64,000 nucleotides of DNA from Defluviicoccus sp. (GTDB lineage Bacteria; Pseudomonadota; Alphaproteobacteria; MPNO01): positions 25,565 through 89,564 of the forward strand of contig JAPPIT010000034.1 of assembly GCA_028820505.1 (NCBI GenBank). Reading direction: 5' to 3'. Each line of letters begins with the position of its first letter. The first letter of the stretch is position 1. Below are positions 1-64,000 of the stretch, one piece after another. Both the position numbers and the translations under genes were made by a program. Under the pieces are notes generated by a model. It was not told the DNA's origin, made no database searches, and saw nothing but the letters and a program-made list of their open reading frames with translations.

Positions 1-1
1 C

Positions 2-115
2 ACGCTCTGCCACCTCGATATCCCGATGCGGAATTGTTCGGTGTGGCTGGACGGCGAGCCGATGGTGCTGAAGGGCGAGATAATCCCCGACGACCAGCGC
101 GCGGCGGAGCGCTGA
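2..115 (+). CDS. 3' end of an unidentified CDS (…LCHLDIPMRNCSVWLDGEPMVLKGEIIPDDQRAAER*), partial at the window edge
   Basis: Open frame 2 runs from the window start to TGA at 113-115 and reads as protein-like rather than GC-biased; no start is visible. Not in the ORF track because it is partial. Confidence 0.35.
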   Translation, partial: TLCHLDIPMRNCSVWLDGEPMVLKGEIIPDDQRAAER

Positions 116-127
116 TCTCGCGCGGCG

Positions 128-622
128 CTATCGCGCGCGTATTTCCCTGTAATGGCCCCAAGCCTTGCGCGCGAATTCAACTGCCGTAAGCCCGAAACCC
201 AGGGTGATGACGAACATCAGATAGCCCTTGGGAATGGGATAGACGCCGGGCGTCATGACGTTGCGCTCGACATGGCTCCACGCCGAAATCGCGGAGTAAT
301 AGGCGCCCGGCACAAGCGCGACGACGATCAGGAACGAGCCCCAGCAATTGAATACCGCCTGGGTCCGGGCGCTCAGCGACTGCACGACGATATCGATCCG
401 GATGTGACCTTCCGCTTGACGCACCAGCCACGCCATGCCGAGGAAGGGCGTGAACAGGAGGAAATACTCGCAGACCTCAATCACCCAGCCGATGGGAGCG
501 CCGAAAAAATAGCGCAGCAGCACGTCGACGACGACGAACACCATCGAGGCCAGCACCATAAGCCCAACCACTGCGGCAAGCAGACCCAGGAAACGATCGT
601 AAGCGGCGGTGACGGGGTTCAT
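128..622 (-). CDS. dctQ: TRAP transporter small permease (DctQ family)
   Basis: 164-aa protein with 4 hydrophobic segments, size and pattern typical of DctQ; adjacent to the DctP and DctM genes on the same strand. Confidence 0.8.
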   Translation of the reverse strand: MNPVTAAYDRFLGLLAAVVGLMVLASMVFVVVDVLLRYFFGAPIGWVIEVCEYFLLFTPFLGMAWLVRQAEGHIRIDIVVQSLSARTQAVFNCWGSFLIVVALVPGAYYSAISAWSHVERNVMTPGVYPIPKGYLMFVITLGFGLTAVEFARKAWGHYREIRAR

Positions 623-700
623 GCGGTCCGCGCTACCCTGTGAAAACGAGGAAACGGGCGAGGCGGCGACCGGTCGGCCGCCGCCTCGCCGATGCGCCGG

Positions 701-1693
701 TCAGTCGGCGAACTTTCTGAGCGCCTTGCCGTATTTGGGGCTCTTCTTCTCGATTTCGGCCCAGTGCGCATCATAGGCCGCGGCAAGCCACTTCTTGGTT
801 TCCGCATCGCTCAGATGGATGAACTCCAGCCCCTCCTTCTTGAGCGCCGCGTCCTCCTTGTTGTTCCTGTCGGTCATGAACTTTTCTTCCGCCTTTTCGA
901 TCGCCGGCCCGAGGTCGTCGATCGTCTTGCGGATGTCCGCCGGCAGGCCGTTCCAGGTCTTCATGTTGATCAACACCGCGGTGTCGTTCGAATAGAACGG
1001 GATGTCGTAGACGTATTTCGTGACCTCGTGGAACCCGTAGTCGCGGATGCCGAGGAAGGTCCAGCAGAAGCCGTTGACGACGCCGCGTTCCAGCGCGGTG
1101 TAGACCTCGCCCGCCTTCATCAGGATCGGCGTGCCGTTGAGCCCCTTCACCAGAGGCACGTAGGTCGGCGAGACGCGCATCTTGATGCCGGTCAGATCGG
1201 AGCTGGCGATCTTCTTGTTGCCGTAGCAGCGATAGCCGTTCCCGCTAGTCCCGCCCACGTGCGAGTGGTAGTAGACCCCGTGCTCGGCGTGGATCTTGCG
1301 CATCAACTCGGTGTAGCCGGCCTTTCTCAGCTCGCTCGCGAACTTCTTGACCCCGAGGCTCGCCGCCGCTTCGGGAACGGTCGCCCGGTAATAGGCGCCC
1401 GCGGTCATCAGCACGTCGACGACGCCGTCGCGCACCGCCTCGAACTGCTCGAAGGGCGGCACCACCTCGGATGTTCCGACCAGGCTGACGATTACCTTGC
1501 CCTTGAGCGCCTTGTTGACCTCCTTCTGGAAGGTCAGGAAGCCGTGGCTGCCGACGAAGTCGGGCGGCCAGGGAATCAGCCCCTTGAGAACGATCGGATC
1601 CGCCGCCCTGACCGCGGCGGTATGGCCGAACAGGCCGACCGCGCCGGCAACGGCCAGCGCCAGCGAAATTCTCTTTATTTTGGTCAATTTCAT
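701..1693 (-). CDS. dctP: TRAP transporter substrate-binding protein (DctP family)
   Basis: 330 aa with an N-terminal signal peptide (MKLTKIKRISLALAVAGAVGLFG…AAVRA); DctP-like length; sits between the DctM and DctQ genes. Confidence 0.85.
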   Translation of the reverse strand: MKLTKIKRISLALAVAGAVGLFGHTAAVRAADPIVLKGLIPWPPDFVGSHGFLTFQKEVNKALKGKVIVSLVGTSEVVPPFEQFEAVRDGVVDVLMTAGAYYRATVPEAAASLGVKKFASELRKAGYTELMRKIHAEHGVYYHSHVGGTSGNGYRCYGNKKIASSDLTGIKMRVSPTYVPLVKGLNGTPILMKAGEVYTALERGVVNGFCWTFLGIRDYGFHEVTKYVYDIPFYSNDTAVLINMKTWNGLPADIRKTIDDLGPAIEKAEEKFMTDRNNKEDAALKKEGLEFIHLSDAETKKWLAAAYDAHWAEIEKKSPKYGKALRKFAD

Positions 1694-1785
1694 TTATCCC
1701 CCCCCAGTTGCGACCGTCGAAGCGACGGTCTCGGTCGAAAGCGTAGCACCGCGCATTTCGCCTGCGCAATTCGGGCGCGGCATCG

Positions 1786-3105
1786 TCACCTGTAGAAAAG
1801 GTCCTGCAGCAGCGTCGTGGTCTCGGGCACCAGAAGCACCACGGCGAGCGCGATCAGGTCGCACACCAGGAACGGCAGTCCGGCCATGTAGATCGCCCTG
1901 ATCTTGGTGCCCGGCGGAGCGACCCCCTTCATCACGAAGAGCAGCATCCCGAACGGCGGCGTGGTCAGGGCCATCTCCAGGTTGATCAGCATCAGAACGC
2001 CGAACCAGATCGGGTCGTAGCCCAGGAGCTTCACGATCGGGATATAGAGCGGCAGCGTGATCAGCATGATCGCCACCTGCTCCATGAAGGTGCCGAGGAT
2101 CAGGACCACGATCTGCATGCAGACGATCAGCAGCAGCGGGTGGATGTCGAGATTGCCGACGGCAGTGAGAAGGCCGCGCGTGGCGCCCGAGAACGCCATG
2201 ATCTGGCTGAAGCCGATGGCGCCGATCAGGATGGCGAACATCATCACCGAGATCTTCACCGTGCCGGCGACCGACCTGACAATGACCTCGCGGGTCAGCC
2301 CGCCATAGGCGAAGGCGACGATGAAGGAACCCATGCAGCCCATCGCCGCCGCCTCCGTCGGGGTGGCGATGCCGATAACGATCACCCCGGTGACCAGGAA
2401 GACGATCACGCCGAGCGGGAGCAGGTACTTGACGATGCCGACGATGCGCTCCCGCCACGGCGTTCGCTCGACTTCGTAGGCCGGGGTGAGCTCGGGCTGG
2501 AGCTTGCAGCGGATGACGATGTAGGCGACGTAGAGCACCGCCATGATCAGGCCCGGGATCAGGGCGGCGATCAGCAGCCGACCGATGGAAATCTTGCCGA
2601 TCGCGGCCAGGATAACCGCGAGCGAGCTTGGCGGCACGATCATGGCCAGCCCGCCGCTCGCGATGATCGGCCCGATCGACATCGGCGCCTTGTAGCCGCG
2701 GCGTTGCATGTCGGGCAGCAACATGGTGCCAAGCAGAGCGGTGTTGGCCATCGTCGAGCCGCTCAGGCTGGAGAACATGGTTCCGGAGGCGACGGTAAGC
2801 AGGCTGAGCCGGCCGGGCAGCCGGCCCATCAGCTTGTCGAGCACGTCGACAGCGCGGAACGCGACCTTCGAGTGCCACAGGATCTCGCCCATCAGGATGA
2901 ACAGGATGATCGGCAGCAGGGTAAAGCTGGTCACCGAGGCGTACATGCTCGCGGTGAAGGTGTTGAAGGCCGCGCCTCCGCCCTGGAGGATCAGCACCCC
3001 GAGCATGTTCACGATCACGAAGGCGAAGGCCACCGGGATGCCCTGGAGGAGCAGGAACATCGCTCCGCCGAAGATGATCAGCAGCGGGATCCACCACTCA
3101 ATCAT
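1786..3105 (-). CDS. dctM: TRAP transporter large permease (DctM family)
   Basis: 439-aa polytopic membrane protein; N-terminus MIEWWIPLLIIFGGAMFLLLQGIPVAFAF is classic DctM. Confidence 0.9.
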   Translation of the reverse strand: MIEWWIPLLIIFGGAMFLLLQGIPVAFAFVIVNMLGVLILQGGGAAFNTFTASMYASVTSFTLLPIILFILMGEILWHSKVAFRAVDVLDKLMGRLPGRLSLLTVASGTMFSSLSGSTMANTALLGTMLLPDMQRRGYKAPMSIGPIIASGGLAMIVPPSSLAVILAAIGKISIGRLLIAALIPGLIMAVLYVAYIVIRCKLQPELTPAYEVERTPWRERIVGIVKYLLPLGVIVFLVTGVIVIGIATPTEAAAMGCMGSFIVAFAYGGLTREVIVRSVAGTVKISVMMFAILIGAIGFSQIMAFSGATRGLLTAVGNLDIHPLLLIVCMQIVVLILGTFMEQVAIMLITLPLYIPIVKLLGYDPIWFGVLMLINLEMALTTPPFGMLLFVMKGVAPPGTKIRAIYMAGLPFLVCDLIALAVVLLVPETTTLLQDLFYR

Positions 3106-3271
3106 CGGCCGCGCTCCGGTGTTTCGGGCGACGCGATCCGCGGATCATCGGCGATCTGCCATCCTCCCCCGCCGCCGCACGCGACGCCCGTCGGCGCTCC
3201 TGCGGTCTCGTTGACCGAATACTAGCAGGCCGGCCGCTCCGTATGCCAACGACCGCCGGGGTGTCGTCGTC

Positions 3272-4450
3272 CTAACCGGGATCGTCGTCCCTGCAGACCC
3301 GATCCAGAACGTCGTTGATGACGTGGTGGATGCCGAGCTCCAGCTTCGACATCGGGCCCGGCCGGAGGCGGCGCGACTTCATGTTCTGCTGCAGCGACGC
3401 CACCATTTGCCGGTCCTCCTCGACGACCTCGATCAGGTATTCCCGGTAGACCTCGATCCTCTCCTCGAAGCCGGGAAGATCGAAATGCTCTTTGGGAAAG
3501 AGGGTGTAGTTGACGACGCCGCAGCGGTCGGGCCCGAGCGGCCACATCAGGAAGGGATGCACGTTATCGCATCGGGCGATCAGCTGCATGTTGGGTGAGA
3601 GACGGCCGGAACAGGCGAAGTTGTCGGGTTTGTCGTCGAGCCAGGGCATCTTTCCGAACAGACTCTCGCCGCGCGGCACCATCGGAGCGGAGTGGTAGAA
3701 CATGCTGGTTCCGCCGCGCTCGAACAGGTTGAACGGGTATCTGTCGGCTCGGCCGCGCTTCGCGCCGATGGTCTTCGCGTGCAGCGTGGCAGCGTGATAG
3801 ACGTCGAGCAGGTTCTCGACGAACAGCTTCCAGTTGCAGTCGAGCTCGACCTCGATTTTCACGGCGAGGCGGCAATCCTCCTGGCGCAGGAAGCCGAACT
3901 CCCGCTCGAAATGGGCGACGAAATCGGCCAGCGGCGGGGCGTCGTCATCGAAGGTGATAAACACCCAACCCGCCCACGTGCCGAGCCTGAGCGGCGGCAG
4001 ACCGCAGCGCGAGGGATCGAACTCCTCGGAGTCCTCCATGAACGCGGCGCCGGTGAGCGCGCCTTTCAGATCGTAGCTCCAGCCGTGATAGGGGCAACTG
4101 AAATGGCCGGTGTTGCCCTCGCCCCATATCACCTCGACCCCACGATGGGCACAGGTGTTGGAAAAGGCCCTGAGTTCTCCCTCGTCGTCGCGCACGATGA
4201 GGGCGGGTTCCCCCATGATACGGACCGCCATGTAATCGCCCGGGCTCTCCAGCTCCTCGACGCGGGCGACGCAGAGCCAGTCCTTCATGAAAATGTGCCG
4301 CTTCTCCAGTTCGTAGATCTCCGGCGAGCAGTAGAACGCGCCGGGCACGTGACGCGCTTCGACGATCGGGCGGCGGATATTCTCGAGGTTTTCGCCAGCC
4401 CACGCCGGTGCAGCGGAACCGGTTAACGGACCGTCCTCGCCGGGTACCAT
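3272..4450 (-). CDS. Rieske [2Fe-2S] non-heme-iron oxygenase alpha subunit (GbcA/CntA/Stc2-like group)
   Basis: Rieske motif CAHRG…(17)…CPYHGW; catalytic-domain motifs CNWKLFVENLLDVYH; start chosen at MVPGEDG (ATG 4450..4448) preceded by GGAGAGAG. The longer track ORF (to 4567) has no SD. Confidence 0.85.
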   Translation of the reverse strand: MVPGEDGPLTGSAAPAWAGENLENIRRPIVEARHVPGAFYCSPEIYELEKRHIFMKDWLCVARVEELESPGDYMAVRIMGEPALIVRDDEGELRAFSNTCAHRGVEVIWGEGNTGHFSCPYHGWSYDLKGALTGAAFMEDSEEFDPSRCGLPPLRLGTWAGWVFITFDDDAPPLADFVAHFEREFGFLRQEDCRLAVKIEVELDCNWKLFVENLLDVYHAATLHAKTIGAKRGRADRYPFNLFERGGTSMFYHSAPMVPRGESLFGKMPWLDDKPDNFACSGRLSPNMQLIARCDNVHPFLMWPLGPDRCGVVNYTLFPKEHFDLPGFEERIEVYREYLIEVVEEDRQMVASLQQNMKSRRLRPGPMSKLELGIHHVINDVLDRVCRDDDPG

Positions 4451-4787
4451 GGTCGGCTCTCTCCGATAGTTCGAAGGTTCGCAGGGACTGTAGTGAAACG
4501 GTTTTCGGTTCGCCACAGCCGCCATGGGGCAATGGACCGCCCCGGTCGACGTCCGCATCGCCTTCATCGAGCCAGGTTCGCCCCTGGAAAACGGATAGAT
4601 TGAGCGATTAAACCCCCATTGCCCGGCTTGGCCGCGACACCGTCAATAGATTAAAATTCCAACCGGGCCCGTCAGTCGGCGCAGGTCACGGTATTTCAGC
4701 ACGGTTTTCAGTCTGCCCGAGACGTTCTCCGTCCCCGGACGACGCGTCGGCCGTCGACACACTGGCCCGGCACCCAGGAGACACGAG

Positions 4788-6995
4788 ATGCTTCCGATCA
4801 CCGGCTATGCCGACCGCTATTCGGTAGCGCCCGGCGAATCCATCGCGTTCAAGGTGTCCTCTGCCGCGGCGGAGGACTACGAGGCGCGCCTGGTGTGCGT
4901 CATCAGCGGCGACCCCAACCCCGCCGGGCCCGGCATACGCGAGGAGCCCGTCGAGGCCGCCTTTGCCGGTCCCTATCCGTCGCGGGTGCAGCCGATCCAC
5001 AACGGCTCCTGGGCACGCGTTGCCGCCGCCGCGCCCCTCGATACGCTCAAGAGCTTCACGGTGACCGCCACCATCTGGCCTGCTTTGCCCCGTCTCTCCC
5101 GCCGGCAGGGTCTCGTGTCGCGTGTCGATGCCGTCACCGGAGCGGGCTTCACCCTTGAGATCGACGAGACCGGCGCGCTTGCCGCCACGTTGAGCGACGG
5201 CGCCCGGACGGTCGTCCTCGACACCGGCAGGGCGCTCCGCGCCCGCGCCTGGTACCGGGTTTTCCTCAGCTACGACGCGGGCGCGGGCGAGGTCCGTGTC
5301 GGACAGCTTCCGCTCGCGCCCGCGATGTTGGTCGATGATTCGGGCACCGCCGCCGCCCCCGCTTCATTCGGGGGGAGCTGCACCGGGAGCGGCGATCTGG
5401 TGTTCGCGGCGCGAGCGGGCTCGCCGCCCCGAGACCACTATAACGGCAAGCTCGAAGCGCCGCGGATCGTGGCGGCCGCTCTCGACCTGGACGCGGCATT
5501 CCGCGCCGCGGGGATAGACCGTGGCGAGAACGTTTTCGCCGCGTGGGACTTCTCGCGCGAGATGTCGTCCGTGCGCATCCTGGATACCGGCCCGCACGCG
5601 ATGCACGGCGAGACCGTCAACCTGCCGGCGCGCGCGATGAAAGGCTGGCGCTGGACGGGGGAAGAGATGTGCTGGCGCCACGCTCCCGAGCAATACGGCG
5701 CGATCCACTTTCACGACGACGACCTCTACGATTGCGGTTGGGGGACCGATTTCGTCTTCGAGGTGCCGGAGGACTTCAGGAGCGGCGTCTACGCGGTGCG
5801 CCTCAGCGCCAGCGGCGACGAGGACATGATTCCCTTCTTCGTGCGCGCCGCGCCGGGCCGGGCGCAATCGAGCGCCTGCGTGCTGATCCCCGTCTTTACC
5901 TACACCGTCTACGCCAACTTCGCCCGCGGCAATGTCGACGACGCCTACCGCCGGCAGGTCGCGGACTGGGGCGCCCGCCCGTGGACGCCGGACGAGCATC
6001 CCGAATACGGGATCTCGACCTATAACCGCCATAGCGACGGCAGCGGGGTCGCCTATTCTTCGCGACTTCGCCCGATTCTCAACCAGCGTTCCGGGTTTTG
6101 TGCCTACGCGGACCCGCTGGGCGGCTCCTGCCTCCGCCACTTCCCCGCCGACACCCATCTTCTCGCCTGGCTGGATGCGCTCGGCCACGATTTCGACGTC
6201 ATCACGGACGAGGATCTCGACGCGGACGGCGTCGACGCGATCGCGGATTACAAGGTGGTGATGACGGGCTCGCACCCGGAATACCACACGCCGGGCTCGC
6301 TCGACGCGCTCGCGGCGTACACCGAACAAGGCGGACGCCTGATGTATCTCGGCGGTAACGGCTTTTACTGGCGCGTCGCGGTCAACCCGGAACTGCCCGG
6401 CGCGGTCGAAATTCGCCGCGGCGAGACCGGAATCCGCGCCTGGGCGGCCGAGCCGGGGGAGTACTACAACGCCTTCGACGGCGGCTATGGCGGGCTGTGG
6501 CGAAACAGCGGCCGCGCGCCCCAGCGCCTCGTCGGGGTGGGATTCGTCGCTCAGGGCGACTTTCACGGCACCGCCTACCGGCGGCTCCCCGCGTCCCGCG
6601 ATCCCCGCGCCGCCTGGATCTTCGAGGGCATCGGCGACGACGAGCTCCTCGGCGACTTCGGCCTTAGCGGCGGCGGAGCGGCGGGCTTCGAACTCGACTG
6701 GCTGGACCCGAGCCTCGGATCGCCGGCCCATGCCCTCGTGCTGGCCCGCTCGGAGCGGCAGGACGACACCTTCATGCTGGTGCCGGAGGAGATGCTGAAC
6801 CACTACGTCAACCGTCCCGGTCTCCCGACCGAGGACCTCATCCGCTCCGAGATCGTGTTCTTCGAAACGCCCAACGGCGGCGCGGTGTTCTCGGTCGGAT
6901 CGATCACGTTTTGCGGGAGCCTCCCCCACAACGAGTTCGACAACAACATCTCGCGCATGCTCGACAATGTGTTGCAACGGTTCCGAAGGGACTGA
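4788..6995 (+). CDS. N,N-dimethylformamidase large (beta) subunit-like family protein
   Basis: 735-aa soluble protein; length and N-terminus (MLPITGYADRYSVAPGESIAFKVS) resemble the DmfA2-like family as I recall it; GGAG sits 7 nt upstream of the ATG. No small-subunit gene is seen. Family assignment is from memory, not from a search. Confidence 0.5.
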   Translation: MLPITGYADRYSVAPGESIAFKVSSAAAEDYEARLVCVISGDPNPAGPGIREEPVEAAFAGPYPSRVQPIHNGSWARVAAAAPLDTLKSFTVTATIWPALPRLSRRQGLVSRVDAVTGAGFTLEIDETGALAATLSDGARTVVLDTGRALRARAWYRVFLSYDAGAGEVRVGQLPLAPAMLVDDSGTAAAPASFGGSCTGSGDLVFAARAGSPPRDHYNGKLEAPRIVAAALDLDAAFRAAGIDRGENVFAAWDFSREMSSVRILDTGPHAMHGETVNLPARAMKGWRWTGEEMCWRHAPEQYGAIHFHDDDLYDCGWGTDFVFEVPEDFRSGVYAVRLSASGDEDMIPFFVRAAPGRAQSSACVLIPVFTYTVYANFARGNVDDAYRRQVADWGARPWTPDEHPEYGISTYNRHSDGSGVAYSSRLRPILNQRSGFCAYADPLGGSCLRHFPADTHLLAWLDALGHDFDVITDEDLDADGVDAIADYKVVMTGSHPEYHTPGSLDALAAYTEQGGRLMYLGGNGFYWRVAVNPELPGAVEIRRGETGIRAWAAEPGEYYNAFDGGYGGLWRNSGRAPQRLVGVGFVAQGDFHGTAYRRLPASRDPRAAWIFEGIGDDELLGDFGLSGGGAAGFELDWLDPSLGSPAHALVLARSERQDDTFMLVPEEMLNHYVNRPGLPTEDLIRSEIVFFETPNGGAVFSVGSITFCGSLPHNEFDNNISRMLDNVLQRFRRD

Positions 6996-7298
6996 ACCGC
7001 GAAGGATCGCACAGGGGCCGAGTTCTAAGATTTTTTCGGATCCGAGGCTTTTGCCGCCCGTTTTCGAACCCCCCTGAATCGGGAGTTCGATGGTTTTGGA
7101 TCGCCGAGATTATGGAGCCACAAGTCGAGTTCCGGCCACCGCCGGGAGAATGAGCCAGAAATTCCGATAAAAGCGGGTGAGCGATTATCGAACTCCGCGT
7201 GTCTGCGACAAGAATTAGAACGAATTTACTATGACCTTTCTTCGCAATCCTCCAACTGTGCTGTCACCGCCCGTTTCGGTTGATTCGCCGACGCACCC

Positions 7299-9620
7299 TC
7301 ACACGCCGTCGCCCTTTGTTTCGCGCCCGATAAGCGCGTGCAGCATTCGCTCGGACGTCATCGGCAGGTCTCGGAGCCGGATGCCGGTGGCGTCGGCGAC
7401 CGCGTTGGCGATTGCAGGGGCCACGCCTACGATGCCGGGTTCACCGATGCCCTTGGCGCCGAACGGCCCGGAGGGTTCGGGGTCCTCCACGACGATCGGG
7501 TCGATGGGATAAGGCACATCGAATGCTGTGGGCACCTTGTAGTCCATCAGCGTGGGGTTGATCAGCGTGGCCTCGTCCCAGACCATCTCCTCGGTGAGCG
7601 CGTAGCCGATCCCCTGGGCGAAGGCACCCTGGATCTGGCCCTCGACCGCCAGCGGGTTGATCGCCCGGCCAACGTCATGCGCCGACCACGCCTGCACGAC
7701 CGAGATTTGGCCCGTCACCTCGTCAACCTCGACTTCGACCGCTTGGGCGCCGAACACGTAGGTGCCGAGGTTGGAGAACGGGAACCCCCGGATCAGTGCC
7801 CGTTTCGGATCGAACCGTTCGCCATCGTACATGAGGGAGAAGTGGCCCATGATCGGGCCACCCACCGCCCAGTGCGCGCGCTTTGAAATCGCGATGAAAG
7901 GCAGCTCCTTTTCCGGCACGCCGGCGATGCCCACGCGCCCGCCGGGCCGCAACTCCAGATCTTCGCGCGCGCACTCCATCATGTCGGCCGCGTGCTCGAA
8001 AATCTGCTCCTTGACACGCTCGGCGGCACCGGCGACCGCTCGGCCGGTCATATACGTGACACGGCTGCCAGACGTGCTCCAGTTGTAGGGGGACGCGTCG
8101 GTGTCCGGATTGACGTAGTTCACCCGGTCCACCGGAACGTCGAGAGCGGCCGCGCAAATCTGCGCCAGCGCGGTATCGGCGCCCTGGCCGCTATCGACGG
8201 CGCCGGTGGCAACGGTGACCGTGCCATCTTCAAGCAGCCGGACGGCCGCGCTGGTCGACAGGAAGCCGCAGACATGCGCGAGGCACGCAACGCCGAGGCC
8301 ACGACGCTTCCCGGGCACGGATGCAACCGGCCGCGGCCGCCGGCGGGCGGCGTCGCGCACGCGCTCGATGCATTCCGTCATCCCGCAGGCTTCGATTGTC
8401 TGCCCGCCCAACCACTTGTCGCCGACATGCATCGCGTTCCGGATGCGAATCTCGAACGGATCGATGCCGAGCCGCGCAGCAATCTCGTCCACTTGCGACT
8501 CGGTGGCGAAGGTGATCTGCGGATTGCCGAAACCGCGAAAGCCGCCGGCGCGGCTCTTATTCGTGTAGACGGCCCGCCCGAACACCCGAACATTGGGGAT
8601 GTTGTACGGACCGCGCGCCTTCAGAAGCGCGGCGCCGAGGACAGCCGGGCTCTCGCTGCAGTAAGCGCCCCCTTCGAGCAGGACTTCGGCTTCGCGGGCG
8701 ACCAGCGCCCCGTCGTTCATCGCTCCCGTCTTGATCCGGATCCGCGCGGGATGGCGCCGGATCATCATCATCATGTCCTCCGAGCGGGACAGAACGATTT
8801 TCACCGGACGGCCGGTGCGCCGCGCGAGCTCGACCGCGACAGGCTGGAGGTGGGCGCCGCCCTTGCCGCCGAATGTGCCGCCGATACGCGGCGCGATCGC
8901 GCGGATCTGCGACATCGGGATATCGAGCAACGCCGAGACCTCGGCCTGTACCCGGAACACCGACTGGGTCGTCGACCACACCGTTACCTTCCCGGCGGAG
9001 TCGAATTCGGCGATCGCACCCGTCGGCTCGATCGCCTGGTGATACTGGGAGTGCGTGGTGAACTCGCTTTCGAGCACGACGTCGCATTCGTCCCACGCGC
9101 TATCGACGTCGCCTTCCACCATTTCCTGGTAGGAAACGACATTCCCGCCATATTCGATAAGGCTGCTCTTCTCGTATGCGTCCAGGTCGTCGTGCAGCTG
9201 CGGCGCGCCGTCGGCCAGCGCCTCCTCGATGGTGAGGACGGCCGGAAGCTCTTCGTACCCGATCTTCATCGCCCGAACGGCCGCCTGCGCGGTAGCGAGG
9301 TCCTCCGCCGCGGCGACCGCCACCGGTTCGCCGACATACCGCACCTTTCCGCGCGCAAGACAGGGCATGTCGCTTATCGCGCCGCCGCCGAGCCGGGGGA
9401 AGTCGTCGCCGGTCAGCACCGCGTGCACGCCAGGCATCGCCGCGGCTTCCGTGGCGTCGCAGGAAACGATCCGCCCATGCGGTATCGTGCTCAGGAGATA
9501 CGCGGCATGCAGCATTCCCGGCCGCACGATGTCGTCGAGGTACTGCGCTCGCCCGGCAATCTTCTCCCGCGCCTCCCGCCGCGGCAAACGTTCGCCGAGC
9601 CCGTGGAGCCGCTCCCCCAT
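7299..9620 (-). CDS. xanthine dehydrogenase family molybdopterin-binding large subunit (CoxL-like, not form-I CODH)
   Basis: 773 aa; GGFRGFGNPQ motif typical of molybdenum hydroxylases; lacks the VAYRCSFR active-site loop of form-I CO dehydrogenase; follows the FAD and 2Fe-2S subunit genes. Confidence 0.85.
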   Translation of the reverse strand: MGERLHGLGERLPRREAREKIAGRAQYLDDIVRPGMLHAAYLLSTIPHGRIVSCDATEAAAMPGVHAVLTGDDFPRLGGGAISDMPCLARGKVRYVGEPVAVAAAEDLATAQAAVRAMKIGYEELPAVLTIEEALADGAPQLHDDLDAYEKSSLIEYGGNVVSYQEMVEGDVDSAWDECDVVLESEFTTHSQYHQAIEPTGAIAEFDSAGKVTVWSTTQSVFRVQAEVSALLDIPMSQIRAIAPRIGGTFGGKGGAHLQPVAVELARRTGRPVKIVLSRSEDMMMMIRRHPARIRIKTGAMNDGALVAREAEVLLEGGAYCSESPAVLGAALLKARGPYNIPNVRVFGRAVYTNKSRAGGFRGFGNPQITFATESQVDEIAARLGIDPFEIRIRNAMHVGDKWLGGQTIEACGMTECIERVRDAARRRPRPVASVPGKRRGLGVACLAHVCGFLSTSAAVRLLEDGTVTVATGAVDSGQGADTALAQICAAALDVPVDRVNYVNPDTDASPYNWSTSGSRVTYMTGRAVAGAAERVKEQIFEHAADMMECAREDLELRPGGRVGIAGVPEKELPFIAISKRAHWAVGGPIMGHFSLMYDGERFDPKRALIRGFPFSNLGTYVFGAQAVEVEVDEVTGQISVVQAWSAHDVGRAINPLAVEGQIQGAFAQGIGYALTEEMVWDEATLINPTLMDYKVPTAFDVPYPIDPIVVEDPEPSGPFGAKGIGEPGIVGVAPAIANAVADATGIRLRDLPMTSERMLHALIGRETKGDGV

Positions 9621-9621
9621 C

Positions 9622-10089
9622 CTACGAATGCCCCATCATGCGTATCGCTTCGACGATCTTGGTGTATCCCGAGCAACGGCACAGGTTGCCGCCGATCGCC
9701 TCGCGAATCGCATCGACTTCCGGATGCGGGTTTTCGTCGAGCAACGCTCTTGCCGCCAGGACCATGCCCGGCATGCAATATCCGCACTGGATCGCACCGG
9801 ACGCCACGAATGCCTCCTGCACCGGGTCGAGCTCGTTGCCGTTCGCCAACCCTTCGACCGTCAGGATCGCCCGGTCGGTACAGTTGAGGGTGAGCGACAG
9901 GCACGACCGGAACGTCCGCCCGTCCAGGAGTACGGAGCAGGCACCGCAGAGGCCCTGATTGCAGCCCCGCTTGGCTCCGGTCAGGCCGAGCCCCTCTCGC
10001 AATGTGTCCAGCAGCGTGTCGGTCGGCCGTGCCGGCACCTCGACGTCGCGGCCGTTTATCGACAGGACGACAAGCCGCTTGCCGCTCAT
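9622..10089 (-). CDS. (2Fe-2S)-binding small subunit of molybdenum hydroxylase (CoxS-like)
   Basis: 155 aa; plant-type ferredoxin cysteines (CNQGLCGACSV) and a second cluster motif (CGYCMPG…CRCSGY). Confidence 0.9.
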   Translation of the reverse strand: MSGKRLVVLSINGRDVEVPARPTDTLLDTLREGLGLTGAKRGCNQGLCGACSVLLDGRTFRSCLSLTLNCTDRAILTVEGLANGNELDPVQEAFVASGAIQCGYCMPGMVLAARALLDENPHPEVDAIREAIGGNLCRCSGYTKIVEAIRMMGHS

Positions 10090-10943
10090 GCCGCTGCCTC
10101 GCGCCTGGCGATCGCGCGCCCGATCAGCCGGGCGACAAGCCGCGGGATCAGTAACCGGCGGTAATCGGCCGAGCCTCTCACGTCGCTCGGCGGGTCGGCC
10201 GCCTCGACGAGAAGCGCCGCTGCCGCCGTTATCGCTTCCTCGTCAGCGACCGTTCCCACAAGGCACGCATCGGCCTCTTCGACGTGGAGCGGCACCGGTG
10301 CGCAGCCACCGAGCGCCAGCCGGGCGGCGGATATCGCGCCGCTCTCGAAGGCGATCGTCGCCGAGGCGTTGACGGTGGCTATGTCCCCGTGCACCCGGCA
10401 CACCTTCTCGTGCACGCCTGCGGAATCGGGCGCCGGAGCCGGCAGGACGACGGCGGTCACCATCTCGCCCGGCGACAGCGTCGTCGTCAGGTAGAACTCG
10501 AAGAGGTTTTCGACCGGCGTCGACCGCCGGCCGGCGGGACCGACGATCTCCACTGTCGCTCCGGCCGCCACCAGCGCCGCGACCGCGTCGGAGGAGGGGT
10601 CGGCATGGGCGATCGCGCCGCCGATCGTGCCCATGTTGCGGATGACGATGTCGATCGTGCCCAGCGCCTCGTGCAGCACGCCGTTGGCGCGGACGAGGCG
10701 CGTATCGCCAAGGACCTCGCGATGGGTTGTCATCGCACCGATGCGGAAGCCGCCGAAGCCGTCTTCTCGAATTCCATGAAGCTCCTCGATCCGGCGCAGG
10801 CTGACCAGATGCGACGGCTCGAGCATGCCGAAATTCATCATGGCGACCAGAGAGGCGCCGCCCGCGAGGCAACGCGCGTCGTCGTCGGCTGCCAGCAAAC
10901 CGACGGCCTCGTCGATCGTTCTCGGTTCGTGAAAGTCGGGCAT
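10086..10943 (-). CDS. FAD-binding subunit of molybdenum hydroxylase (CoxM-like)
   Basis: FAD-binding PCMH-type sequence (LAGGASLVAMMNFGM…); start set at MPDFHEP (ATG 10943..10941) with GGAAAGGGG upstream; 4-nt overlap with the S-subunit gene. The track ORF extends 71 aa upstream without support. Confidence 0.8.
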   Translation of the reverse strand: MPDFHEPRTIDEAVGLLAADDDARCLAGGASLVAMMNFGMLEPSHLVSLRRIEELHGIREDGFGGFRIGAMTTHREVLGDTRLVRANGVLHEALGTIDIVIRNMGTIGGAIAHADPSSDAVAALVAAGATVEIVGPAGRRSTPVENLFEFYLTTTLSPGEMVTAVVLPAPAPDSAGVHEKVCRVHGDIATVNASATIAFESGAISAARLALGGCAPVPLHVEEADACLVGTVADEEAITAAAALLVEAADPPSDVRGSADYRRLLIPRLVARLIGRAIARREAAA

Positions 10944-11213
10944 GCCCCTTTCCGCCTCGCGTTGAGCCCGAACATCATCGTGCACGCGGCCCGGGAACCC
11001 GCCCTGCGGGCGCTGGGCCGCAAGATCCGATAGCGTAGCCTCGGCCGCTCGACTGCCCCAAGTAACCGGCCCCACCGACCGGTCCGGCTGGAATGTTACT
11101 CGATTGAGGCCGTCACGCGTGAGGGCATCTTCCACCATGTTTGTGGGCTGCTGCACTCGGATGGCTCCGCGGTCGCTCCCAAGCGAACCTCAACAAGGAA
11201 CTACCGCGCCTTC

Positions 11214-11237
11214 CGGGACGCTGGAAGGCGTCCCGGC
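11214..11237. other. strong GC hairpin (CCGGGACGC-tggaag-GCGTCCCGG) in an intergenic region
   Basis: 9-bp perfect stem with a 6-nt loop, about 130 nt upstream of the ABC SBP start and about 270 nt upstream of the CoxM start; no flanking U-tract on either strand. Confidence 0.35.
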
Positions 11238-11366
11238 GAACCGCATCTCTGTCGAGAGTCCGTCGACCTTACCCGGCTTGCACCGTGCCTCGCATCGCAC
11301 TCATACTCGACCCGATACGGGGGCGATAACGGTATCGTCGGAATGAAGCAGGGGAGGTGCGGGATG

Positions 11367-12506
11367 AACATGCGTTTCACGCGACGAAGCGTCCTTAACG
11401 GTCTCGGTTCTTCGGCGGTTCTTGCGGCAGCGACGGGCGCCGCGTCGGTGTCTCCGGGGCGCATGGGCTTCGCTGCGGCGTCCTCCGACTGGCAGGCCGG
11501 GGCTCCCGACGAGTGGCACCGCATTCTGGCGGAGGCGCGCAAGGAGGGTCAGGTTACCGTCGCCGGATTCCCGGCGCTGGCGCGTGGCATGCCGCCGGCG
11601 TTCAAGCGCGATACCGGTATCGAGCTGAAGTTTTTCGGCGGCCGTCCGTCGGAGCTGTCCTCGCGCTTCGAGGCGGAGGCCATGGCCGACAAGATGACGC
11701 TGGACATCATGCTCGGCGGCGGACGCGAGCTCGTCAAGATGAAGCCCGGGGGCTATCTCAACCCCGTGCGGCCGCAGCTCGTTCTTCCCGGCGTCGGGCC
11801 GGAAAACTACCGCGACGGCAAGCTCAAGTTCATGGACGACGATGACCAATATCTGTTGCAGGGCGCCGAATGGGTGTTCGGCTGGCTGCTGGTCAACAAG
11901 GACATCGTCGACCCCGGCAAGATCAAGGTGTGGAAGGACATGCTCAAGCCGGAGTTCCGCGGCAAGATGATCTCGCACGACCCGCGCAGCCCGGGCCCCG
12001 GCCAAGGCGCGACCAACTGGCTCTACAACACCTTCGGCATCGAGTTCGTGAAGGAGTTCTATCTCGGGCAGCAGGCGAAATTCACCACCAGCAACCGCGG
12101 CGTGGTCGAGGAGGTGGTGCGCGGCACGAGGCCCATCGCCTTCGCGTCCATCCAGTTCTTCGTCGAGAAGTTCCGCAGGGAAGGCATCAAGAATCTTGCC
12201 GTGGTGCTGCCCGACGACGCGCCGGGCTACGTGACCGGCGGCTTCTCGGTCCTCAAGCAGGCCAAAAACGTGCCGCATCCCAACGCGGCCCAGGTCTTCA
12301 TCAACTGGTATGTCAGCCGGCCCGGCCAGGAGGTCTATGAGAAGACCATGCTCGCGACCAGCAGGCGCAAGGATGTGAAGACCGGTATCCCGAGCTACCT
12401 GGTTCCGCGGCCCGGCGTGAAGTACTTCGAGGCATACAGCGAGGAGCGTTACCTGCGCCGGAAGGTGGTGGTGAAGGCGATCACCGACGCGCTCGGCAAG
12501 CGCTGA
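11367..12506 (+). CDS. ABC transporter periplasmic substrate-binding protein (Fe3+/2-aminoethylphosphonate SBP family), Tat signal
   Basis: Twin-arginine signal MNMRFTRRSVLNGLG…AAA; SBP-like length; GGGGAGG SD before the ATG at 11367; first gene of a 5-gene same-strand cluster. Confidence 0.75.
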   Translation, partial: NMRFTRRSVLNGLGSSAVLAAATGAASVSPGRMGFAAASSDWQAGAPDEWHRILAEARKEGQVTVAGFPALARGMPPAFKRDTGIELKFFGGRPSELSSRFEAEAMADKMTLDIMLGGGRELVKMKPGGYLNPVRPQLVLPGVGPENYRDGKLKFMDDDDQYLLQGAEWVFGWLLVNKDIVDPGKIKVWKDMLKPEFRGKMISHDPRSPGPGQGATNWLYNTFGIEFVKEFYLGQQAKFTTSNRGVVEEVVRGTRPIAFASIQFFVEKFRREGIKNLAVVLPDDAPGYVTGGFSVLKQAKNVPHPNAAQVFINWYVSRPGQEVYEKTMLATSRRKDVKTGIPSYLVPRPGVKYFEAYSEERYLRRKVVVKAITDALGKR

Positions 12507-12528
12507 CCGCCCGCCCGAGGGACGGCGC

Positions 12529-13044
12529 GTGGCGGGGGATGCCGAAGGCGCGGCGGAAGCCCTGTTGCGGGGCGCCCGCCGCGCCGGCGTGGATGCCTGC
12601 GTCTACCTGCCGGACAGCGTGTTGTTCGGCACCATCCGGGCCTTCCGCGCCAGCGGGGAGGTGCTGATGGTGCCCTGCGCGCGCGAGGACGAAGGCATCG
12701 CCATCGCCGTCGGGCTCGATCTCGGGGGGCGTAATCCGGTGTGCCTGATGGAGGCGTCCGGCCTCGGATACAGCGGGCTGATCCTCGCCCGCGCCCAGGT
12801 CCAGCGGACGCCGGTCGTGATCCTTGCGAGCCATACCGCGGGCGGCGGCGAGCCGATGGACTACCACGGCGCCACGCGGCTCCTGTCCGAAGGCGTGTTC
12901 AGAGGGCTCGGCATACCCTTCGAGATCGCGACCGACTTCGACGGGCTGGAAGACCGGATATTCCGGGCGGTCCAGACCGCGCGCGGACAGCGCACCTGTT
13001 TCGGGCTCCTGGTCCCGCCCCATGTCATGCGGGGAGCGTCCTGA
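12529..13044 (+). CDS. thiamine-diphosphate-dependent decarboxylase alpha subunit (sulfopyruvate/phosphonopyruvate decarboxylase ComD-like)
   Basis: 171 aa TPP-enzyme N-terminal (Pyr) domain; GTG start 12529 with GAGGGA 6 nt upstream; stop overlaps the next start (cTGATGg). Confidence 0.7.
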   Translation: MAGDAEGAAEALLRGARRAGVDACVYLPDSVLFGTIRAFRASGEVLMVPCAREDEGIAIAVGLDLGGRNPVCLMEASGLGYSGLILARAQVQRTPVVILASHTAGGGEPMDYHGATRLLSEGVFRGLGIPFEIATDFDGLEDRIFRAVQTARGQRTCFGLLVPPHVMRGAS

Positions 13045-13631
13045 TGGACCGAATCGAGGCGATGGACATCGTCGCCGCGGCGCGCGGCGACGCAGCGGCG
13101 ATTGCCGGCCCGGGTGTCAACTCCGGGCTTCTCTACGCAAGGGCCGACGCGCCTGCGACCATCTACAACATGGACATGGGCTATGCGACGGCGATCGCGC
13201 TGGGCGCGGCGCTGGCGCGGCCGGACCGCAAGTTGCTCGCCATCGAGGGTGACGGGTCGTTCTTCGCGGGCGCGGCGGTGCTGTCGACGATCTGGCGGAT
13301 GCGACCCGAGAACCTCGTCGTGGTCGTGCTCGACAACGAGGTCTGGGGCACGGGCGAAGGAACCGAGCCGACCGCAACCGGCAGCGGCGCGGACATCGCC
13401 GGGCTGGCGCTCGCGAACGGTTGGGACGCCGCCCATGTCCACACCCCGGCGGGTTCGAACGAGCTCTCCGACCGGATGGGCACGGCGATGGTCGTCGCTG
13501 GCCCCCATCTCGTGGTTTGCAAGACCGACACCAGCCGCGACATGCCGTCCTCGCCCGATCGGCCGGTTCCCAGGCGCCATCAGCTCGACTGCGCGGTGAT
13601 GATGCGCGCGGAATTGAGCGGTGACGCTTAA
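13044..13631 (+). CDS. thiamine-diphosphate-dependent decarboxylase beta subunit (ComE-like, TPP-binding PP domain)
   Basis: 195 aa with TPP-binding motif GDGSFF…(N)…LDNEVWG (GDG-X24-NN-type); ATG at 13044 overlapping the alpha stop (TGATG). The track ORF 12741.. is an upstream read-through. Confidence 0.7.
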   Translation: MDRIEAMDIVAAARGDAAAIAGPGVNSGLLYARADAPATIYNMDMGYATAIALGAALARPDRKLLAIEGDGSFFAGAAVLSTIWRMRPENLVVVVLDNEVWGTGEGTEPTATGSGADIAGLALANGWDAAHVHTPAGSNELSDRMGTAMVVAGPHLVVCKTDTSRDMPSSPDRPVPRRHQLDCAVMMRAELSGDA

Positions 13632-15390
13632 GACCGGCCCGGTCGCCGCTTTGGCCGGAACGGCTTTATCCGAAAACGATCCTGGCGCGGGCTGGACCGG
13701 CCCGGTCGCCGAGACCCTGCTGCGCGGCTTCGGCTGGCTCTGCCTGGCGGCGGTGGCCGCGATCTGCATCCTGCCGGTGCTGCTGATCGTCCTCGGCGGG
13801 TTCAGCGAGGGCGAGCCGATCAACGCGTTCGCCCCGACCCTGGAGCCCTGGGCGCGGGCGCTGGAGAGCAAGCACACGATCGATTCCATCGTGACGTCGT
13901 TCGTGCTCAGCCTGCGCGTGCCGGCGGCGATGCTTATCGCCTTCTTCATCGCCTGGTACCTCGCCCGCAACGACGTCTTCGGCAAGCGCGCCATCATGTT
14001 CTCGCTCTGGGTCGGCTTTTTCCTGCCGATCCTGCCGGCGACCCTCGGCTGGATTCTGCTCCTCGACCCCAATTTCGGGCTGGTCAACGACTGGCTCAAG
14101 AACCTCCCCTTCGTGAGCGGGCCGGCGTTCGACATCTACTCGCTGGGCGGAATCACCTGGGTGCATATCACCCTGTCCACTATCCCGATCATGGTGATCC
14201 TGATCGAGCCGGCCCAGCGGCTGATCGACGCCTCGTTCGAGGAGGCCTCGACCATGTCGGGTGCGGGTACGCTGACGACCCTCCGGCGGGTGACGGTCCC
14301 GCTGATCGCGCCGACCCTGCTGACGGCGTTCATCGCCGGCACGATCCGGTCGCTCGAGGCCTTCGAGGTCGAGCAGCTGCTCGGCCTGCCGGCCGACATC
14401 CTGGTCTATTCCACGCGCATCTATCACCTGCTGAGGGTGATACCGCCGGACGCGCCGCAGTCGATGGCGCTGAGCTCCTTTTTTCTCGTTATCATGTTCG
14501 TGCTGGTCCTCGTTTACCGGGTATGGCTGCAGCGGGCGAGCATGGCCGCGACGCTGACCGGCAGGGGCGCGAAGCTTCAGCCGCGCCAGCGCACGCGGGG
14601 CTCCTACGCGGTCTCGGCCTTCCTGTTTCTGGCCGTCGCGGTGACCATCGGCCTTCCCTTCCTGATGGTTCTGCTGAGTTCGTTCAGCCGGCTTTTCGGC
14701 TTTTTCCACCTGCCCGATCCGTGGACCTTCGGGCACTGGGCGACGGTGCTGGAAGGCGACGAGTTCCTCCGTGCGGTCAACCAGTCGCTGATGACCGGCG
14801 CGGCGGTGGCCATCGCCGGTACGACGATCTATCTCGGCCTCGCCTGGTTCATCGCCCGCAACGCGTTTCCGGGAAAGGGCGCGCTCTCGCTTGCGATCTG
14901 GATGCCCTGGGCGCTGCCGGGCGTTCTGCTCGGGACTGCGTTCCTGGTGATCTTCCTCAACGCGCCGGGGCTGACGATCTTTTACGGGACGGCGGTCGCC
15001 CTGGTCACGGTGCTGATCGTCCAGGGCCTGCCCTTCGCGACCCATCTGTTCGAAGCCTCGATCGGCCAGGTCTCGCGCGAGCTCGAAGAGTCCTCGCTGA
15101 TGAGCGGGGCCGGAAGGCTGGAGACCGTCCTCCGTATCACCGCGCCGCTGGTCGCCCCCGTCGTCGCGACCGTGTTCGTGCTGTCCTTCATGTCGGCGAT
15201 CAAGGACATCAGCGCGACCGTGCTGGTGTCGACGCCCGACACCCTCACCCTGCCGCTGCTGATGTTCGTTTACGCAACGTCGGGACGGCTCGAAGTCGCC
15301 GCGGTGGTCGGCGTGATCACCGTGCTGATCGCCATGGCGATGGCGCTGCTCGTCACCTGGATCGGCGACCGCGCGGCGGTGATCCGATGA
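13621..15390 (+). CDS. ABC transporter permease, fused two-domain type (iron(III)/2-AEP PhnU2-like)
   Basis: 589 aa, about 12 TM segments in two repeated halves, each with an EAA-like loop; GTG start overlaps the decarboxylase-beta stop. Confidence 0.85.
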   Translation: MTLKTGPVAALAGTALSENDPGAGWTGPVAETLLRGFGWLCLAAVAAICILPVLLIVLGGFSEGEPINAFAPTLEPWARALESKHTIDSIVTSFVLSLRVPAAMLIAFFIAWYLARNDVFGKRAIMFSLWVGFFLPILPATLGWILLLDPNFGLVNDWLKNLPFVSGPAFDIYSLGGITWVHITLSTIPIMVILIEPAQRLIDASFEEASTMSGAGTLTTLRRVTVPLIAPTLLTAFIAGTIRSLEAFEVEQLLGLPADILVYSTRIYHLLRVIPPDAPQSMALSSFFLVIMFVLVLVYRVWLQRASMAATLTGRGAKLQPRQRTRGSYAVSAFLFLAVAVTIGLPFLMVLLSSFSRLFGFFHLPDPWTFGHWATVLEGDEFLRAVNQSLMTGAAVAIAGTTIYLGLAWFIARNAFPGKGALSLAIWMPWALPGVLLGTAFLVIFLNAPGLTIFYGTAVALVTVLIVQGLPFATHLFEASIGQVSRELEESSLMSGAGRLETVLRITAPLVAPVVATVFVLSFMSAIKDISATVLVSTPDTLTLPLLMFVYATSGRLEVAAVVGVITVLIAMAMALLVTWIGDRAAVIR

Positions 15391-16535
15391 GCGCGGGCAT
15401 GAAGCTGGTCGTCGAAGACCTGCGCAAGGACTATCACCGCCAGGCGCGGCGGCGCGGCGAGGACGACAAGCCCGCGCTCGACGGGGTGAGCCTCGCCATC
15501 GAGGATGGCGCGTTCTTCACCCTGCTCGGCCCGTCGGGTTGCGGCAAGACCACCCTGCTCCGCTGCATCGCCGGGCTCGAAATCCCCGACGGCGGCGAGA
15601 TTCGGCTGGGCGACCGGATACTGTTTTCGTCGGCCAGGGGCATCAACGTTTCGCCCAACCGGCGCAACCTCGGCATGGTGTTCCAGTCCTACGCGATCTG
15701 GCCGCACATGGATGTCTCCGAAAACGTCGCCTACCCGTTGACGGTTCGCGGTCGACGGGGAACCTACGGCCGGGCGGACATCGACCGCCGGGTCGCCGAG
15801 CTGCTGGACGTGATCCAGATCGCCCATCTCGCGAAACGCAAGGCGACGATGCTTTCCGGCGGACAACAACAGCGCCTCGCCGTGGCCCGCGCACTGGTGA
15901 TGGAGCCGCCGGTTCTGCTCCTGGACGAGCCGCTGTCGAACCTCGACACGCGGTTGCGGGAAGACCTGCGGGTGGAGCTCACCCGCATCCAGGAACGGCT
16001 CGGCGTGACGTCGATCTATGTCACCCACGACCAGGCCGAAGCGCTGGCGATGTCTTCCTCGCTCGCGGTCATGCGGGACGGCGCGATCGAACAGCGCGGC
16101 ACGCCGGAGGAGCTTTACGACTACCCGCGCACGCGGTTCGTCGCCTCCTTTCTCGGCGCCGCCAACCTGGTCGAGGCCCGGGTGCGCTCGGTCGACGACA
16201 GGGGGGCCGACCTGTACCGGTTCGGTGCGGAGACCGTCTGGGGCGCCCGCTTCGATGCGGTGGGCCGGGTGCCGTTCCGCCCGGGCGACCGCGTTTCGGC
16301 CGCCCTCCGGCCCGAGGGCGTGCAGGTGATCCCGCGCGCCGAAACCGGAACCGACGATGCGTGGTCGGGCGCGATCGAGTCGGTACAGTTCCTGGGGGAC
16401 GCGGTGGTCTATTTCGTCCGGCTGCGCGATGTCCTGCTTCGCGCGCGGTCGGATCGCGGCGGACGCCGCTTCGCCGCCGGCGATGCCGTCCGCATCGAGC
16501 TGCGCAGCGAAGCCTGTACCCTGGTCGCCGACTGA
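15387..16535 (+). CDS. ABC transporter ATP-binding protein with C-terminal TOBE domain
   Basis: Walker A GPSGCGKTT, signature LSGGQQQRLAVARAL, Walker B LLLDEP; ATG 15387 overlaps the permease stop (ATGA). Confidence 0.9.
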   Translation: MSAGMKLVVEDLRKDYHRQARRRGEDDKPALDGVSLAIEDGAFFTLLGPSGCGKTTLLRCIAGLEIPDGGEIRLGDRILFSSARGINVSPNRRNLGMVFQSYAIWPHMDVSENVAYPLTVRGRRGTYGRADIDRRVAELLDVIQIAHLAKRKATMLSGGQQQRLAVARALVMEPPVLLLDEPLSNLDTRLREDLRVELTRIQERLGVTSIYVTHDQAEALAMSSSLAVMRDGAIEQRGTPEELYDYPRTRFVASFLGAANLVEARVRSVDDRGADLYRFGAETVWGARFDAVGRVPFRPGDRVSAALRPEGVQVIPRAETGTDDAWSGAIESVQFLGDAVVYFVRLRDVLLRARSDRGGRRFAAGDAVRIELRSEACTLVAD

Positions 16536-16543
16536 GCGACGCC

Positions 16544-17371
16544 TCAGCGGTAGACCGCCTGCGCGCAGCCGGTATCGAAGCCCTCGATGGGCGCATAGAA
16601 CACGCGTTCCGCGCGGCGCCCGGCGAAGGCGCCCGCCAGCACGATCCAGGACCGGACCTCGCCCGTCGAGCTGCCGGCCGCCGTCATCCGGGCATCGCCC
16701 AGCCCGGCCAGCGCCGCGCCGTCGCCGGTGCACAGCCGGTCGAGGAACCACTCGTCGAAGCCGGCGTCGATGCGGCCCTGGTCCAGCGTGCCGACGGAAT
16801 GGGACAACCCGCCGGTCGCGACGATCCCCACCCGCTTGGATGCCGGCCAGTCCGCGATCGCCGCGGCGAGCCAGCGCCCCACGGCGAAGCACCGCCGGGC
16901 CGAGGGCATCGGGGCCGACGCGCAGTTGACGAATACCGGGATCATCGGCACCCGGCCGTCCGGGTCCAGCTTGTGCAGCGGGACCATCATCCCGTGATCG
17001 ACCTCCCAGAACTCCGACACCGCCCAGTCCACGCCCTCGTCGAGGCCGCGTTCGATCAGGTAGCGGGCGAGTTGGGGGTCGCTCGGCACCTCGCGCCAGG
17101 GATAGCCGACGTCCCGCGTCCTGCCCTCGACCGGGCCGGCGAAGCTGTCGAACAGACCCATGCAGAAGGCCGGCATGTTATCGATGAAGAACTTGTTGAC
17201 GTGCTCGGCGGAGACGATGAGACAGACGTCGGGAGCGGCCTCGCGGAGCGCCGCGGCAAGCCGGGCGTAGCCGGCGTCGAAGGCGGCGACCTCGGCCGGG
17301 TCGCCGGCATCGCGTGCATTCACGATATGGGCGAGATGCGAGGTGGCCAGCCCCAGGCAGAGCTCAGCCAT
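16544..17371 (-). CDS. class III extradiol ring-cleavage dioxygenase catalytic (LigB/CarBb-like) subunit
   Basis: 275 aa LigB-family sequence (…SAEHVNKFF…GGLSHS…); start overlaps the stop of the small-subunit gene. Confidence 0.8.
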   Translation of the reverse strand: MAELCLGLATSHLAHIVNARDAGDPAEVAAFDAGYARLAAALREAAPDVCLIVSAEHVNKFFIDNMPAFCMGLFDSFAGPVEGRTRDVGYPWREVPSDPQLARYLIERGLDEGVDWAVSEFWEVDHGMMVPLHKLDPDGRVPMIPVFVNCASAPMPSARRCFAVGRWLAAAIADWPASKRVGIVATGGLSHSVGTLDQGRIDAGFDEWFLDRLCTGDGAALAGLGDARMTAAGSSTGEVRSWIVLAGAFAGRRAERVFYAPIEGFDTGCAQAVYR

Positions 17372-17645
17372 GCCCGTCCGCCTCCACGGCGATGGCGGCG
17401 AACTTCCCGGGCGGGTGGCCGTGCAGCATGAAGTACTTGAAGACGAGGTTGGGCAGGGCCCCGCGGTCGAGCAGCGCCCGCCACCCCGGCGCCTCGAGGG
17501 CGGCGCGCGCCTCCTCGTCCAGCGGGTAGCGGTCGAGCCAGGCCGCCCGGTCCGCGCCGAATTCCCGCCGGCGGGCCGGGTCGCCGAGGTCGAACAGGGC
17601 GCGGTTGAGCCAGTAGCGCGCCGAAGCGGGCGGGGTCCCGGTCAC
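17364..17645 (-). CDS. extradiol dioxygenase small (LigA/CarBa-like) subunit
   Basis: About 94-aa product (VTGTPPASARYWLNRALFDLGDPARRREFGADRAAWLDRYPLDEEARAALEAPGWRALLDRGALPNLVFKYFMLHG…) resembling LigA-domain proteins; GTG at 17645..17643 overlaps the upstream Rieske stop (GTGA). The track shows only a longer 160-aa ORF whose N-terminus is GC-junk. Confidence 0.5.
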   Translation of the reverse strand: MTGTPPASARYWLNRALFDLGDPARRREFGADRAAWLDRYPLDEEARAALEAPGWRALLDRGALPNLVFKYFMLHGHPPGKFAAIAVEADGHG

Positions 17646-18826
17646 GGAGCGCGCCGTCCGGCATACCCGCGGCCCTGGATGCCGCGATTGTGCTTGCTGG
17701 CGAGCTTGCGCCATTCGGTGACCACCACGTCCGGGCGGTAGAGCCGCTCGCGATTCCAGCCGTCCTCCTCGCTGTAGAACCGCTCCATCGCCTCGCGGGC
17801 GAACACGTCCTCGTCGTTGAAGCGGTCGACCACCATCTCGCGCCAATATGTGTCGACCTCGTGAGCGAAGCGTTCCTGCTCGACCGGATCCGATACCCGC
17901 TTGCCCCAGGTGACCATGTAGTAGTGGGAATGCTCATCAATGGGGACGTACCATTCGAAATGGGTGATGCCGAGAGCCGGGAACGGATCGACCTTCAGAC
18001 CGCAGGGCATCCAGAGCGACGTGTCGGTGCCCTTGGAGCCCGCGCGGTCTTCATCGGGCATGGTCCGGGCGGCGATTCTCTCGCCCTCGATCTCGGTCTC
18101 CCAGACGGAGATCTTGCGGCCCGCCCCCTTGACGACGCCCTTGGGACCGCCGGGCGTATCCACCACCATGTCTTCGCGGGTAACGAAATAGCTCGCCAGC
18201 GGAACGGCGCGGCCGAGCGCGCTCAGCAGCCGCGAGTTGCGGTGGATGTAAATATGCGACGCATCGACCCCGTTCTCCGCCGCGAGGCGCCAGTTGCTCC
18301 TCACCACGCCCCGGTCGCCGTCGGGTGCGATATAGAGGTCGTCGTCGAGGAAGCCCGGCTGTACGTCCTCGACCAGCGGCGGCGGGTCGCCGTCGCCGAT
18401 GAAGACGAAGACGACGTTCTGCCGTTCCTCGACACGATAGGTCCTGAGCGCGACCTTGCCGATGAGCGGGCTCTCGGGGTCGGTGACGATCGCCACCAGC
18501 TTGCCGTCCCTGAGATCGTAGGTGAAGCCGTGATACCAGCAGGTCACCGTGTTGGCCGAGTAGCATTCGGGACGTGCCGAGAACGGAACCCCGCGATGGG
18601 CGCAACGGTCCTCGATCGCGTAGACACGACCGCCGATGCGCTTGAACAGCACCCGTTCGGCGAGGAGCTCCAGCCCCAGGCACTCCCCTTCCGCGATCTC
18701 CTTCGAGAAGCAGGCGGGGTACCAGTGATTGCGGAAGCCGAGTGCCGCCTTGAGATAGGACGCCCAGGGCTTGTTGTCGAAGTCCGCTTCCGGTCCGGCC
18801 GCAAGGTCCGTTTCGCTGTCCGCCAT
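17642..18826 (-). CDS. Rieske non-heme-iron oxygenase, single-component alpha type (CarAa/phthalate-dioxygenase-like)
   Basis: CAHRG…CWYHGF Rieske motif; RNHWYPAC N-terminal motif; start MADSETD (ATG 18826..18824) with GAAGGGGG SD; the track ORF adds 28 unsupported residues. Confidence 0.8.
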   Translation of the reverse strand: MADSETDLAAGPEADFDNKPWASYLKAALGFRNHWYPACFSKEIAEGECLGLELLAERVLFKRIGGRVYAIEDRCAHRGVPFSARPECYSANTVTCWYHGFTYDLRDGKLVAIVTDPESPLIGKVALRTYRVEERQNVVFVFIGDGDPPPLVEDVQPGFLDDDLYIAPDGDRGVVRSNWRLAAENGVDASHIYIHRNSRLLSALGRAVPLASYFVTREDMVVDTPGGPKGVVKGAGRKISVWETEIEGERIAARTMPDEDRAGSKGTDTSLWMPCGLKVDPFPALGITHFEWYVPIDEHSHYYMVTWGKRVSDPVEQERFAHEVDTYWREMVVDRFNDEDVFAREAMERFYSEEDGWNRERLYRPDVVVTEWRKLASKHNRGIQGRGYAGRRAP

Positions 18827-18837
18827 GCGTACCCCCT

Positions 18838-19674
18838 TCAATCCGACAGGAAGCCGACCACCAGGCGATTGAACGCTTCGGCGTGTTCGACCTGCGCCCA
18901 ATGACCGCATCGCGCGAAGATGTGCATCTGAGCCCGCTTCATCAGCCGGGTCATCTGAAGCCCCACATCCAGCGCCCCGAACCGGTCGTCCATGCCCCAG
19001 ACGATCAGCGTCGGGGACTCGATCTTGCCAAGGTCCGCGTACAGGTCTTCCTTCTTGTAACGGCCCTGGCGCTTGGCGAAGAGTTCGAGGTTGTCGGGCT
19101 CGATCGTCGTCTGGAACCGTTCCTCGACGACCTCGTCGGTGAGGAAGGAGGAGTCGTAGACCAGCGTGTCGAGAAGCTTGCGCAGCTTCTCCCGGGTCGG
19201 CCCCTCGCCCTTGTAGTAGTCGGCGATCATCTTGATGCCCTCGAGCGGGCTCGGCACGAAGATCGGATTGTTGATTGCTCCCGGGCCGAGCACCACCAGA
19301 CGGTCCACCCGCTCCGGCTTGTCGACGGCGAGCTTCAGCGCCACCTGCCCGCCCATCGAGTTCCCGATGTAATGCGCGCGTTCGATGCCGGTCTCGGTCA
19401 TGAACGCGTCCATCACCCGGGCGTTGAAGCCGAGCCGTCCCTCTTCGATCGGCACCTTCTCGCTCTTGCCGAATTGCGGCATGTCGACCAGCACGGCGCG
19501 GAAGCGTTCGGAGAGCGCGCCGACATTGCGCCGGAAGTTGCTCTCGCTGTTCGCGCCGGGGCCCGCGCCGTGGAGGCAGATGATCGGGTAGCCCCGGCCC
19601 ACCTCCTTGTAGTGCACCCGCACACCGGCCGCGGTCACGAATTGGCTGTCGGACAGGTCTCCGCGTGGTGCCAT
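18838..19674 (-). CDS. alpha/beta-hydrolase, meta-cleavage product (C-C bond) hydrolase family (BphD/CarC/HsaD-like)
   Basis: 278 aa; nucleophile elbow GNSMGG; HGAGPG oxyanion region; C-terminal catalytic His (HWAQ); 25 nt downstream of the M20 gene and 11 nt upstream of the Rieske gene. Confidence 0.85.
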   Translation of the reverse strand: MAPRGDLSDSQFVTAAGVRVHYKEVGRGYPIICLHGAGPGANSESNFRRNVGALSERFRAVLVDMPQFGKSEKVPIEEGRLGFNARVMDAFMTETGIERAHYIGNSMGGQVALKLAVDKPERVDRLVVLGPGAINNPIFVPSPLEGIKMIADYYKGEGPTREKLRKLLDTLVYDSSFLTDEVVEERFQTTIEPDNLELFAKRQGRYKKEDLYADLGKIESPTLIVWGMDDRFGALDVGLQMTRLMKRAQMHIFARCGHWAQVEHAEAFNRLVVGFLSD

Positions 19675-19699
19675 GGGCCGTTCTCCCTCCGCTGGTCGC

Positions 19700-21022
19700 C
19701 TATGATACTACGCCGCACAGATCGAGCGCGGTCAGCGCGTAGACCTTCGACAGGGCAAGCAGATCGTCGACCGCCATCGGCCGCCGGTCTCCCGCGAGCC
19801 CACCGCCGAGAAACGCGGAGCGCGCACGCCCGCCATAGCAGACGGCGGGGATTCCCGCCTCGTTGAACGCGTTGGTGTCCCGCCAGGTGCTTATCGGACC
19901 GGACTCCGCGAATTCCATCGCCTCGTCGAAAACGCGCCGGTGCGCGCGGCCCAGCGCCTCGCCCAACGGGTCCGCGTCCTCGGCGAGATAGCCCCGCCGA
20001 TAGTCGTAGGGCGAGACCTCGCAATCCAGCCCCGTCGCGCCTAGTGTCCGCCGCACCCGGTCGAGAATCTCCGCCGGTCGGGCACCGGGCACGAGGCGCA
20101 CGTCGAAGAACACGTTGCAGCTATCGGAAACCTCGGTGAAGGGGAGGCCGCCCGCCGCCACCTCGCAAACCTGGGCGCGGGGCACGATCGTTCCCTTTCC
20201 GAAGTCGAGCGCGTCGGTTGTCTCGTAGTCCGTCGCCCAGGACTCGAGCGCCGAAATCACATGGGCCGCGCGCTCGAAGGGGTTGGGGTTGTCGCCGGGC
20301 GTCTCGCCGCGGATCAGAAGCGGCGTATAGCGCAGATGGCCGGGTACGGCGATCCGGAGCCGGAGATAGCCGGCCTGGCCCAGACCGAGCTTGAAGTCGG
20401 TGATTTCGCCGACAAGCGCGTAGTCGGCGACGATCCCGTGCTCGACCAGCCAGCGCGCGCCGTGACCCTCCCGCACCTGGCTCATGCGCGGCCCGATTCC
20501 GGACCAGCCCTCGATCTCCTCGCCGCGCTCCGGCGGAGCGCCGGTTTCCTGGGCGACTCCTGTAACGTAGAGGGTCTCGCGGAGCCGAAATCCCGCCCGG
20601 ACAATGGTGCGCATGGCGATCATCTGCGCGGCGAGCTGGGCTTTGTCGTTGGCGAGCCCGTTGCCGAACAGGAGCCCGTCCTGCTCGTGCGCGCCGCGCA
20701 GCCGCCGCTCCTCCTCCGCCCCGGCGGCGGGTGCCGCGCCCTGCGTGTCCATGTGGGCGTTGAGAATCAGCGAGCGGGCGCCGCCCGACCGATCGCCGGT
20801 GCCGCGCAGGATCCCGACGGCATTGGCGCTGGCCGCGTCGATCCGCTGCAGCCGGGTTTCGATCCCCGCCTCGTCGAGCCACGCTTCGACCGCCTGGGCG
20901 ACCGCGATTTCGTCTCCGGCGTAATCGCGCGCATTGCCGAGGCTGAGGCAAAGCTCGACCAGCTCCTGCCTCTGCCCGTCGACGATTTCGATGACCCGAT
21001 CCGCGAGCGCCGTCGCTTCCAC
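19700..21022 (-). CDS. M20-family metallo-amidohydrolase/peptidase (ArgE/DapE/CPG2-like)
   Basis: M20 signature around LNAHMDT and the dimerisation domain; start uncertain: GTG at 21022 (GAGGGA SD), alternative GTG at 21037; the track start at 21163 is unsupported. Confidence 0.7.
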   Translation of the reverse strand: MEATALADRVIEIVDGQRQELVELCLSLGNARDYAGDEIAVAQAVEAWLDEAGIETRLQRIDAASANAVGILRGTGDRSGGARSLILNAHMDTQGAAPAAGAEEERRLRGAHEQDGLLFGNGLANDKAQLAAQMIAMRTIVRAGFRLRETLYVTGVAQETGAPPERGEEIEGWSGIGPRMSQVREGHGARWLVEHGIVADYALVGEITDFKLGLGQAGYLRLRIAVPGHLRYTPLLIRGETPGDNPNPFERAAHVISALESWATDYETTDALDFGKGTIVPRAQVCEVAAGGLPFTEVSDSCNVFFDVRLVPGARPAEILDRVRRTLGATGLDCEVSPYDYRRGYLAEDADPLGEALGRAHRRVFDEAMEFAESGPISTWRDTNAFNEAGIPAVCYGGRARSAFLGGGLAGDRRPMAVDDLLALSKVYALTALDLCGVVS

Positions 21023-21186
21023 CTCTCGATCCCTCACGAGTCGATTGCGTCGTCGAATATCTTGAACCCGCCAGCCCAAGACCGCCAGAGGCGGTTCACA
21101 CAAGTCCGGACGCCGGAGTAGTTTTCCATCGAGGCGATGCACCCCGACCCAGGCGGAAAACACGTTGCCCGGCGAGGAGACGAGAC

Positions 21187-22518
21187 ATGACGCACCCCCA
21201 GCTCGGGCCGGAACGGCAGGCGTGGTTCGACAGGGCCGTCTCCCTGATCGACGAGGAGCGCATCCACCGTCTGGCGTTCGAGCTCACCGCAATCCACAGC
21301 CCGACCGGACGCGAGCGCGCGGCAAGCGAATACATGGTGGCCCGGCTTGCCGAGGCGGGCCTCGAGTCCTGGTACCAGCCGATGGGCGAGGCATCGGGCA
21401 ACGCGGCCGCCAGGCTGCGGGGAAGCGGCGGCGGGCCGAGCCTGCTGCTCTACGCGCCGATAGACACCCATCTCGAGGCCGATCGGGAAACCGACATCCC
21501 GTGGGTCGGCCCCGGGCTCCGACAGGACATGGTTCCCGAGCCGGTGGTGCGCGACGGGCTGATCATCGGGCTCGGCGCCGCCAACCCCAAGGCGATGGTC
21601 GCCACCCAGACGGAAGCCGCCCGCGTGATCGCCGAGGCCGGCATCCCGCTCACCGGCGAGCTGCTGGTCGGGTTCGCCGGTGGCGGTATGCCGGTCGACC
21701 TCGCAGCGCCAGGAAACCGAGGACTGTCGGACGGCGTCTTCCACCTCCTGACCCGCGGCGTCCATGCCGATTTCGCGCTGGTCATGAAGCCGGGAAACGC
21801 GGTCTATTACGAGGAGCCCGGGCTATGCTGGTTCAAGGTGTCGGTCAGGGGCACGATGGGATATGCCGGAATCGCCCGAGGCGTTCCGGGCTTTCGCAGT
21901 TCGATCGTGCCGGCGGCGACGGTGATCGCCGAATTGGAAAACTGGCTCCCGGGCTATACCGAGCGCAACAGTTCGGGCCAGGTGATGCCGCAGGGCTGGT
22001 TGGCGGCGGTGCACGGCGGATGGCCCGATCGGGTGGCCTTTCCCTCAGCGACCACAGAAATCCATCTCGACATCCGCTGCAATCCGCGGACGCCGCCCGC
22101 GGATGTAGCCGCCCAGTTCGGCGCGGCGATCGACGACATCCGCGCGAACCATCCCGAATTCGATCTCGACTGGGAGATGACCGCGGCGATCCCCGGAGCG
22201 AGCACCGACCCGGACAGCTGGATCGTCCGGTCCGCGATCGCCGCGTGGGAGGCGGTCGAAGGACGAGCCCATGAGGCGCCGCGCCGGACCAGCGGCCAGA
22301 CCGACATCTCGACCATCCGCAATCTCGGCATCCCAACCGCGCGCACCGGCTGGGTCAGCGTGCCGGAAGCGACGCCCGAGGAATTCCGGGAGGGCTTGGG
22401 CGGCATGGGGGTCACCAGCGCCTCCGACCTCGCACATACCTGCCGAAAGCTGGTCTATTCCATCATCGACACTTGCACCCGGACGCGCGGGGAGGTGGGC
22501 TGCATCGGCAGGCCATGA
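21187..22518 (+). CDS. M20-family metallo-amidohydrolase/peptidase
   Basis: 443 aa; M20 motifs (LLLYAPIDTH…; GIG…); divergent from the other M20 gene. Confidence 0.8.
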   Translation: MTHPQLGPERQAWFDRAVSLIDEERIHRLAFELTAIHSPTGRERAASEYMVARLAEAGLESWYQPMGEASGNAAARLRGSGGGPSLLLYAPIDTHLEADRETDIPWVGPGLRQDMVPEPVVRDGLIIGLGAANPKAMVATQTEAARVIAEAGIPLTGELLVGFAGGGMPVDLAAPGNRGLSDGVFHLLTRGVHADFALVMKPGNAVYYEEPGLCWFKVSVRGTMGYAGIARGVPGFRSSIVPAATVIAELENWLPGYTERNSSGQVMPQGWLAAVHGGWPDRVAFPSATTEIHLDIRCNPRTPPADVAAQFGAAIDDIRANHPEFDLDWEMTAAIPGASTDPDSWIVRSAIAAWEAVEGRAHEAPRRTSGQTDISTIRNLGIPTARTGWVSVPEATPEEFREGLGGMGVTSASDLAHTCRKLVYSIIDTCTRTRGEVGCIGRP

Positions 22519-22672
22519 GGGTTCCTCCAATCCTGACCTTATCGAACGGTGGGCGGGCAACGATGGAATCCGCATCGATGACGCCGGTGTTTCGCGGGGG
22601 CAGGCCAACGAGGCGCGGCGCTTCGAGTTCGTCAAGGAACCGCTCACCGCTCCGGCGCTCGGGACGTCTTGA

Positions 22673-22990
22673 AAGCTAGCGCCGGCCGGCAAGCGGGATC
22701 GCCCGACCGGGAGGTCCGGGCCGGTCGAGCGCGTCATCTTCCACATTCCTGAGAACGGCTTCTGTGTGCTCAGGACCCGGGCGCGCGGCCATCGCGAGCT
22801 GGTGACCGTGGTCGGCCACGCCGCGACCGCACCCACGGCCAGGACTTCCGGGCGCGCTTCATCCGCACCGCCGCGCCCACTTCGGTGGAGGGCATCGAGA
22901 AGTATCTCGGTTCGGGCATGATCCAGGGCATCGGTCCGGTCTACGCCCGCAAGCTGGTCCGCGCGTTCGGCGACAAGGTGCGCGAGAAGT
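22673..22990 (+). pseudogene. remnant of the N-terminus of a RecD2-like (ATP-dependent RecD-like) DNA helicase
   Basis: Frame 2 encodes …PTGRSGPVERVIFHIPENGFCVLRTRARGHRELVTVVGHAA, then frame 1 encodes DRTHGQDFRARFIRTAAPTSVEGIEKYLGSGMIQGIGPVYARKLVRAFGDKV. Both match the conserved N-terminal region of alphaproteobacterial RecD2-type helicases, with about 15 residues missing and a frameshift at the junction. No start codon (in-frame TGA at 22670), and no helicase motifs follow. Confidence 0.6.
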
Positions 22991-23281
22991 CCACTTGCCG
23001 GGCTTGCGAGAAGATCAGCCAGCCGCCGGCGCCCCTCCACCCGACGCCGCAGGGCCGGCTGCGCCACGCCGACCGCCGGCTTGGGCCGGAAACCATCACT
23101 GGATCAGCGTTCGAGTTGGACAATGCGCCGGAGCAGGTCATTGGCATGGATACGTCGAAGTCGATGATCGGACCCGCGCCTGACGCCGAACGGCCTCCTG
23201 TCGGCCGGGCCCGGAATGCAGCGAAGTATGGAGGACGCAATCCAGAAATCCGCCTCGAATCTGTCTGTCCCGGACTTCGAT

Positions 23282-23374
23282 CTAGAAATATGCGACATGG
23301 AAGAAGGCGACCACCACGGCGACCGCGAGGACGACAAAGGGCAGAAAGGGCAGCAAATTTCGGAGGAAACGCAT
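23282..23374 (-). CDS. candidate 30-aa single-TM small protein (MRFLRNLLPFLPFVVLAVAVVVAFFHVAYF)
   Basis: ATG 5 nt after the TauE stop on the same strand; uniformly hydrophobic core flanked by charged ends; below the track size cut-off. Could be chance. Confidence 0.25.
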   Translation of the reverse strand: MRFLRNLLPFLPFVVLAVAVVVAFFHVAYF

Positions 23375-23382
23375 GGCGGTGC

Positions 23383-24474
23383 TTACAGCCTGAACGGCAA
23401 TTCCACGAAAAATGCAATGACATAAAGCGCACCGGCGAGACCGGTGATGCCTCCCAGCATCAGTTTCAGAAGATGCTCCGGAACGAAGCGCTGGGTCTTG
23501 GACGCGCACCACGCGCCGAGGATTCCGCCGGAAGCGGCGAAGCACCCCCACGCCCATTCGGGCGCGATGACCACGCCGGAATATCGGGGAACGACGACCG
23601 AATAGGTGAACAGCCCTACGGCGGACAGCACGATCACATATGGGATGGTGGCGGCGACGAGGACGTACATGGGCAGACGGTAGATCGCCGAGAAAATCGG
23701 CACCAGCAGGAACCCGCCGCCGACGCCGAGAGCGGAGGAAACGATGCCGACGGCCAATCCCGTCACCGTGAGCATCCGCTTGGAGATGCGCCAGCGCTCC
23801 CCCCAGTATTCTATGGTGATGCGGCCGGCGGCACGCGATGCGGTCACGATGGCTTCGTTCGCCGGGATGCCGGACGGCGTCTTGCCCTCGGCCTGTCGTT
23901 GCGCCGCCATCCGGTGGAACCTGGCTTCCAGCCCGGTGCCTGTCTTGCGCTCGCGATAGCCGCGGCCTGCTGCCAGGCAAAGGTGGGACCCGGCCACGAC
24001 AAGCGCGATACCGACGGCGAAAGTAAACGGTTCGACATCCGACAGGACGGACACCCGGATGAATGGGCCGATCAGCCCGCCGGCGATGCCACCGAGGCAA
24101 ACCCACTTGGCAAGGTCGAAATTGAACTGGCGGTTCCGCCGGAAGCCGAACAGCGCTCCGAACGGGTTGAGGAACGTGAGCAGCTGCGTGGTGGGCGTCA
24201 CGCTGGGCGCGGTGAACTGGAGGACGGACATCGTATATGGCAGGGCGAAAATCCCCGCCGCCTCGCCGACCACCGCCATGGTGTAGCCGGTCCAGAAACC
24301 CATCCAGATCAGATGCCAGATCGGAACCCGGACGCCGGCCAGCGGGAAAGGGGCATCGGCACCCGGCAGGAACCCGTGCTGCAATTCGGCCGCGACGAAA
24401 CCGAGCCCGAGGACGACCGCGATCAGGGGCAGTTGTTCTCTCAGGAACTCTTTCAGGATGGGGTGGGCGTTCAC
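23383..24474 (-). CDS. TauE/SafE (TSUP, DUF81) family membrane exporter, putative sulfite/sulfonate-anion exporter
   Basis: 363 aa with two 4-TM repeats carrying the G-rich motifs GVGGGFLLVP / GLAGALY typical of TSUP proteins, split by a cytoplasmic insert; last large gene of the LysR-divergent operon. Confidence 0.75.
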   Translation of the reverse strand: MNAHPILKEFLREQLPLIAVVLGLGFVAAELQHGFLPGADAPFPLAGVRVPIWHLIWMGFWTGYTMAVVGEAAGIFALPYTMSVLQFTAPSVTPTTQLLTFLNPFGALFGFRRNRQFNFDLAKWVCLGGIAGGLIGPFIRVSVLSDVEPFTFAVGIALVVAGSHLCLAAGRGYRERKTGTGLEARFHRMAAQRQAEGKTPSGIPANEAIVTASRAAGRITIEYWGERWRISKRMLTVTGLAVGIVSSALGVGGGFLLVPIFSAIYRLPMYVLVAATIPYVIVLSAVGLFTYSVVVPRYSGVVIAPEWAWGCFAASGGILGAWCASKTQRFVPEHLLKLMLGGITGLAGALYVIAFFVELPFRL

Positions 24475-24486
24475 TTGACCCGGATG

Positions 24487-25896
24487 TCAGGATCGATGGG
24501 AATCGCTCGGTCCGTGGAGACGAACGATATCGGCATCGTCGATCGACCGGATCCCCGTTTCCAAATGCTCCCGCGTGAACGCATCCATCGAGACGCCCAC
24601 GGGTTCGCCTCCGACCACCGCGGGGCGCCCGGCAACCACCGTCGCAACGATATTGGCCCGGTCGTAGTAACGCACCAGTTCCCACACGAAATCCCAGGAT
24701 GGCAGAACTTCCGGAGACTCCATTTCGAGGACCAGGAAATCCGCCTCCAGCCCCGGTTCGAGCGCGCCGGTGACCGCGCCGAGACCGGCCACCTGCGCCC
24801 CCGCCCTGGTCGCCGCATCGAGCCAGATCCAGCCGGCGCCGCAGGAAAAATCGTCGTTGGGCATCCCATAGGCCAGACGCTGACAGACCTCCGCCGCATC
24901 GAGCAGACGGAATGCGTCGTTGCGCGTGGCGTCGGTGCCGAGCCCGATGCGGATACCGCGGCGGGCGTAATCGAGGGCGGGGGCCACGCCGTTGCCCTTC
25001 CACTGGCTGGCCACCGGGTTGTAGGACACCGCGGTATCCGTATCGCCGAGGATGACGATTTCGTCGCCGGTGACCAGCGCCGCGTGGGCGATCAGCGTTG
25101 TCGGCCCGAGGGCGCCGAGCTTGTTGAGATATTCGATCGGTCGGCAGCCTTCCCGCTCGATACAGCGATGGACTTCCGGCGTGTGCTCATTGGCATGGAT
25201 CTGGAAGACGATGCCCCGTTCCGCGCAATAATCCGACAGGCATTTGATCATCTCGCCGCTGTTCGACTGCACGGTGCCGCAGGCAAGGGACGGCGTGACG
25301 TTGCGTCGCCTCGCCGTCCGCGCGACGTGGTCGTCGGCGGTTCGCAGCGCATCGTCGACGGTCGACGCGGCCGCCGGTTTCGTCGCGTCGGTCTCGAAAT
25401 CGGACAGGTCGTAGACTCCGGTCGACGAGACGAGCCGCAAACCGGTTTCCTCGGCGGCTCTCTGGATGGCGTCGGTGTGGTCGACGCCGCGGATGCCGTG
25501 ATCGACGATCGTCGTGAAACCGCCGCGCAGCGCCTCGAAGAAGGTCCATTTGGCGGCGATGTACGCTGTTTCGGGGGTCGACGCTTCCTCGAGCGGCATC
25601 CATATCCGCTTCCACATCTGGGCCGGCTCGCCGCAGGTGATCGCCTTGGCGAAGGGTTCGGTGACATGGTGATGGGTATCGACGAACCCGGGCACGATCG
25701 CCCGTTTCTCCAGGCGAATGGTCGGGATTTTCGGATCGACGGTTGACTCGCGCCCGGACGTGGGTTCGATGGCAAGAATCTTGCCGTTCTCGACCGCCAT
25801 GACCGCATCGCGGATCGGACCGTCCGGTCCCAGAATAAGGTCGGGGCGCAACGCGTACGCCCCGACCGAACCCAGACTCTCGAGACCGTGGGTCAC
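24487..25896 (-). CDS. amidohydrolase-superfamily metal-dependent hydrolase (ATZ/TRZ / cytosine-deaminase-like), paralog 1
   Basis: HxH metal motif (VDTHHHV), HANEH and GLGTD motifs; GTG start 25896..25894 overlaps the SBP stop (GTGA); about 45% identity by eye to the paralog at 28533..29963. Confidence 0.8.
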   Translation of the reverse strand: MTHGLESLGSVGAYALRPDLILGPDGPIRDAVMAVENGKILAIEPTSGRESTVDPKIPTIRLEKRAIVPGFVDTHHHVTEPFAKAITCGEPAQMWKRIWMPLEEASTPETAYIAAKWTFFEALRGGFTTIVDHGIRGVDHTDAIQRAAEETGLRLVSSTGVYDLSDFETDATKPAAASTVDDALRTADDHVARTARRRNVTPSLACGTVQSNSGEMIKCLSDYCAERGIVFQIHANEHTPEVHRCIEREGCRPIEYLNKLGALGPTTLIAHAALVTGDEIVILGDTDTAVSYNPVASQWKGNGVAPALDYARRGIRIGLGTDATRNDAFRLLDAAEVCQRLAYGMPNDDFSCGAGWIWLDAATRAGAQVAGLGAVTGALEPGLEADFLVLEMESPEVLPSWDFVWELVRYYDRANIVATVVAGRPAVVGGEPVGVSMDAFTREHLETGIRSIDDADIVRLHGPSDSHRS

Positions 25897-26867
25897 TTCA
25901 GATCGACCCGGTCGCTCGCCAGCGCCTTCAGGAATTCGCCGCGGAGAAACGGGCGGTAAAGCGCGCGCGTCGACTTGACGCCCTTGATCGAGCCCCGGCT
26001 CGCGATCCACGCGCCCTCGCGCACCATCAGGTCGAGAAGGTTCTCCTCCAGCGACATCCGATGGTGATAGTTGGACCAGGCGGCCTTGATGTAGTCCATC
26101 TTGAACCGGCCCTTGGTGACGCGGTCCACGGCCATCTGGCTTTCCGCGGGATCGGCCTTGACCAGCTTTTCTCCCTCCAACAGCGCCGCGAGCACTGCGC
26201 TTACTGTTTTCGGATTCTTGTCGATCATCTCCGCAGTGCCGGCAAAGATGAACCGCGTGCTGTAGTTGCTGATGCGGAATTCACGGTAACGGTCGCCGAG
26301 CGCTCGTTTGGCACCGCCGTAAAAGGACGGGAACATCGCCGCCGCATCGACATCGCCGCGGACCAGCGCCGAGACGATATCCGGCGGCGCGACATTGACG
26401 ATTTCGGCCGTCACGCCCGCCTTCTTCAACAGGTCGGAAAGCATGAAGTGGACGTTGGTTCCGATAGTCGTGCCGATCTTGTGGCCGGCCAGCGCCTTGA
26501 TCGATTTGAGGTCCACCTTCTCGTTGGAAATGATTCGGCCGGCTCGGTACTGGGACATCTCGGCCAGCACGCCGAACTTCAGACCCCGCATGGCCCCGAT
26601 CACCGCTGGAAACTCGGCCATCAGCGCGAAATCGAGCTGTCCCCCGATCATGGCCTCGAACGCGGACCGCCCGGTGCGGAACGGGATCGCCTTGGCCTCC
26701 AGCCCATGCTTCTTCCACAGATTCTTGTCGATCGCCTGGGTCATCTGGGGAACGTCCAGATAAGGCCCGCCGCCGATCGTGATCTTGGTCTCTTGCGCCG
26801 ACACCGACATCGTCGCGGCAGCGACGACGGCGAGGCCGGCCACCGTTCCTGTCGTTAACCTAAGCAT
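25893..26867 (-). CDS. ABC transporter substrate-binding protein, NitT/TauT (SsuA/TauA/NMT1-like) family
   Basis: 324 aa with signal peptide (…AAATMSVSAQE); NMT1/THI5-like SBP sequence. Confidence 0.8.
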   Translation of the reverse strand: MLRLTTGTVAGLAVVAAATMSVSAQETKITIGGGPYLDVPQMTQAIDKNLWKKHGLEAKAIPFRTGRSAFEAMIGGQLDFALMAEFPAVIGAMRGLKFGVLAEMSQYRAGRIISNEKVDLKSIKALAGHKIGTTIGTNVHFMLSDLLKKAGVTAEIVNVAPPDIVSALVRGDVDAAAMFPSFYGGAKRALGDRYREFRISNYSTRFIFAGTAEMIDKNPKTVSAVLAALLEGEKLVKADPAESQMAVDRVTKGRFKMDYIKAAWSNYHHRMSLEENLLDLMVREGAWIASRGSIKGVKSTRALYRPFLRGEFLKALASDRVDLK

Positions 26868-26940
26868 CTTCGGTCTCCTCGGTTTTGGTGTCCAGGTTAC
26901 GCACTCTCGCTACAGACTCTCCATTCCCGGCCCCTTCTCA

Positions 26941-27756
26941 TCATTCCGCGCTGTCGCCGGACTCGCCCGGCCGCAGAAGCCTCATGATCCGGTTTCGGTT
27001 ATTGAGGAAATCTTCGGTGACCTCGTCGACCTTCCTGGGGCGCGGCGTATCGACGTCGATCGATTCGACGATGCGCCCGGGCCCGGCCGACATCACATGC
27101 GCCCAATCCGAAAGCAGCAGCGCCTCGTCGACGTCGTGGGTCACGAACAGCACCGTCGCCCGATGCATGTCCCAGACACGCAGCAGGAGTTCCTGCATCG
27201 CGACGCGCGTCTGGGCGTCGAGGGCGCCGAAGGGTTCGTCCATCAGGAGGACCTTGGGTTCCGATGCAAAGGTCCTCGCGAGCGCCACCCGCTGCTTCAT
27301 GCCGCCGGATAGCTGCCCGGGGAAAGTTCTCGCCCGGTCTTCCAGCCCCACTTCGCGCAGCGCCTCGATGGCGCGGTCACGCCGTTCCGCCTTCGGCAAC
27401 TGCAGCCGTTTCAGGGCAAACTCGACGTTTCCGATCGCCGTGAACCAGGGGAACAGCGCATATTGCTGGAACACCACGCCGACCTCGGGGTTGATTCCGG
27501 TCACCATGTCTTGGTCGATCCTGATGGTGCCGCCGGAGATCGGAACGAAGCCGGCGATGGCGTTCAGTATTGTCGACTTGCCGCAGCCCGACGGCCCGAT
27601 GAGGGCAGTGAACGAACCCGGCTCCAGAATTAGATCGACGTTCTTCACCGCGTCGAGCGGCTCGCCGCCGGGCAGCTTGAAGGTGATCGTCAGGTCTTCG
27701 ATCTCGACCTTGCCTAAGCCGTTGGATGAGTCTGCGATGCCGGTCGGGTCGCTCAC
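26941..27756 (-). CDS. ABC transporter ATP-binding protein (NitT/TauT family)
   Basis: Walker A GPSGCGKST, LSGGMKQRVALAR, LLMDEP; GTG start overlaps the permease stop (ATGTGA). The track ORF of 531 aa is a read-through into the permease gene in another frame. Confidence 0.85.
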   Translation of the reverse strand: MSDPTGIADSSNGLGKVEIEDLTITFKLPGGEPLDAVKNVDLILEPGSFTALIGPSGCGKSTILNAIAGFVPISGGTIRIDQDMVTGINPEVGVVFQQYALFPWFTAIGNVEFALKRLQLPKAERRDRAIEALREVGLEDRARTFPGQLSGGMKQRVALARTFASEPKVLLMDEPFGALDAQTRVAMQELLLRVWDMHRATVLFVTHDVDEALLLSDWAHVMSAGPGRIVESIDVDTPRPRKVDEVTEDFLNNRNRIMRLLRPGESGDSAE

Positions 27757-28508
27757 ATCTGCTCCCAGTGAACCAGCTTGTTGCCGACGACGACGAAGAA
27801 CTGGTCGAGCAGGGCGCCGAGGATGCCAAGCTCGATCAACCCGACGAACATCCGGTCGGTGCGGACATAGTCGCGGGCGTCCTGCAGCCTGAACCCGATC
27901 CCGGCGGACGCGCCGGAAAGTTCCGCCGCAACCAGGGAGAGAAACGCCAGCGCCGCGCCCAGCCGCAGCCCGACGACGATATGCGGGGCCGCCGCCGGGA
28001 TGATCACCTCGAAGAACTCGCGGGTCCGCCGCGCCCCGAGAGAGCGCGCGGCGCGGATATAGGTCAGCGCGACGTGCGCGGTCCCGTGGTGAGTGTTGAG
28101 CCACACCGCCAGGAAAACCGTATAAGCGATGACGAAGTATTTCGATCCTTCGCCGATGCCGAACCACACGATCGCCACCGGCACCAAGGCGATCGCGGGA
28201 ATGGGTCTCAGGAGATTGAGAAACGGCCCGAGCGCGTATGCGAACAACCGGGTCCGCGCGGTCATCAGCCCGACCAGGATGCCGAGGCTGGCACCGATCA
28301 GGAATCCGACGGCCGCCCGCCCCAGCGACACGGCGAGGTCGCTGAACAGGATGCCGTCGTCGTATAGTTCCAACGCGGCGATGAACACCGCATGCGGCGT
28401 CGGGAACAGCTCTTGGCTGATCAGACCCGACACCGCGACCAGCCACCAGACGATCGTCACGCCGATCAACGATAATGCCACGTTGAGAACTCTTCCGAGC
28501 GGTTTCAT
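27753..28508 (-). CDS. ABC transporter permease (NitT/TauT family)
   Basis: 251 aa, 6 TM segments, EAA loop (…RAARSLGARRTREFFEVIIPAAAP…). Confidence 0.85.
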   Translation of the reverse strand: MKPLGRVLNVALSLIGVTIVWWLVAVSGLISQELFPTPHAVFIAALELYDDGILFSDLAVSLGRAAVGFLIGASLGILVGLMTARTRLFAYALGPFLNLLRPIPAIALVPVAIVWFGIGEGSKYFVIAYTVFLAVWLNTHHGTAHVALTYIRAARSLGARRTREFFEVIIPAAAPHIVVGLRLGAALAFLSLVAAELSGASAGIGFRLQDARDYVRTDRMFVGLIELGILGALLDQFFVVVGNKLVHWEQM

Positions 28509-28532
28509 CGTTTCGGTGTTTCCCTTCGCCGC

Positions 28533-29963
28533 TCACGCGGTCCCTCTGCGGCCGCGCGCGGCGCGATGCTTGGCCGACGTTCCGTGGCGTCGGACGATGG
28601 GCGCGTCACGGACCGTCCGAATCGCCGCCGGCAGCTGATCCTTGAGAAAACGATCCTGGTCCCAGCCGGTGGCCCGCCCGTCCTGCATGACCATGGCCCC
28701 ATCGATCACCACCGCCCTGATCTGATCGCGATTGTAGTGACGCACGAGGTCCCATTCGAAGTCCCAGGACGGAAGGACTTCGGGGGCCTCCATGTCGAGA
28801 AGAAGGAAATCGGCGCGGCAGCCCGGCGCCAGGCGGCCGGCGACGTCGGCCAGGCCCGAGACGTCGGCGCTGCCCTTCGTGGCGGCATCCACCCAGGTCC
28901 AGCCGGCGCCGCACGAGAAATCGTTCACCCGCATTCCGAACGCGATTCGCTGGCAGCTCTCCGCCGCGTCCAGCATCCGGAAACCGTCGCTGCGCGTGCT
29001 GTCCGTTCCGAGACCCAGCCGGACTCCCCGTTCGACATAGGTGCAGGCCGGCGACACGGCATCGCCCTTCCAGTGCGAGGCGACAGGGTTGTAACTGACC
29101 GCGCTTTCCGTCGAACGGATGAGTTCGATTTCGGACTCCGTCACGAGAGTCCCGTGATGCAGCAGCGTATGGCGGCCCAGCGCGCCGCAATCGGCGATGA
29201 ACTCTATCGGGCGGCGGCCATGCTCGACGACGCTCGCGTGGACTTCCGGAATGTGCTCGTTGGCGTGAATCTGGAACAGGGCGTTCCGTTCCGCGCAGAA
29301 ACCGGCCAGCTCCCCGATCAGCTCCTTCGAAGCCCCTTCCACGCCGGAAACGCACAAAGACGGGTAGATGCCGGGTTCGCGCTCGCAAAGCGCCATGTGG
29401 TCCTCGGCCCGCTTCAAGGCCTCGTCGATGTGTTTCAGACCCGAACCGCTACCCGAACCATCCGGTTCGACCGGCCGGTTTACGGCGCCCGTGCTCGAGA
29501 CCAGGCGTACCCCGGTTTCGCGCGCCGCCCGGTGGATGGCTTCGGTCTTCTCGCGGTTGATGATCGCGAAGTTCACGACCCCGGTGAAACCGCCGCGCAG
29601 GGCTTCCAGGAACATCCATTTGGCGCATACGTAGCTGAGCTCCGGATCGAGCCGGCCTTCCAGGGGAATCCAGATTCGCCGCCATATCTGGGACGGCTCG
29701 CCGCCGATGATCGATTTCCCGAAACCCTGCCCGAGATGGATATGCGCGTCGATGAATCCCGGAATGACGGCCCGGCCCGGGAGCGGCACGACATCGGTCC
29801 GTGGATGGGTTTGCGCGAATTCCGCTCGGTCGGCGACGGCGGCAATCGCCCCGTTCTCGACCAGCATGACGACGTTTTCTCTGGCACCATCGGGGGCAAG
29901 GAGCAGATCGGGCGCAATGGCGTAGCGCTGCGCCGCGAAGATATCCGCCATCGCGGTACTCAT
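28533..29963 (-). CDS. amidohydrolase-superfamily metal-dependent hydrolase, paralog 2
   Basis: IDAHIHLGQ (HxH), HANEH, GLGTD and a C-terminal block near-identical to paralog 1 (VSYNPVASHWKG…NDFSCGAGWTWVDAAT…ADFLLLDMEAPEVLPSWDFEWDLVRHY); start set at ATG 29963 so the N-terminus aligns with paralog 1 (YAIAPDLLLAPDG vs YALRPDLILGPDG). The track's longest ORF starts at TTG 30062. Confidence 0.8.
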   Translation of the reverse strand: MSTAMADIFAAQRYAIAPDLLLAPDGARENVVMLVENGAIAAVADRAEFAQTHPRTDVVPLPGRAVIPGFIDAHIHLGQGFGKSIIGGEPSQIWRRIWIPLEGRLDPELSYVCAKWMFLEALRGGFTGVVNFAIINREKTEAIHRAARETGVRLVSSTGAVNRPVEPDGSGSGSGLKHIDEALKRAEDHMALCEREPGIYPSLCVSGVEGASKELIGELAGFCAERNALFQIHANEHIPEVHASVVEHGRRPIEFIADCGALGRHTLLHHGTLVTESEIELIRSTESAVSYNPVASHWKGDAVSPACTYVERGVRLGLGTDSTRSDGFRMLDAAESCQRIAFGMRVNDFSCGAGWTWVDAATKGSADVSGLADVAGRLAPGCRADFLLLDMEAPEVLPSWDFEWDLVRHYNRDQIRAVVIDGAMVMQDGRATGWDQDRFLKDQLPAAIRTVRDAPIVRRHGTSAKHRAARGRRGTA

Positions 29964-30095
29964 CGCCTTCGGTAGCGGCGCGGAGAATGCCGTTCCATCG
30001 CCTTGGTGCCGATGCTGCATGCCGTCCATTGATGTTACAGTGAAACAATCCATAGATTCCAATAAAGGATTTTTGCTAGTCTATAGTTTGTTTCT
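29964..30095. promoter_or_regulatory. AT-rich divergent promoter/operator region between the LysR gene and the amidohydrolase-ABC-TauE operon
   Basis: Locally AT-rich (about 70% AT) within a 65%-GC context; inverted repeat ATAGA(30052-30056)-N23-TCTAT(30080-30084) plus the palindrome CTATAG at 30081-30086; classical position for LTTR autoregulatory and activation sites. Confidence 0.45.
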
Positions 30096-31031
30096 ATGAA
30101 TATCGAAATTGGCCGATCAATGAATTTTCGGCAACTGGAGTGTTTCAGGCAGACTCTCGCCACTGGGACAGTGACCGGTGCGGCCAAGGCGATGGGGATT
30201 TCCCAGCCTTCGGCGAGCATTCTCGTCGCAAACTTGGAACGCGAACTCGGCTTCGCTCTCTTCAAGCGGATCAACGGTCGCCTGTCGGCGACACCCGAAG
30301 CTCAATATTTGTGGCGCGACGTCGAGCGGACGCTCGAGAGCGTGGAGCTCACCATCCAACGCGCCCGGCAGATCCGCGACCAGCAATTCGGCAACCTCGT
30401 CGTCGCCACCTATCCGGACATCGCGGTCGATTTCCTGCCCCGCATCGTCAGCGACTTTCGCGCCGATCGCCCCGACTTGCAGGTTCGAATCCTCGCCCGC
30501 CGCTCGCAGATGATGCAGGGGCTGTTGCCTACCCAACTCTACGACCTCGCCATCGTCGAATGGCCGATCGAACTTGTCTCGGTCGAGGTCGAAGAGTTCG
30601 TTTTCCCTTGCGTTTGCGGATTGCCGGAAGGCCACGCGCTGGCCGATCGGCCTTCCATCGGACCGGCCGATCTCGACGGGGAGCCGTTCGTCTCCCTGTT
30701 GCCCGAACATATGGTCTATCCGCAGACCGAAAGCGCGTTCGCGGCCCATGGTGCGTCCTGGAATATCGCGATCGAAACCCAGACCATGGAATCGGTATCC
30801 GCGTTTATTCGTCACGGTGCCGGGGTCGGGCTGCTCGATCCGTTCACGGCACAACGATATGCACGCGACGGCATCGCCGTCCGCCGGTTCGATGCGACGA
30901 TCAGCTACAGGATCGCCCTGGTCTTCCCGCGCGACAGGCTCCGTTCCGTCATCCTCGGTTCCTTCGCAGAAAAATTGCGCGCGGCATTCGAGTCCGTGAA
31001 GCGGATCGGCAATCCGCAGGCGCCTGGCTAG
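30096..31031 (+). CDS. LysR-family transcriptional regulator
   Basis: N-terminal HTH (MNFRQLECFRQTLATGTVTGAAKAMGISQPSASILVANLERELGFALF) and C-terminal LysR substrate-binding domain; divergent from the operon; alternative start at 30120. Confidence 0.85.
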   Translation: MNIEIGRSMNFRQLECFRQTLATGTVTGAAKAMGISQPSASILVANLERELGFALFKRINGRLSATPEAQYLWRDVERTLESVELTIQRARQIRDQQFGNLVVATYPDIAVDFLPRIVSDFRADRPDLQVRILARRSQMMQGLLPTQLYDLAIVEWPIELVSVEVEEFVFPCVCGLPEGHALADRPSIGPADLDGEPFVSLLPEHMVYPQTESAFAAHGASWNIAIETQTMESVSAFIRHGAGVGLLDPFTAQRYARDGIAVRRFDATISYRIALVFPRDRLRSVILGSFAEKLRAAFESVKRIGNPQAPG

Positions 31032-31047
31032 GCAGGTCCGGCCTGCC
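31031..31047 (+). terminator. possible weak intrinsic terminator after the LysR gene
   Basis: GGCAGG-tccgg-CCTGCC hairpin starting at the last base of the stop codon, followed 18 nt later by a short T-run (tcgtttcgg). Confidence 0.25.
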
Positions 31048-31385
31048 CCGGCCGGGCTGAGTGTCGTTTCGGAGATCCCCGGAGCTTCGATTTCTGCGGC
31101 GAAATTTCGCGGCGCTGTCGCTCGACCTCGTGTTCGCGAACTTGAGCGGCGACGCGCCTCTCTCAGCGCAGCGCATGGCGGATCGCCGGCCCGGACACCG
31201 CCGCACCCCACTCGATCCTTGCCGCCGTGAGCGGCGGACCCGCACCACCCGGCTCCGGTCCGCCGCCGGGACCGGTCTGCAATCCGGCTGGCTCAACCAC
31301 GATCCGGCTGCGGCCACGCTTCATCAGATAACCGCCGCGTGGGATCTTCAGGACCCTGTGTTCGACCGGCGACCGCAGCTGACAG

Positions 31386-32996
31386 CTATAACAGGATTCC
31401 GATCCTCTTGCTCAGACTGAGGTAGTTCCAACCGTCTTTGTGCCGGTAGCGCAAATCGTCGACATATGTGCGTACCAGATGCAGACCGAGACCTTCCACG
31501 ATCGTTTCTTCCTCAATCGTGTCCGGACCGGGCTGCAACATGAAAGAATCGGGGCTCAGTTCACCGCCCCGATTCACGAAGCGGATTGCAAGGCTCCGCT
31601 CTTCGTCGCCCATCTCAAGGTGGACCTCGATCCCGTGCGTGCCGACATCGTCATGGCTGCGCTCCACGATGTACATGATCGTCTCTTCGACACAGAGCTG
31701 TATCTGGAACCGGTCCGGTTGCGGAAGCCCGTGCTGCTCGGCGAAATCGTCGATCGCCTCCGCGACCCGCTCCATCTCACCGCGGACCTCGCGCACGGTC
31801 AGGCTGAAGCTTCGGGCCGGTGCCGAGGACGAGTCCGAGCGATTCGCGGCTGTCGACGTCCCCTCGCGGCCCTTTTCCGTCCGGAGTCCTGTCCGCCGCG
31901 CGCCGGACGTTCCATCCCCGCGCACGAGTGCGCTCAACGCCGCGGCATCAATCGCCGGTGTTGTCGACTTGGGTGGCCAGCTCCGGTCCCCGGCCTTCAC
32001 GACCAAGCTCTTGATCGCTTTCCTCAGATCGACCACCAGCGGCGTCTGCCGCAGGACGTCGAATGTCCGCGAATGCTCCGGGAGGCACAGATGCCGGTAG
32101 AGCATCTGATAGGACACGACGTCATCGGCGGCGAGGTCGAACACGTCCATCGGCGAAGCCGGGTCTTCCGGCGAAAGCCCCGCGGCGCGGAGCAGGGCGG
32201 CGAGCGCCCCGCGGCTTATCCGGTCTTCGTCGAACCCGTCCTCTACTCTGTGCAGGGCGCCCATCATGGCGAGGTAGTTTGAGTTCAGCGGCTGGCTGAA
32301 GCTCCACAGCGGGCGCGTCGGGTTGGTGAGGTAGCGACGCTCACCGCCGCGGTGAGGCCGCAGCAGGGCGGCGTTGCGATGGGGAAAGCGGTCGAACAGG
32401 AGCAAGGTTTCCGAGTGCTCGATCGCGCCCTTCACAAACGACCAGCCGACGAACTGGTTGATCCTGCGCCGCTCGGCCGGCGCCTCCGCGACGAGGTCGG
32501 CGCTCATGCGCGCCGTCTTCTCGACGCAGAGCTCTTGCAGTTTCAGATCCTCCATGTGGCACAGGGGAAAATATATCCAGAGCCGCTCGATGGGGTTGTA
32601 GTGCGCCAGCTCCCGATCCGCCTCGCAGGCCTGCCGGGACAGCGAAGCGGCCACGAGATCGTTCGCGTAGGCCAGAGCCGTGCCGCGATAGACGCATCGC
32701 GGAAACTGGTCGAGGACGATCAGTTTCGCCAGAACGCCCTGCGGCGTGTCCCAGACCGGATCGTCGAAAAACCGCTCCACCCCCTCGCGGTGCATCTGGT
32801 CACACCACATGCGTTGCGCCCGGAGAGCGTTCGGATCCACGGTGTTTCTGGCGAACGGTCCGGCCCGCCACCGTCGCATCGCCTGCCGCCAGTTCTCGCG
32901 GGAAGCGTCGGCCGGCGACCGCAAGCGACCGAGCCAGAATTCCAGCACCGCCTCCGGAGAGCGTTCCGCAATGCCAAGGTGCTCGACGGCGCTCAT
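31386..32996 (-). CDS. DUF924-domain protein fused to a C-terminal HATPase_c anti-sigma-factor-type Ser/Thr kinase-like domain
   Basis: N-terminal half carries DUF924 hallmark blocks (LIVLDQFPRCVYRG…; FPLCHMEDLKLQELCV). The C-terminal about 130 aa resemble RsbW/SpoIIAB-type GHKL domains (…LCVEETIMYIVE…GLGLHLVRTYVDD…). They are joined by a low-complexity S/T/A-rich linker in one continuous 536-codon frame; SD GGGAGAAG upstream of the ATG at 32996. Confidence 0.55.
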   Translation of the reverse strand: MSAVEHLGIAERSPEAVLEFWLGRLRSPADASRENWRQAMRRWRAGPFARNTVDPNALRAQRMWCDQMHREGVERFFDDPVWDTPQGVLAKLIVLDQFPRCVYRGTALAYANDLVAASLSRQACEADRELAHYNPIERLWIYFPLCHMEDLKLQELCVEKTARMSADLVAEAPAERRRINQFVGWSFVKGAIEHSETLLLFDRFPHRNAALLRPHRGGERRYLTNPTRPLWSFSQPLNSNYLAMMGALHRVEDGFDEDRISRGALAALLRAAGLSPEDPASPMDVFDLAADDVVSYQMLYRHLCLPEHSRTFDVLRQTPLVVDLRKAIKSLVVKAGDRSWPPKSTTPAIDAAALSALVRGDGTSGARRTGLRTEKGREGTSTAANRSDSSSAPARSFSLTVREVRGEMERVAEAIDDFAEQHGLPQPDRFQIQLCVEETIMYIVERSHDDVGTHGIEVHLEMGDEERSLAIRFVNRGGELSPDSFMLQPGPDTIEEETIVEGLGLHLVRTYVDDLRYRHKDGWNYLSLSKRIGILL

Positions 32997-33327
32997 GTCT
33001 CGGGTTGCTTCTCCCTGCCTTGTCGGTCAATACATCGTATGCGTGTCGAGGAGGGAAGCAAAGCACGCCGGATGTCTCACGCCGCCGCGCACGGAGGGGG
33101 ACTTCCTCTTCGCAGCCGTACGCATGGCGATAGTGGGGGAAGGTCGAGTTTTCCCTCGGGACTGCATCATTCCGGTAGCGACCGCGTGGGTTCCGTCCCC
33201 CTGGCATCCGAACAGCCGCCTCGACGAACTCCTGCCCTGGAACTTCGACAGTTCGTCAATCTGACATACCGGGTGGGGCGCTCGTGGCGCTTTCCATGAG
33301 ACGCGGCAGCCGCGAGCTTGAACCCCG

Positions 33328-33344
33328 TTAGGTTCGTAACCTAA
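33328..33344. promoter_or_regulatory. perfect palindrome TTAGGTT-CGT-AACCTAA in a 385-nt intergenic region
   Basis: 7-bp perfect inverted arms with a 3-nt spacer; AT-rich (operator-like, not terminator-like); sits between the lipoprotein gene stop and the DUF924 gene promoter region. Confidence 0.3.
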
Positions 33345-33382
33345 AGGTCAACGCCGGGAACCGGCCGGCCTCGATCGGGTGC

Positions 33383-34282
33383 CTACTGCTGCCGCCTCGC
33401 GCCGAAGGCGGCGATCATGTTGGAATGCTCGAAGATGCCCGCCGCCTCGGCGTGGCCGGGACCGTGGAAGCCGCCCTGGATGCGTGCGCCCGACTGGCCT
33501 CTTGCGAAGGTCCCGTCCGGCCCGACCTCGAGGTCGGAGAAGATCACCGCCTCGACGCCATACGCCGTGCCGCGGTCGATGTTCTTGATGCCGCTGAGCC
33601 CGGCATCGAGTCCGCCGGCGCTCATGTCGTAGTTGAGCGCCGCCGTCCCGACCAGCCGGTCGCCGCGACCGTCCCCGGCGATGGGCGTTCCCACCATGAT
33701 GCCGAGCCAGGTGGCGGACCCGGTCAGCGGGCCATCGGTGAGATCTCCCAGGGCGAGCGCGTAGGAGTAAGCGGACTCTACCTCGCCCCCGATCGCTCGA
33801 TCGTTGAAGAGCCCAAAGGAGCCATGCTCCATCCAGGCGCCGAGCGAGGTCCGGTCCAGGCCCATATGCCGCCCGGTCTCCGCCAGGAGCGTGATGCCGT
33901 GCGCGGAGCCGATGGCCTCGGCATCGCCCCGCAAGACCGGGGAGGTGGCGAGATCCCTCGCGTCCGTCTCGCCGGTCACGGGGTCGAGTACTTCGCATCG
34001 CGGACCGGCGCACTCCGACAGCAACCGGAACCTGCGGGCGTCGTCCGGAAGCACGGCCTCCACGTGCATCGTGGAGAGGATCAGGGAATCGGCCCGCGCG
34101 GAATTCTCCTGCTGACGCGCCTGCTGCGCCTGTCCGGTCTCCATCGGCGCGGACAGGCCGGTCAGTTCCCTGATGTCGTCGAGCCCGAGGGCCGGCCGCG
34201 AGCCGGAACCGCCGTTCCCGCCGCAGGCCGCGAGGGAAAGGATGGCTGCCGTCGCCATGACGCAGGCAAGATGGACTCTCAT
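33383..34282 (-). CDS. surface/periplasmic lipoprotein with TbpB/fHbp-like C-terminal beta-barrel (lipoprotein_5-type)
   Basis: Signal peptide with lipobox (ILSLAAC); Gly-rich mature N-terminus; C-terminal motif …IQGGFHGPGHAEAAGIFEHSNMIAAFGARRQ matching the 'GxFYGp…E.gG.F…aFGakr' end of TbpB-like handle/barrel domains. Confidence 0.5.
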   Translation of the reverse strand: MRVHLACVMATAAILSLAACGGNGGSGSRPALGLDDIRELTGLSAPMETGQAQQARQQENSARADSLILSTMHVEAVLPDDARRFRLLSECAGPRCEVLDPVTGETDARDLATSPVLRGDAEAIGSAHGITLLAETGRHMGLDRTSLGAWMEHGSFGLFNDRAIGGEVESAYSYALALGDLTDGPLTGSATWLGIMVGTPIAGDGRGDRLVGTAALNYDMSAGGLDAGLSGIKNIDRGTAYGVEAVIFSDLEVGPDGTFARGQSGARIQGGFHGPGHAEAAGIFEHSNMIAAFGARRQQ

Positions 34283-34344
34283 GTCGGTGTCCTCCGGAAA
34301 GATCGATCGACAGGGCGGGCCGGCGCATCCACGGTCGAGGCCCT

Positions 34345-34503
34345 GCCGGTCGATTCGGCGACGAAGTGATGGCCGCGACGCTGATCGACCGGTTGGTCCA
34401 CCACTGCCACATCGTCAACATCCGGGGCAACTCATACCGCGTGCGGGAGCGACAGAACCTGCTGCAATCCGGCTCGGATCGGCGCCGCAAAAAGGCCGCG
34501 TAG
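34345..34503 (+). mobile_element. istB: IS21-family istB (transposition helper ATPase) 3'-terminal remnant
   Basis: Frame encodes …GRFGDEVMAATLIDRLVHHCHIVNIRGNSYRVRERQNLLQSGSDRRRKKAA*, matching the conserved IstB C-terminus (F.GD..M..A.LDRL.HH.H….G.SYR…). Nothing of istA or the rest of istB is present. It is followed at 34523-34538 by the palindrome GATAACC-G-GGTTATC and a related copy ACCCGGTTACC (34552-34562), possibly end-repeat relics. Confidence 0.55.
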
Positions 34504-34869
34504 CACTCGCCGGCCCGCTGTGGATAACCGGGTTATCTCGCCAGACTCGTCGCCGGTCGCTGCGCCAACCCGGTTACCCAAAGCTCCACCGAGACCAACA
34601 CCCCCACCACCGCGCCTGGAGGACGACCGCAACCTCAAAGTGAGAAATTCTCAGTCGGAATTGACAGCAAAAGAACTTTCTCACATGCAGAACTCCGATG
34701 CGCCTATCCCTAGTGAGACATCCGGGTTAAAGCCTGTCCGTTTGGGGTGGAGCCGCCGACGCGGCACCGCACGGGGATGCGCCTCAGGCAGACCGCCGGA
34801 CCCTCGAGACCGCGCTGCGCCCAAGTGCGGTCAACGCCGGTCGCGCCCTCGCAGTAGAGGGATCCCAGC

Positions 34870-35235
34870 GTCTCGCCTTCTCCAGATGCCCCATCACGAT
34901 ATAGCCGGTGCCATGGGCCTGAAAGAAGTGCTGCACCCGGACGATGCTGGGATGATCGAAACGCGCGAGCGTCCGGGCCTCGCCGAGAAAACGATCCAGC
35001 CCCCACAGATAATCCTTCTCGTCCTCTTCCGATCTGGGCAGGACGGTCCGGTCCGCTTCCCGTGCCGCCGTACCCGCCGGCATGTATTCCTCGATGGCGA
35101 CCACCTGCTGGAGCAGGGTGTTCCAGCCGCGATAGGTGATGCCGAACCGCCGTGACCGATCACCCCGTCGATCTCGAAATCCTCCAGCCGCGTGCCCGGC
35201 GGCAAGGCGTCCCTGTCGACCGATCGCTCGGTCAT
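34870..35235 (-). pseudogene. Hanks-type Ser/Thr protein kinase, N-terminal fragment with frameshift
   Basis: Reads MTERSVDRDALPPGTRLEDFEIDGVIGHGG (Gly-loop) then, after a -1 shift in a T-run near 35146 (ggttcggc vs expected ggtttcggc), …VAIEEYMPAG…FLGEARTLARFDHPSIVRVQHFF…GYIVM… (kinase subdomains II-V). Homology stops around 34880, so it is also 3'-truncated, about 370 nt from the IS21 remnant. Confidence 0.5.
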
Positions 35236-35298
35236 TTTCGCCCCGGATCGGGCAAAGGGTTCGAGTGTCTCACCGGGTCGGGTCCTGCCCCGTAGATC

Positions 35299-35688
35299 CT
35301 ATCCCGCCCGCTTCTTCGCCTCTGCGGTCAGCCTGTCCGCCCCGGTCGCCAGCTTCTTCGTCGCTGCCGTCAGCTTCCTCGCCTGTTCCGCACTCCTTCG
35401 CGCGTTTGCGGCCAGCCTTCGCAACTCCGCGATCCTGCGGTCGATCTTCTCCACCGCGCGGGCTTGCGGGCTCGATTCCCTCAGATTCTTGAGATGAGCC
35501 GCGGCTGTCTTCGTTTTCCTGTCCTTGAGGGCGGCCTCCGTCCATTGCTCGTATTTCCCGAACACCCGTCGCAACCCCCCGCGCGCGCGGACGTTCTCCG
35601 GTTCGAGGGCCTGCGCCTTCCGATAACAGTCGATCGCGGCCCGCGCGCCATCTTCGGTCAGGCTGTCCGGGGGAAACGGCTCTCGCAC
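35299..35688 (-). CDS. hypothetical TPR-like/coiled-coil protein (or out-of-frame C-terminal extension of the PP2C gene)
   Basis: C-terminal 129 codons of a longer GC-junk ORF look protein-like (…AIDCYRKAQALEPENVRARGGLRRVFGKYEQWTEAALKDRK…AELRRLAANARRSAEQARKLTAATKKLA…); only a GTG start overlapping the PP2C end by 30 nt is available. Confidence 0.25.
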   Translation of the reverse strand: MREPFPPDSLTEDGARAAIDCYRKAQALEPENVRARGGLRRVFGKYEQWTEAALKDRKTKTAAAHLKNLRESSPQARAVEKIDRRIAELRRLAANARRSAEQARKLTAATKKLATGADRLTAEAKKRAG

Positions 35689-36665
35689 TCCGCGACCTGC
35701 CTGTCGCCCGGGTTCGAGGGGGCCAGCCAGTCCGCGTCCAGCGTGCCGGCCGCGATGCCCGCCAGCAGGCCGACCATCAGCACGGCGGCGAAGCTCGCCA
35801 ACCGGCGGCCGGACCGCGCCGCCGCCTCGGGTTCGCCGGCGGCGCCCACCGGATCCGTGCGGTGAGCGGCCCGATCGCCCGCCGCGGAGTCGCCGGACAG
35901 CAACAGGAAGGTCACGTTGTCCTGGTTCGGCCCCGCCACGCGCTCGACCGTGGCGAGCAGCGCGCTGGCGGCGTTTTCCGCGCCGCCGCCCGCCCGGACG
36001 AGACAGGCTTCGATCTCTTCCTCCGAAAGGGTCTCCAGCCCGTCGCTCGCGATCAGCAGGTAGTCGCCGGGCCGCAGGCGGCAGGAACGCTCGGCGCGGT
36101 CGACGAGGCTCGCGGGCACGCCCGTCACCGCGGAACGCAGCATGTTGCGCCGGCGGTCGCCCAGCGCCTCCTCTCGGGTCATCTCGCCGTCGCGGACGAG
36201 GGATTCGAGGACCGGCATCATGGAATGGTCCTCGTTCAACCGCTCCAGCCGGCCGTCGGCGAACAGCCACATCGGCGAGTCCCCGACGCTCAGCCAGGAC
36301 AGGCGCCGCCCGTCATAGAGCGCGGCCACGACGGTGCTGCCCATCCCCGCGAGCCGCGGATCGTTCTGTTCCTGCTCCGCCAGGCTGGCCGTGGCCTGCG
36401 CCAGGCACTCGCGCAGACGCGTACCGATCGAGCCGGTCGAACTCTCGAATTGCCGGATGAATGTCCGGACCACGGTATCGCTGGCGATCGCTCCCCCGGC
36501 TTCGCCCCCCATACCGTCGGCGAGCACCATGAGCAGCGCGGGCGGATCCCCGGGTTCGACCGCCTCGACCTCCAGCGCCCCGGAATCGTCCTCCTGGTAG
36601 CGCCGCCCGCCTTGCCATTCCCGGTGCGCCAACGGCCACCCGGGTACCAGGGGAGCCTCCGTCAT
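35658..36665 (-). CDS. PP2C-family Ser/Thr protein phosphatase with C-terminal membrane anchor
   Basis: PP2C motifs (…YQEDDSG…VLADGMGGEAGG…SDGL…); C-terminal TM helix LASFAAVLMVGLLAGIAAG; start MTEAPLV at 36665. Confidence 0.8.
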   Translation of the reverse strand: MTEAPLVPGWPLAHREWQGGRRYQEDDSGALEVEAVEPGDPPALLMVLADGMGGEAGGAIASDTVVRTFIRQFESSTGSIGTRLRECLAQATASLAEQEQNDPRLAGMGSTVVAALYDGRRLSWLSVGDSPMWLFADGRLERLNEDHSMMPVLESLVRDGEMTREEALGDRRRNMLRSAVTGVPASLVDRAERSCRLRPGDYLLIASDGLETLSEEEIEACLVRAGGGAENAASALLATVERVAGPNQDNVTFLLLSGDSAAGDRAAHRTDPVGAAGEPEAAARSGRRLASFAAVLMVGLLAGIAAGTLDADWLAPSNPGDRQVAECESRFPRTA

Positions 36666-36698
36666 CGGTCGCGGCCGGCTCCTGCGTGTCAGATGAAT

Positions 36699-36720
36699 TT
36701 TCCGCATGGAATCCGCATGC
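36699..36720. repeat. tandem direct repeat TTCCGCATGGA / ATCCGCATGCC (11-bp period) in a divergent promoter region
   Basis: CCGCATG occurs twice exactly one helical turn apart, between the divergent PP2C and proline-racemase-family genes. Confidence 0.3.
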
Positions 36721-36874
36721 CTTCGATATGGCAAGGCCGTCCGCCTCGATCGATCCGTGGCGGAAGGTCGCATACATTGCAAACTGAGACACTACCCCCG
36801 GATACTTGTCCCGGTCGTGGGGCTTCATCTCGTTCTCGCCCCGACCGTCTGTTATGTACCGCGCGGACGCACCC

Positions 36875-37816
36875 ATGCGCGTAATCGATTCCCATACCGC
36901 GGGCGAGCCCACCCGCGCGATCGTCGAAGGCGGCCCCGAATTGGGGGTGGGCAGGCTTGCCGAGCGGGCGGCCCGGTTCGAATCCCGCCACGCCTGGATC
37001 CGGAGCGCCTTGCTGACCGAGCCGCGCGGCTTCGACGCCATGGTGGGCGCGCTGCTTTGCCCGCCCGACGATCCGTCCTGCGCGACCGGAATCGTCTTCT
37101 TCGACACCGCCGGCAATCTCGGTATGTGCGGCCACGGCACCATTGGCGTGGCGGCGACGCTGGCCTTCCTCGGCAGGATCGCGCCGGGGACGCACCGGTT
37201 CGAGACGCCGGTGGGCGTGGTCGCGGTCGAGGCGAAGAGCGCCAACGAGATCGCGGTGGAGAACGTCGAGAGCTATCGGCGGGAAGCCGGCGCGAGCGTA
37301 GAGGTCGAGGGGCTGGGCCGCGTGACCGGCGACGTGGCGTGGGGCGGCAACTGGTTCTTTCAGTGCCCGAAAGCGCCGCTGCCGCTGGAAATGGAGAACG
37401 TCCCGGCGCTGACCGACGCGGCGGCGCGGGTGCAGACGGCGCTCGCCCGGGCCGGAATCGCCGGCGCGGACGGCGCCAGGGTGGACCATATCCAGTTCTT
37501 CGGCCCGCCATCCTCCGCCGCCGCCGACAGCCGCAATTTCACCCTCTGCCCCGGCGGCGCCTACGACCGGTCGCCCTGCGGAACCGGGACCAGCGCGAGG
37601 CTCGCCTGCCTCGCCGCCGACGGTGCCCTGGCGCCAGGCGAGACCTGGGTGCAGGAGAGCATCATCGGCAGCACCTACCGCGCGCACTACCGGCAGGGCG
37701 CGGGCGGCGGCATCGTCCCGACGGTGGAGGGGCGGGCCTTCGTCGTCGGCGAAACGGTGCTCCATTTCGCGCCGGACGACCCCTACCGGACCGGGATCGG
37801 ACCACCGCGGCCGTAG
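36875..37816 (+). CDS. proline racemase family protein (4-hydroxyproline 2-epimerase / proline racemase type, Cys/Cys)
   Basis: MRVIDSHTAGEPTR N-terminus; first catalytic Cys in LGMCGHGTIG, second in SPCGTGTSA (Cys, not Thr, so epimerase/racemase rather than dehydratase type). Confidence 0.85.
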   Translation: MRVIDSHTAGEPTRAIVEGGPELGVGRLAERAARFESRHAWIRSALLTEPRGFDAMVGALLCPPDDPSCATGIVFFDTAGNLGMCGHGTIGVAATLAFLGRIAPGTHRFETPVGVVAVEAKSANEIAVENVESYRREAGASVEVEGLGRVTGDVAWGGNWFFQCPKAPLPLEMENVPALTDAAARVQTALARAGIAGADGARVDHIQFFGPPSSAAADSRNFTLCPGGAYDRSPCGTGTSARLACLAADGALAPGETWVQESIIGSTYRAHYRQGAGGGIVPTVEGRAFVVGETVLHFAPDDPYRTGIGPPRP

Positions 37817-37828
37817 CGGAGCGGCCCG

Positions 37829-38842
37829 TCAGCGCCCTTTCACCAGCGGCATCACTTCGGCGGCGAAGGTCTCCAGCCCCTCCTTCATCGGGTAGAAGTG
37901 CACCATCGGGCAGTCGATGCCGATCGACTCGAAGTAGCGCAGGCGGTCGGCGACCTGGCGGGGCGTGCCGACGAGCCCCGCGCCGAGCCCCTTGGCGGCG
38001 ACCGCCGAGACCGGGTCGCGGCTGCCGTACTCTTCGAGCTCCCGGACCCGTTCCTCGGCCTCGCTCGCGCTCTCGGTACAGATGACGTGCGCGCTGATGC
38101 CGTAGGAGAGCGATCTGCCGTACGATTCCGCCCGCCGGTCGAGGTCCTCGATGTCGCGGGCCAGGCGGGCGATGTTGGCCTCTGCGTTGGCGTAGCCCGG
38201 ATCGTAGGCCACGAACCACACGTCGCAGGCGCGCGCCGCTACCTCCTTGCCCGCCTCGGACCGGCTGGCGGCATAGATCGGCGGGTTGGGAAGCTGGACC
38301 GGCCTGATGGGCAACCGACCCGATCGGCAGCGGTAGAATTCGCCGTCGAGGGTGAATGTCTCCTCGGTCCACAACCCCTTCATCACGTCGACGAACTCCC
38401 CCATGCGGCGATAACGATCGTCGGACCGGTCGAGCCAGCCGCCATTGCCGAAGACGTCGAACTCCTCCTCGTACCAGCCGTTGACCACGTTGACCGCGAA
38501 GCGCCCGCCGCTGATCCGGTCGAGCGAGGCCCCCATTTTGGCGGCGAGCTGGGGTGAGACGATGCCGGGGTGCACGGCACACATGAGCTCGATCCGGCTG
38601 GTGTGGGCGATGAGGGCGGCGGTCAATATCCACGCCTCCAGATCGGGGCCGAGATGGCGTTCGGCGATCAGCGTGGTCTCGAATCCCAGCGCCTCGGCGC
38701 GCCGGACGATGTCGACCGCGATCCGGAACGACCTGTCGGCGTCGCCGCCGGCGCCCGGCGTCCGGAGGTCGGAGACGGCATCCGCCATGGCGTCGTCGCT
38801 GCGCACCGTGTGCGGCAGCGGGGTCCAGATTCCGTATCGCAT
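37829..38842 (-). CDS. LLM-class (luciferase-like) flavin-dependent monooxygenase/oxidoreductase
   Basis: 337 aa, MRYGIWTP… N-terminus and TIM-barrel LLM sequence pattern. Confidence 0.85.
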   Translation of the reverse strand: MRYGIWTPLPHTVRSDDAMADAVSDLRTPGAGGDADRSFRIAVDIVRRAEALGFETTLIAERHLGPDLEAWILTAALIAHTSRIELMCAVHPGIVSPQLAAKMGASLDRISGGRFAVNVVNGWYEEEFDVFGNGGWLDRSDDRYRRMGEFVDVMKGLWTEETFTLDGEFYRCRSGRLPIRPVQLPNPPIYAASRSEAGKEVAARACDVWFVAYDPGYANAEANIARLARDIEDLDRRAESYGRSLSYGISAHVICTESASEAEERVRELEEYGSRDPVSAVAAKGLGAGLVGTPRQVADRLRYFESIGIDCPMVHFYPMKEGLETFAAEVMPLVKGR

Positions 38843-38884
38843 CCCTCGGCGTTCCTCGCTGTCGTTTCCGTTCCCGCGCCCCCC

Positions 38885-39190
38885 TCAGATCGGCGTTGCC
38901 TCGCCGCCCTCGACGATGACCTGTTCGACCTCGCCGGCGCCGTTGCGGCGGTAGGCGGCGGCGGCCTGATATTCGGGCGAGCGGTGACAGGCGACGGCTT
39001 CGTCGAAGGACGGAAACTCGACGACCACGAAGCGCTCGAAATGCTCCGGCCCCTCCATGATCCGGTAGTCGCCCCCGCGGGCGAGCACCTTGCCGCCGTA
39101 TTTCTCCAGGATCGCCGGAACGAGGTCGGTGTATTTCTTGTATTCGACAGGGTCGTGGATCTTCGAGCGGGCTACCCAATAGGCTGGCAT
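38885..39190 (-). CDS. DUF1330 domain protein
   Basis: 101-aa product MPAYWVARSKIHDPVEYKKY…FERFVVVEFPSFDEAVACHRSPEYQAA, typical DUF1330; ATG 39190 with GGAGA SD. The track ORF (329 aa) is mostly antisense read-through. Confidence 0.6.
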   Translation of the reverse strand: MPAYWVARSKIHDPVEYKKYTDLVPAILEKYGGKVLARGGDYRIMEGPEHFERFVVVEFPSFDEAVACHRSPEYQAAAAYRRNGAGEVEQVIVEGGEATPI

Positions 39191-39283
39191 GGCTGATCTC
39201 CGTCTTTGACGATGCGGTCCGGCTGGTATCCGGGGCGCGTCCCGCATAGGCTGTGCGGTACGCCACGCTGCGGGAGAAACGGC

Positions 39284-39751
39284 ATGCCGCTTTCGCACCT
39301 CGAACACTTCCTCGTGCAGACCGAGGATATCGAACGAACCAGGGACTGGTACTGCGGCGTGCTCGGCATGACCGCCGGGCCCACGCCCGATTTCAAGTTT
39401 CCCGTCGTCTGGCTCTATATCGGCGACCGCGACGTGGTGCACGTGACCGAAGGCGGCAAGGACGTTTCCGAGAACCGGATGGCCTATCTGGGCCAGCAAT
39501 CCGACGCCACGCAAGGGACCGGCGTGGTCGATCATATCGCGTTCCGGGCGACCGGGCTGAGGAAGACGATGTCCCGTTTCTCCGAGCTGGGGGTCGAGTT
39601 CGCGCAGCGCCAGGTCGCCGACCAGGGCCTCTACCAGCTGTTCCTGTTCGACCCGAACGGCATCAAGATCGAGCTCAATTTCGACGCCGAGGAGGCGGCG
39701 GGGCTGACGCCGGAGGTGATGGCCTCCGATCTCGACCCGGCGAACGCCTAG
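39284..39751 (+). CDS. VOC (glyoxalase/bleomycin-resistance/dioxygenase) family protein
   Basis: 155 aa; HLEHFLVQTEDIERTRDWYCGVLGM…DHIAF; ATG at 39284 with GGGAGAAA 8 nt upstream. Confidence 0.75.
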   Translation: MPLSHLEHFLVQTEDIERTRDWYCGVLGMTAGPTPDFKFPVVWLYIGDRDVVHVTEGGKDVSENRMAYLGQQSDATQGTGVVDHIAFRATGLRKTMSRFSELGVEFAQRQVADQGLYQLFLFDPNGIKIELNFDAEEAAGLTPEVMASDLDPANA

Positions 39752-39758
39752 ACCGCCG

Positions 39759-40685
39759 CTAATACCCCGCCTCTCGGTCGACTTCCTGGAGAAGCGGCTG
39801 GCCGGCCTCGCAGCGCCTGATGTTGGCGACGATCTGCGGCGCCAGCTGCGCGACGTTGGGGCGCCTCGCGACATGCGGCATGACGGTCACGCCCGGGTGA
39901 TCCCACAGCGGGCTTTCCGGCGGCAGCGGCTCCGGCGCATGCACGTCGAGCGCGGCGTGGTAGAGATGGCCCGAATCGAGCGCCGCGATCAGGTCGTCGA
40001 CAACCACATGCTCGCCGCGGCCGATATTGACGACCATGCCGCCCGCCGGCATCTTCGCGAACGCCTCCGCGTCCAGGATGCCGCGGGTTTCCCCGGTCAG
40101 GGGCAGCAGGCAGACCACGATGTCGGAGCGTTCGAGGATCGCGTGGAAGCGGTCGCGGCCGGCATAGATCGGGATATCGGCATCGGGTCTGGGGGTCCGC
40201 GTCCAGGCGGCGATGTCGAACCCCATCTCGCGCAGGATACGGGCCGGTTTCCGCGCCATCGTGCCGTAGCCGAGAAAACCGACGGTGCGTTCCTCCGGCC
40301 GCTTTTGCCGCACTTCCTGCCATTCCCCGCGGCCCTGGCGCTCCCGGTAGGTCGGCATGCTCCGGTGGAGACGCAGCACGTGCATGACCGTGTATTCGGT
40401 CATCATCGGATCGCCGTCTTCCGGTTCCAGCTTGGAGAGTGGAACTTTCGGAAGCCTGGGATGCCTTATGAACCCGTCGACCCCGGCCTGGCGGGTCAGC
40501 ATCGCCTTGAGGTTGGGGAATTCCGGCCAGTCGTCCGGGCTGGGGCGGGTGAAGGCCAGGTATTCGATGTCGGCCGGATCGCCGACATCCGGCCAGAATC
40601 GCACTTCGAGGTCCGGCAACCCGGCGGCGATCGCCGCGCGCCACTCCGCCTCCGTTCCCATCATCAGGTTGCTGATCAGAAGGGC
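39759..40685 (-). CDS. D-isomer-specific 2-hydroxyacid dehydrogenase (glyoxylate/hydroxypyruvate reductase A, GhrA-like)
   Basis: NAD-binding GFLGYGTMARKPARIL, catalytic …NIGRGEHVV…D…H… near the C-terminus; co-linear with E. coli GhrA by recall. Start uncertain: TTG 40685 with GGAGA SD, or ATG 40664; the track ORF to 41063 is unsupported. Confidence 0.75.
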   Translation of the reverse strand, partial: ALLISNLMMGTEAEWRAAIAAGLPDLEVRFWPDVGDPADIEYLAFTRPSPDDWPEFPNLKAMLTRQAGVDGFIRHPRLPKVPLSKLEPEDGDPMMTEYTVMHVLRLHRSMPTYRERQGRGEWQEVRQKRPEERTVGFLGYGTMARKPARILREMGFDIAAWTRTPRPDADIPIYAGRDRFHAILERSDIVVCLLPLTGETRGILDAEAFAKMPAGGMVVNIGRGEHVVVDDLIAALDSGHLYHAALDVHAPEPLPPESPLWDHPGVTVMPHVARRPNVAQLAPQIVANIRRCEAGQPLLQEVDREAGY

Positions 40686-40887
40686 CAAGGTCTTCGTCTC
40701 CCGGTTGGATATCGAATATGCCGTCGGACACGAAAGCGGCGACTGCCGAAATGGCCGCCGGTCGGGAAATGTTAGTCCATCGACGATTTTCCGGCCAAAC
40801 GACCTCGTGTCCCATCGTCCGGTGCCTCCATCGTGTATTCTCCGGGAGCCTGCGGGGTATCGGGGAGGATCCGAGTCGGACAGGGGA

Positions 40888-42012
40888 ATGACGGCGAAAC
40901 TGTTCGAACCGATAGAATTGCGTGGCTTGCGGCTTCCCAACCGCGTCGTCGTCGCGCCGATGACGCAGTTTTCCGCCGATGACGGCGTGGCGGGCGACTG
41001 GCACCTGATGCATCTTGGCCAATATGCGGTGTCAGGCGCGGCGCTGGTGCTGACCGAGTCCACCTATGTCGCGGCCAGCGCGCGCAATGCGCCGAGCTGC
41101 CTGTCGCTTTACTCCCACGAGCAGGAGGCCGCCGTGGCGCGCATCGCGCGGTTCTTCGAAGCGCATAGCGACGGGCATTTCGGGGTTCAGCTTTGCCATG
41201 CCGGTCGCAAGGCGTCGGCGCGGGAACCCTGGAAGGGCGGGGGGCCTCTGCCGGTCGACGAAGGGGGCTATGAAGCGGTCGCTCCCTCGACGGTGCCGCT
41301 CTCCGACAAGTGGCCGGCGCCGCGACCTCTGTCCGCCGAAGCCGTCTCCGAAGTGGTCCGGTGTTTCGTGGACGCGGCCCGGCGCGCGGAACGCGCCGGG
41401 GTCAAGGTTATCGAGTTGCACGGCGCGCACGGCTATCTGATCCATCAGTTTCTGTCGCCGCTGACCAACCGGCGGAACGACGAGTATGGGGGAAGCCTGG
41501 CCAACCGGATGCGATTCGCCCTCGACGTCTTCGAGGCCGTTCGGGCGGTTTGGCCGGCCGACCTCCCGGTCGGCATCCGGGTGTCCGCGACCGATTGGGT
41601 GACGGGCGGCTGGTCCGTCGAGGAGACCGTCGAACTCGCCCGGGCGCTCGATGCGCGGGGTTGCGACTACATCCACGTTTCCAGCGGGGGTTTGACACCG
41701 GCGCAGCGGATCGCCGTGGGGCCGGGATACCAGACCGGGTTCGCCGAGGCCGTGAAGGCCGCGGTCGACATGCCGGTCATCGCGGTCGGCCAGATCGGTG
41801 AGCCCCGTCAGGCCGAAGACGTCCTGGCTCGCGGGCAGGCGGACATGGTCGCCATGGCGCGGCCGATGCTGTTCAACCCGCGATGGGTCTGGCATGCGGC
41901 GCGGGAGCTGGGCGAGCCGATGGCCTATCCGCGCCAGTACGAACGCGGCCACCCGGACAGATGGGGCGCCAGCGGTATCAACGCGCCAGGCAATCTGATT
42001 CCGAAGGAATAA
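40888..42012 (+). CDS. Old-Yellow-Enzyme family NADH:flavin oxidoreductase (YqjM/NamA-like)
   Basis: 374 aa; VVAPMTQFSA…; CHAGRKAS; HGAHGYLIHQFLSP OYE signatures. Confidence 0.85.
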   Translation: MTAKLFEPIELRGLRLPNRVVVAPMTQFSADDGVAGDWHLMHLGQYAVSGAALVLTESTYVAASARNAPSCLSLYSHEQEAAVARIARFFEAHSDGHFGVQLCHAGRKASAREPWKGGGPLPVDEGGYEAVAPSTVPLSDKWPAPRPLSAEAVSEVVRCFVDAARRAERAGVKVIELHGAHGYLIHQFLSPLTNRRNDEYGGSLANRMRFALDVFEAVRAVWPADLPVGIRVSATDWVTGGWSVEETVELARALDARGCDYIHVSSGGLTPAQRIAVGPGYQTGFAEAVKAAVDMPVIAVGQIGEPRQAEDVLARGQADMVAMARPMLFNPRWVWHAARELGEPMAYPRQYERGHPDRWGASGINAPGNLIPKE

Positions 42013-42017
42013 ATCGT

Positions 42018-43193
42018 CTATCCGGCCGCGATGACCTCGTTGCCCGACGGCACCACGACGATCCCGTCGGCCGGGTCCCGTAGTGTGCCCGGCGGATCCT
42101 CGCCGCGCTCCACCGCGTCGATCGCCTCGTTCAGCAGACGCCGGAACATGACGATGCCGCGGTCCGATGTCGCCAGGTGTTCCAGCGCGTGGCGTGCGAT
42201 CGGCCGCTGGCTGACCTGCGCCTCCCAGTCGTCGGGCGTGCGCTGGGTTTCCTCGTAGTCTCGGACGACTTCCCCGTCGGGAGGTTGAAAGATCCTCTTG
42301 CCGGGATCGATGCGTTCGACGTGGAACCCGATCGTGTGTTCGTTATCGACCGGCACCCACCAGCCCACCATGCGGGCGCGCTCGGTCTCGCCGTCGGGAT
42401 CGGTACCGGTCACGTCGGGCGGCGGAATGCACTTTGCCGTCGGCACGAAAATGGTGGAGGTGCGGATCAGCCTGTTGCCGCCTTCCAGATCGGTCGTCCG
42501 GATGTAGGAGACATGCCGGTCGGAACGAACGAAGTCGATGGCGGGCTTGATTCCCATCACGTCGTCGAAATCGAACACGCTCCGATTGGCACCGTGGAGG
42601 GTGTAGATGTGGATCGGGTCGGCGGCGTTCTCGTGAAGCTGCAGCCAGTTGCACGCGGCCACGGCGCCCCGACTGTAATTGCGGTAGGCGAGATACTCGG
42701 CCTCCTCGTCCTCCAGGATGTCGTAGCGCGGCAATAGCGGCTTTTTCTCCGGCGGCCCGAGATACGCGAAGACCAGCCCGCGGTATTCCTCCGCCGGGTA
42801 CCACGGCTGGCGCACCTCTTTCTTGTATGGGCTTTTGGCGGGCTCGCCCGGTTGGTCGAGGCATCGGCCTTCCGCGTCGTAGTACCAGCCGTGGTAACAG
42901 CAGCGTAGGCCCTGCTCTTCGATCCTGCCGTATTCGAGCGATGTCCCCCGGTGTATGCAGTGCGCCCCCAGCACGCCGACCCGGCCCGACTTGTCGCGAT
43001 AGGCGACCAGCTCCTCGTCGAGGATTCTGAGGTACTTGGGAAAGTCCGCGAGCTCCGACGACAGGCAGACTGGATGCCAGTAGCGCCGCATCAGCTCGCC
43101 CATCGGCGTTCCGGCCCCGACATGGGTGAGCCTGACGTTCTCATCGGGAACGATGGCGTTGCGTCCGTATCCGGACCCGTCGATAGCAGTCAT
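42018..43193 (-). CDS. Rieske non-heme-iron oxygenase alpha (KshA/phthalate-dioxygenase-like)
   Basis: CIHRG…CCYHGW Rieske motif; RRYWHP N-terminal motif; start MTAIDGS at 43193. The track ORF (580 aa) has 190 aa of GC-junk upstream that overlaps the cupin gene. Confidence 0.8.
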   Translation of the reverse strand: MTAIDGSGYGRNAIVPDENVRLTHVGAGTPMGELMRRYWHPVCLSSELADFPKYLRILDEELVAYRDKSGRVGVLGAHCIHRGTSLEYGRIEEQGLRCCYHGWYYDAEGRCLDQPGEPAKSPYKKEVRQPWYPAEEYRGLVFAYLGPPEKKPLLPRYDILEDEEAEYLAYRNYSRGAVAACNWLQLHENAADPIHIYTLHGANRSVFDFDDVMGIKPAIDFVRSDRHVSYIRTTDLEGGNRLIRTSTIFVPTAKCIPPPDVTGTDPDGETERARMVGWWVPVDNEHTIGFHVERIDPGKRIFQPPDGEVVRDYEETQRTPDDWEAQVSQRPIARHALEHLATSDRGIVMFRRLLNEAIDAVERGEDPPGTLRDPADGIVVVPSGNEVIAAG

Positions 43194-43222
43194 CGGTACA
43201 ATCTCGTGGAGCGATGGAGCAT

Positions 43223-43753
43223 TCAGACGGGATCGGCGTTGACCAGGACCGCGGCGAGCAGGCAGGGCTCGTCGGTCCGCACGCTCCATGAGTGGTTGGT
43301 GCCGCGCTGGACCATGACGTCGCCGACCCGGAGACATACTTCGCCGGTATCGAGGATCGCCCAGATCTCGCCCTTCAGGACGACCAGATAATCCACCGTC
43401 GAGGTCTTGTGCATCATCGGATCGCTGCTCGCGATATCCGCCGCGTGTCCGGCGCCGATCGAGTCGAAGGCGTCCCGGGCGTCGGCGCGGTCGCGCAACG
43501 CGCTGTCGGGCGGAAACTCGACGATGCGGAAGACGGTCCCGCCCGGCCCCGGTTCGAGCACGACCGGACCGTCGGCGGCGTCGGTGCGTCCCGAATTGTC
43601 GGCCGGGGCGCCGTCGGTGCGCCACAGCTCGGTCAGCGCCAGGCCCGGCATCGATTCCATCTCTTTGACCGTGCCGGCGTCGCCGTCGATGACGAATACC
43701 GACTTGCCCCGGTCGTCGTGCGCCGTGACCACGCGGCGGATTTTCTCGACCAA
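43223..43753 (-). CDS. cupin-domain protein
   Basis: 176 aa; C-terminal cupin barrel segment (…YLVVLKGEIWAILDTGEVCLRVGDVMVQRGTNHSW…). Confidence 0.6.
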   Translation of the reverse strand: MVEKIRRVVTAHDDRGKSVFVIDGDAGTVKEMESMPGLALTELWRTDGAPADNSGRTDAADGPVVLEPGPGGTVFRIVEFPPDSALRDRADARDAFDSIGAGHAADIASSDPMMHKTSTVDYLVVLKGEIWAILDTGEVCLRVGDVMVQRGTNHSWSVRTDEPCLLAAVLVNADPV

Positions 43754-43756
43754 TTC

Positions 43757-44755
43757 TCAAGCCTCCCTTATGAGCCGGTTGCGCAGGACGCCGATACCCT
43801 CGACCTCAAGCTCGATAACGTCGCCGTCGGACAGGTAGCGCTCGAGCTCAAGCCCGCAGCCGCCGCCCACCGTGCCCGAGCCGAAGAACTCGCCGGGGTG
43901 AAGGGTCTCGGATTGCGAGACATGGGCGACAAGGTCCTCGAACGTCCAGTGGATGCTCCCCGAATGCCCGCGCGACCATTCCTCCCCGTTGACGCGGGCG
44001 ATCATGGTGCAGTCATAGGGATCCATCTCGTCGGCGGTCACGATGCAGGGTCCGATGACGTTGCCGGTGTCGAAATCCTTGCCCTTGCCGGGTCCGAGCC
44101 CGCCCGGCATTTCGCGCGCCTGCGCATCGCGCGCCGAGAAATCGTTGAAGATGGAATAGCCGAAGATATGCGCGCGCGCGTCCCGTTTCGCGATATCCCT
44201 GCCGCCCGCGCCGATGAAGAAGCCGAACTCGAGCTCGTAATCCATCACGTCGGCATAGCCCGGCCACAGGACGTCTTCCTCGTGGCCCACCACCGCGAGA
44301 CGGTTGGCCTTGTAGTAGATCGGCTGGCGGTACCAGATCTCCGGGATCTCGAACATGCCCGGGGATCCGTCGCCGCGGGACTTCCTCAAGACCTCGAATG
44401 CGCGCTTGAGGTGTTCCTCGAAGCACAGGCAGTCGCGGATCTGGGGCGGTTCGGGGAGCGGCGTCCGGAGCGCGATCTCCTCCGCCGCCACCACCGCGTC
44501 GGCCCTCGGGCTCGCCGCCGCGAGGCGTGCCGCCGCCAGCGCCTCGTCGCCGGCGCGGATCAGCGCGAGCATCGAATCGAACGCCGGCCCGCCCGGGGAG
44601 ATGCCGAGATCGACGACCGCCTCGTCCCGGTCGATCAGGGCACCCACGCGATCCCGGTTGCCGGTCGCGCCGTGGCGGAACGTAACGAGTCTCACGGCGT
44701 CACCGGCGATGCATCCTCGATCGATCCCTGCGGGTCGGTCGGGAATGTTAGGCAT
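43757..44755 (-). CDS. fumarylacetoacetate hydrolase (FAH) family protein
   Basis: FAH-fold motifs (…EIPEIWYRQPIYYKAN…GHEEDVLWP…ELEFGFFIG…); start set at MPNIPD (ATG 44755). Confidence 0.8.
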   Translation of the reverse strand: MPNIPDRPAGIDRGCIAGDAVRLVTFRHGATGNRDRVGALIDRDEAVVDLGISPGGPAFDSMLALIRAGDEALAAARLAAASPRADAVVAAEEIALRTPLPEPPQIRDCLCFEEHLKRAFEVLRKSRGDGSPGMFEIPEIWYRQPIYYKANRLAVVGHEEDVLWPGYADVMDYELEFGFFIGAGGRDIAKRDARAHIFGYSIFNDFSARDAQAREMPGGLGPGKGKDFDTGNVIGPCIVTADEMDPYDCTMIARVNGEEWSRGHSGSIHWTFEDLVAHVSQSETLHPGEFFGSGTVGGGCGLELERYLSDGDVIELEVEGIGVLRNRLIREA

Positions 44756-44887
44756 CGCCGGTTTCTTCGCCAAGCGGGGCAGGCGGCGGACGGGAAGCCG
44801 CAATTTTGAGAACCGTCGTGCATTTGTTAGGATTTCCGCCTCCACCTTCGAAACGCACCTGTTCGGCGAACGCCGGAGGAGAGACGA

Positions 44888-46532
44888 AGTGTCGTCACGG
44901 GCAATGGAAGACCTGATCGCGCGCGCCGGACTCATGCGCGGGCTTCACACGGGTATGGGACTGGCCGCCAAGGGCATGGTGGTCGCCTTCGTGGTCTTCA
45001 CGGTGCTCAACGTCGAGTTCGCCAACAGCATCTACACGGCCATCCGCGGCTGGATCGAAGCCTCGCTCAGCTGGTACTACATCGTCGTCGTCATGGGGCT
45101 GGTGCTGTTCTGCCTCATCATGATGTTTTCGAGGTTCGGCTCCATCCGGCTGGGTGACGACGACTCGCGGCCGGAGTTCAGCAACTTCTCATGGTTCGCC
45201 ATGCTGTTCTCGGCCGGGGTCGGGATCGGCATCCTGTTCTTCGGGGTCGCCGAGCCGATCTTCTACTTCGACAACTCGGGCGCCTTCGGATACCCCAACA
45301 ACCCTCACGCCGACGTCGCCGGCGCGACGTCGATGGATCTCACCCGCGCGGTCCATGCGATGCGGGTCACCTATTTCCACTGGGGCTTCCACGGCTGGGC
45401 AGTCTATGTGGTGGTCGGCCTCTGCCTCGCCTATTTCGGCTTTCGCAAGAAGCTGCCGTTCACCATGCGCTCGGCGCTCTACCCGATCATCGGCGACAGG
45501 ATCTACGGTCCCATCGGGCACGCCGTCGACCTTCTCGCGGTGTTCGGCACGATCTTCGGCGTCGCGACCTCGCTGGGCCTCGGGGTCAACCAGATGGCGA
45601 CCGGGCTCAACGTGCTGTTCGGCGTCGATCCCGGCCTCACGACGCAGATCCTGCTGATCCTCGTCATCTCGATCGTGGCGACCTTTTCCGCGGTGTCGGG
45701 TGTCGGCAACGGCATCCGGATCATCTCCGAGTGGAACATCTGGCTGTCGCTCATCCTCCTCGCCTTCTTCCTGTTCGGCGGGCCGTTCAAGTGGCTGATG
45801 GGCTTCTTCGTCACCTCGCTCGGCGACTACATCTGGAACGTGATCCCGATGGGGTTCTGGACCGCCGGCACCGAGAAGGAGATCGCCTGGCAGGGCGGCT
45901 GGACGATCTTCTACTGGGGCTGGTGGATCTCATGGGCGCCCTTCGTCGGGCTGTTCATCGCGCGCATCAGCCGCGGCCGCACGATCCGCGAGTTCATGGT
46001 GGGCGTCATGTTCGTCCCCACCACGATCGCCTTCTTCTGGCTCTGCATGTTCGGCGGCAACGCGATCTACATGGAGCTCAACGCGGCCGGCGGCGTGGGC
46101 ACCGCCGGCGTCGTCGATCTGGTGAAGGCGTGGAACCTGCCGGCGGCGCTCTACGGCACCATCGAACGCCTGACCGACATCTCGACCCTGCAATGGATCA
46201 TGTCCGCGCTCGCGACCTTCCTGCTGGCGACGTGGTTCATCACCTCGTCCGATTCCGGGACGCTGGTGATCACCACGATGCTCTCGATGGGGAACGACGA
46301 CCCGCCGCAGCGCTTCCGCATCGTTTGGGGGCTGGGCGAGGGGTTCGTGGCCGCTGTGCTGCTGCTCGCGGGTGGGCTGAAGGCGCTTCAGACGGCGTCG
46401 ATCGCGGCGGCGCTGCCGATCTCGGTGATCATGATCTTCATGGCCTACGGGCTCTTGAAGTCGCTCTCGGAGGACAGCTCGGCGGTTGCCGCACCCGCTC
46501 CAGCGCAGGAACCGGAAGAAGCACCGGGCTAA
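44888..46532 (+). CDS. BCCT-family (betaine/carnitine/choline) transporter
   Basis: 12-TM protein with the BCCT signature region (…GWTIFYWGWWISWAPFVGLFIARISRGRTIREF…); GTG 44888 six nt after GGAGGAGAG (the ATG at 44904 is an alternative). Confidence 0.9.
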
Positions 46533-46545
46533 GGAGAGTCGCCGG

Positions 46546-47085
46546 TCACCGCGTATCGGCGTACTCGAGCGCGGCGTCCTCAAGCCAGTCTCGCGCGAAT
46601 TCCGCGTAGCTTCGGGGCACGGTGAGCTCGTAAAGCGGGTCGTTTCCCGGGCGGTGCAGCAGCACCGGGACCTTGGCGAGCAGGCTGCGCGCGCAGCAGC
46701 CCGCGCGGAACCTCTCGGGGTCGAGGTCGAGCGTCATCCCCTTGGCCAGCAGATCCCGTGCCCTGGGGCCGGTTAGCGACCATGTGACGCTGCCGGCTCC
46801 CGCGACAGCGATCGAGGCGTGGCGATCCGAAAGGGATTCCTCCAGCGCCCGCGCAACAGCGTGCTCCGCTTCGGCCGGGACTTCGATCAGCCAGGCGTCG
46901 GGGCCCAGCCACAGAATGACGGTATCGGCCCACGAGCGGCTCCTGTTGGGTGTCGGAGGCGGTTCCAGCCCGAGAGCGTTCGAGGCCGCTTCGACGAACG
47001 CTCCGTCGCCCGGGTCGCCGCGCAGTTCGATCCGGCCGCGCGGCGGGCAGACGCGGAACTCTACGCCGCGCGCGGGCTCAGCCAT
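46546..47085 (-). CDS. soxG: sarcosine oxidase gamma subunit
   Basis: 179 aa; position and size as the last gene of a soxBDAG operon; overlaps the soxA stop. Confidence 0.7.
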   Translation of the reverse strand: MAEPARGVEFRVCPPRGRIELRGDPGDGAFVEAASNALGLEPPPTPNRSRSWADTVILWLGPDAWLIEVPAEAEHAVARALEESLSDRHASIAVAGAGSVTWSLTGPRARDLLAKGMTLDLDPERFRAGCCARSLLAKVPVLLHRPGNDPLYELTVPRSYAEFARDWLEDAALEYADTR

Positions 47086-50008
47086 TCAGGCGCTCCCCTT
47101 CGGGGTCGTAGAACTTCGGATCGCAGATTTCCGCGCGAACGGTGCGGTCGTCGAGCGGCACGTGGACGGTGCCCGGCGCCCGGTCGCGCCCGCCTTTGAC
47201 CAGCGCCAGCGCGATGGAGCGCCCGAGCGTTGCGCTCCGGTAGCTCGACGTGACGTGGCCGATCATGGTCTCCGGCGCGCCCGACGGGGGTTCGGCGAGG
47301 ATTTGCGCGCCCTCCGGCAGCACCGTCGCCGGATCCTCGGTCCGAAGCCCGACCAACCGCTTGCGCATCGGGTCGCGCATTGCGCTGCGGGCGAGCGAGC
47401 GGCGGCCGATGAAGTCCTTCTTCTTGTTCAACATCCATCCCATGTCGAGATCGAGCGGCGTCACCGTGCCGTCGGTTTCCTGGCCGATCATCAGGTAGCC
47501 CTTTTCCGCGCGCAGCACATGCATCGCCTCGGTGCCGAACGGGGTCACCTCGTGCGTCATGAGCGCCGCCCAGAGATCCGTCGCGTCGCCGGCGGACACG
47601 ACGATCTCGTATGACACCTCGCCCGTATAGCTGATCCGGAACACGCGCGCCGGCAGCCCCGCCACGCGGCCCTCGCGCCAGGCCATGAAGGGGAAGACAT
47701 CGGGCGCCGGATCGATGTCGTCGGTCAGCGCTCCGAGAAGCTTCCTGGAGTCCGGTCCTGCCAGCGCCACGGTGGCGAACTGTTCGGTAAGCGACGTCAG
47801 GTAAACCTCCAGATCGGGCCATTCGGTCTGCAGCCACTCTTCCAGCCAGGCGAACACGCGCGCCGCGTTGCCGGTCGTGGTGGTCGTAAGGAACCGGTTC
47901 TCGGAGAGGCATGCCGTGACCCCGTCGTCGAGAACCATGCCGTCCTCACCGAGCATCAGCCCGTAGCGGCATCGCCCCGGCGCCAGCCCGTCCCAGGCAT
48001 TGGTGTAGACGCGGTTCAGGAACTCTCTCGCGTCCGGGCCGCAGACCAGTATCTTGCCGAGCGTGCTGGCATCCATGATGCCGGCGGCGTTACGCACGGC
48101 CAGGCATTCTCGCGCGACCGCTTCGTCCTTCGTCTCCCCCTCTTGCGGGTAGTAGAAGGGGCGCTTCCACTGGCCCACGTCCTCGAAAACGGCGCCGTTC
48201 TCCTCGTGCCACGCGTGCAGGGGCGTCCGGCGCACCGGGTCGGCCAGGGGACCTACGTCGCGGCCGGCGATGGCGCCGAAGGCGACCGGTTCGTAGGGTG
48301 GGCGGAAGGTGGTCGTGCCCACCTCCGGGATCGAGAGGCCGAGGGTCCCGGCGAGTATCGCGAGCCCGGGCACGTTTCCCGTCTTGCCCTGGTCGGTCCC
48401 CATGCCCAGCGTGGTGTATCGCTTGAGGTGCTCTACCGACTCGTAGCCCTCGCGCGCCGCGAGTTCGATATCGGCCGCGGTCACGTCGTTCTGGAAATCG
48501 ACGAACCGCCTTGCCTCGCCGGCCCGGCTTCGCGCGGGTACCGCCCACGAAACGGGCGCGGCGGGCTGTACCGGTCCTGGCGCCCCGGGCTCTCCCGCGC
48601 CGGCGGCGTGCCCCTCCGCGATGCAGGACGCCGTGTCGAACGCGCCGTTGGAAGCGCCGGCGCATCGTGCCGCTTGCGGGGAAACGTCGGGCAGGAACGC
48701 GCGGAGCGCCGCGTCGTAGCGCAATGTTCCTCCCGACTGGGAGAACAGGTGCACCGCAGGGCTCCAGCCTCCCGACATCGCGATCAGATCGCAGGGCAGT
48801 GCGCTGACGGTTCCGGCCAGCGACCCGTCGTCATTGAGCCGGGCGACGCGGGCGGCACGTACCCGGCGCCGCCCGGCGGTATCGATGACCGCATGGCCGC
48901 TCAGAATATTCAGCCCGGCTTCGCGTGCCTCCGCGCATTGCGTTCCGTCCCCGTCGGGCCGGAGATCGACGATCGCGGCGATCTCCACGCCGTGGCGGTG
49001 GAGATCGAGGGCCGCGGCGTAGGCGCTGTCGTTGTCGGTTACGACGACCGCGCGCCGGCCGGGAAGGACGGCGAAGCGGTTGACGTAGGCCCGGGCGGCG
49101 CCGGCCAGCATCGTTCCCGGCCGGTCGTTGTTGGCGAATACCAGCGGTCGCTCCAGCGCCCCCGTCGCCAGCACCACCCGGCCGGCGCGGATACGCCACA
49201 GGCGCTGGCGCGGCAGGTGCGCCGGCGCGGCGGGGCCCAGATGGTCGGTAACCCGTTCAAGCGCGATCAGGAAGTTGTGGTCGTAGTATCCGGTCACGAC
49301 GGTCCGGGTGAGGACGCGAACGTTGTCCATCGCCTCCAGCCCGGCCGTCGCCTCGCCGTGCCCGCCGGCATCGGCCGAGCCCAGCAGCATGCCGCCGGGC
49401 GGGCAGTCCTCATCGGCGAGGATCACCCGCGCGCCGCTCCGTCCCGCCGCCTCCGCCGCGGCGAGGCCGGCAGGCCCGGCGCCCACGACGAGCACGTCGC
49501 AATGCGCGTTCATGCGTTCGTAGCGGTCGGGGTCGGGGCCGTCCGGAGCGCGCCCCAGCCCTGCCATCCGGCGGATGAACGGTTCGTAGAGGTGCCAGCC
49601 GCGATGCGGCCACATGAACGTCTTGTAGTAGAACCCCGCCGGGATCAGCCGGTGCGCGAAGCCGTTGACCGCGGCCAGGTCGAACCACGGGCCGGGCCAG
49701 CAGTTCACGCTGCGGGCGGCGAGGCCCTCGTACAGCTCGACCCGGGTGGCCTTGAGATTGGGCAAGCCGCTCGCCCCGGAGCCGAGTTGCACGATCGCAT
49801 TGGGCTCCTCGGTGCCCGCCGACAGGATGCCGCGCGGCCTGTGGTACTTGAAGCTGCGCCCGACCAGATGCACGCCGTTCGCCAGCAGCGCGGAGGCCAG
49901 GGTATCCCCGGCGAATCCGGTGTATCGCCGCCCGTTGAAGGAAAAGCCGAGCGGCCGCGAGCGGTCGATGGCGCCGCCTTCGGGCAGGCGGTGCGGCTGT
50001 GCCGTCAT
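47078..50008 (-). CDS. soxA: sarcosine oxidase alpha subunit
   Basis: About 976 aa; N-terminal 2Fe-2S/NAD region, FAD dinucleotide fold (DVLVVGAGPAGLAAA), C-terminal GcvT-like aminomethyltransferase domain; ATG 50008 overlaps the soxD stop (ATGA). Confidence 0.9.
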   Translation of the reverse strand: MTAQPHRLPEGGAIDRSRPLGFSFNGRRYTGFAGDTLASALLANGVHLVGRSFKYHRPRGILSAGTEEPNAIVQLGSGASGLPNLKATRVELYEGLAARSVNCWPGPWFDLAAVNGFAHRLIPAGFYYKTFMWPHRGWHLYEPFIRRMAGLGRAPDGPDPDRYERMNAHCDVLVVGAGPAGLAAAEAAGRSGARVILADEDCPPGGMLLGSADAGGHGEATAGLEAMDNVRVLTRTVVTGYYDHNFLIALERVTDHLGPAAPAHLPRQRLWRIRAGRVVLATGALERPLVFANNDRPGTMLAGAARAYVNRFAVLPGRRAVVVTDNDSAYAAALDLHRHGVEIAAIVDLRPDGDGTQCAEAREAGLNILSGHAVIDTAGRRRVRAARVARLNDDGSLAGTVSALPCDLIAMSGGWSPAVHLFSQSGGTLRYDAALRAFLPDVSPQAARCAGASNGAFDTASCIAEGHAAGAGEPGAPGPVQPAAPVSWAVPARSRAGEARRFVDFQNDVTAADIELAAREGYESVEHLKRYTTLGMGTDQGKTGNVPGLAILAGTLGLSIPEVGTTTFRPPYEPVAFGAIAGRDVGPLADPVRRTPLHAWHEENGAVFEDVGQWKRPFYYPQEGETKDEAVARECLAVRNAAGIMDASTLGKILVCGPDAREFLNRVYTNAWDGLAPGRCRYGLMLGEDGMVLDDGVTACLSENRFLTTTTTGNAARVFAWLEEWLQTEWPDLEVYLTSLTEQFATVALAGPDSRKLLGALTDDIDPAPDVFPFMAWREGRVAGLPARVFRISYTGEVSYEIVVSAGDATDLWAALMTHEVTPFGTEAMHVLRAEKGYLMIGQETDGTVTPLDLDMGWMLNKKKDFIGRRSLARSAMRDPMRKRLVGLRTEDPATVLPEGAQILAEPPSGAPETMIGHVTSSYRSATLGRSIALALVKGGRDRAPGTVHVPLDDRTVRAEICDPKFYDPEGERLNG

Positions 50009-50286
50009 GGCGCGTCCTTCGGTGGCGGCTCGCCCATGCGATAGACCGAAAGGATGCGATGGGTGACGGTGTCGCGCTCGACGTTGAACCAGCGCCCGCA
50101 GCCATGGGTATGGCACCAGCGCTCGCGCTGGCTCCCCTTCGGGTTGGTCCGCATGAACAGGTAGTCGGCCCATTCCGCATCGTTCAGTGCGTCCGGATCG
50201 GGCGGACGCGCGATGTGCGCCTCGCCGCCGCAGGCGAACTCGCTCTCGTCCCGCTCTCCGCACCAGGGGCAGGGGATCAGCAGCAC
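50005..50286 (-). CDS. soxD: sarcosine oxidase delta subunit
   Basis: 93 aa with CPWCGERDESEF…WCHTHGCGRWF zinc-ribbon-like SoxD signature. Confidence 0.85.
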   Translation of the reverse strand: MLLIPCPWCGERDESEFACGGEAHIARPPDPDALNDAEWADYLFMRTNPKGSQRERWCHTHGCGRWFNVERDTVTHRILSVYRMGEPPPKDAP

Positions 50287-50293
50287 GGCCGCC

Positions 50294-51550
50294 TCAATGC
50301 GCCACCGCCGCAGCGCCGTGCTCGTCGATCAGCGCGCCGCTCGCGAACCGTTCGAGCGCGAAGGGCGCGTTCAGCGCGTGCGGCCGATCCTGGGCGATGG
50401 TGTGGGCGAACGCCCAGCCCGATCCCGGCGTCGCCTTGAACCCGCCGGTGCCCCAGCCGCAGTTGATGTAGAGCCCGTCTACCGGCGTCTTGCCGACGAT
50501 GGGGCTCGCATCCGGGCAAACATCGACGATGCCGCCCCACTGGCGCAGCATGCGGAGCCGCGAGAAGATCGGGAACAGCTCGACCAGCGCGCCCATCTGG
50601 CCTTCCACGATCTGGAAGCTGCCGCGCTGGGAATAGGAGTTGTAGCCGTCCATCCCGGCGCCGATCACCAGCTCGCCCTTGTCGGACTGGCTGACATAGA
50701 CGTGGACGGCGTTCGACATCACCACGCCGTGCAGGATCGGCTTGATCGGCTCCGAGACCATGGCCTGGAGAGTGTGGCTCTCGATCGGCAGCCGGAGGCC
50801 CGCCATCGCCGCGAGGACGCTCGAATGTCCTGCCGCGACCAGCCCGACCTTGTTCGCCGCGATCCTGCCCCGCGACGTCCGGAGGCCCGTCACCCGGCCG
50901 CCCGACACGTCGATCCCGGTCACCTCGCAGTTCTGGACGATGTCCACGCCCCGCGCGTCCGCGGCCCGGGCGAAGCCCCAGGCGACCGCATCGTGCCGGG
51001 CGATGCCGCCCCGCCTCTGTATCGATGCGCCGAGGATGGGGTACCGCACGTCCGGCGAGGTATTGACGATCGGCACTTCGGCCTTGACCCCCGCCGGGTC
51101 GAGGACCTCCGAATCGATGCCGTTCAGGCGGATCGCCCGGACCCTGCGGGAAAGCTCCTTCAGATCGTGCTCGTTGTGGGCCAGGTTCAGGACGCCGCGC
51201 TGGCTCAGCATGATGTTGAAGTTGAGCTCGCGGCTCAGGCCCTCGTATAGCTTGAGCGACTTCTCGTAGAGATGCGCGCTCTCGTCCCACAGATAGTTGG
51301 ACCGGATGATCGTGGTGTTGCGCCCGGTGTTCCCGCCGCCCAGCCAGCCCTTTTCGAGGACGGCGATGCTGCCAGCATCGTGCTCCCTGGCCAGGTAGTA
51401 GGCCGTCGCCAGCCCGTGCCCGCCGCCGCCGACGATGACGACATCGTACGAGGGCTGTGGCTCCGGGCTGCGCCACGCCCGCGACCAGCTCCTGTGATAG
51501 CCGAGCGCGTTGCGGGCAAGGCTGAATATCGAATAGCGCGGCGAGGTCAC
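50294..51550 (-). CDS. soxB: sarcosine oxidase beta subunit
   Basis: 418 aa; FAD fold ([19 protein letters not shown]) and DAO-family sequence; first gene of soxBDAG. Confidence 0.9.
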
Positions 51551-51609
51551 CTCAACCCCTAATGCTCCCCATTCGCGCGGTCATGTGCGTCGGGCCGATC
51601 GCCCGGCGC

Positions 51610-52614
51610 CTACAACTCGATAACGATCTTGCCGAAATGGCCCGCCGCTTCCATACAGCGGTAGGCCTCCCGGGAATCGGCGAAGGCGAAGCGCCGGTCG
51701 ATCGCCGGTTTCACGCCGCCCGCCTCGATCGCGGCGTTCATGTCGAGGAACATGGCCCGGCTGCCGACATAGATGCCGTTCAGGCGAAGCGACTTGCGCA
51801 GCATTGGCGTCGGATCGATCGTGCCCCGGGTCAGCACGCCGATCATCGCGATGTGGCCGCCCAAGCGGACCGCTTCGATGGATTGCCCAAGCGTGCCGCC
51901 GCCGCCGACCTCGACGACATGGTCCACGCCCGCGCCGCCGGTCACCTCCCGCACCGCCGCGGCCCAGTCCGGCGTCCGGGCGTAGTTGATCGTCCGCCAT
52001 GCCCCCATGTCCCGCGCGCGGGCCAGCTTGTCGTCGCTCTTCGAGGTGACGATCGCCCGCGCGCGCGCCAGGGCGCAGAACTGCAGCGCGAAGATCGAAA
52101 CGCCGCCGGTGCCGAGCAGTAGCACCGTGTCGCCCGCCTTGAGGCGGCCCTTCTCGATCAGCGCGTTCCACGCCGTCAGCGCGGCGCAGGGGAGCGTCGC
52201 CGCCTCCGCGTAGTCCAGATTGGCCGGGACGGGCACGACGCCCTCGGCGTTCAGCACGACCTCTTCGGCGAGCATTCCGTCGAGCGCTCCGCCGAGCGCG
52301 CTCGCCATGGCCGCGGCCGATATGCCGCCCGCAGCCCAGTTCTGGAAGAAGCATCCCGCGACCCGGTCGCCTTCGGCGATGCCCGGGACGCCTGGGCCGA
52401 CCGCCGTCACGTCGCCCGCGCCATCCGAATTCGGAACGCGCGGATAGGCGAACCCCCTCTGCGCGGGTGCCCGCACGGTGCTCAGATCGCGGTAGTTGAT
52501 CGAATTGGCCCGCACCCGGACCCTGACCTGCCCGGGGCCGGGTTCGGGCGAGGGCCGTTCGGCCAATTCGAGGGCGTCGATGCCGCCCTCGCCGACAATC
52601 TGCCAGACTTTCAT
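51610..52614 (-). CDS. zinc-type (MDR family) NAD(P)-dependent alcohol dehydrogenase / quinone oxidoreductase
   Basis: 334 aa; GAGDVTAVGPGV…; GTGGVSIFALQFC Rossmann region; 59 nt upstream of soxB on the same strand. Confidence 0.8.
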   Translation of the reverse strand: MKVWQIVGEGGIDALELAERPSPEPGPGQVRVRVRANSINYRDLSTVRAPAQRGFAYPRVPNSDGAGDVTAVGPGVPGIAEGDRVAGCFFQNWAAGGISAAAMASALGGALDGMLAEEVVLNAEGVVPVPANLDYAEAATLPCAALTAWNALIEKGRLKAGDTVLLLGTGGVSIFALQFCALARARAIVTSKSDDKLARARDMGAWRTINYARTPDWAAAVREVTGGAGVDHVVEVGGGGTLGQSIEAVRLGGHIAMIGVLTRGTIDPTPMLRKSLRLNGIYVGSRAMFLDMNAAIEAGGVKPAIDRRFAFADSREAYRCMEAAGHFGKIVIEL

Positions 52615-52739
52615 GAGTCGCTCCGTGTTGGGCTGTGAAGGATATTGGCTCGGGCGGGGTCAAGATAGTCGAGACGGCGCCTCTCTTGGGCGCTAGGCTG
52701 GGCCCCACGAGACCGGAGGCAACACGAAGGACGACCGCC

Positions 52740-53807
52740 ATGAGCGACGACACGATCGCGCCGTTCCTGAGAAACGCTTGGTACGTTGCCGCCTGGCCGG
52801 AAGAGATCGGCGAGGAGCCGCTCGCCCGGACGATCATGAACGAGCCCATCGTCCTGTTCCGCGACACGGACGGCAGGGCGGCCGCGCTGGAGGACCGGTG
52901 CTGCCACCGCGGCGCGCCGCTCACCCACGGGACCGTCGTGGCCGACGGGATCGAGTGCGGCTATCACGGGCTGGTCTACGACAGGACGGGGCGATGCGTC
53001 CGCATCCCGGGCCAGGAGCGGATCGCCGGCGAGGCGCGGGTAAAAAGCTACCCCGTCGTGGAGCGGCAGCAATTCGTCTGGATCTGGATGGGCGATCCGG
53101 CGCTCGCCGACGAGGGCGCGATCCTCGATTTTCCGTACCACGACCAGCCGGACCGCTGGCCGCACCGGCGCGCGATGTTCCGCATTGCCGCCAACTACAT
53201 GATGATGATCGACAATCTGATGGACCTGTCGCATCTGGGCTATCTGCACGCCCGGACCATCGGCGGGTCCGGATTGGCCCATTCCACCGCCGAAATGAAG
53301 GTCGAGCGGCGACCGACGGGCGTCCTGCTGACCCGCGAGATGCACGCGATGCCGCCGCCGCCCACCTTCGTCAAGGCGGTCGGCTTCGAGGGGCCGATCG
53401 ACCGGCGCCAGGAGTTCGAATACGTCGCGCCGGCCGCGGTTCTCCAGTGGGCGAGCGCGGTCGATACCGGCAAGGACCTCAAGGACGAAAGCGATCCGGG
53501 CGGCTTCCGGAACCGACTGTTCCACGGCGCGACGCCGGAGACCGAATCGAGCTTCCACTATTTCTGGTCGGCGGCGATCGGTTACCGGACCGACGAACCG
53601 CAAGCCGTCGACGAGTTCTTCCAGGAAGTCCATGCGACCTTCCTCGAGGACAAGGCGATCATGGAGGCGCAGCAGGCCCGCATCGGGCTGGAGCCGGACC
53701 GCGAGCTGGTGGCGATCCGCGCCGACAACGCCGTCGTCGCGGCGCGCCGGCATCTCCAGCATCTGCTGGACGGCGAGAACGCGTCCCCGGCGGTCGCGGC
53801 GGAATAG
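52740..53807 (+). CDS. Rieske oxygenase, vanillate O-demethylase oxygenase (VanA)-like
   Basis: NAWYVAAWPEEI N-terminal motif; CCHRG…CGYHGL Rieske motif; GAAGGA SD before the ATG at 52740. Confidence 0.85.
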   Translation: MSDDTIAPFLRNAWYVAAWPEEIGEEPLARTIMNEPIVLFRDTDGRAAALEDRCCHRGAPLTHGTVVADGIECGYHGLVYDRTGRCVRIPGQERIAGEARVKSYPVVERQQFVWIWMGDPALADEGAILDFPYHDQPDRWPHRRAMFRIAANYMMMIDNLMDLSHLGYLHARTIGGSGLAHSTAEMKVERRPTGVLLTREMHAMPPPPTFVKAVGFEGPIDRRQEFEYVAPAAVLQWASAVDTGKDLKDESDPGGFRNRLFHGATPETESSFHYFWSAAIGYRTDEPQAVDEFFQEVHATFLEDKAIMEAQQARIGLEPDRELVAIRADNAVVAARRHLQHLLDGENASPAVAAE

Positions 53808-53861
53808 CGCTCGTCCGGCGCGAGGGTCGGCTTCCTCACCGCGGGCACGGTTCGATCGCGA

Positions 53862-55568
53862 ATGGCGATGCAGCCTCCCATCCACGCGACCAATCACATG
53901 GTCGCATCGGGTCATCACCTGGCGACGCAGGCGGGCTACGAGGTGCTCGAAGCGGGCGGCAACGCCATCGATGCCGGTGTCGCGGCGGGGATCGCGCTCG
54001 GCGTGTTGCACAGCGACCTGGTGCAGTACGCCGGGGTCGCCCCCATCATGATCTACCTGGCCGACGAGGACCGGGTGACGACCTTCAGCGGGCTCGGCTG
54101 GTGGCCGCGCGCCGCATCGCTCGAGCGTTTCGTCACCGAGTTCGAAGGCCGCATTCCGGACGGTGTCCTGCGCACCGTTCTTCCCGCCGCGCCCGACGCC
54201 TGGATCGCCGCGCTGGGGCGGTACGGCACGATGACCTTCGCCGAGGTCGCCGCAGCCGCCTATCGCTACGCGGACGAGGGGTTTTCGGTCCACCCGCCGA
54301 TGGCCCGGAACTTCGCTGCCCACGCCGACGCCTACCGCCGCTGGGACTCCAGCCGGGAGGTCTATCTTCCCGGCGGCGAGCCGCCCGGATTGGGCGAACG
54401 CTTCGTGCAGACGGACCTGGCCGGGACCATCCGCTACATGATGGACGAGGAGGCGGCAGCGGACGGAGGACGGGAAGCCGGTCTCGCCGCCGCGCGCGAC
54501 GCCTTCTATCGCGGCGACATCGCCCGCGCGATGGTCCGCTACCACGAGGAAGTCGGCGGCTGGCTGACGATGGAGGACCTCGCGGAATACCGGAGCGCGG
54601 AAGAAGAGCCCGTAATCGCGCGCCTCGGAGAGATCGAGGTCTATACCTGCGGCCCCTGGTGCCAGGGACCGGTTCTCGCCCAGATGATCGGCCTGCTCGA
54701 CGGGATCGACATCGCCGCGCTCGGACACAACAGCCTGCAATACGTCCACACTCTCGCCGAGGCGATGAAGCTCTGCTTCGCGGACCGCGAACGCTATTAC
54801 GGCGACCCCAGATTCGTCGACGTTCCGCTCGCCCGGCTCCTCTCCGCCGGTTACGGCCGGGCACGGCGCGCTCTGATCCGGCCGGACCGGGCATGGCCCG
54901 CAATGCCGCCGGCGGGCGGAGAGAATGTATCTGAGGAGACCGGGCCCGCGCCGGACGCCGTGGCATCTCCGGTACCCGTTTCCCCCGACACGTCCTATTG
55001 CTGCGCCATCGACCGGGACGGCAATTGCTTCTCGGCCACGCCGAGCGATGTCTCGTGGCAGTCGCCGGTTGTCCCCGGCACCGGTCTTTGCCCCTCGTCG
55101 CGCGGCTCCCAGTCATGGGCGGTGCCCGGCCATGCGTCCTCGGTCGCGCCGGGCAAGCGCCCTCGTCTTACCCCCAACCCCGCCTTCGTCAGGATCCCCG
55201 GCCGATGGGCGATGCCTTTCGGAACCCCGGGCGGCGACGTGCAGACCCAGGCCATGCTTCAGGTCCTGCTCAACGTCACCCGGTTCGGGATGAGCACCCA
55301 GGACGCGATCGAGGCGCCCCGGTTCGCGACGCAGAGCTTCCCCAACTCGTTCGAGCCGCACGAGGCGTTTCCCGGCCGGCTGGTGGTCGAGGAAGGAATC
55401 CCGGAGGCGGTCGCCGGGGAGCTCGCCGCGCGAGGCCACGATGTCGAGCGGACCGGGGACCGCTCCCCCGGGATGGGGGCTGTCTGCGCCATCGAGCTCG
55501 ACGTCGAATCGGGAATCATGGAAGGCGGAGCGGATCCCAGGCGCATGAGCCGCGCGATGGGACGCTGA
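53862..55568 (+). CDS. gamma-glutamyltransferase family protein (no signal peptide)
   Basis: 568 aa; nucleophile region DTSYCCAIDRDGN (Thr start of the small subunit); GGT-fold N-terminal HHLATQAGYEVLEAGGNAIDAGVAA; alternative start at 53898. Confidence 0.85.
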   Translation: MAMQPPIHATNHMVASGHHLATQAGYEVLEAGGNAIDAGVAAGIALGVLHSDLVQYAGVAPIMIYLADEDRVTTFSGLGWWPRAASLERFVTEFEGRIPDGVLRTVLPAAPDAWIAALGRYGTMTFAEVAAAAYRYADEGFSVHPPMARNFAAHADAYRRWDSSREVYLPGGEPPGLGERFVQTDLAGTIRYMMDEEAAADGGREAGLAAARDAFYRGDIARAMVRYHEEVGGWLTMEDLAEYRSAEEEPVIARLGEIEVYTCGPWCQGPVLAQMIGLLDGIDIAALGHNSLQYVHTLAEAMKLCFADRERYYGDPRFVDVPLARLLSAGYGRARRALIRPDRAWPAMPPAGGENVSEETGPAPDAVASPVPVSPDTSYCCAIDRDGNCFSATPSDVSWQSPVVPGTGLCPSSRGSQSWAVPGHASSVAPGKRPRLTPNPAFVRIPGRWAMPFGTPGGDVQTQAMLQVLLNVTRFGMSTQDAIEAPRFATQSFPNSFEPHEAFPGRLVVEEGIPEAVAGELAARGHDVERTGDRSPGMGAVCAIELDVESGIMEGGADPRRMSRAMGR

Positions 55569-55571
55569 CGT

Positions 55572-56477
55572 TCAACCCGCGGCGAGATCCCGCTGGTCGG
55601 CCGCGTTGTAGTTGGCGTCGTACCACCAGGCGAGGTGGTCGCCGTAGACGACCGGCGGCCAGCGCGGCGGATTGTCCGGGCCGGCGCAGGTCGGGGCGCA
55701 ACGGATCTCGGCGTCGAGATTGGGACCGAAGAAGTACGGGATCGCGTAGCGGCGGCGCCCGACCGGCGGCAGCGCGCGGTGCGGGGTCGATCTGTAGCGC
55801 CCGTTGGTCCAGCGGTGCAGCATGTCGCCGGTGTTGACGACGAAGGAGTCCTCGACGAAGGGCACATCCTCCCACTCGTCCCCTTCGCCCCGGATCTGCA
55901 ATCCCGGCACGCCCGACTGCGCGAGGAAAGTCAGGAAATTGACGTCCGTGTGGGGCGCGATGACGTAACGCCCCGGTTTGCGTTCGGCGGGCGGGTAGTG
56001 CGAAAGCCGGAACGAGAACTGGCTTCGCGTGAAATAGGGCGCGAACCAGTCCTCCGGCAGGCCGAGAGACAGCGAGAGCGCCGGCAGGACGCTCACCGCC
56101 AGCCGGTCCACCGCCTCGCAATATTCGAGCAGCGTTTCGCGGAAGCCCGGCAGATCCTCCGGCCAGCGGTTGGGGCCCGCGAAGCGACGCCCGGCGAGCG
56201 GGTCGTCGGGACCGCGCTCGCGCTTGACGAAGAACGCCTCGTTCATGTCCGGCAGCGCGTCTTCGCTGACCCGCGAGGTGCGCACGTTGTAGCGCGCCAT
56301 CGCCATGTAGCCGTTATTGTGCTCGTTCATCAGCAGCGCGTGCTTTGCCGCCGCCGGCTGGGCGTGGAACCGCTCCGCTTCCGCGAAAGTCCTCCGGACG
56401 AGCTCCTGCGGCACGCCGTGGTTCACCACGATGAAAAAGCCGACATGCTCCAGCGCGTCCGCGAGCGCGCCCGCCAC
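55572..56477 (-). CDS. 2-oxoglutarate/Fe(II)-dependent oxygenase (isopenicillin-N-synthase-like family); N-terminus probably extends to about 56530
   Basis: HTD…(N)…H facial-triad pattern (APHTDVNF…TPHRA); the protein-like in-frame sequence …NPLIDLSRSRSEV continues upstream of the GTG at 56477 but contains no ATG/GTG/TTG. Confidence 0.75.
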   Translation of the reverse strand: MAGALADALEHVGFFIVVNHGVPQELVRRTFAEAERFHAQPAAAKHALLMNEHNNGYMAMARYNVRTSRVSEDALPDMNEAFFVKRERGPDDPLAGRRFAGPNRWPEDLPGFRETLLEYCEAVDRLAVSVLPALSLSLGLPEDWFAPYFTRSQFSFRLSHYPPAERKPGRYVIAPHTDVNFLTFLAQSGVPGLQIRGEGDEWEDVPFVEDSFVVNTGDMLHRWTNGRYRSTPHRALPPVGRRRYAIPYFFGPNLDAEIRCAPTCAGPDNPPRWPPVVYGDHLAWWYDANYNAADQRDLAAG

Positions 56478-56671
56478 CTCGCTCCGGCTTCGGGAGAGGT
56501 CGATCAGGGGGATTATCGGTCGGTCTCCCTTTCCGACGTTCGGTCCGAAGGTTAATGCATCGGCGGTTTCCCGGCCAGGCGAACCGGCGCCGTCGCGGTA
56601 TGGAGGCGATTGTCGTCCGGCACGAATTGCACCATTGTCGCCCCCGCGGGAACCCTTGGCGGGAGAGGATC

Positions 56672-57622
56672 ATGACCGTGCCCAGTCCCCGGCGCCTGAC
56701 CCACGCCAACCTGTTCGTCGCCGACATGGAACGCTCGATGGATTTCTACATGTCGGTGATCGGGCTCGACGAGTCCTACCGGCGGGTCAATCTCAGGGCC
56801 GGCTTCCTGACCAACGGCAATTCGCATCACGACATCGGGGTGATGGAGTACGGCCGGGTCTATGCCGGGAAGCGCGAGGGGACGGGGAAGATCGGCCTCA
56901 ACCATCTCGCCTTCGAGATGGAAAACGACCTCGATCTCAACCGGTGGTACGAGGCGGCGGTGGCGATGGGCGCCCACATCCACCGTACCGTCGATCACGG
57001 CAATACCCATTCCTGCTACATGCACGACCCCGACGGCATCCAGATCGAGGTCTATTGCGACACCGTCAAGGAATGGTGGCACCTCAAGACCGGCACGATG
57101 ACGACGCCGCTCGACGACTGGACGCCCGGGGAGGGCGAGCACTCGACCGAGCCGATGTACCTGGAGGACCCGGAAATCGGCCGCATGGAGGAGGCCCTGC
57201 TGCATCCGGTCAAGACGACCCATGCGGTCCTGATCGCCGACGATTTCGAGGCGTGCTTCGACTTCTATACAGCGATCGTCGGTCTTTCGCCGCTTTCGGG
57301 CGGGCGGGACGGAGAGTTCTGCGTGCTCGCCGGGCGGCTCGGCGCGCCGAGCCTCGCGCTGTTCCGGGCGAACGCGGGTCGCGCGCCCGGCTTCCACCAC
57401 GTCGCGCTCTCGGCCTGGAGCGTGGACGACCTGAAGGCGTCGCGCGCCGCGCTCGCCGACGCCGGCATCGAGGTCGAGGCCGAGACCGACCATCCGTCCC
57501 GCTACGCGCTCTGCGTGACCGATCCCGACGGGTTCCGCGTCCAGCTCTACGCCGACCGCCCCGGCGGTCCCGGGATCGATTGGGTCGCCGAGGACCCGGA
57601 GACGCTGCTCTATCTGGTTTGA
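56672..57622 (+). CDS. two-domain VOC-family protein (type I extradiol-dioxygenase / glyoxalase-like)
   Basis: Two βαβββ modules (LTHANLFVADMERSMDFYMSVIGL and THAVLIADDFEACFDFYTAIVGL); ATG 56672 preceded by GGGAGAGG. Confidence 0.75.
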   Translation: MTVPSPRRLTHANLFVADMERSMDFYMSVIGLDESYRRVNLRAGFLTNGNSHHDIGVMEYGRVYAGKREGTGKIGLNHLAFEMENDLDLNRWYEAAVAMGAHIHRTVDHGNTHSCYMHDPDGIQIEVYCDTVKEWWHLKTGTMTTPLDDWTPGEGEHSTEPMYLEDPEIGRMEEALLHPVKTTHAVLIADDFEACFDFYTAIVGLSPLSGGRDGEFCVLAGRLGAPSLALFRANAGRAPGFHHVALSAWSVDDLKASRAALADAGIEVEAETDHPSRYALCVTDPDGFRVQLYADRPGGPGIDWVAEDPETLLYLV

Positions 57623-59187
57623 GATGCGCCCCGGTCGGTCGACCCGTAGCCGCCTCCCCCCGGAGTCTCGATCGCGAATTCCGTTCCCGGTTCCAGGAGG
57701 AAACTCTGCTTTGCGTCGATCGTCTCGCCATCGAGGCTGAGCCGCGTCGGGCCGCCGTCCTCCCCGCCGCACATTCCGCGGGGTGGGAAGCGGGATCTTT
57801 CGAACATCGTGGAGACCGTTGCCGGCTTGCCGCTGCGGAGCCTGAGCCCGATTCTCTGCCCCGCACCGCCGCGAAACCTGCCCGCGCCGGAGGATTCGGG
57901 GATCAGCGTCCGGCTCGTGAAGAGCACCGGTACGACCTGTTCCATCACCTCGACCGGCGCGTTGGCCACGTTGCTTGGAAAAGCTGTTGCGTCGAGCCCG
58001 TTCTTGTCGGCCCGCGCGCCCATCCCGCCTGAGCAGAAGAAGGTAAAGACATAGGGTGCGCCGTCATCCCCCTCGCCGGCGAGGGTGACAGCGCCCAGCA
58101 CCGAGCTCTCCGCCAGGATTCGGTCCGGGATCACCGGCGCCAGCGCATCGAAGATCGCGAAAGGGACGAAAAGTCCTACCAGGTGACGCCCGCCGACCGG
58201 GGCGGGATGACGCGCGTTGAGGATGGAGCCCTCGGGAGCGCGGACCCGGATCGGGCGCAACGTGCCGTCGTTGTTCGGGATATCGGGGCTCAGCGCGCAT
58301 TTCAGCGCGTAGAACACGAACGCCTTGGTGTAGTTGAGGACGCAGTTGACCCCCTTGTCGATCTGCGCCGAAGTGCCCGCGAAATCGACTTCGATCTCAT
58401 CGTCCGCGACGGTAATCACGACGGCGACGATCAGGGGCTCGCCGAAGCCGTCGAGCATGACGCTTCCGCGCCATGTGCCGTCGGGGAGCGCGGCGATGGC
58501 GTGGCGCATCTTCCGTTCCGTCCGGGCGGTGATTTCGTCCGCGATCCCGGCGAGGTCGACAAGACCCTCCAGATCCATGAAGGCGCGCATCCGTTCGCTT
58601 GCCACCTGGTTCGCCGAGACCTGCGCCGCCAGGTCGCCGAGCACCAGCTCCGGAGACCGCACGTTGTCTTCGATGATGCTGAACAGCGTGTCGTTGGGCG
58701 CCCCGCCGTCGAACAGGCGCAGGATCGGGATCTGCAACCCCTCTTCGTAGACCGCTTCCGCCGCCGCCGAGAAAATCCGGCCGCCGATGTCGACGGTGTG
58801 GCAGTTGCTCGCCGTGAATCCGACGAGGTCGTCGCCGCGATGGACCGGGGTAACGACGGTGATGTCGTGCTTGTGTCCCGAGACCAGCCACGGGTCGTTG
58901 GTGATGAACACGTCGCCCGGCCGGAAGCCCACCGGCCCCACCGCGTCGATGATGTGATCCATGCCGATGCTGAGTGTGCCGAGATGCCCGGGCGCGCCCT
59001 GCACGGACTGGGCCAGCATGACCCCCCGGGCATCGAACACCGCGGCCGACAGGTCCTCCATCTCGCCCAGGACGGTGGAAAAGGCGCTGTTGACCATAGT
59101 CGCCGCCTGTTCGCTGGCGATCGAGACCAGACGGTTCCAGCAGATCTCGATCTTCACCGGGTCGATGGTTCCCTTACACCCCGCCAT
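57610..59187 (-). CDS. hyuB: hydantoinase B / 5-oxoprolinase family protein (N-methylhydantoinase B-like)
   Basis: HyuB-family sequence; start MAGCKGT (ATG 59187) overlapping the hyuA stop by 14 nt. Confidence 0.85.
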   Translation of the reverse strand: MAGCKGTIDPVKIEICWNRLVSIASEQAATMVNSAFSTVLGEMEDLSAAVFDARGVMLAQSVQGAPGHLGTLSIGMDHIIDAVGPVGFRPGDVFITNDPWLVSGHKHDITVVTPVHRGDDLVGFTASNCHTVDIGGRIFSAAAEAVYEEGLQIPILRLFDGGAPNDTLFSIIEDNVRSPELVLGDLAAQVSANQVASERMRAFMDLEGLVDLAGIADEITARTERKMRHAIAALPDGTWRGSVMLDGFGEPLIVAVVITVADDEIEVDFAGTSAQIDKGVNCVLNYTKAFVFYALKCALSPDIPNNDGTLRPIRVRAPEGSILNARHPAPVGGRHLVGLFVPFAIFDALAPVIPDRILAESSVLGAVTLAGEGDDGAPYVFTFFCSGGMGARADKNGLDATAFPSNVANAPVEVMEQVVPVLFTSRTLIPESSGAGRFRGGAGQRIGLRLRSGKPATVSTMFERSRFPPRGMCGGEDGGPTRLSLDGETIDAKQSFLLEPGTEFAIETPGGGGYGSTDRGASQTR

Positions 59188-61312
59188 GACCGCCTCCGCC
59201 GAGTTCGACGACCAGATTACCGCGTTCGTCCGAAGTCGCGACCGAGCCCTGCCCCACCACGACAGTGGTGTAGGTATCCTCGAGGATCGCCGGGCCGTCG
59301 ATCCGGCTGCCCGGGGGAATGCCGTCGCGCCGGCAGACCCGTGCTTCGCAAGGCGCGTCCCACCCCTCCAGCCAGACAGTGCGCGCGCGCACCGTCGCTT
59401 CATCCGCGACTGTCCCGGCAAGCGAGAGGGAGTCGACGACGGGCGCCCCCTCCGCGGAGAGGCGCAACGTCCGGACCTCTACCTCGTGTCCGGCATGTAT
59501 GCGCCGATAGACGCGTTCGTATTCCGCCTCGAAGGCGTGCCCGACCTCGCCTGCCCGGTCCGCCGTCAGATTGCCGTCCGGCAGCCGGACGGTCAGCTCC
59601 TTGCGCTGTCCCAGGTAGCGCATTTCGGCGATCCGGCCGAACGCGATCTCGGACGATGGCACCCCGGCGCGCTCAAGGATCGCGGTCGCGTCCTCCTCCA
59701 TGTCCCGGAAAGCGCCTTCGACGGCCTTCCAGTCGATCGCGTCGACGGTCCCGATCCACGTGCGCGACAGGCGATAGGCGCGGGGCGCGAGCAGCAATCC
59801 CAGCGCCGAGCCGACACCGGCCGAACCCGGCACGACGAAGCGTGCGATGCCGAGCCGGCGAGCAACGCCCTCCGCATGGACCGGGCCGGCACCGCCGAAA
59901 GCGACCAGCACCAGGCCCGCCGGATCGAAGCCGCGCTCGACGACGTGAACGCGGGCCGCGTTCGCCATCGCCTCGTCGACCACCGCGTGAATGCCGAGCG
60001 CGGCCGTTTCGATCGACAGCCCCAGGGGCTCGGCGACGCAATCGCGGATCGCGGCGCGCGCCCTCTCCTCGTCCAGCGCCATGGCGCCGCCGAGAAACGA
60101 GTCCGATGCGAGATAGCCGAGGACGAGGTCGGCGTCGGTGACGGTGGGCAGGACTCCGCCGCGCCCGTAGCAGGCCGGACCCGGGTCGGCGCCAGCGCTC
60201 TCCGGGCCCACCTTGAGCAGGCCCAGATCGTCGACGCGCGCGATCGAGCCGCCGCCCGCGCCGATCTCGATCATGTCGACCACCGGCATGCGGAGCGGCA
60301 GTCCGCTGCCCTTCTTGAAACGATGGTGGCGGGCGACCTCGAACTCGGTTGTCACGACTGGCGTGCCATCTTCGATGAGGCAGGTCTTGGCGGTCGTCCC
60401 GCCCATGTCGAAGGAGAGTATGCGGGACAGTGCGAGGGCGCGGCCCGCCTTGCCCGCCATGACGGCCCCGGCCGCCGGTCCCGACTCGCAGAGTCTGACG
60501 GGGAACTTCCGCGCGATATCGGGGGTGGTAATCCCGCCGCTGGACAGCATCACGAAGAGCTGGGCCGGAACCCCTTCCTCCAGCCGCGCGAGGTAACGGT
60601 CGACCAGAGGCAATACGTAAGCGTTGGCGACGGTGCTGGAGGCGCGCTCGTATTCCCGCATCTCGGGCAGGAGATCCGACGACAGCGAGAACGCGACCCC
60701 CGGCAGGCGCGCGGCGAGGAAGTCGCCGAAGCGCCGCTCGTGAAGCGGGTTGGCGTAGGAGTGGAGCAGGCATACCGCGACCGTCTGCGCGCCGCTTCGG
60801 GCGATCGCCTCGATCGCCGCCTGCGCCGCCGTTTCGTCGAGCGGTTGGACGACAGAGCCGTCGGCCGCGATCCGTTCCGCGAGTTCGTAACATGCGCCTT
60901 GCCCGGCCAGCGGCACCGCCTTTTCCATGCCGAGATCGTAGATGTCGTATTTCTTCTCGCGCGCGATCTCCAGGAGATCGGCAAAACCCCTTGTCGCCAC
61001 AAGCGCGGTTCTGGCGCCCTTGCGCTCGATCAGCGCGTTCGAAACCAGCGTCGTCGCGTGCAGGACGATCGCCAGATCGTCGATCGCTGCGCCGGCTTCC
61101 CCGCACGCCGCCTGCACCGCCTCGATGGCACCGCGCGCCGGGTCTTCGGGCGTGGTCAGCGACTTGAAACGATGCACCCGCGCCGTCGCCGTATCGACCA
61201 TGTAGACGTCGGAGAAGGTGCCGCCGATGTCGAGCCCGGCGATCCAGCGCGCCGTGACGGGGTGCGCCGGCCCTGCCGGCTTTTCCCGAGCGTTCGTCTT
61301 TCGCGTAGCCAT
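59174..61312 (-). CDS. hyuA: hydantoinase A / 5-oxoprolinase family protein (N-methylhydantoinase A-like, ATP-dependent)
   Basis: N-terminal ASKHA fold (IAGLDIGGTFSDVYMV); 712 aa. The 1022-aa track ORF continues antisense through the creatininase gene. Confidence 0.85.
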   Translation of the reverse strand: MATRKTNAREKPAGPAHPVTARWIAGLDIGGTFSDVYMVDTATARVHRFKSLTTPEDPARGAIEAVQAACGEAGAAIDDLAIVLHATTLVSNALIERKGARTALVATRGFADLLEIAREKKYDIYDLGMEKAVPLAGQGACYELAERIAADGSVVQPLDETAAQAAIEAIARSGAQTVAVCLLHSYANPLHERRFGDFLAARLPGVAFSLSSDLLPEMREYERASSTVANAYVLPLVDRYLARLEEGVPAQLFVMLSSGGITTPDIARKFPVRLCESGPAAGAVMAGKAGRALALSRILSFDMGGTTAKTCLIEDGTPVVTTEFEVARHHRFKKGSGLPLRMPVVDMIEIGAGGGSIARVDDLGLLKVGPESAGADPGPACYGRGGVLPTVTDADLVLGYLASDSFLGGAMALDEERARAAIRDCVAEPLGLSIETAALGIHAVVDEAMANAARVHVVERGFDPAGLVLVAFGGAGPVHAEGVARRLGIARFVVPGSAGVGSALGLLLAPRAYRLSRTWIGTVDAIDWKAVEGAFRDMEEDATAILERAGVPSSEIAFGRIAEMRYLGQRKELTVRLPDGNLTADRAGEVGHAFEAEYERVYRRIHAGHEVEVRTLRLSAEGAPVVDSLSLAGTVADEATVRARTVWLEGWDAPCEARVCRRDGIPPGSRIDGPAILEDTYTTVVVGQGSVATSDERGNLVVELGGGGHGGV

Positions 61313-61417
61313 CGGCTGACCCGTTCGCGTCGACCGGCCCGCCTCCCGGTGTGGCCGGACGCGCGGGCCGCCACTATTCTCGCGGAAGAGACGCTGACCG
61401 GGTAGGGAGCCCTCGAC

Positions 61418-62188
61418 ATGGCAGAGACCGACAAACCGATCGTCTACGACGAGCTTTCCTGGATGGCGGCCCGGGACCTGGTCGAGGGCGGTATGGATAT
61501 GGCGATCATGCCGACCGGCGCGACCGAGCAGCACGGTCCGCATTTGCCGATGAACGTCGACTATCTGGTGGCCTACCGGATCGCGCTGGGTGTCTCCGAA
61601 CGCACCGGGGTTCCGGTTCTGCCGCCGCTGCCGGTCGGTCATTCCGGCGGTCATGACGGGATTCCGGGGACGGTGTCGCTGAGCCCGGAGACTTTCCAGA
61701 AGGTGGTCGAAGAGATCGCCGGGGGCCTCTATGCCACCGGCTTCCGGCGGCTTCTTTTCCTCAACGGGCACCTGCCCAACATCCACCCGCTGAACTGTGC
61801 GGCGGTCAACCTCAGGGTGCGCCATCCGGACTTCAAGATTCAGGCGCTGAGCTGGTGGGATATCACGCCCGAGATCCAGAAAAAGTTCTACGGCGACGAG
61901 AGCTTCGGCATCCCGCACGGCAATATCGTCGAGACCTCGATCATGCGTTACTTCCGCGACGACCTCGTCGACATGGCCAAGGCGAAAAAGGTCGGCGGCA
62001 GGGGGAAGAAGCTGTTCTTCTATTACCTCCTGCGCCAGGTCTCGCTCTCCGGGCACGGCGGCGACCCGAGCGAAGCCACGGTCGAGCTCGGCGAGGAACT
62101 CTACCGGATGGCCGTCGACGGGCTGGCGCCGCAGATCGAAAAGGCCCTTACCGAAGAGCCGCCGGAACTGGCCGACGGCTTGCTCTAG
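61418..62188 (+). CDS. creatininase (creatinine amidohydrolase) family protein
   Basis: 256 aa; metal-binding hallmark IMPTGATEQHGPHLP…; divergent from hyuAB. Confidence 0.85.
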   Translation: MAETDKPIVYDELSWMAARDLVEGGMDMAIMPTGATEQHGPHLPMNVDYLVAYRIALGVSERTGVPVLPPLPVGHSGGHDGIPGTVSLSPETFQKVVEEIAGGLYATGFRRLLFLNGHLPNIHPLNCAAVNLRVRHPDFKIQALSWWDITPEIQKKFYGDESFGIPHGNIVETSIMRYFRDDLVDMAKAKKVGGRGKKLFFYYLLRQVSLSGHGGDPSEATVELGEELYRMAVDGLAPQIEKALTEEPPELADGLL

Positions 62189-62232
62189 CACCGTCGCGGC
62201 GAGGCTTGCCGACCGTTCCTGGCGCACGGACA

Positions 62233-63852
62233 ATGCCTGCAATCGACGACGAGCCCAACGTCCGGCCGGAGGTGCAGATGAGCGGCGGAGTCGTGCCCGA
62301 GGGCTACCGGGTCTATCCGCCCCGGGTGAACATGTACGCCGAAACGGTGGGCCGGGCCATCGCCGCCGGGTGCGGCGGGCGGCCTGCCCTGGCGTGGGAC
62401 GGCGGCGCGCTGACCTATGACGAGCTCGACCGCGCGGTCGGACGAGCGGCCGCGGGATTGCTCGCGGCGGGTCTCGCCGAGGGCGATGCGGTCCTGCTGC
62501 GGTCCGACAACCGGCCGGCCTATCCGATTCTCGCTTTGGCGGCCTTCCGGATCGGCGCGGTCGCGGTGATGTCGAGCTCGCTATTGACGCAGGACGAGGT
62601 TGCCTACCTGCTGGAGAATTCTGGCGCGCGGATCGCCGCGGCGCCGGCCGATCTGGCGGCGCCGCTCGAGGCGTTGCTGGACGAGGGCGCGCTCGACCGG
62701 CTGGTGATCGTCGACGGACCCGCCGAGGGCGAAGGGCTCGTCTCCTACGACTCCTTCGACGGCCTCTCCCCGGTCGGCTGGACTGCCGATACCGAGGCGA
62801 TGGCGCCGGCCTTCATGGTCTATTCCTCGGGCACCACGGGCCGTCCCAAGGGGATCCTGCACGGCCATCGCTGGGCGATCGCGCTGGGCGACCCGGTGGT
62901 CCTGCACAACGAGTACGCGCCGGGCGACGTGACCATGACGCCAGGCGAGTTCAGCTTCATGGGCACCTTCGGCAACAATTTCATCGGCCCGCTGCGCGCC
63001 GGAGCGACGATCGCGCTGTTCTTCGAGCGGGCGAGCCCGCGCCCGGTTCTGGAAGCCGTCGCCCGGTTCGGGGTGAACAAGTTCCTGAGCGTTCCCACGT
63101 TCTACCGCCGCATACTGTCCGAACCCGGGGTCGAGGACGGGCTCGACCTGTCGGCGGTGCGCTATTTCATGAGCGCCGGGGAGTCGCTCGGCTCGAGCGT
63201 CCCGGAGCAGTGGTCGCACCGTTTCGACTTTCCCTTGTACGAGATCTACGGCGTCTCCGAGGTCATGACCTGCATGGCCAACACCGCCTACAACGAGGTC
63301 AGGTGGGGCTCGATGGGAAAGGCCCTGCCGGGCTACCGGATGACGATCATGGACGACCGGCTGGAGCCGGTCGCCGTCGGCGAGTCGGGCCGGCTGATGA
63401 TCCACCGCGACGATCCCGGCATGTTCCTCTGCTACTACAAGCAGTGGGACAAGTGGCGGGCCGCCCACAAGGGCGATTGGTACGACACCGGCGACGTGAT
63501 GCGCCAGGACGGGGACGGCTACTACTATTTCCTCGGGCGCAAGGACGATTTGTTCAAGTCGCGCGGCTATTTCATCTCGCCGCAGGAGGTCGAGAACGCG
63601 CTGCTCAAGCACGCGGCGATCGCCGAGGCTGCGGTGATCGGCATACCCGACGATGCCTTCGGCAACCGGATCGCCGCTTTCGCCAGGCTGGCCGGCGGCA
63701 ACGCCGCGTCCGACGCGCTGAAAGGCGAGATCCTGGAGGACGCGGCGCGGCGCCTGGCGCCCTACAAGGTGCCCAAGTCGCTGGAATTCCTCGACGAAAT
63801 CCCCAAGAACGCGGTCGGCAAGATCCTGCGCAGCGCGCTTGCCGCCGACTGA
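62233..63852 (+). CDS. AMP-dependent synthetase/ligase (acyl- or aryl-CoA synthetase)
   Basis: AMP-binding motif YSSGTTGRPKG; …YGVSE…; …DWYDTGD…; C-terminal lysine motif PKNAVGKILR; alternative start at 62278 (GGAGGTG SD). Confidence 0.85.
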   Translation: MPAIDDEPNVRPEVQMSGGVVPEGYRVYPPRVNMYAETVGRAIAAGCGGRPALAWDGGALTYDELDRAVGRAAAGLLAAGLAEGDAVLLRSDNRPAYPILALAAFRIGAVAVMSSSLLTQDEVAYLLENSGARIAAAPADLAAPLEALLDEGALDRLVIVDGPAEGEGLVSYDSFDGLSPVGWTADTEAMAPAFMVYSSGTTGRPKGILHGHRWAIALGDPVVLHNEYAPGDVTMTPGEFSFMGTFGNNFIGPLRAGATIALFFERASPRPVLEAVARFGVNKFLSVPTFYRRILSEPGVEDGLDLSAVRYFMSAGESLGSSVPEQWSHRFDFPLYEIYGVSEVMTCMANTAYNEVRWGSMGKALPGYRMTIMDDRLEPVAVGESGRLMIHRDDPGMFLCYYKQWDKWRAAHKGDWYDTGDVMRQDGDGYYYFLGRKDDLFKSRGYFISPQEVENALLKHAAIAEAAVIGIPDDAFGNRIAAFARLAGGNAASDALKGEILEDAARRLAPYKVPKSLEFLDEIPKNAVGKILRSALAAD

Positions 63853-63862
63853 ACCGGCCGCG

Positions 63863-64000
63863 CTACCAGGTCTCGTCGGGGCGCGGATAGTTGACCGGGT
63901 TGCCCTCGTGATAGACCGGCGTGCGCTTTTCGAGGAACGCGCTCAGCCCTTCGGCGCAAGCCTGGGTGCGCGACAGCTCCAGCACCCGGTCGATCTCCAG
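63863..64000 (-). CDS. enoyl-CoA hydratase/isomerase (crotonase) family protein, C-terminal part, partial at the window edge
   Basis: Minus-strand frame reads LEIDRVLELSRTQACAEGLSAFLEKRTPVYHEGNPVNYPRPDETW*, with the crotonase C-terminal 'EG..AFLEKR.P.F' signature; continues beyond the window. Confidence 0.5.
   Translation of the reverse strand: MEIDRVLELSRTQACAEGLSAFLEKRTPVYHEGNPVNYPRPDETW

Follow-up and report, generated by a model that had tools for sequence, protein, structure and literature searches.

Probably separately inherited catabolic units flank a DMFase-like amidohydrolase gene in Defluviicoccus

Overview of the region

The window analysed here is a stretch of 64,000 nucleotides from Defluviicoccus sp., which is probably a sponge-associated alphaproteobacterium. 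Between positions 128 and 10943 it encodes dctQPM and a Rieske oxygenase on the minus strand, a 735-aa protein resembling the large subunit of N,N-dimethylformamidase (DMFase) on the plus strand, and a non-CODH molybdenum (Mo) hydroxylase in M-S-L order on the minus strand. The comparison with about 100 related loci suggests that these genes probably belong to three separately inherited catabolic units (A, B and C) lying side by side, whereas one common pathway is not supported. The gene identities and orientations which a first-pass annotation had given for 3272-10943 were all borne out by Pfam. The three-gene neighbourhood itself is ordinary, and the better lead is the couple of Mo hydroxylase and TPP enzyme in unit C.

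No evidence was found among the related loci that the three units adjoin each other beyond chance. TRAP, Rieske and Mo-hydroxylase genes are dense in the compared genomes, and the window alone contains four Rieske oxygenase genes. Elsewhere the identical arrangement is seen only in same-species contigs that come from other samples (L092 and L107), which are not independent. It is stable in three same-species contigs.

The Rieske oxygenase and TRAP transporter operon

128..622, minus strand: TRAP small permease DctQ (Pfam DctQ, 60 bits); unit A
701..1693, minus strand: TRAP solute-binding protein DctP (Pfam DctP, 127 bits); unit A
1786..3105, minus strand: TRAP large permease DctM (Pfam DctM, 258 bits; TIGR00786, 278 against a cut-off of 268); unit A
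3272..4450, minus strand: Rieske non-haem-iron oxygenase alpha subunit, most likely 392 aa (Pfam Rieske and Ring_hydroxyl_A); heads the Rieske-dctMPQ operon; unit A
4451..4787, no strand: divergent intergenic region of 337 bp, synteny breakpoint by nucleotide comparison with L082; no Rfam family match

The genes of unit A (128-4450, minus strand) form one operon, in which the Rieske oxygenase is followed by DctM, DctP and DctQ. This co-directional unit had been proposed before, and its order recurs in L082, where Rieske-DctM-DctP-DctQ and a convergent NicX gene encode proteins 84-98% identical to those of the window (DctP 98%, DctM 97%, DctQ 92%). In L083-85 the order is LigB-Rieske-MBL-DctMPQ; the order after the Rieske gene is unchanged, with DctM 91% and DctQ 80% identical. 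The nucleotide synteny with the close relative L082 covers window positions 105-4386 at 88% identity and ends at 4386, by the start of the Rieske gene. Upstream of its Rieske gene L082 contains a SnoaL gene, a second Rieske gene and LigAB in place of the amidase.

The identity and strand of the Rieske gene were annotated correctly. Its extent of 431 aa (to 4567) has to be revised. The homologues are 380-396 aa long and the gene call of the source gives 392 aa, so that M40 of the long ORF is the most probable start of translation. The protein contains the motifs CxH...CxxH (C139-H161) and DxxHxxxxH (D255-H263, 431-aa numbering). Its top NCBIfam match is GbcA with 151 bits against a cut-off of 670, and its top PDB matches are CntA and Stc2, with the alignment confined to residues 74-264.

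A homologue of NicX (2,5-dihydroxypyridine dioxygenase) is encoded just left of the window, convergent with unit A (PDB 7CN3, E 8e-100; CHLDIP motif kept). It is linked to the Rieske-TRAP operon in three contexts, namely the window, L082 and L105. In L107 the NicX gene is followed by genes for an Amidohydro_2 protein (PicC family) and a PaaK-like ligase, and an alpha/beta hydrolase, a possible deformylase, is encoded 6.4 kb past NicX. Unit A may thus serve an aromatic or pyridine carboxylate, which would be imported by the TRAP transporter, oxygenated and passed towards ring cleavage.

The probable 735-aa amidohydrolase

4788..6995, plus strand: stand-alone Fe(III) amidohydrolase of the DMFase-large-subunit/acylase family, 735 aa (PF20254, DMFA2_C, 322.6 bits against a cut-off of 27); unit B

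The assignment to the DMFase family is confirmed by the DMFA2_C score. In DMFase, Fe(III) is bound by Y399, Y440 and E521, and H519, N547 and E657 are catalytic (PMC7686228). All six residues are present in the 735-aa protein (Y375=Y399, Y412=Y440, H496=H519, E498=E521, N524=N547, E635=E657), and Y375, Y412, H496, E498 and N524 are invariant in 82 sequences. The position of the DMFase gate residue F693 is occupied by N671. The gene is preceded by a sigma-70-like site at 4628-4657 on the plus strand and by AGGAG 8 nt ahead of the ATG at 4788.

A small subunit, already reported as missing, was not found either. No non-overlapping ORF of at least 90 aa flanks the gene, the two ORFs overlapping it have no Pfam match, and most alternative-frame ORFs of at least 60 aa between 4300 and 7700, taken as a concatenated query, gave no PDB match to the DMFase small subunit at E<=1. 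Nor does a conserved small ORF adjoin the 80 homologues described below; two seeming clusters are antisense artefacts inside the gene.

The claim that DMFase-like proteins outside DMF degraders lack an assigned function does not stand. The closest solved relative is the experimentally named N-acetyl-(R)-beta-phenylalanine acylase (PDB 8HUY, E 1e-202), ahead of DMFase itself (6LVB, E 9e-141), and the family is therefore not function-less. Judged by its sequence, the 735-aa protein most likely acts as a stand-alone Fe(III) N-acyl amidohydrolase. Unit B consists of one gene, which has a promoter-like site and a ribosome-binding site of its own and codes for a putative cytoplasmic enzyme. The 2-Tyr-1-Glu iron site is retained together with the catalytic His, Asn and Glu, but the small subunit and the Phe gate, which restrict true DMFase to small formamides, are missing. 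Fe-activated water could cleave a secondary amide of larger size, the most likely candidates being N-acyl amines or N-acyl amino acids, in keeping with the closest solved relative.

That the protein is a genuine DMFase supporting growth on DMF or methylformamides is hardly conceivable, even though all of the catalytic residues are conserved and homologues are annotated as 'N,N-dimethylformamidase' in public records. The large subunit of DMFase is inactive alone (PMC7686228) and no small subunit is found here, the gate position is Asn, and the C-terminal domain is nearer to the acylase (54% identity) than to DMFase (42%). Moreover, DMF is described as not known in nature (10.1101/2019.12.17.879908), the DNA seems to derive from a sponge metagenome, and no methylamine-utilisation genes were seen nearby in the window and the same-species contigs.

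Neighbourhoods of the amidohydrolase homologues

Homologues of the 735-aa protein with 51-92% identity were found in 80 other genomes. All window proteins were compared by tblastn with the neighbourhoods of these 80 genes (10 kb to either side of each; 48 loci with at least 9 kb on both sides; flanks of 1.3 Mb in total). Within 10 kb, none of the 80 loci encodes a Mo large subunit, a NicX homologue or any protein closely related to the Rieske oxygenase or TRAP system of unit A, and no TPP subunit, LigA or LigB was found by the same search. The matches comprise one lone MoS-like and one lone VanA-like Rieske protein, and in 13 loci generic Rieske or TRAP proteins only (23-41% identity). Even among the nine closest relatives (87-92% identity) the immediate neighbours all differ; they include SBP/ABC proteins, a Na/H exchanger, PNPOx, DUF3500, a class IV aminotransferase, an IS110 transposase, an AMP ligase and a BNR protein. 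Conversely, the amidase is absent from five Rieske contexts and six Mo-hydroxylase contexts. Nothing ties the unit B gene to its neighbours, and the proposal that amidase, Mo hydroxylase and Rieske oxygenase act in one pathway is not upheld by these counts. A missing conserved neighbourhood does not prove, however, that the enzymes do not cooperate in the Defluviicoccus genome.

We also considered a functional link between the amidase and the TRAP transporter only, which would import an N-acylated carboxylate (e.g. an N-acyl amino acid) for deacylation, the Rieske gene being incidental. Plasmids of cultured Roseobacters indeed carry homologues with 46-48% identity within TRAP operons (LysR | DctPQM-amidase in Leisingera; aminotransferase-amidase-aldolase-DctPQM in Palleronia), a Leisingera-type TRAP system lies directly upstream in L039, and some DctM gene is near 8 of the 80 loci. 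The DctMPQ genes of the window, however, lie on the other strand, where they follow the Rieske gene in its operon, are conserved with Rieske and NicX rather than with the amidase, and encode proteins only 23-41% identical to the TRAP proteins beside other amidase homologues. Such a link is very improbable.

The molybdenum hydroxylase and its conserved partners

7299..9620, minus strand: Mo hydroxylase large (Moco) subunit, 773 aa (Pfam Ald_Xan_dh_C, MoCoBD_1, MoCoBD_2); unit C
9622..10089, minus strand: Mo hydroxylase [2Fe-2S] small subunit, 155 aa (Pfam Fer2, Fer2_2; 2x[2Fe-2S]); unit C
10086..10943, minus strand: Mo hydroxylase FAD medium subunit, 285 aa (Pfam FAD_binding_5, CO_deh_flav_C); unit C
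11364..12506, plus strand: ABC solute-binding protein, PotD/PhnS type (SBP_bac_8, SBP_bac_6; 73% in L086 beside the same genes); heads the operon that diverges from the Mo hydroxylase genes; unit C
12529..13044, plus strand: two-subunit TPP enzyme alpha (TPP_enzyme_N, PF02776), 171 aa; unit C
13044..13631, plus strand: two-subunit TPP enzyme beta (TPP_enzyme_C, PF02775; PDB 9iz3_B, E 3e-9), 195 aa; unit C
13621..15390, plus strand: fused double ABC permease, 589 aa (BPD_transp_1; PhnU2-like, 117 bits); unit C
15399..16535, plus strand: ABC ATPase with TOBE_2 domain (ABC_tran, TOBE_2; PotA subfamily, 315 bits); unit C
16544..17371, minus strand: class III extradiol dioxygenase beta, LigB/CarBb-like (PF02900; NF009901, 143 bits; 76% in L086); unit C
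17364..17645, minus strand: extradiol dioxygenase alpha, LigA/CarBa-like (PF07746); unit C
17642..18826, minus strand: homotrimeric Rieske oxygenase, full-length homologue of CarAa, carbazole 1,9a-dioxygenase (Pfam Rieske, Aromatic_hydrox; 80% in L086); unit C
18838..19674, minus strand: meta-cleavage-product hydrolase, HsaD/BphD/CarC type (NCBIfam HsaD 269 bits, BphD 249 bits); unit C
19700..21022, minus strand: M20 ArgE/DapE-family deacylase (Peptidase_M20; TIGR01910, 70 bits); heads the car-like operon; unit C
21187..22518, plus strand: second M20-family deacylase, divergent from the car-like operon (weak Peptidase_M20; TIGR01910, 52 bits); probably unit C

The FAD subunit had been assumed to start at the ATG at 10943, which agrees with the 285-aa call in the same-species L092; the 356-aa GTG ORF is an upstream extension. 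A Cys cluster of the kind in the 4-HBCR beta subunit is not present in this protein. The large subunit was rightly described as devoid of the form-I CODH loop: neither the form-I motif AYxCSFR nor the form-II motif AYRGAGR is present, it scores 330 with the NCBIfam CODH model (cut-off 991), and it stays under every NCBIfam equivalog cut-off. Instead it contains FRGFG, GGTFGGK and the C-terminal Glu motif GIGEPG, typical of XDH/aldehyde-oxidoreductase relatives. The best PDB match is 4-hydroxybenzoyl-CoA reductase alpha (377 bits), followed by quinoline 2-oxidoreductase (298 bits).

The Mo hydroxylase had been suggested as a partner of the amidase. Its conserved partners lie on the opposite flank, beyond 3272-10943, and are the divergent and the car-like operons, which recur with it in related loci. 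L086 (large subunit 72% identical) encodes all 11 genes at 63-80% identity in rearranged order (VanA-like Rieske-LigA-LigB-SBP-TPP_N-TPP_C-permease-ATPase-MoM-MoS-MoL). L100 (75%) shows the order MoS-MoL-SBP-TPP_N-TPP_C-permease-ATPase together with M20, hydrolase and Rieske genes, and in L103 (71%) MoS-MoL lie beside LigB-LigA-Rieske-hydrolase and M20, so that the M20 gene recurs in both loci. In L089-91 (57%) a 999-aa MoL::TPP_N fusion is followed by TPP_C, the fused TPP domain being only 25% identical to TPP_N of the window. The match lists of the Mo large subunit and TPP_N share contigs of 208854, 311531, 79754, 44457 and 16970 in size; TPP genes are not nearby in two relatives, L087 (61%) and L103.

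A Mo hydroxylase, an oxygenase and an amide hydrolase form the standard logic of the nic, pic and quinaldine pathways. We weighed a composite N-heterocycle pathway, in which a pyridine- or quinoline-type carboxylate enters by TRAP, the Mo and Rieske enzymes hydroxylate it, NicX or LigAB opens the ring, and the DMFase-like enzyme removes an N-formyl or N-acyl group and so replaces the alpha/beta-hydrolase deformylases or amidases (NicD, PicE, Amq) that normally do this. The amidase and a true NicX homologue are 4.7 kb apart, with no NicD-type hydrolase directly beside NicX, the NicX product N-formylmaleamate or a ring-opened N-heterocycle is a chemically sensible substrate for a formamidase or acylase, and the amidase family cleaves formyl and acetyl amides. 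The PicC-family and ligase genes of L107 and the stable arrangement in the same-species contigs also speak for it. It is nevertheless improbable. The 80 amidase loci, including the nine closest, offer neither NicX nor any Mo large subunit within 10 kb and only weak, generic Rieske matches; NicX and Rieske occur without the amidase in L082 and L105, as does the Mo-hydroxylase cluster in L086, L100 and L103; the break in synteny with L082 falls exactly between Rieske gene and amidase; and the alpha/beta hydrolase beyond NicX could be the deformylase. The earlier idea of an N-heterocycle thus holds loosely, in view of the NicX homologue and of a Mo hydroxylase in a carbazole/quinoxaline-type cluster, but not as a three-gene pathway.

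Proposed chemistry of unit C

Unit C extends from the Mo hydroxylase (7299-10943) onward to about 22.5 kb, with the divergent SBP/TPP/ABC operon and the convergent M20/CarC-like/CarAa-like/LigA/LigB operon. The gene identities, catalytic residues, conservation patterns and the fusion given above are observed, whereas the substrates of all units and the order of their reactions are inferred. An imported N-heteroaromatic acid, with the carboxylate beside the ring nitrogen, would be decarboxylated by the two-subunit TPP enzyme, by analogy to Lum (see below), and the Mo hydroxylase would hydroxylate a carbon beside a ring nitrogen. Subsequently the CarAa-like Rieske enzyme may dioxygenate the product, LigAB cleave the ring and the CarC-like enzyme hydrolyse the cleavage product.

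Alternatively, an ordinary 2-oxo-acid decarboxylase (sulfopyruvate, phosphonopyruvate or arylpyruvate type) and a Mo aldehyde oxidoreductase, which oxidises the released aldehyde to the acid, would perform a two-step oxidative decarboxylation instead of heterocycle hydroxylation. The TPP subunits match best the sulfopyruvate decarboxylase models (alpha 50.6 against a cut-off of 148, beta 90.6 against 221) and RhiE-type phosphonopyruvate decarboxylase alpha (PDB, E 2e-7), the FAD and FeS subunits score highest with archaeal glyceraldehyde oxidoreductase models, the transporter resembles 2-aminoethylphosphonate/polyamine systems, and a Mo-TPP fusion would suit the channelling of a reactive aldehyde. 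All those model scores are far under the cut-offs, however, and the Mo-TPP couple is embedded in, and conserved with, the CarAa/LigAB/CarC ring-cleavage set, which fits a heteroaromatic substrate as in Lum. We consider this alternative unlikely.

Comparison with known systems

The Rieske oxygenase of unit A finds its best NCBIfam and PDB matches in GbcA, CntA and Stc2, monooxygenases which N-demethylate or cleave quaternary amines, and is an alpha-only enzyme of about 390 aa. It differs in that it is far under the GbcA cut-off, has no partner reductase gene nearby and instead shows conserved linkage to a TRAP carboxylate transporter and NicX. With the nic/pic pyridine-carboxylate pathways (NicX/PicD) unit A has in common the NicX homologue, followed by the PicC-family gene, but an adjoining set of NicC, NicD, NicE or NicF is not seen here.

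The unit B protein is homologous to the N-acetyl-(R)-beta-phenylalanine acylase (PDB 8HUY, 8I59, 8I5A) over its full length (residues 1-735 versus 7-749), with the same catalytic residues, and the 8HUY entry lists acylase chains only. The two are not orthologues; in a neighbour-joining tree the window protein and the homologues of all 80 loci form a clade that excludes the acylase. DmfA1A2 of Paracoccus sp. DMF (PDB 6LVB; PMC7686228) has the same three-domain large subunit and iron site, yet it differs in the small subunit, the Phe constriction and the catalytic domain (42% identity), and the host of the window is natural and marine, not a solvent degrader.

Unit C resembles the carbazole operon (CarAa-CarBaBb-CarC) and OxoO in its CarAa-like Rieske protein (PDB matches CarAa, E 1e-108, and 2-oxoquinoline 8-monooxygenase OxoO, E 1e-75), flanked by LigA/LigB-type subunits and a BphD/HsaD-type hydrolase. 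In contrast to that operon no CarAc/CarAd electron-transfer genes are seen near unit C, and the Mo hydroxylase, TPP enzyme and M20 deacylases are added.

The lumichrome (riboflavin) catabolism of Nocardioides simplex (LumK/LumL, LumJ, LumABCD, LumE; PMC12746152) was compared by gene descriptions. LumK/LumL is a two-subunit (20 + 23 kDa) TPP-dependent heterocycle decarboxylase, which precedes LumJ, a member of the xanthine-oxidase family, as well as a Rieske and an extradiol dioxygenase, and lum clusters were found only in soil bacteria (PMC12746152). Unit C differs in its three-subunit Mo enzyme (LumJ is one 140-kDa chain), its homotrimeric CarAa-type Rieske protein (alpha/beta in Lum) and its marine sponge symbiont host, and no P450 was seen in it. 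Both share several amidohydrolases and transport genes nearby and, above all, the rare two-subunit TPP enzyme (about 20 + 23 kDa) beside a xanthine-oxidase-family hydroxylase, a Rieske and an extradiol dioxygenase. The Mo-TPP pairing would match the logic of LumKL/LumJ, in which a heteroaromatic acid is decarboxylated and then hydroxylated.

Gene content of the region

The eye-catching trio of a Rieske oxygenase, an amidase and a molybdenum (Mo) hydroxylase is a chance neighbourhood at the junction of unrelated modules, and the amidase adds a new member to a known family. The trio as it was noted in the first-pass annotation matters little by itself. The couple formed by the Mo hydroxylase and a TPP enzyme, which lies largely outside the part of the window singled out in that annotation, is the more interesting lead. 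All of the genes named earlier were found by Pfam and NCBIfam searches on the strands described; the observation is thus confirmed, and the interpretation given to it is partly supported.

Genes of the Rieske-TRAP operon, the amidase and the Mo hydroxylase, with the source of the assignment.
128-622, minus strand, DctQ (Pfam/NCBIfam)
701-1693, minus strand, DctP (Pfam/NCBIfam)
1786-3105, minus strand, DctM (Pfam/NCBIfam)
3272-4567, minus strand, ORF of the Rieske/Ring_hydroxyl_A oxygenase (Pfam), start most likely at 4450 (392-aa homologues and source gene call)
4788-6995, plus strand, PF20254 (DMFA2_C) protein of 735 aa (Pfam)
10943-7299, minus strand, xanthine-dehydrogenase-family Mo hydroxylase, three subunits in M-S-L order (Pfam/NCBIfam)

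For the Rieske gene presence and strand were correct, but its upstream boundary had been placed at 4567 and is most likely 4450, which yields 392 aa as in the homologues. The start assumed for the FAD subunit of the Mo hydroxylase, 10943, was retained.

The GC content of the window is high (about 62-72%), and its sequence forms part of a metagenome scaffold of 106 kb (ENA ERZ23495530, ROBB21-1_SAMN13943214 scaffold_312). Two long ORFs without a Pfam match, one of 537 aa (5364-6977, minus strand) and one of 953 aa (22885-25746, plus strand), run antisense to real genes and are high-GC artefacts. Scanning 1-30 kb for Rfam families and tRNAs revealed neither a riboswitch nor an integration site, and the predicted terminators are fewer than in shuffled sequence and hence uninformative. 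Within the 64 kb four Rieske oxygenase genes are encoded (3272-4450, 17642-18826, about 42590-43100 and about 52620-53310), so that chance oxygenase adjacencies arise easily in this genome. More catabolic and transport genes are located at 23383-29924, among them a TauE/SafE-family membrane protein (23383-24474), two Amidohydro_1 paralogues with 50% mutual identity (24487-25896 and about 28560-29924) and an NMT1/phosphonate-type binding protein (25893-26867) together with an ABC ATPase.

The DMFase-like amidase

The earlier assignment of the 735-aa protein to the large-subunit family of N,N-dimethylformamidase (DMFase) holds, as DMFA2_C (PF20254) matches residues 282-717 with 322.6 bits at a gathering cut-off of 27. 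Among solved structures N-acetyl-(R)-beta-phenylalanine acylase (PDB 8HUY, E 1e-202, end-to-end alignment) comes closest, ahead of the large subunit of DMFase (6LVB, E 9e-141). The catalytic domain of the amidase is 54% identical to that of the acylase versus 42% to that of DMFase, but the acylase falls outside the clade which the window amidase forms with 80 related loci in the tree.

DMFase binds Fe(III) by Y399, Y440 and E521, and mutants of its essential residues H519, N547 and E657 are inactive (PMC7686228). The three iron ligands align with Y375, Y412 and E498 of the amidase (2-Tyr-1-carboxylate) and the catalytic residues with H496, N524 and E635, which means that all six are present and that the amidase retains the complete set found in DmfA1A2, the enzyme that splits DMF into formate and dimethylamine. 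Y375, Y412, E498, H496 and N524 are invariant across 82 family sequences. A difference to DmfA1A2 concerns F693, which comes from the partner subunit and keeps the pocket to small amides (PMC7686228). This gate position is occupied by Asn (N671) in the amidase and by Ser in the acylase, in a loop region where the alignment is less certain.

The other difference is the small subunit DmfA1, which was already described as missing and could not be found by ORF, Pfam, PDB or 80-locus comparison. No ORF of at least 90 aa flanks the amidase gene, the two ORFs overlapping it have no Pfam match, and most alternative-frame ORFs of at least 60 aa from 4300-7700, searched as one concatenate, gave no small-subunit match in the PDB. 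Likewise, no conserved small ORF accompanies the homologues in the 80 loci. The two commonest clusters of apparent neighbours in these loci were dismissed as candidates for a hidden small subunit because they are antisense ORFs inside the amidase gene, again a high-GC artefact.

The DMFase large subunit is inactive without its partner DmfA1 (PMC7686228), and PDB entry 8HUY contains acylase chains only. Together with the lack of a small subunit this places the amidase, judged by its sequence, as a stand-alone member in the acylase-like part of the DMFase family. That very large family comprises 1,309 clusters (50% identity, E<=1e-30), and the gene described here is one more member of it. To our knowledge only two members have been characterised.

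By homology to the mechanism described for DMFase (PMC7686228), an Fe(III)-bound water would hydrolyse a secondary or tertiary amide with Glu635 as base, while Asn524 would stabilise the oxyanion. The missing small subunit, the missing Phe gate and the nearer kinship to the acylase lead us to argue for a putative substrate larger than DMF. Plasmids of cultured bacteria carry more distant homologues, which hint, inconsistently, at N-acylated amino-acid-like substrates: the homologue of Leisingera lies within a TRAP operon, that of Palleronia between a class III aminotransferase and aldolase plus TRAP genes, and that of Roseomonas comes after genes for an aminotransferase and a peptide-type binding protein. 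An aminotransferase gene near the amidase gene occurs in a few of the 80 loci (class IV in three, class III in three) and on two plasmids. These cases are suggestive of a theme of deacylation followed by transamination, but too sporadic to build on.

Neighbourhoods and spread of the amidase gene

The 80 genome loci contain homologues that are 51-92% identical to the amidase; 48 of them extend at least 9 kb to both sides, and the flanks amount to 1.3 Mb in total. Every protein of the first 27 kb of the window as well as the NicX-like protein encoded to its left were used as queries. The Mo large subunit, NicX, the TPP subunit, LigA and LigB are absent from all 80 loci. Weak matches comprise one lone MoS-like protein, one lone VanA-like Rieske protein (29%) and three ABC permeases (25-26%). 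The Rieske/TRAP matches in 13 loci are all generic (23-41%), and some ABC ATPase is found nearby in 22.

The proposal that amidase, Mo hydroxylase and Rieske oxygenase act in one pathway finds no comparative support among these loci. In the best form of such a composite pathway, the amidase would take an N-formyl or N-acyl group off the product of ring fission by NicX or by the car-like enzymes. This would be chemically reasonable, but the comparison lends it no support, and we regard it as improbable for this species. The nine closest relatives of the amidase (87-92%) have immediate neighbours that are entirely different from one another, including an SBP/ABC set, an Na/H exchanger, PNPOx, DUF3500, a class IV aminotransferase, an IS110 transposase, an AMP ligase and a BNR protein. 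The amidase gene therefore behaves as a singleton moving on its own.

An IS110 transposase gene is located directly upstream of the amidase gene in one related locus (L005). The repeats flanking the amidase gene of the window are short chance matches only and do not mark the boundary of a mobile element.

Among the genome loci, those nearest carry the labels Alphaproteobacteria or Defluviicoccus, and a protein cluster (P0004) with a member identical to the Rieske protein of the window over 358 residues has the NCBI label Defluviicoccus sp. The amidase is also 78-85% identical to proteins from MAGs labelled Binatia, Thermodesulfobacteriota/Deltaproteobacteria and Gammaproteobacteria/Ectothiorhodospiraceae (L010-L025, L031, L037, L044), many of which are complete chromosomes, and in the tree the alphaproteobacterial sequences nest inside this cross-phylum clade. 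Identities of about 79-83% between phyla are far too high for vertical descent and suggest a recent horizontal spread, apparently among sponge symbionts, a habitat that is deduced from contig names typical of sponge-symbiont MAG studies. The clade (79-92%; Alphaproteobacteria, Binatia-type, Gammaproteobacteria; many apparently from sponges) points to a shared natural amide in that habitat. That the amidase is a horizontally spread sponge-symbiont enzyme for some natural amide is proposed tentatively, and jointly with the reading of the TPP-Mo couple we give it somewhat less than an even chance.

The Rieske-TRAP operon and the NicX-like protein

The Rieske oxygenase contains the motifs C139xH...C158xxH and D255xxH258xxxxH263 (431-aa numbering). 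It had been described as GbcA/CntA-type, and its best matches are of that kind, but the GbcA model scores far below its cut-off (151 vs 670) and covers profile positions 32-224 only. The PDB alignments end at residue 264, and the likeness to GbcA, CntA and Stc2 is confined to the Rieske domain and the first part of the catalytic domain. A reductase partner of the GbcB/CntB type (Fer2/FAD_binding_6/NAD_binding_1) is not found among the genes called between NicX and 27 kb. The most economical guess for the substrate is an aromatic or pyridine carboxylate imported by the TRAP transporter.

The gene just left of window position 1 is located at 150-1166 of the scaffold sequence L081 and is convergent with dctQ. 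Its product aligns with 2,5-dihydroxypyridine 5,6-dioxygenase (PDB 7CN3, E 8e-100), retains the CHLDIP metal motif and is by sequence a real homologue of that enzyme. In a contig of the same species (L107:10508-14180) NicX is followed by a PaaK-like CoA ligase gene and an Amidohydro_2 (PicC-family) gene. In comparison to the nic/pic pathway the NicX-type dioxygenase is present, but NicD, NicF and NicE do not adjoin it; a generic alpha/beta hydrolase is encoded 6.4 kb beyond it in L107. No catabolic pathway was found described in the literature on homarine and Rieske enzymes.

The related locus L082 has the same Rieske-DctM-DctP-DctQ order with a convergent NicX (NicX 95%, DctP 98%, DctM 97%, Rieske 84%). 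Nucleotide synteny covers window positions 105-4386 and ends about 64 nt inside the Rieske 5' end, and upstream, in the place of the amidase, L082 encodes SnoaL, a second Rieske enzyme, an SDR and LigAB. Divergence is uneven within this syntenic block, and the Rieske protein, the least similar of the four, may evolve faster or may have been exchanged. Three further loci (L083-85, 78%) show the order LigB-Rieske-MBL-DctMPQ, and two more Rieske contexts (77% and 57%) are without TRAP genes. The Mo large subunit beside the Rieske homologue of L083 was rejected as a counterpart of the window enzyme, being only 29% identical.

The Mo hydroxylase and its conserved partners

The Mo enzyme comprises the domain sets of a Moco large subunit, a subunit with two [2Fe-2S] clusters and an FAD subunit (Pfam) and contains GGTFGGK and the C-terminal Glu of GIGEPG. 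It is, as far as its sequence is concerned, a three-subunit hydroxylase of the xanthine-dehydrogenase family. That it is no CO dehydrogenase had been recognized correctly: the large subunit has neither the form I loop AYxCSFR nor the form II loop AYRGAGR but FRGFG, and its scores for the CODH equivalogs are low (TIGR02416, 330 vs 991; NF040766, 353 vs 950). It stays under every NCBIfam equivalog cut-off, those for 4-HBCR, XdhA, PucD and PaoC among them. The best solved relatives are the alpha subunit of 4-hydroxybenzoyl-CoA reductase and quinoline 2-oxidoreductase. An identity as 4-hydroxybenzoyl-CoA reductase was rejected, as its alpha-subunit model, although the best one, is under the cut-off (562 vs 995) and the FAD subunit is without the Fe-S insertion. 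A metagenome scan with the large subunit gave six loci of 29-30% identity, which are useless for context.

The conserved partners of the Mo hydroxylase sit on its other side, beyond the part covered by the first-pass annotation, in a divergent and a convergent operon.

Genes of the two operons beyond the Mo hydroxylase, with the source of the assignment.
11364-12506, plus strand, SBP, divergent operon (Pfam)
12529-13044, plus strand, TPP_enzyme_N, 171 aa (PF02776)
13044-13631, plus strand, TPP_enzyme_C, 195 aa, stop/start overlap with TPP_N (PF02775)
13621-15390, plus strand, fused permease (Pfam)
15399-16535, plus strand, ATPase (Pfam)
21022-19700, minus strand, M20 deacylase, convergent operon (Pfam)
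19674-18838, minus strand, BphD/HsaD-type hydrolase (NCBIfam)
18826-17642, minus strand, CarAa-like Rieske oxygenase (PDB/Pfam)
17645-17364, minus strand, LigA (Pfam)
17371-16544, minus strand, LigB (Pfam)

Over its full length the Rieske protein of 17642-18826 is homologous to carbazole 1,9a-dioxygenase CarAa (E 1e-108) and to 2-oxoquinoline 8-monooxygenase (E 1e-75). Beside this carbazole-type operon (16544-21022, minus strand) neither ferredoxin nor reductase genes were observed.

The eleven genes for the Rieske oxygenase, LigA, LigB, SBP, both TPP subunits, permease, ATPase, MoM, MoS and MoL are all found in L086 (MoL 72%) with 63-80% identity in a different, collinear arrangement. L100 (MoL 75%) contains MoS-MoL-SBP-TPP_N-TPP_C-permease-ATPase together with M20, hydrolase, reductase and CarAa-type Rieske genes. 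In L103 (MoL 71%) MFS-MoS-MoL stands beside LigB-LigA-Rieske-hydrolase and M20, without TPP and ABC genes; a Rieske gene and LigAB beside the Mo hydroxylase are thus conserved in L086 and L103. Three loci (L089-91, MoL 57%; P0201, P0218, P0230) encode a MoL::TPP_N fusion of about 999 aa, followed by a separate TPP_C and preceded by CoxG-MoM-MoS (L089:10001-13000), although their TPP parts are only 25-37% identical to those of the window. L087 (8644-17402, 61%) is another heterocycle-type Mo-hydroxylase context without TPP genes, in which MoMSL, beside isochorismatase-family and hydantoinase A/B genes, is preceded by DctPQM and a 2OG oxygenase. The match lists of the Mo large subunit and TPP_N share five apparent contigs, three of them beyond the loci examined. 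The amidase is absent from all of the Mo-hydroxylase contexts examined (L086, L087, L089-91, L100, L103), and a plasmid search with the TPP beta subunit gave no match.

Comparison with lumichrome catabolism

A pathway sequence with similar parts was reconstituted in a riboflavin-catabolism paper of 2025 for the Lum enzymes of lumichrome degradation in Nocardioides simplex (PMC12746152). There, the two-subunit (20 + 23 kDa) TPP enzyme LumK/LumL decarboxylates a quinoxaline carboxylic acid whose carboxylate is next to a ring nitrogen, LumJ of the xanthine oxidase family then hydroxylates the decarboxylated product, a Rieske dioxygenase opens the heterocycle and an extradiol dioxygenase cleaves the remaining ring (PMC12746152). 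The lum cluster also holds amidohydrolases and four transport genes, and according to the authors two-subunit TPP decarboxylases are rare and lum clusters are found only in soil bacteria (PMC12746152).

Because the same parts list recurs here and comparative genomics ties the parts together, we propose that the enzymes encoded by the Mo hydroxylase genes and the two operons beyond them work as in Lum. The two-subunit TPP enzyme would decarboxylate an imported N-heteroaromatic acid, the Mo hydroxylase would then hydroxylate the ring carbon next to the nitrogen, and the product would feed ring cleavage of the carbazole type by CarAa/LigAB/CarC. The Mo hydroxylase would accordingly form, across the divergent promoter, one half of a dedicated couple for decarboxylation and subsequent hydroxylation, which, taken together with the reading of the amidase, we consider possible rather than probable. 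A live rival for these genes is a conventional 2-oxo-acid decarboxylase that works together with an aldehyde oxidoreductase.

If the proposed couple is real, it would add an independent second example of TPP-dependent heterocycle decarboxylation, a reaction first reported in 2025 for riboflavin catabolism (PMC12746152), and would extend it to marine sponge symbionts, the published clusters being from soil bacteria only. The conserved and sometimes fused Mo-TPP pairing provides a directly testable hypothesis for many so far unassignable 'CoxL-like' genes in marine symbionts.

The TPP enzyme of the window is, like LumKL, split into N- and C-domain polypeptides (171 + 195 aa, about 20 kDa). As in Lum, the hydroxylase gene is coupled to the TPP genes, both in the window and in L086, L100 and three more of the shared contigs, and is fused in L089-91, and the same cluster contains a CarAa-like Rieske oxygenase and the extradiol dioxygenase LigAB. 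The comparison is an analogy, and the Mo and Rieske enzymes differ from those of Lum in their subunit architectures.

Follow-up and report, generated by a model that had tools for sequence, protein, structure and literature searches.

Closest described systems

The closest described counterpart of the locus analysed here is the lumA-Y operon of Nocardioides simplex ATCC 6946, for which the catabolism of lumichrome (riboflavin, vitamin B2) was reconstituted in 2025 (PMC12746152). In this pathway, amidohydrolases act upstream, LumK and LumL form a 1:1 two-subunit thiamine diphosphate (ThDP) decarboxylase acting on a quinoxaline-2-carboxylate, and the xanthine-oxidase-like LumJ hydroxylates the carbon that they free, after which a Rieske dioxygenase opens the ring and an extradiol dioxygenase follows; four transport genes are included in the operon (PMC12746152). 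The present locus lies in a 64,000-nucleotide stretch of DNA (the window) from an uncultured Defluviicoccus-like alphaproteobacterium and differs from the lum operon in its host as well as in the position of the decarboxylase genes, which stand between those of the substrate-binding protein (SBP) and the permease of an ABC importer.

The five-gene operon and its importer

The operon spans 11364-16535 on the + strand, and its five genes have a coding-type composition (GC3 0.88-0.91):

11364-12506, + strand: SBP of cluster D, Fbp/Thi/AEP-like fold, Tat-type signal (Pfam SBP_bac_8/6/1/11)
12529-13044, + strand: ThDP Pyr-domain subunit (TPP-N, alpha), GTG start, 171 aa, 17.9 kDa (PF02776)
13044-13631, + strand: ThDP PP-domain subunit (TPP-C, beta), 195 aa, 20.2 kDa (PF02775)
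13621-15390, + strand: fused two-domain ABC permease, 589 aa (two BPD_transp_1 stretches)
15387-16535, + strand: ABC ATPase with a C-terminal TOBE_2 domain (PF00005 and PF08402)

The original prediction, which described five same-strand genes with overlapping starts and stops and a split ThDP enzyme translationally coupled inside an ABC importer operon, is borne out: all five genes are present, and three junctions were read from the sequence, namely TGATG at 13042-13046 between alpha and beta, an 11-nt overlap between beta and the permease (GTG at 13621), and ATGA at 15387-15390 between permease and ATPase. The SBP start that it gave, 11367, is one codon off, because an in-frame ATG with a AGGGGAGG Shine-Dalgarno sequence is found at 11364; the N-terminus of the protein (MNMRFTRRSVLNGL...) carries a twin-arginine (RR) motif. 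The fused 12-TM permease that was predicted agrees with the hydropathy profile, which has about 11-12 peaks, and with the two BPD_transp_1 stretches.

The importer shares its fold family, the cluster D SBP, the fused 12-TM permease and the TOBE ATPase with the Fbp/ThiBPQ/PhnS2T2U2/P5PA group, whose ligands are anionic or heterocyclic (thiamine, PLP, AEP, sugar phosphates, Fe3+), but every specific model stays far under its threshold here. The proposed identity as PhnS2/U2/T2 or Fbp was not supported, with profile scores of 38.8 (cut-off 393), 117 (593; a full-length, sub-threshold match of the permease to PhnU2) and 311 (458) for the three Phn components; the ATPase is PotA/PhnT2-like, also under the cut-offs. 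In a weak alignment, the Tyr residues of the Thermus thermophilus Fe-binding protein fall on Phe in the SBP. To our knowledge, no other member of this group has enzyme genes between its SBP and permease genes.

The decarboxylase subunits

The alpha/beta pair (hereafter TPPab) has the rare two-subunit architecture that had been predicted, with a Pyr subunit (PF02776) and a separate PP subunit (PF02775) that are comparable in size to ComD and ComE. Of the GDG…NN motif claimed for beta, the GDG part is there and the NN part actually reads DN, so that the Mg motif is GDGS...LDNE. More than 270 homologues of beta were found. Beta shows a conserved G[D/E]GS...N motif, and among 41 homologues the cofactor-activating Glu of the alpha "CAREDEG" motif is kept in at least 95%. 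Conservation of both this Glu and the Mg-binding motif suggests that the enzyme is probably active.

Membership in the sulfopyruvate/phosphonopyruvate decarboxylases was not upheld. ComD and ComE (TIGR03845 and TIGR03846) and Ppd (TIGR03297) are the top named matches, but all scores against these curated profiles lie far under the cut-offs: 50.6 bits for alpha against ComD (cut-off 148), and 90.6 and 71 bits for beta against ComE (221.5) and Ppd (312.5), respectively. The top NCBIfam match of beta, NF004813, is a "hypothetical protein" (92 bits, cut-off 240). Among split ThDP enzymes of solved structure, RhiEF, a phosphonopyruvate decarboxylase, is the nearest (PDB 9iz3; E 3e-9 for beta, 2e-7 for alpha); the similarity of TPPab to Ppd and RhiEF is limited to the generic ThDP fold.

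Flanking genes

Both flanks carry genes for aromatic and N-heterocycle catabolism:

7299-9620, - strand: Mo-cofactor (large) subunit of a xanthine-dehydrogenase-family hydroxylase (Pfam Ald_Xan_dh_C, MoCoBD_1 and MoCoBD_2)
9622-10089, - strand: [2Fe-2S] small subunit of the Mo hydroxylase (Pfam Fer2 and Fer2_2; NCBIfam PucE/XdhC-like, below cut-offs)
10086-11156, - strand: FAD subunit of the Mo hydroxylase, longest ORF (Pfam FAD_binding_5 and CO_deh_flav_C from residue 75)
16544-17371, - strand: LigB-type (class III) extradiol dioxygenase, catalytic subunit (PF02900)
17364-17642, - strand: LigA-type small subunit of the extradiol dioxygenase, start approximate (PF07746 in ORF 17364-17846)
17642-18910, - strand: homotrimeric-type Rieske oxygenase, homologue of carbazole 1,9a-dioxygenase CarAa (PF00355 and PF11723)
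18838-19674, - strand: alpha/beta-fold meta-cleavage-product C-C hydrolase, BphD/HsaD/CarC-like (NCBIfam HsaD 269 bits, BphD 249 bits, both sub-cut-off)
19700-21163, - strand: M20-family metallohydrolase M20a, ArgE/DapE/YgeY-like (PF01546, PF07687; NCBIfam)
21187-22518, + strand: M20-family hydrolase M20b (PF01546)

The solved structures nearest to the Mo subunit are the alpha subunit of 4-hydroxybenzoyl-CoA reductase (377 bits) and quinoline 2-oxidoreductase, Qor (298 bits). Homologues of the FAD subunit are 287-298 aa long, and translation of this subunit probably begins about 70 codons into the longest ORF. LigB matches the class III extradiol and MhpB-like subfamilies in NCBIfam and LigB, gallate dioxygenase and MhpB in the PDB, and homologues of LigA were found in 12 distinct loci of relatives, the one in locus L003 being called with 92 aa. 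The Rieske oxygenase matches CarAa with an E-value of 1e-108 (366 bits) and OxoO with 258 bits, while the nearest solved relative of M20b is the 5-nitroanthranilate aminohydrolase NaaA (PDB 5k8p, E 5e-23). The CarAa homologue, the two-subunit LigAB and the adjacent BphD-class hydrolase, all on one strand, recall carAa/carBaBb/carC; here, in contrast, they are joined with an ABC importer, a ThDP decarboxylase, M20 hydrolases and a Mo hydroxylase, and neither an anthranilate dioxygenase nor car ferredoxin/reductase genes were observed in the cluster.

At 7-12 kb downstream there are, in addition, a permease of the TauE/SafE family and an ABC system of the NMT1 (sulfonate/taurine) type.

Conservation across related loci

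Among the related alphaproteobacterial loci (clade A), the SBP-alpha-beta-permease order holds in 15 of 16, at beta identities of 64-94%; a lack of conserved gene order, which the original prediction named as grounds for rejecting it, is thus not what is observed. The SBP gene is upstream of alpha in all 16, and overlaps of 4-8 nt between operon genes are common. A simple neighbour-joining tree, built without support values, groups the ABC-embedded loci in a single monophyletic clade. Because they are monophyletic and have retained both order and overlaps, the arrangement appears to be selected rather than due to chance.

The tightest linkage in these neighbourhoods is that of TPPab with the Mo-hydroxylase genes, a homologue of the Mo subunit lying within 10 kb in 15/16 clade-A and 14/20 other loci. 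LigB homologues are found in 14/16 clade-A loci, and C-C hydrolase homologues in 12/16 clade-A and 10/20 other loci. M20b adjoins TPPab clusters in several phyla at 43-75% identity. The whole set of TPPab, Mo hydroxylase, ring-cleavage and M20 genes surrounds homologues in Alphaproteobacteria, Limnocylindrales, Eremiobacterota, Methylomirabilota, Chloroflexota and Actinomycetota, the importer being absent in the last four. In a paralogous clade (Streptomyces, Nocardioides, Beijerinckia), an aminotransferase adjoins TPPab. AMP-binding ligases are present in loci L001 and L025.

These neighbourhoods bear on the original proposal that phosphonoalanine, 2-AEP, cysteate or sulfolactate is imported and its 2-oxoacid decarboxylated by TPPab as a phosphonopyruvate or sulfopyruvate decarboxylase. 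The ComD/ComE/Ppd and PhnS2/U2/T2 matches, the kinship with RhiEF and the downstream TauE/SafE and NMT1 genes would fit it. The matches, however, are 2- to 10-fold short of the curated cut-offs, neither TauE nor the NMT1 SBP is conserved in the neighbourhood of homologues, and the conserved partners are the Mo hydroxylase, CarAa-like, LigAB, C-C hydrolase and M20 enzymes. The statement that no transaminase, Xsc or PhnX is nearby was correct, although it overlooked the catabolic genes on both sides; no PEP mutase, PhnW/X, Xsc, ComABC, Suy or cysteate-related genes were seen in the window flanks or the annotated related loci, and the operon has no coenzyme M or sulfolactate context. Such a route is thus highly improbable.

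A proposed route for N-heterocyclic carboxylates

What each enzyme does, what the substrate is and that TPPab is equivalent to LumK/LumL are inferred here, whereas the genes present, their order, coupling and conservation, the families to which they belong and the conserved ThDP and Mg motifs were observed. The importer, with its Tat-exported SBP, fused permease and TOBE ATPase, would take up an anionic compound with its carboxylate on the carbon beside a ring N (an "alpha-imino acid" motif), for example quinoxaline-2- or quinoline-2-carboxylate. The two M20 hydrolases may first strip a ureido or amino group beside the carboxylate, whereupon the co-translated ThDP enzyme would take off the carboxyl group, as LumK/LumL do, and the adjacent three-subunit Mo hydroxylase would hydroxylate the vacated carbon, as LumJ does. 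The CarAa-like oxygenase would then dioxygenate and open the N-ring or produce a catechol, LigAB would cleave the catechol, and the BphD-like hydrolase would free the fragments.

TPPab falls short of the ComDE and Ppd cut-offs, yet it matches the two-subunit 1:1 architecture of LumK/LumL (about 20 and 23 kDa), the two being compared by architecture and gene context. Both loci combine such an enzyme with a xanthine-oxidase-family hydroxylase, a Rieske dioxygenase assigned to N-ring opening, an extradiol dioxygenase, amidohydrolases and ABC-type transport, and the order of the chemistry would be the same: decarboxylation next to N, hydroxylation of the same carbon, dioxygenation and cleavage. 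The module had been called undescribed, but this enzyme logic is that of the reconstituted lumichrome pathway (PMC12746152). The flanking set, its recurrence in several phyla and the monophyly, order and overlaps of clade A also argue for the N-heterocycle. On the other hand, LumJ is a single 140 kDa protein, the Mo subunit here is nearest to 4-hydroxybenzoyl-CoA reductase and belongs to a family that includes aldehyde oxidoreductases as well, LumCD is an alpha/beta-type Rieske enzyme and not a CarAa-type one, LigAB and the BphD-like hydrolase stand in place of LumE/LumW/LumY/LumX, and the conserved module has no clear counterparts of LumU (P450), LumH and LumI. Moreover, clade A consists only of MAGs, without physiology.

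ThDP decarboxylases normally use 2-oxoacids. An aryl or heteroaryl 2-oxoacid (arylglyoxylate, arylpyruvate) or an amino-acid precursor might accordingly be imported and converted by TPPab to an aldehyde, which a Mo aldehyde oxidoreductase would turn into a one-carbon-shorter aromatic acid for the Rieske, LigAB and hydrolase steps. This course, although rather unlikely, agrees with the aminotransferase of the paralogous clade, the AMP-binding ligases, the top NCBIfam match of the FAD subunit (glyceraldehyde dehydrogenase beta, 211 bits) and the aldehyde oxidoreductases that the Mo subunit also matches. Against it, the Mo subunit scores lower with PaoC (about 200 bits) than with the ring hydroxylases and reductases named above, the NaaA-like M20 and CarAa-type angular dioxygenase better fit an N-heterocycle, and LumKL is the sole characterised two-subunit ThDP enzyme found with xanthine-oxidase-like, Rieske and extradiol partners (PMC12746152).

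Within the N-heterocycle reading, the substrate could tentatively be narrowed to quinoline-2-carboxylate (quinaldate/kynurenate type) instead of a flavin-derived quinoxaline. The pathway logic, the sole basis of this doubtful variant, comes from the quinoline pathway of Pseudomonas putida 86: TPPab would be followed by a Qor-like hydroxylase and then by an OxoO-like 8-monooxygenase. Lactam opening and removal of the amino group would be the work of the M20 enzymes, and the last steps that of the MhpB-like LigAB together with an MhpC-like hydrolase. The Qor and OxoO matches, the match of LigB to the MhpB subfamily (131 bits) and the BphD/MhpC class of the hydrolase are in line with it, and a literature search turned up no genes for kynurenate or quinaldate catabolism. 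The Rieske enzyme is nevertheless nearer to CarAa than to OxoO, and ThDP decarboxylation of quinaldate has no known precedent.

In general terms, it is reasonable to suppose that the compound undergoes decarboxylation as it enters the cell. The five-gene operon is probably the part of a catabolic island that takes up a benzo-fused N-heterocyclic carboxylic acid and carries out the first step of its breakdown, and the gene cluster most likely serves the breakdown of ring-shaped nitrogen compounds, not phosphonate or sulfonate metabolism.

Organization of the importer operon

The operon comprises five genes on the forward strand, which were established from the ORFs listed and by reading the sequence itself, with domains assigned by Pfam and NCBIfam.

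Genes of the importer operon (window positions, strand, product)
11364-12506, +, solute-binding protein (SBP); ATG in frame behind a AGGGGAGG Shine-Dalgarno sequence, N-terminus MNMRFTRRSVLNGL with a twin-arginine motif
12529-13044, +, thiamine-diphosphate (ThDP) Pyr-domain protein (alpha), 171 aa; GTG start, PF02776
13044-13631, +, ThDP PP-domain protein (beta), 195 aa; PF02775
13621-15390, +, permease, 589 aa; two BPD_transp_1 stretches, about 11-12 hydropathy peaks
15387-16535, +, ABC ATPase; TOBE_2 domain

The five-gene operon of the original prediction is borne out by gene listing, sequence reading and domain content, and the junctions are as it described them: TGATG between alpha and beta, a permease GTG start that overlaps the last 11 nt of beta, and ATGA between permease and ATPase. 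The SBP gene was correctly recognized, except for its start, which had been placed at 11367, one codon after the in-frame ATG. Likewise, the split enzyme of Pyr and PP subunits (17.9 and 20.2 kDa) is present, but its motif, given as GDG...NN, reads GDGS...LDNE.

Classification of the decarboxylase

With its two subunits of 171 and 195 aa joined at TGATG, the pair shares the Pyr/PP architecture of the sulfopyruvate decarboxylase ComDE. Family membership, judged by the curated NCBIfam cut-offs, is a different matter. Alpha scores 50.6 bits against the ComD equivalog cut-off of 147.95 (TIGR03845), beta 90.6 bits against 221.5 for ComE (TIGR03846), and for the phosphonopyruvate decarboxylase Ppd (TIGR03297, cut-off 312.5) beta reaches 71 bits and alpha 25 bits. 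Since all scores fall below the cut-offs, the enzyme is ComDE-like in architecture but lies outside both families in which it had been sought. The top match of beta is the uncharacterised model NF004813 (92 bits, cut-off 240), and the nearest solved split enzyme, the phosphonopyruvate decarboxylase RhiEF, is matched only at E 3e-9 by beta and E 2e-7 by alpha. The labels sulfopyruvate or phosphonopyruvate decarboxylase, which JGI annotations attach to such genes, are to be avoided.

The alpha/beta pair is probably an active ThDP enzyme, because the family retains both the cofactor-activating Glu of the 'CAREDEG' motif and the Mg motif G[D/E]GS...N. In the beta alignment, GEG replaces the canonical GDG of the ThDP Mg motif in many homologues (window 13245-13253), and the importer-embedded clade shows almost no variation in its C-terminal tail, RPxPxRHxLDCAVxMRAxL. 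Another solved split ThDP enzyme (PDB 9u8q/9u8r/9u8s), with subunits of 170 and 194 aa and TDG in place of GDG, has only distant similarity to the window pair (E 2e-8). It was considered as a structure of LumKL, the lumichrome-operon decarboxylase of Nocardioides simplex, and ruled out, being a Streptomyces/Kitasatospora protein with the TDG motif.

The transporter

The transporter belongs to the cluster-D group with fused permease, where its nearest relatives are Fbp, ThiBPQ, PhnS2T2U2, AfuA and the PLP-binding P5PA; ligands in this group are anionic or heterocyclic. A 2-aminoethylphosphonate importer, as formerly suggested, does not emerge from the curated models: the SBP scores 38.8 bits against the PhnS2 cut-off of 392.75 (TIGR03261), the permease 117 against 593.25 for PhnU2 (TIGR03262) and the ATPase 310.6 against 457.7 for PhnT2 (TIGR03265). 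Iron binding by the SBP appears somewhat unlikely, judging from a weak phmmer alignment (38 bits) with the Fe-binding protein of T. thermophilus (7f6p), in which the SBP has Phe opposite the Tyr residues of 'YGFFGSY'; the ligand residues of 7f6p are inferred solely from the mutant series in the PDB. Thiamine uptake of the ThiBPQ kind, suggested by a TPP-binding protein beside a ThiP-like permease, was rejected, as ThiP is matched at only 23 bits and it is catabolic enzymes that are conserved alongside.

Genomic neighborhood

The original prediction covered the operon alone, and the flanks add useful information.

Genes flanking the operon (position, strand, product)
11156-7299, upstream and divergent, -, Mo hydroxylase of the xanthine-dehydrogenase family (FAD, [2Fe-2S] and Mo-cofactor subunits)
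Directly downstream, -, LigB and LigA, class III extradiol dioxygenase
Downstream, -, homotrimeric Rieske oxygenase; carbazole 1,9a-dioxygenase CarAa E 1e-108, 2-oxoquinoline 8-monooxygenase OxoO 258 bits
Downstream, -, BphD/HsaD-like C-C hydrolase; HsaD 269 bits, BphD 249 bits
19700-21163, downstream, -, ArgE/DapE/YgeY-like M20 hydrolase
21187-22518, after the minus-strand genes, +, second M20 protein; nearest solved relative 5-nitroanthranilate aminohydrolase (NaaA), E 5e-23

Given this Mo hydroxylase, LigAB, Rieske, C-C hydrolase and M20 set, the operon lies at the centre of an aromatic/N-heterocycle catabolic island. In gene content, the window resembles the car pathway, where a CarAa-type homotrimeric Rieske oxygenase, a two-subunit LigAB-type dioxygenase and a BphD-class hydrolase are adjacent too.

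The same neighborhood speaks against phosphonate or sulfonate chemistry, which had been proposed from the decarboxylase and importer and which we now consider highly improbable. No phosphonate or sulfonate enzyme, PEP mutase included, occurs among the annotated neighbours in the window, and ComABC, SuyAB, Xsc and a transaminase are found neither among the Pfam/NCBIfam-annotated window neighbours nor in the gene tables read for related loci. A TauE-family permease and an NMT1-type ABC system 7-12 kb downstream were weighed as support for a sulfonate, yet they are not conserved near homologues. Encoded in this minus-strand region (23383-30062) are the permease of the TauE/SafE family, an SBP of NMT1 type, a BPD permease and an Amidohydro_1 protein of 509 aa. 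In L006, one of the related loci, an 84% homologue of the amidohydrolase is found some 5 kb upstream of the Mo hydroxylase, so this protein may be part of the pathway, with cyclic amidase as its candidate role.

Upstream, positions 701-4567 (-) hold the TRAP transporter genes DctP (701-1693) and DctM (1786-3105) and a second Rieske oxygenase, an alpha-type large subunit (3272-4567), for which related loci give scattered weak matches only (27-48% identity, one locus each). Adjoining the Mo hydroxylase, 4788-6995 (+) encodes an N,N-dimethylformamidase beta-like protein (PF20254, 735 aa, 79.6 kDa). A BCCT transporter and heterotetrameric sarcosine-oxidase-type genes (SoxG, a SoxA-like protein of 1061 aa, DAO) at 44355-51550 form a separate one-carbon/betaine catabolic cluster with no relation to the importer operon.

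Conservation across genomes

More than 270 beta homologues were found, with 272 matches in one search and 207 in another, and most belong to uncultured bacteria from several phyla. The closest named relatives are Defluviicoccus MAGs, which makes a Defluviicoccus-like member of the Rhodospirillales the probable source of the window; a tblastn search of beta against PLSDB returned no plasmid relative. In all, 38 loci were collected, 35 of them distinct. In a neighbour-joining tree of 37 beta subunits, computed without support values, the importer-embedded loci form one alphaproteobacterial clade (Defluviicoccus, Stellaceae and unclassified members), here clade A.

Within clade A, the order SBP-alpha-beta-permease recurs in 15 of the 16 loci (window counted), often with overlaps of 4-8 nt, so that the expected conservation of gene order is upheld. 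A Mo-hydroxylase large subunit lies within 10 kb in 15/16, accompanied by LigB (14/16), a CarAa-like oxygenase (13/16), the hydrolase (12/16) and the NaaA-like M20 protein (12/16). The 20 loci outside clade A come from Eremiobacterota, Methylomirabilota, Chloroflexota, Limnocylindrales, Actinomycetota and Gammaproteobacteria. None of them has a window-type SBP or permease, while the Mo hydroxylase is present in 14, usually directly adjacent to the alpha/beta pair, and the hydrolase, LigB and M20 in 10, 8 and 8, respectively; in the Methylomirabilota version, an NMT1-type ABC system takes the importer's place. Because the partners persist where SBP and permease do not, the conserved functional unit is the decarboxylase with the Mo hydroxylase, ring-cleavage enzymes and M20, and its insertion into the importer operon is clade-specific and stably kept.

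Individual loci show variations. One (L018, 10001-10264) is apparently decayed, with beta truncated and permease and ATPase missing, though SBP, alpha, LigB and the NaaA-like M20 remain. In the closest relatives (L005-L011), genes for the ABC importer, LigAB, the Rieske oxygenase, the hydrolase and the M20 proteins mostly share 82-97% identity with their window counterparts. Identity to window 7299-11156 drops to about 72% (Mo) and 63% (FeS) for the Mo-hydroxylase genes, which run on the same strand as the operon and give no FAD-subunit match in this comparison; in the window, the three genes are inverted. Such a pattern would fit either rearrangement at this site or exchange for a paralogue. 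An uncultured alphaproteobacterium (contig_17075; L004/L015) carries two alpha/beta pairs, one inside the ABC operon and the other, a 39-43% identical paralogue, directly upstream of Mo-hydroxylase FAD/FeS/Mo genes. The same genome has a second paralogous SBP/ATPase/permease set without decarboxylase, as well as DHO_dh and isochorismatase genes.

A paralogous clade with a 199-aa beta (L033, L036, L037 and L038; Nocardioides ginsengisoli, Streptomyces, Beijerinckia), 32-40% identical to the window beta, is found beside an unusual hydroxylase with Mo and FAD parts fused (1114-1197 aa) and the FeS subunit separate, together with an FAA hydrolase, an asparaginase-like protein, other ABC types and, except at the Beijerinckia locus, an aminotransferase. 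It probably acts on a different substrate, for which an ordinary 2-oxoacid is plausible given the adjacent aminotransferase. For the window operon, the main rival explanation, to which we assign a low probability, is that an ordinary aryl-2-oxoacid decarboxylase acts first and a Mo aldehyde oxidoreductase second.

Comparison with the lumichrome operon

The lumichrome operon of Nocardioides simplex has been reconstituted in vitro (Sinha et al., ACS Cent Sci 2025; PMC12746152). There, the hydrolases LumH, LumI and LumM open and shorten the pyrimidine ring, leaving 3-hydroxyquinoxaline-2-carboxylate, an 'alpha-imino acid' that is decarboxylated by LumK/LumL, a 1:1 two-subunit ThDP enzyme of about 20 and 23 kDa including tags, in what the authors call a new motif in ThDP chemistry (PMC12746152). 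To be soluble, LumK required LumL (PMC12746152). Xanthine-oxidase-like LumJ then places a hydroxyl group on the vacated carbon, its product is dihydroxylated and ring-opened by a Rieske dioxygenase, and the catechol so formed is cleaved by an extradiol dioxygenase; the operon also includes four transport genes (PMC12746152). As other two-subunit ThDP decarboxylases, the authors (PMC12746152) and an accompanying commentary name only ComDE and RhiEF.

Compared by published description, the window pair is, like LumKL, a two-subunit ThDP enzyme with intact cofactor motifs, and the window holds the same cast of xanthine-oxidase-family hydroxylase, Rieske and extradiol dioxygenases, amidohydrolases and transport genes, an association conserved across phyla. 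It differs in its alphaproteobacterial host, importer-embedded decarboxylase, CarAa-type oxygenase and three-subunit Mo enzyme. The conserved window module contains neither a P450 nor an evident counterpart of LumH or LumI. If flavin-derived, the pathway probably starts from an already soluble intermediate. LumH, the opener of the pyrimidine ring, is an 80-kDa protein whose family is not given (PMC12746152); the dimethylformamidase-like protein was rejected as its conserved counterpart, as no related locus has a homologue. A search seeded with the Nocardioides ginsengisoli beta gave no N. simplex protein among the matches listed.

The window operon is best filed, by analogy, with the LumKL-type heterocycle-decarboxylase pathway, as a variant. 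Of the original prediction, architecture, coupling, conservation and the idea of decarboxylation on entry stand, whereas the proposed chemistry and the 'undescribed catabolic module' fall, a LumKL-type pathway having already been reconstituted (PMC12746152).

Proposed function

Riboflavin is classically degraded via a quinoxalinedione to oxamide. With this route as a model, the enzyme set of the window points to a pathway for a benzo-fused diazine or azine carboxylate. In the reading we favor, and consider reasonably probable, the importer would take up an anionic benzo-fused N-heterocyclic alpha-carboxylate, the alpha/beta pair would remove the carboxyl group on entry, and the products of the flanking genes would hydroxylate, open and cleave the ring. 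The CarAa homologue would fit the ring-opening step, as CarAa chemistry is angular dioxygenation at the N-bearing carbon, and the NaaA-like M20 would fit a step like that of LumM, in which hydrolysis takes off the amino group ortho to a carboxylate. Candidate substrates, each of which would use every conserved gene, are a flavin-derived quinoxaline carboxylate and a quinoline-2-carboxylate of the quinaldate or kynurenate type, the latter via Qor-, OxoO- and MhpBC-like steps.

A broader proposal is more speculative, and we regard it as rather doubtful: the decarboxylase and Mo hydroxylase could constitute a general, widespread two-step swap of carboxyl for hydroxyl on the carbon next to the ring N, which in the alphaproteobacterial clade may be coupled physically or kinetically to the ABC importer, trapping an environmental azaarene carboxylate (flavin-derived quinoxaline carboxylates or quinaldate/kynurenate as candidates) by decarboxylation on entry. 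Literature searches returned nothing relevant on kynurenate/quinaldate degradation genes, on sulfopyruvate decarboxylase with xanthine dehydrogenase, or on thiamine and molybdenum with Rieske and meta-cleavage enzymes.

Implications

Two-subunit ThDP decarboxylases have been thought rare, with ComDE, RhiEF and, since 2025, LumKL as representatives, and a very recently discovered enzyme class would here be widened to many uncultured lineages. Since Mo hydroxylases and ring-cleavage enzymes recur beside members of the several-hundred-member family, ThDP-dependent decarboxylation is suggested to be a common environmental route for N-heterocyclic acids, such as those from vitamin B2 breakdown, quinolines derived from tryptophan, and quinoxalines used as drugs and pesticides. 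Should the substrate be kynurenate, quinaldate or an intermediate of the Stadtman-type quinoxalinedione route, these would be the genes for steps that have been known biochemically since the 1960s and are still genetically orphan. The importer-embedded version offers a defined and tractable pair of SBP and enzyme for identifying the natural substrate, and points to wastewater and soil communities whose members cross-feed on soluble products of flavin breakdown.

Follow-up and report, generated by a model that had tools for sequence, protein, structure and literature searches.

Closest described systems

The car operons of Pseudomonas resinovorans (pCAR1) and Novosphingobium KA1 (pCAR3) encode an alpha-only Rieske oxygenase of Pfam family PF11723 (CarAa), tightly overlapping LigA/LigB-type genes (CarBaBb), a meta-cleavage-product hydrolase (CarC), the ferredoxin CarAc, and CarAd. 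The product of CarC is anthranilate. OxoO of Pseudomonas putida 86, the other characterised PF11723 enzyme, is a monooxygenase; with OxoR, it acts on the lactam that quinoline 2-oxidoreductase (Qor), a molybdenum hydroxylase, produces. NaaA, the 5-nitroanthranilate aminohydrolase of Bradyrhizobium sp. JS329, removes an aromatic amine by hydrolysis, no amide being cleaved. The ring attacked is electron-poor and has a carboxylate ortho to the amino group; the JS329 pathway goes on with a monocupin dioxygenase.

The lower lumichrome/quinoxaline (lum) pathway of Nocardioides simplex, published in 2025, has been reconstituted from an aminohydrolase, a two-subunit TPP heterocycle decarboxylase (about 20 and 23 kDa), a xanthine-oxidase-type hydroxylase, a Rieske dioxygenase, an extradiol dioxygenase and a hydrolase (PMC12746152). 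The Rieske enzyme, made of alpha and beta subunits and served by its own ferredoxin and reductase, opens the ring to give an N-aryl oxamide; LumJ is a single 140-kDa polypeptide, and the gene cluster also holds transport genes, a P450 and pyrimidine-opening enzymes (PMC12746152). Variants of the pathway are anticipated by its authors (PMC12746152; PMC12752717).

A five-gene block with a CarAa-family oxygenase

Five genes follow one another in the window (the whole stretch of Defluviicoccus sp. DNA analysed, 64,000 nucleotides):

19700-21022, minus: M20a, M20-family hydrolase; 440 aa, GTG start; PF01546 and PF07687
18838-19674, minus: alpha/beta hydrolase of meta-cleavage products (C-C bond), BphD/MhpC/HsaD type; 278 aa; Abhydrolase_1, 101 bits
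17642-18826, minus: Rieske oxygenase of the CarAa/OxoO family, alpha subunit only; 394 aa; PF00355 and PF11723, 236.7 bits
17364-17645, minus: LigA-type extradiol small subunit; 93 aa; PF07746, 43.8 bits (gathering score 25.3)
16544-17371, minus: LigB-type class III extradiol catalytic subunit; 275 aa; PF02900, 125 bits

Gene content and order, established from open reading frames, translations and Pfam, are those given by an earlier, sequence-only reading, as are the gaps of 25, 11, −4 and −8 nt. The block is more than chance, since it is kept in many genomes; judged from sequence, its genes are real and the oxygenase belongs to the carbazole-dioxygenase enzyme family. That reading had proposed a carbazole-type pathway. 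A true carbazole (or 2-aminobiphenyl/aminophenol-type) route would proceed by angular dioxygenation to an aminobiphenyl-diol, with LigAB and the hydrolase in the roles of CarBaBb and CarC, freeing an anthranilate that the NaaA-like M20 might then deaminate. In what follows, the clade denotes the 19 species loci whose Rieske protein is at least 60% identical to ours; 61 more distant loci form the contrast set.

The oxygenase, with its RNHWYP motif at residues 32-37, reaches about 365 bits with every CarAa type of known structure (three in all) and 258 bits with OxoO, which confirms its place in PF11723 and among the angular dioxygenases. Its metal ligands are complete and identical to those of the car enzymes (equivalents of C69, H71, C90, H93, D180, H183, H187 and D333). 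The CarAa pocket differs by I262 to Thr, Q282 to His and a loop deletion at 204/205. The first change is kept throughout the clade and counts for a module that is not for carbazole. Because the pocket is otherwise well conserved (L270, V272, F275, E284, F329 and N330), the substrate may still be hydrophobic and carbazole-like. Identity to pCAR1 and pCAR3 CarAa is 45-47%, whereas these two share 60%; together with values of 31% for CarBb and 30-31% for CarC, this indicates that the five genes, which in car terms run C-Aa-Ba-Bb, are not orthologous to the car operon.

Ring cleavage and hydrolysis

The small subunit starts, as predicted, at a GTG within a GTGA that spans the Rieske stop. This overlap is repeated in 12 orthologous loci, with two variants, ATGA (L020) and an ATG placed 5 nt downstream (L021); the 8-nt overlap of LigA with LigB is likewise conserved, and agrees with pCAR3 in favour of a carbazole pathway. 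The PF07746 score lies above the cut-off and makes the ring-cleavage enzyme a two-subunit LigA/LigB type. PDB LigA (1b4u_A) matches the small subunit with E = 1e-4, and its identity to CarBa is 27-39%, the upper value being that of pCAR3. The subunit had been expected to escape automated annotation, but the public annotation of identical contigs already contains a LigA-domain gene of 93 aa with precisely this start, and the L006 orthologue is also called.

LigB of the window matches LigB (86 bits), gallate dioxygenase (82 bits) and MhpB (8k04, 80 bits) in the PDB and the MhpB models of NCBIfam with 131 bits, every NCBIfam match being below its cut-off. A His and a Glu align with what we take to be the iron-ligand positions of LigB. 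The two subunits have the folds of LigAB protocatechuate 4,5-dioxygenase, and the hydrolase that of BphD/MhpC; NCBIfam equivalog cut-offs for LigAB and BphD/MhpC are all missed widely. The hydrolase had been read as CarC-like. Its class stands, and it carries GNSMGG and CGHW, motifs presumably typical of meta-cleavage-product hydrolases, but BphD (228 bits), MhpC (203 bits) and HsaD (194 bits) are all closer in the PDB than CarC (113 bits), which argues against a carbazole pathway. The HsaD and BphD models of NCBIfam match below their cut-offs.

Electron transfer

Four Rieske oxygenases were confirmed in the window (3272-4450, 17642-18826, 42018-43193 and 52740-53807). No stand-alone ferredoxin and no FNR-type or GR-type reductase appears in the domain lists of the window, tblastn queries (CarAc, CarAd and the reductase of a relative) had no match in the window, and a cysteine-motif scan of its six frames revealed neither protein. 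Beside the Rieske oxygenases, the sole [2Fe-2S] domains in the window are those of a molybdenum-hydroxylase small subunit and of SoxA. Electrons must then come from outside, as the sequence-only reading had it.

A reductase adjoins the cluster in three relatives (L006, L018, L024); its domains, from the N-terminus, are Fer2, FAD and NAD, and no separate ferredoxin was seen. OxoR presumably has the same build. One genome holds two copies of the cluster, one with the reductase (L018) and one without (L012). CarAc was found in 0/19 clade loci, against 16/61 of the more distant, car-like loci, a further point against carbazole.

M20 proteins related to NaaA

M20a aligns with NaaA (PDB 5k8m) over its full length, with 232 bits and 37% identity. 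The sequence-only reading stopped short of a second such gene, divergent from the block:

21187-22518, plus: M20b, NaaA-like M20 protein; 443 aa; 85 bits to PDB NaaA

NaaA is also the best solved relative of M20b, which is 29% identical to M20a. An M20 gene does stand at the head of the block, as had been read; however, M20a is confined to close relatives in the Defluviicoccus-like lineage (5 of the 19 clade loci), and the conserved partner of the oxygenase, across phyla, is M20b. Its orthologues (71-92%) adjoin the cluster in 12 clade loci, and Jiangella, Rhodococcus jostii, Thermoleophilaceae and Solirubrobacteraceae have copies at 34-43%. An N-acylated or anilide substrate, formerly deduced from the M20 gene, is not upheld: both proteins are relatives of NaaA, unlike generic N-acyl or anilide amidases. 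Instead of a monocupin dioxygenase, as in JS329, they accompany a Rieske oxygenase and LigAB. The reaction of NaaA, removal of an amine from an electron-poor ring beside its carboxylate, makes the family fit the module described below.

A larger conserved module

On balance, we think that a conserved module extends over about 7.3-22.5 kb of the window and that the five genes form its oxidative ring-opening core. The neighbours concerned are:

7299-9620, minus: molybdenum hydroxylase molybdopterin large subunit, xanthine dehydrogenase family (Pfam); 773 aa
9622-10089, minus: molybdenum hydroxylase [2Fe-2S] small subunit; PF00111 and PF01799
10086-11156, minus: molybdenum hydroxylase FAD-binding medium subunit; PF00941 and PF03450
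11364-12506, plus: periplasmic substrate-binding protein of an ABC importer; SBP_bac_8, weak PhnS2 match; co-occurs with the cluster
12529-13044, plus: TPP_N, N-terminal-domain subunit of a two-subunit TPP decarboxylase; 171 aa; PF02776
13044-13631, plus: TPP_C, TPP-binding subunit of the two-subunit decarboxylase; 195 aa; PF02775
13621-15390, plus: fused ABC permease; 589 aa; BPD_transp_1; 49% identical to a Jiangella operon gene
15399-16535, plus: ABC ATPase with TOBE_2; 378 aa; 46% identical to a Jiangella gene; convergent with LigB, 8-nt gap

TPP_N and TPP_C match the sulfopyruvate decarboxylase alpha and beta models with 50.6 and 90.6 bits, both under the cut-off. TPP_N is kept with the cluster and is 41% identical to its Jiangella counterpart; TPP_C scores 40 bits against PDB phosphonopyruvate decarboxylase beta and belongs to a small family (8 cluster representatives at E ≤ 1e-30). 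For the molybdenum large subunit, NCBIfam matches are below cut-offs, and the PDB gives 4-hydroxybenzoyl-CoA reductase alpha (377 bits) before quinoline 2-oxidoreductase (298 bits).

The TPP genes occur in 11/19 clade loci versus 0/61 distant ones, the permease likewise in 11/19 versus 0/61, the molybdenum large subunit in 13/19 versus 3/61, and M20 in 12/19 versus 3/61. Membership is stable while gene order varies; L021 has all parts on one strand. In the cultured actinobacterium Jiangella mangrovi, a single operon encodes, in this order, TPP_N, TPP_C, permease, ATPase, molybdenum large subunit, Fer2 and FAD proteins, M20, hydrolase, LigB and a PF11723 Rieske protein, at 29-49% identity to those of the window. 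TPP_N/C again accompany a PF11723 Rieske gene, hydrolase and LigB in L092, and the association is also found in Stellaceae and Chloroflexota loci. R. jostii and a Thermoleophilaceae MAG combine the Rieske and NaaA-like M20 genes with a type I extradiol enzyme that replaces LigAB. A triad of Rieske oxygenase, NaaA-like M20 and extradiol enzyme thus recurs across genomes, and the larger gene set is widespread and uncharacterised.

Proposed function

As far as sequence can tell, what the cluster degrades is most likely a cyclic, nitrogen-containing compound that the cell imports, and not carbazole. More specifically, we lean slightly towards a module for a polar, benzo-fused N-heterocyclic carboxylate, taken up from outside, with the reductase supplied in trans, and not a carbazole operon. 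From the genes present and their families we infer the chemistry of every step. The acid would be imported by the ABC system. A NaaA-like M20 would hydrolytically exchange a ring amino or amidine group for oxygen, or else release nitrogen later from the opened ring. The two-subunit TPP enzyme would remove the carboxylate adjoining the ring C=N, and the molybdenum hydroxylase would oxidise the carbon beside the nitrogen to a lactam. The CarAa-type oxygenase, fed by a reductase of FNR type with an N-terminal [2Fe-2S] domain whose gene lies elsewhere, could then attack the fusion carbon of the benzo ring that bears the nitrogen, breaking the C-N bond to leave a catechol with an amide side chain. 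This catechol would be cleaved by LigAB and the ring-fission product by the BphD/MhpC-like hydrolase. Candidate substrates are, first, quinoxalinone carboxylates like those from the breakdown of lumichrome (vitamin B2) and, second, quinoline-2-carboxylate or 2-quinolone types.

The lum pathway would be the closest functional parallel, one drawn from enzyme families and chemistry and not from sequence comparison with the Lum proteins. Reaction types, a two-subunit TPP decarboxylase and transport genes are common to both. Three lum steps, however, draw on different families. The window oxygenase is alpha only; LumJ is one polypeptide; and LumE and LumW come from families other than LigAB and the alpha/beta hydrolase (PMC12746152). 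Against a lum-like reading, the module has no P450; two deaminases and a DMFase-like protein, the candidates in the window for opening a pyrimidine, are not kept with it across loci. The molybdenum large subunit shows no specific affinity to known N-heterocycle hydroxylases in the PDB comparison, which also counts against the proposed function.

Alternative readings

A quinoline/quinaldate pathway of the Qor/OxoOR (8-hydroxycoumarin) type, which we regard as unlikely, would decarboxylate quinoline-2-carboxylate with the TPP enzyme, form 2-quinolone by molybdenum hydroxylation and use the PF11723 oxygenase either to hydroxylate C8 or for ring opening at C8a; the M20 proteins would strip the nitrogen, and the MhpB-like LigB and MhpC-like hydrolase would finish. 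It draws on the match to OxoO, the Fer2-FAD-NAD reductase of the relatives, the adjacent molybdenum hydroxylase with its Qor score, and the MhpB and MhpC scores. MhpB, however, is not known to need a LigA subunit, and the oxygenase is clearly nearer CarAa than OxoO. A literature search found no link of M20 proteins to this route, and the sole demonstrated TPP heterocycle decarboxylase uses a quinoxalinone carboxylate (PMC12746152).

It is improbable that the five genes are self-contained and that the TPP, ABC and molybdenum neighbours are an unrelated pathway co-inherited on a catabolic island. The ABC/TPP operon does lie on the opposite strand, converging on the cluster; four loci (L016, L017, L019, L020) have the block without TPP/ABC genes within the available stretch; and the wider region is crowded with unrelated nitrogen-compound catabolic genes. 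The association nevertheless outlives rearrangement and jumps between phyla (L021, Jiangella, Stellaceae, Chloroflexota, L092), and it is absent from 61/61 more distant loci.

A true carbazole pathway is very improbable: although NaaA acts on an anthranilate and JGI names many of the relatives carbazole dioxygenase, carbazole catabolism has no place for an ABC importer, a TPP decarboxylase or a molybdenum hydroxylase, all three conserved here, we know of no need to import carbazole, a hydrophobic compound, and the close relatives are all uncultured MAGs from wastewater and soil, none a known carbazole degrader. Of the carbazole-type reading, the angular-type oxygenase, the LigA/LigB enzyme and the meta-cleavage hydrolase are retained; orthology to the car operon is not, and the extra conserved genes lay outside it.

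Organisation of the cluster

Five minus-strand genes, each assigned to its family by Pfam, make up the cluster:

19700-21022, minus strand: M20 hydrolase (M20a), 440 aa, GTG start
18838-19674, minus strand: alpha/beta hydrolase, 278 aa
17642-18826, minus strand: Rieske oxygenase, 394 aa, PF00355 and PF11723 ("homotrimeric ring hydroxylase", 236.7 bits)
17364-17645, minus strand: LigA small ORF, 93 aa, LigA domain at 43.8 bits (gathering score 25.3)
16544-17371, minus strand: LigB, 275 aa, LigB domain at 125 bits

The sequence-only reading of this cluster is confirmed in its observations and partly supported in its interpretation. All five families that it had proposed were upheld, including the LigA similarity of the small ORF, and the distances measured between the ORFs (25, 11, -4 and -8 nt) were those claimed. 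The RNHWYP motif corresponds to oxygenase residues 32-37. In this GC-rich window (about 67% GC), LigA had been predicted to start at a GTG within the GTGA spanning the oxygenase stop, and the overlap was present again in 12 orthologous loci. It reads ATGA in L020, a related locus of another genome, and in another, L021, an ATG lies 5 nt downstream. Because the overlap is kept across loci, the start codon is supported, and translation of LigA may well be coupled to the oxygenase gene. The small subunit had also been thought likely to escape automated annotation; this was incorrect, the 93-aa gene being already present in public calls on identical metagenome contigs. The window sequence is matched by a metagenome scaffold and by a 2.16-Mb contig.

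Distance from the car operon

The cluster had been described as carbazole-type. The architecture stood, with a PF11723 Rieske protein followed by LigA and LigB, and the oxygenase, made of Rieske and PF11723 catalytic domains, conserves every Rieske and iron ligand of CarAa and most pocket residues. Compared with solved structures, it scored about 365 bits with all three CarAa types and 258 bits with OxoO. Orthology to car did not stand, as identities to the pCAR1 and pCAR3 proteins were low.

Amino acid identity of the cluster proteins to car proteins, and between the pCAR1 and pCAR3 car proteins
Oxygenase and CarAa: 45-47%; pCAR1 against pCAR3, 60%
Hydrolase and CarC: 30-31%; pCAR1 against pCAR3, 60%
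LigB and CarBb: 31%; pCAR1 against pCAR3, 43%
LigA and CarBa: 39% (pCAR3) and 27% (pCAR1); pCAR1 against pCAR3, 39%

The oxygenase thus falls short of orthologue-level similarity to proven CarAa (about 60%). Pocket residue Ile262 of CarAa is replaced by Thr throughout the clade, that is, the 19 species loci whose oxygenase is at least 60% identical to that of the window, Gln282 is replaced by His in the window's sublineage, and the loop near CarAa positions 204/205 is shortened. Neither CarAc nor CarAd, the dedicated ferredoxin and reductase expected in or near a car operon, was found in the window. By these comparisons, the cluster is of car type in architecture and is not a car orthologue.

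The nearest relatives of the oxygenase form a separate clade (60-96% identity), all from MAGs, and the nearest named one, from a Defluviicoccus MAG, is 96% identical. At E <= 1e-30, it has more than 1,181 matches among database proteins. The top 120, all of uncultured origin, share 61-88% identity with it, and JGI labels many of them "carbazole 1,9a-dioxygenase"; these labelled metagenome proteins lie about as far from proven CarAa as the window oxygenase does. The labels are probably a systematic over-annotation. If the clade belongs to an N-heterocycle pathway, they would mislead surveys of pollutant degradation. A plasmid collection contained no close DNA match, and only true car plasmids matched at the protein level.

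Ring-cleavage dioxygenase and hydrolase

By score, the hydrolase is much closer to BphD (228 bits), MhpC (203) and HsaD (194) than to CarC (113). LigB fell below every NCBIfam cut-off and was roughly equidistant from the solved structures of LigB, gallate dioxygenase and MhpB. A protocatechuate 4,5- or gallate dioxygenase proper of LigAB type was rejected, scores being far under the NCBIfam equivalog cut-offs (PCA_ligA, 26.5 bits against 108.6; gallate dioxygenase, 112.6 against 412). The small subunit of the 2-aminophenol dioxygenase AmnAB is a LigB-like paralogue, unlike the 93-aa LigA-domain protein of the window, and an AmnAB-type enzyme was set aside on this ground as improbable.

Electron transfer

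Four Rieske oxygenases had been counted in the window, and four were recovered (3272-4450, 17642-18826, 42018-43193 and 52740-53807). It had also been stated that the window encodes no electron-transfer protein. Public gene calls with Pfam matches, which span nearly the whole window, contained no stand-alone ferredoxin and no FNR-type or GR-type reductase; tblastn of the window with CarAc (two types), CarAd and the reductase of a relative gave no match, and a six-frame cysteine-motif scan returned only the oxygenases' own Rieske sites.

Three related loci (L006, L018 and L024) differ from the window in that the cluster is adjoined by a 338-aa reductase, whose plant-type [2Fe-2S] domain is N-terminal and precedes the FAD and NAD domains. 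One genome, OY763326.1, carries two cluster copies, L018 with the reductase and L012 without. As a copy lacking the reductase coexists there with one possessing it, supply of the electron-transfer partners in trans is plausible. A CarAc-type ferredoxin was found in none of the 19 clade loci, against 16 of the 61 more distant, car-like loci, and because of this absence the oxygenase and reductase likely form a two-component system.

A mobile element is hinted at by the NikA-like and TrwC relaxase genes near the reductase-bearing copy (L006 1499-3093 and 20487-21200; L018 from 20457 onward). After this copy comes a further PF11723 oxygenase, sharing only 44% identity with the first one. Two PF11723 oxygenases also stand in tandem in the Chloroflexota locus L008.

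The M20 genes

The M20 gene had been taken as a hint of an N-acylated or anilide substrate. Its best solved relative is instead NaaA, the 5-nitroanthranilate aminohydrolase (232 bits over the full length, 37% identity; next match 33 bits). A second gene, M20b (21187-22518), is divergent from the cluster, and its product is 29% identical to M20a and scored 85 bits with NaaA, against 23 for the next match; both proteins resemble NaaA more than any other solved M20 enzyme. NaaA begins its pathway by hydrolytically removing an aromatic amino group, so that an N-acyl or anilide amidase is not the best reading of this family. The conserved partner of the oxygenase is M20b, not M20a: its orthologues accompany the oxygenase in Stellaceae, Jiangella, Rhodococcus jostii and two other actinobacterial MAGs, and M20a is confined to Defluviicoccus-like genomes.

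A conserved neighbourhood

Using the window proteins, 80 species-representative loci were searched, the 19 of the clade and 61 whose oxygenase is less than 60% identical, and partner genes were counted within the available stretch of each locus.

Partner genes in the clade (19 loci) and in the more distant loci (61)
Hydrolase, at least 50% identity: 16/19; 0/61
LigB, at least 50% identity: 14/19; 0/61
LigA: 14/19; 1/61
Molybdenum hydroxylase large subunit: 13/19; 3/61
M20, either type: 12/19; 3/61
Two-subunit TPP enzyme: 11/19; 0/61
ABC permease: 11/19; 0/61

In the window, this module (the cluster with M20b, an ABC importer, the TPP_N and TPP_C genes of a two-subunit TPP decarboxylase and a three-subunit molybdenum hydroxylase) extends over about 7299-22518. 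Its membership persists while gene order varies. In L021, a single strand carries hydrolase, Rieske, LigA, LigB, SBP, TPP_N, TPP_C, permease, ATPase, an isochorismatase-family gene and the three molybdenum-hydroxylase subunits; in Stellaceae loci, an isochorismatase-family amidase is inserted between the Rieske gene and LigA. The cultured actinobacterium Jiangella mangrovi has TPP_N, TPP_C, permease, ATPase, Mo large, Fer2, FAD, M20, hydrolase, LigB and a PF11723 Rieske gene in one operon, the proteins being 29-49% identical to those of the window. TPP_N and TPP_C are again joined to a PF11723 Rieske gene, hydrolase and LigB in L092. Rhodococcus jostii NBRC 16295 and a Thermoleophilaceae MAG have the Rieske gene, a NaaA-like M20 and a type I extradiol enzyme replacing LigAB. 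A word-indexed search with TPP_C retrieved the close clade alone; searching sequence-cluster representatives with it named Jiangella and Chloroflexota, Nocardioides not being among them, and the plasmid collection contained no match to TPP_C.

No regulator gene lies inside the module. An Rfam search, aimed at FMN or TPP riboswitches, found no riboswitch, and in a scan for promoters and terminators no signal exceeded the shuffled background. The 207-bp region between the divergent molybdenum-hydroxylase FAD subunit and SBP genes contains a near-perfect palindrome, CCGGGACGC-TGGAAG-GCGTCCCGG (11205-11245), and a second inverted repeat resembling CGATACG...CGTATCG (11300-11345). Both could be operator sites.

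Comparison with lumichrome catabolism and possible substrates

Lumichrome catabolism by Nocardioides simplex (lum pathway) was reconstituted in a 2025 study (PMC12746152; commentary in PMC12752717). There, an aminohydrolase turns 3-aminoquinoxaline-2-carboxylate into the 3-oxo acid, which is decarboxylated by LumK/LumL, whose two-subunit make-up (about 20 + 23 kDa) is rare for a TPP enzyme. Quinoxaline-2,3-dione is then produced by a xanthine-oxidase-type enzyme, and dihydroxylation and ring opening by a Rieske dioxygenase give a catechol with an N-aryl oxamide; an extradiol dioxygenase followed by a hydrolase end the sequence (PMC12746152). The authors anticipate variants, and cite an older Pseudomonas route giving oxamide (PMC12746152).

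The module has the same reaction types, a parallel that is functional only, by enzyme families and chemistry. Its TPP_enzyme_N (171 aa) and TPP_enzyme_C (195 aa) are separate genes whose sizes fit LumK/LumL; models of sulfopyruvate decarboxylase subunits match them below cut-offs. It also includes a xanthine-oxidase-family hydroxylase, here in three subunits (7299-11156), whereas LumJ is a single polypeptide. NaaA acts on an electron-poor ring whose amino group is ortho to a carboxylate, and in this its substrate would resemble 3-aminoquinoxaline-2-carboxylate. On the other hand, LumABCD is a four-component alpha/beta Rieske system with its own ferredoxin, and the window enzyme is an alpha-only PF11723 protein with no beta subunit or ferredoxin; the lum extradiol enzyme and hydrolase also belong to other families.

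From the genes, their families and their co-occurrence, which are observed, we infer the substrate class and chemical steps. On balance, we favour the view that the pathway handles a benzo-fused N-heterocyclic acid taken up from outside. After import, the acid would undergo aminohydrolysis by M20, decarboxylation by the TPP enzyme and hydroxylation to a lactam by the molybdenum enzyme; CarAa-type attack at the nitrogen-bearing fusion carbon would follow, then cleavage by LigAB and BphD-like hydrolysis. Within this reading, a specifically quinoxalinone or lumichrome-derived substrate is a tentative suggestion. If true, wastewater Defluviicoccus and soil Stellaceae would possess a second, convergent route through the lower half of vitamin B2 catabolism.

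With similar reserve, we propose that this may be an undescribed cross-phylum module for quinoxalinone-derived, lumichrome-derived or similar N-heterocyclic acids, combining CarAa-type alpha-only angular dioxygenation of a lactam with NaaA-like M20 hydrolytic cleavage of an aromatic C-N bond. No description of the module was found in literature on kynurenate, 8-hydroxycoumarin/quinoline and lactam angular dioxygenation. Such a module would give new substrates to three sparsely characterised types, the CarAa/OxoO oxygenases, NaaA-type aminohydrolases and two-subunit TPP heterocycle decarboxylases, and may shed light on the recycling of vitamin- or drug-derived quinoxaline or quinoline rings by bacteria that are abundant in wastewater and soil. 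The idea is directly testable, because Jiangella mangrovi is cultured and has the whole gene set in one operon.

A serious rival, if a rather improbable one, is a quinoline/2-quinolone route of Qor/OxoOR type: the oxygenase belongs to the same PF11723 family as OxoO and three loci have a single reductase with the domain order of the OxoOR system, but similarity to OxoO is lower than to CarAa and the reductase is missing from the window. That two separate pathways are adjacent by coincidence is also unlikely, the association being kept where gene order changes. Genuine carbazole degradation, for which the architecture speaks and against which the identities to CarAa, CarBb and CarC speak, is very unlikely.

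Other genes of the window

Several genes outside the module were recorded. A 735-aa protein (4788-6995, plus strand) has DMFA2_C (N,N-dimethylformamidase-like) as its sole Pfam match and matches nothing in NCBIfam; in size it comes near the 80-kDa LumH of the lum pathway. An NMT1-type ABC transporter sits between two amidohydrolases resembling TRZ/ATZ or guanine deaminases (24487-25896 and 28533-29951), and a LysR regulator and a TauE-family membrane protein also lie within 23383-31031, a region that might act upstream as a deamination module. As neither the DMFase-like protein nor the two deaminases nor TauE is conserved with the cluster in other genomes, all were rejected as members of the module.

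The third Rieske oxygenase (42018-44845 region, minus strand) shows a faint LigXa_C match and again no reductase; a 176-aa weak cupin and a 362-aa FAA-hydrolase-family protein follow, and an old-yellow-enzyme gene adjoins. A complete heterotetrameric sarcosine oxidase operon (soxB, soxD, soxA, soxG; 46546-51550, minus strand) is adjoined by a BCCT transporter (44889-46532, plus strand). At 57610-62188, hydantoinase/oxoprolinase B and A genes (minus strand) lie beside a creatininase-family gene (plus strand). In their vicinity a two-domain glyoxalase-type dioxygenase (56672-57622) is encoded, as are a 2OG-Fe(II) oxygenase and a gamma-glutamyltranspeptidase, and the region forms an island of genes for breaking down small nitrogen compounds.
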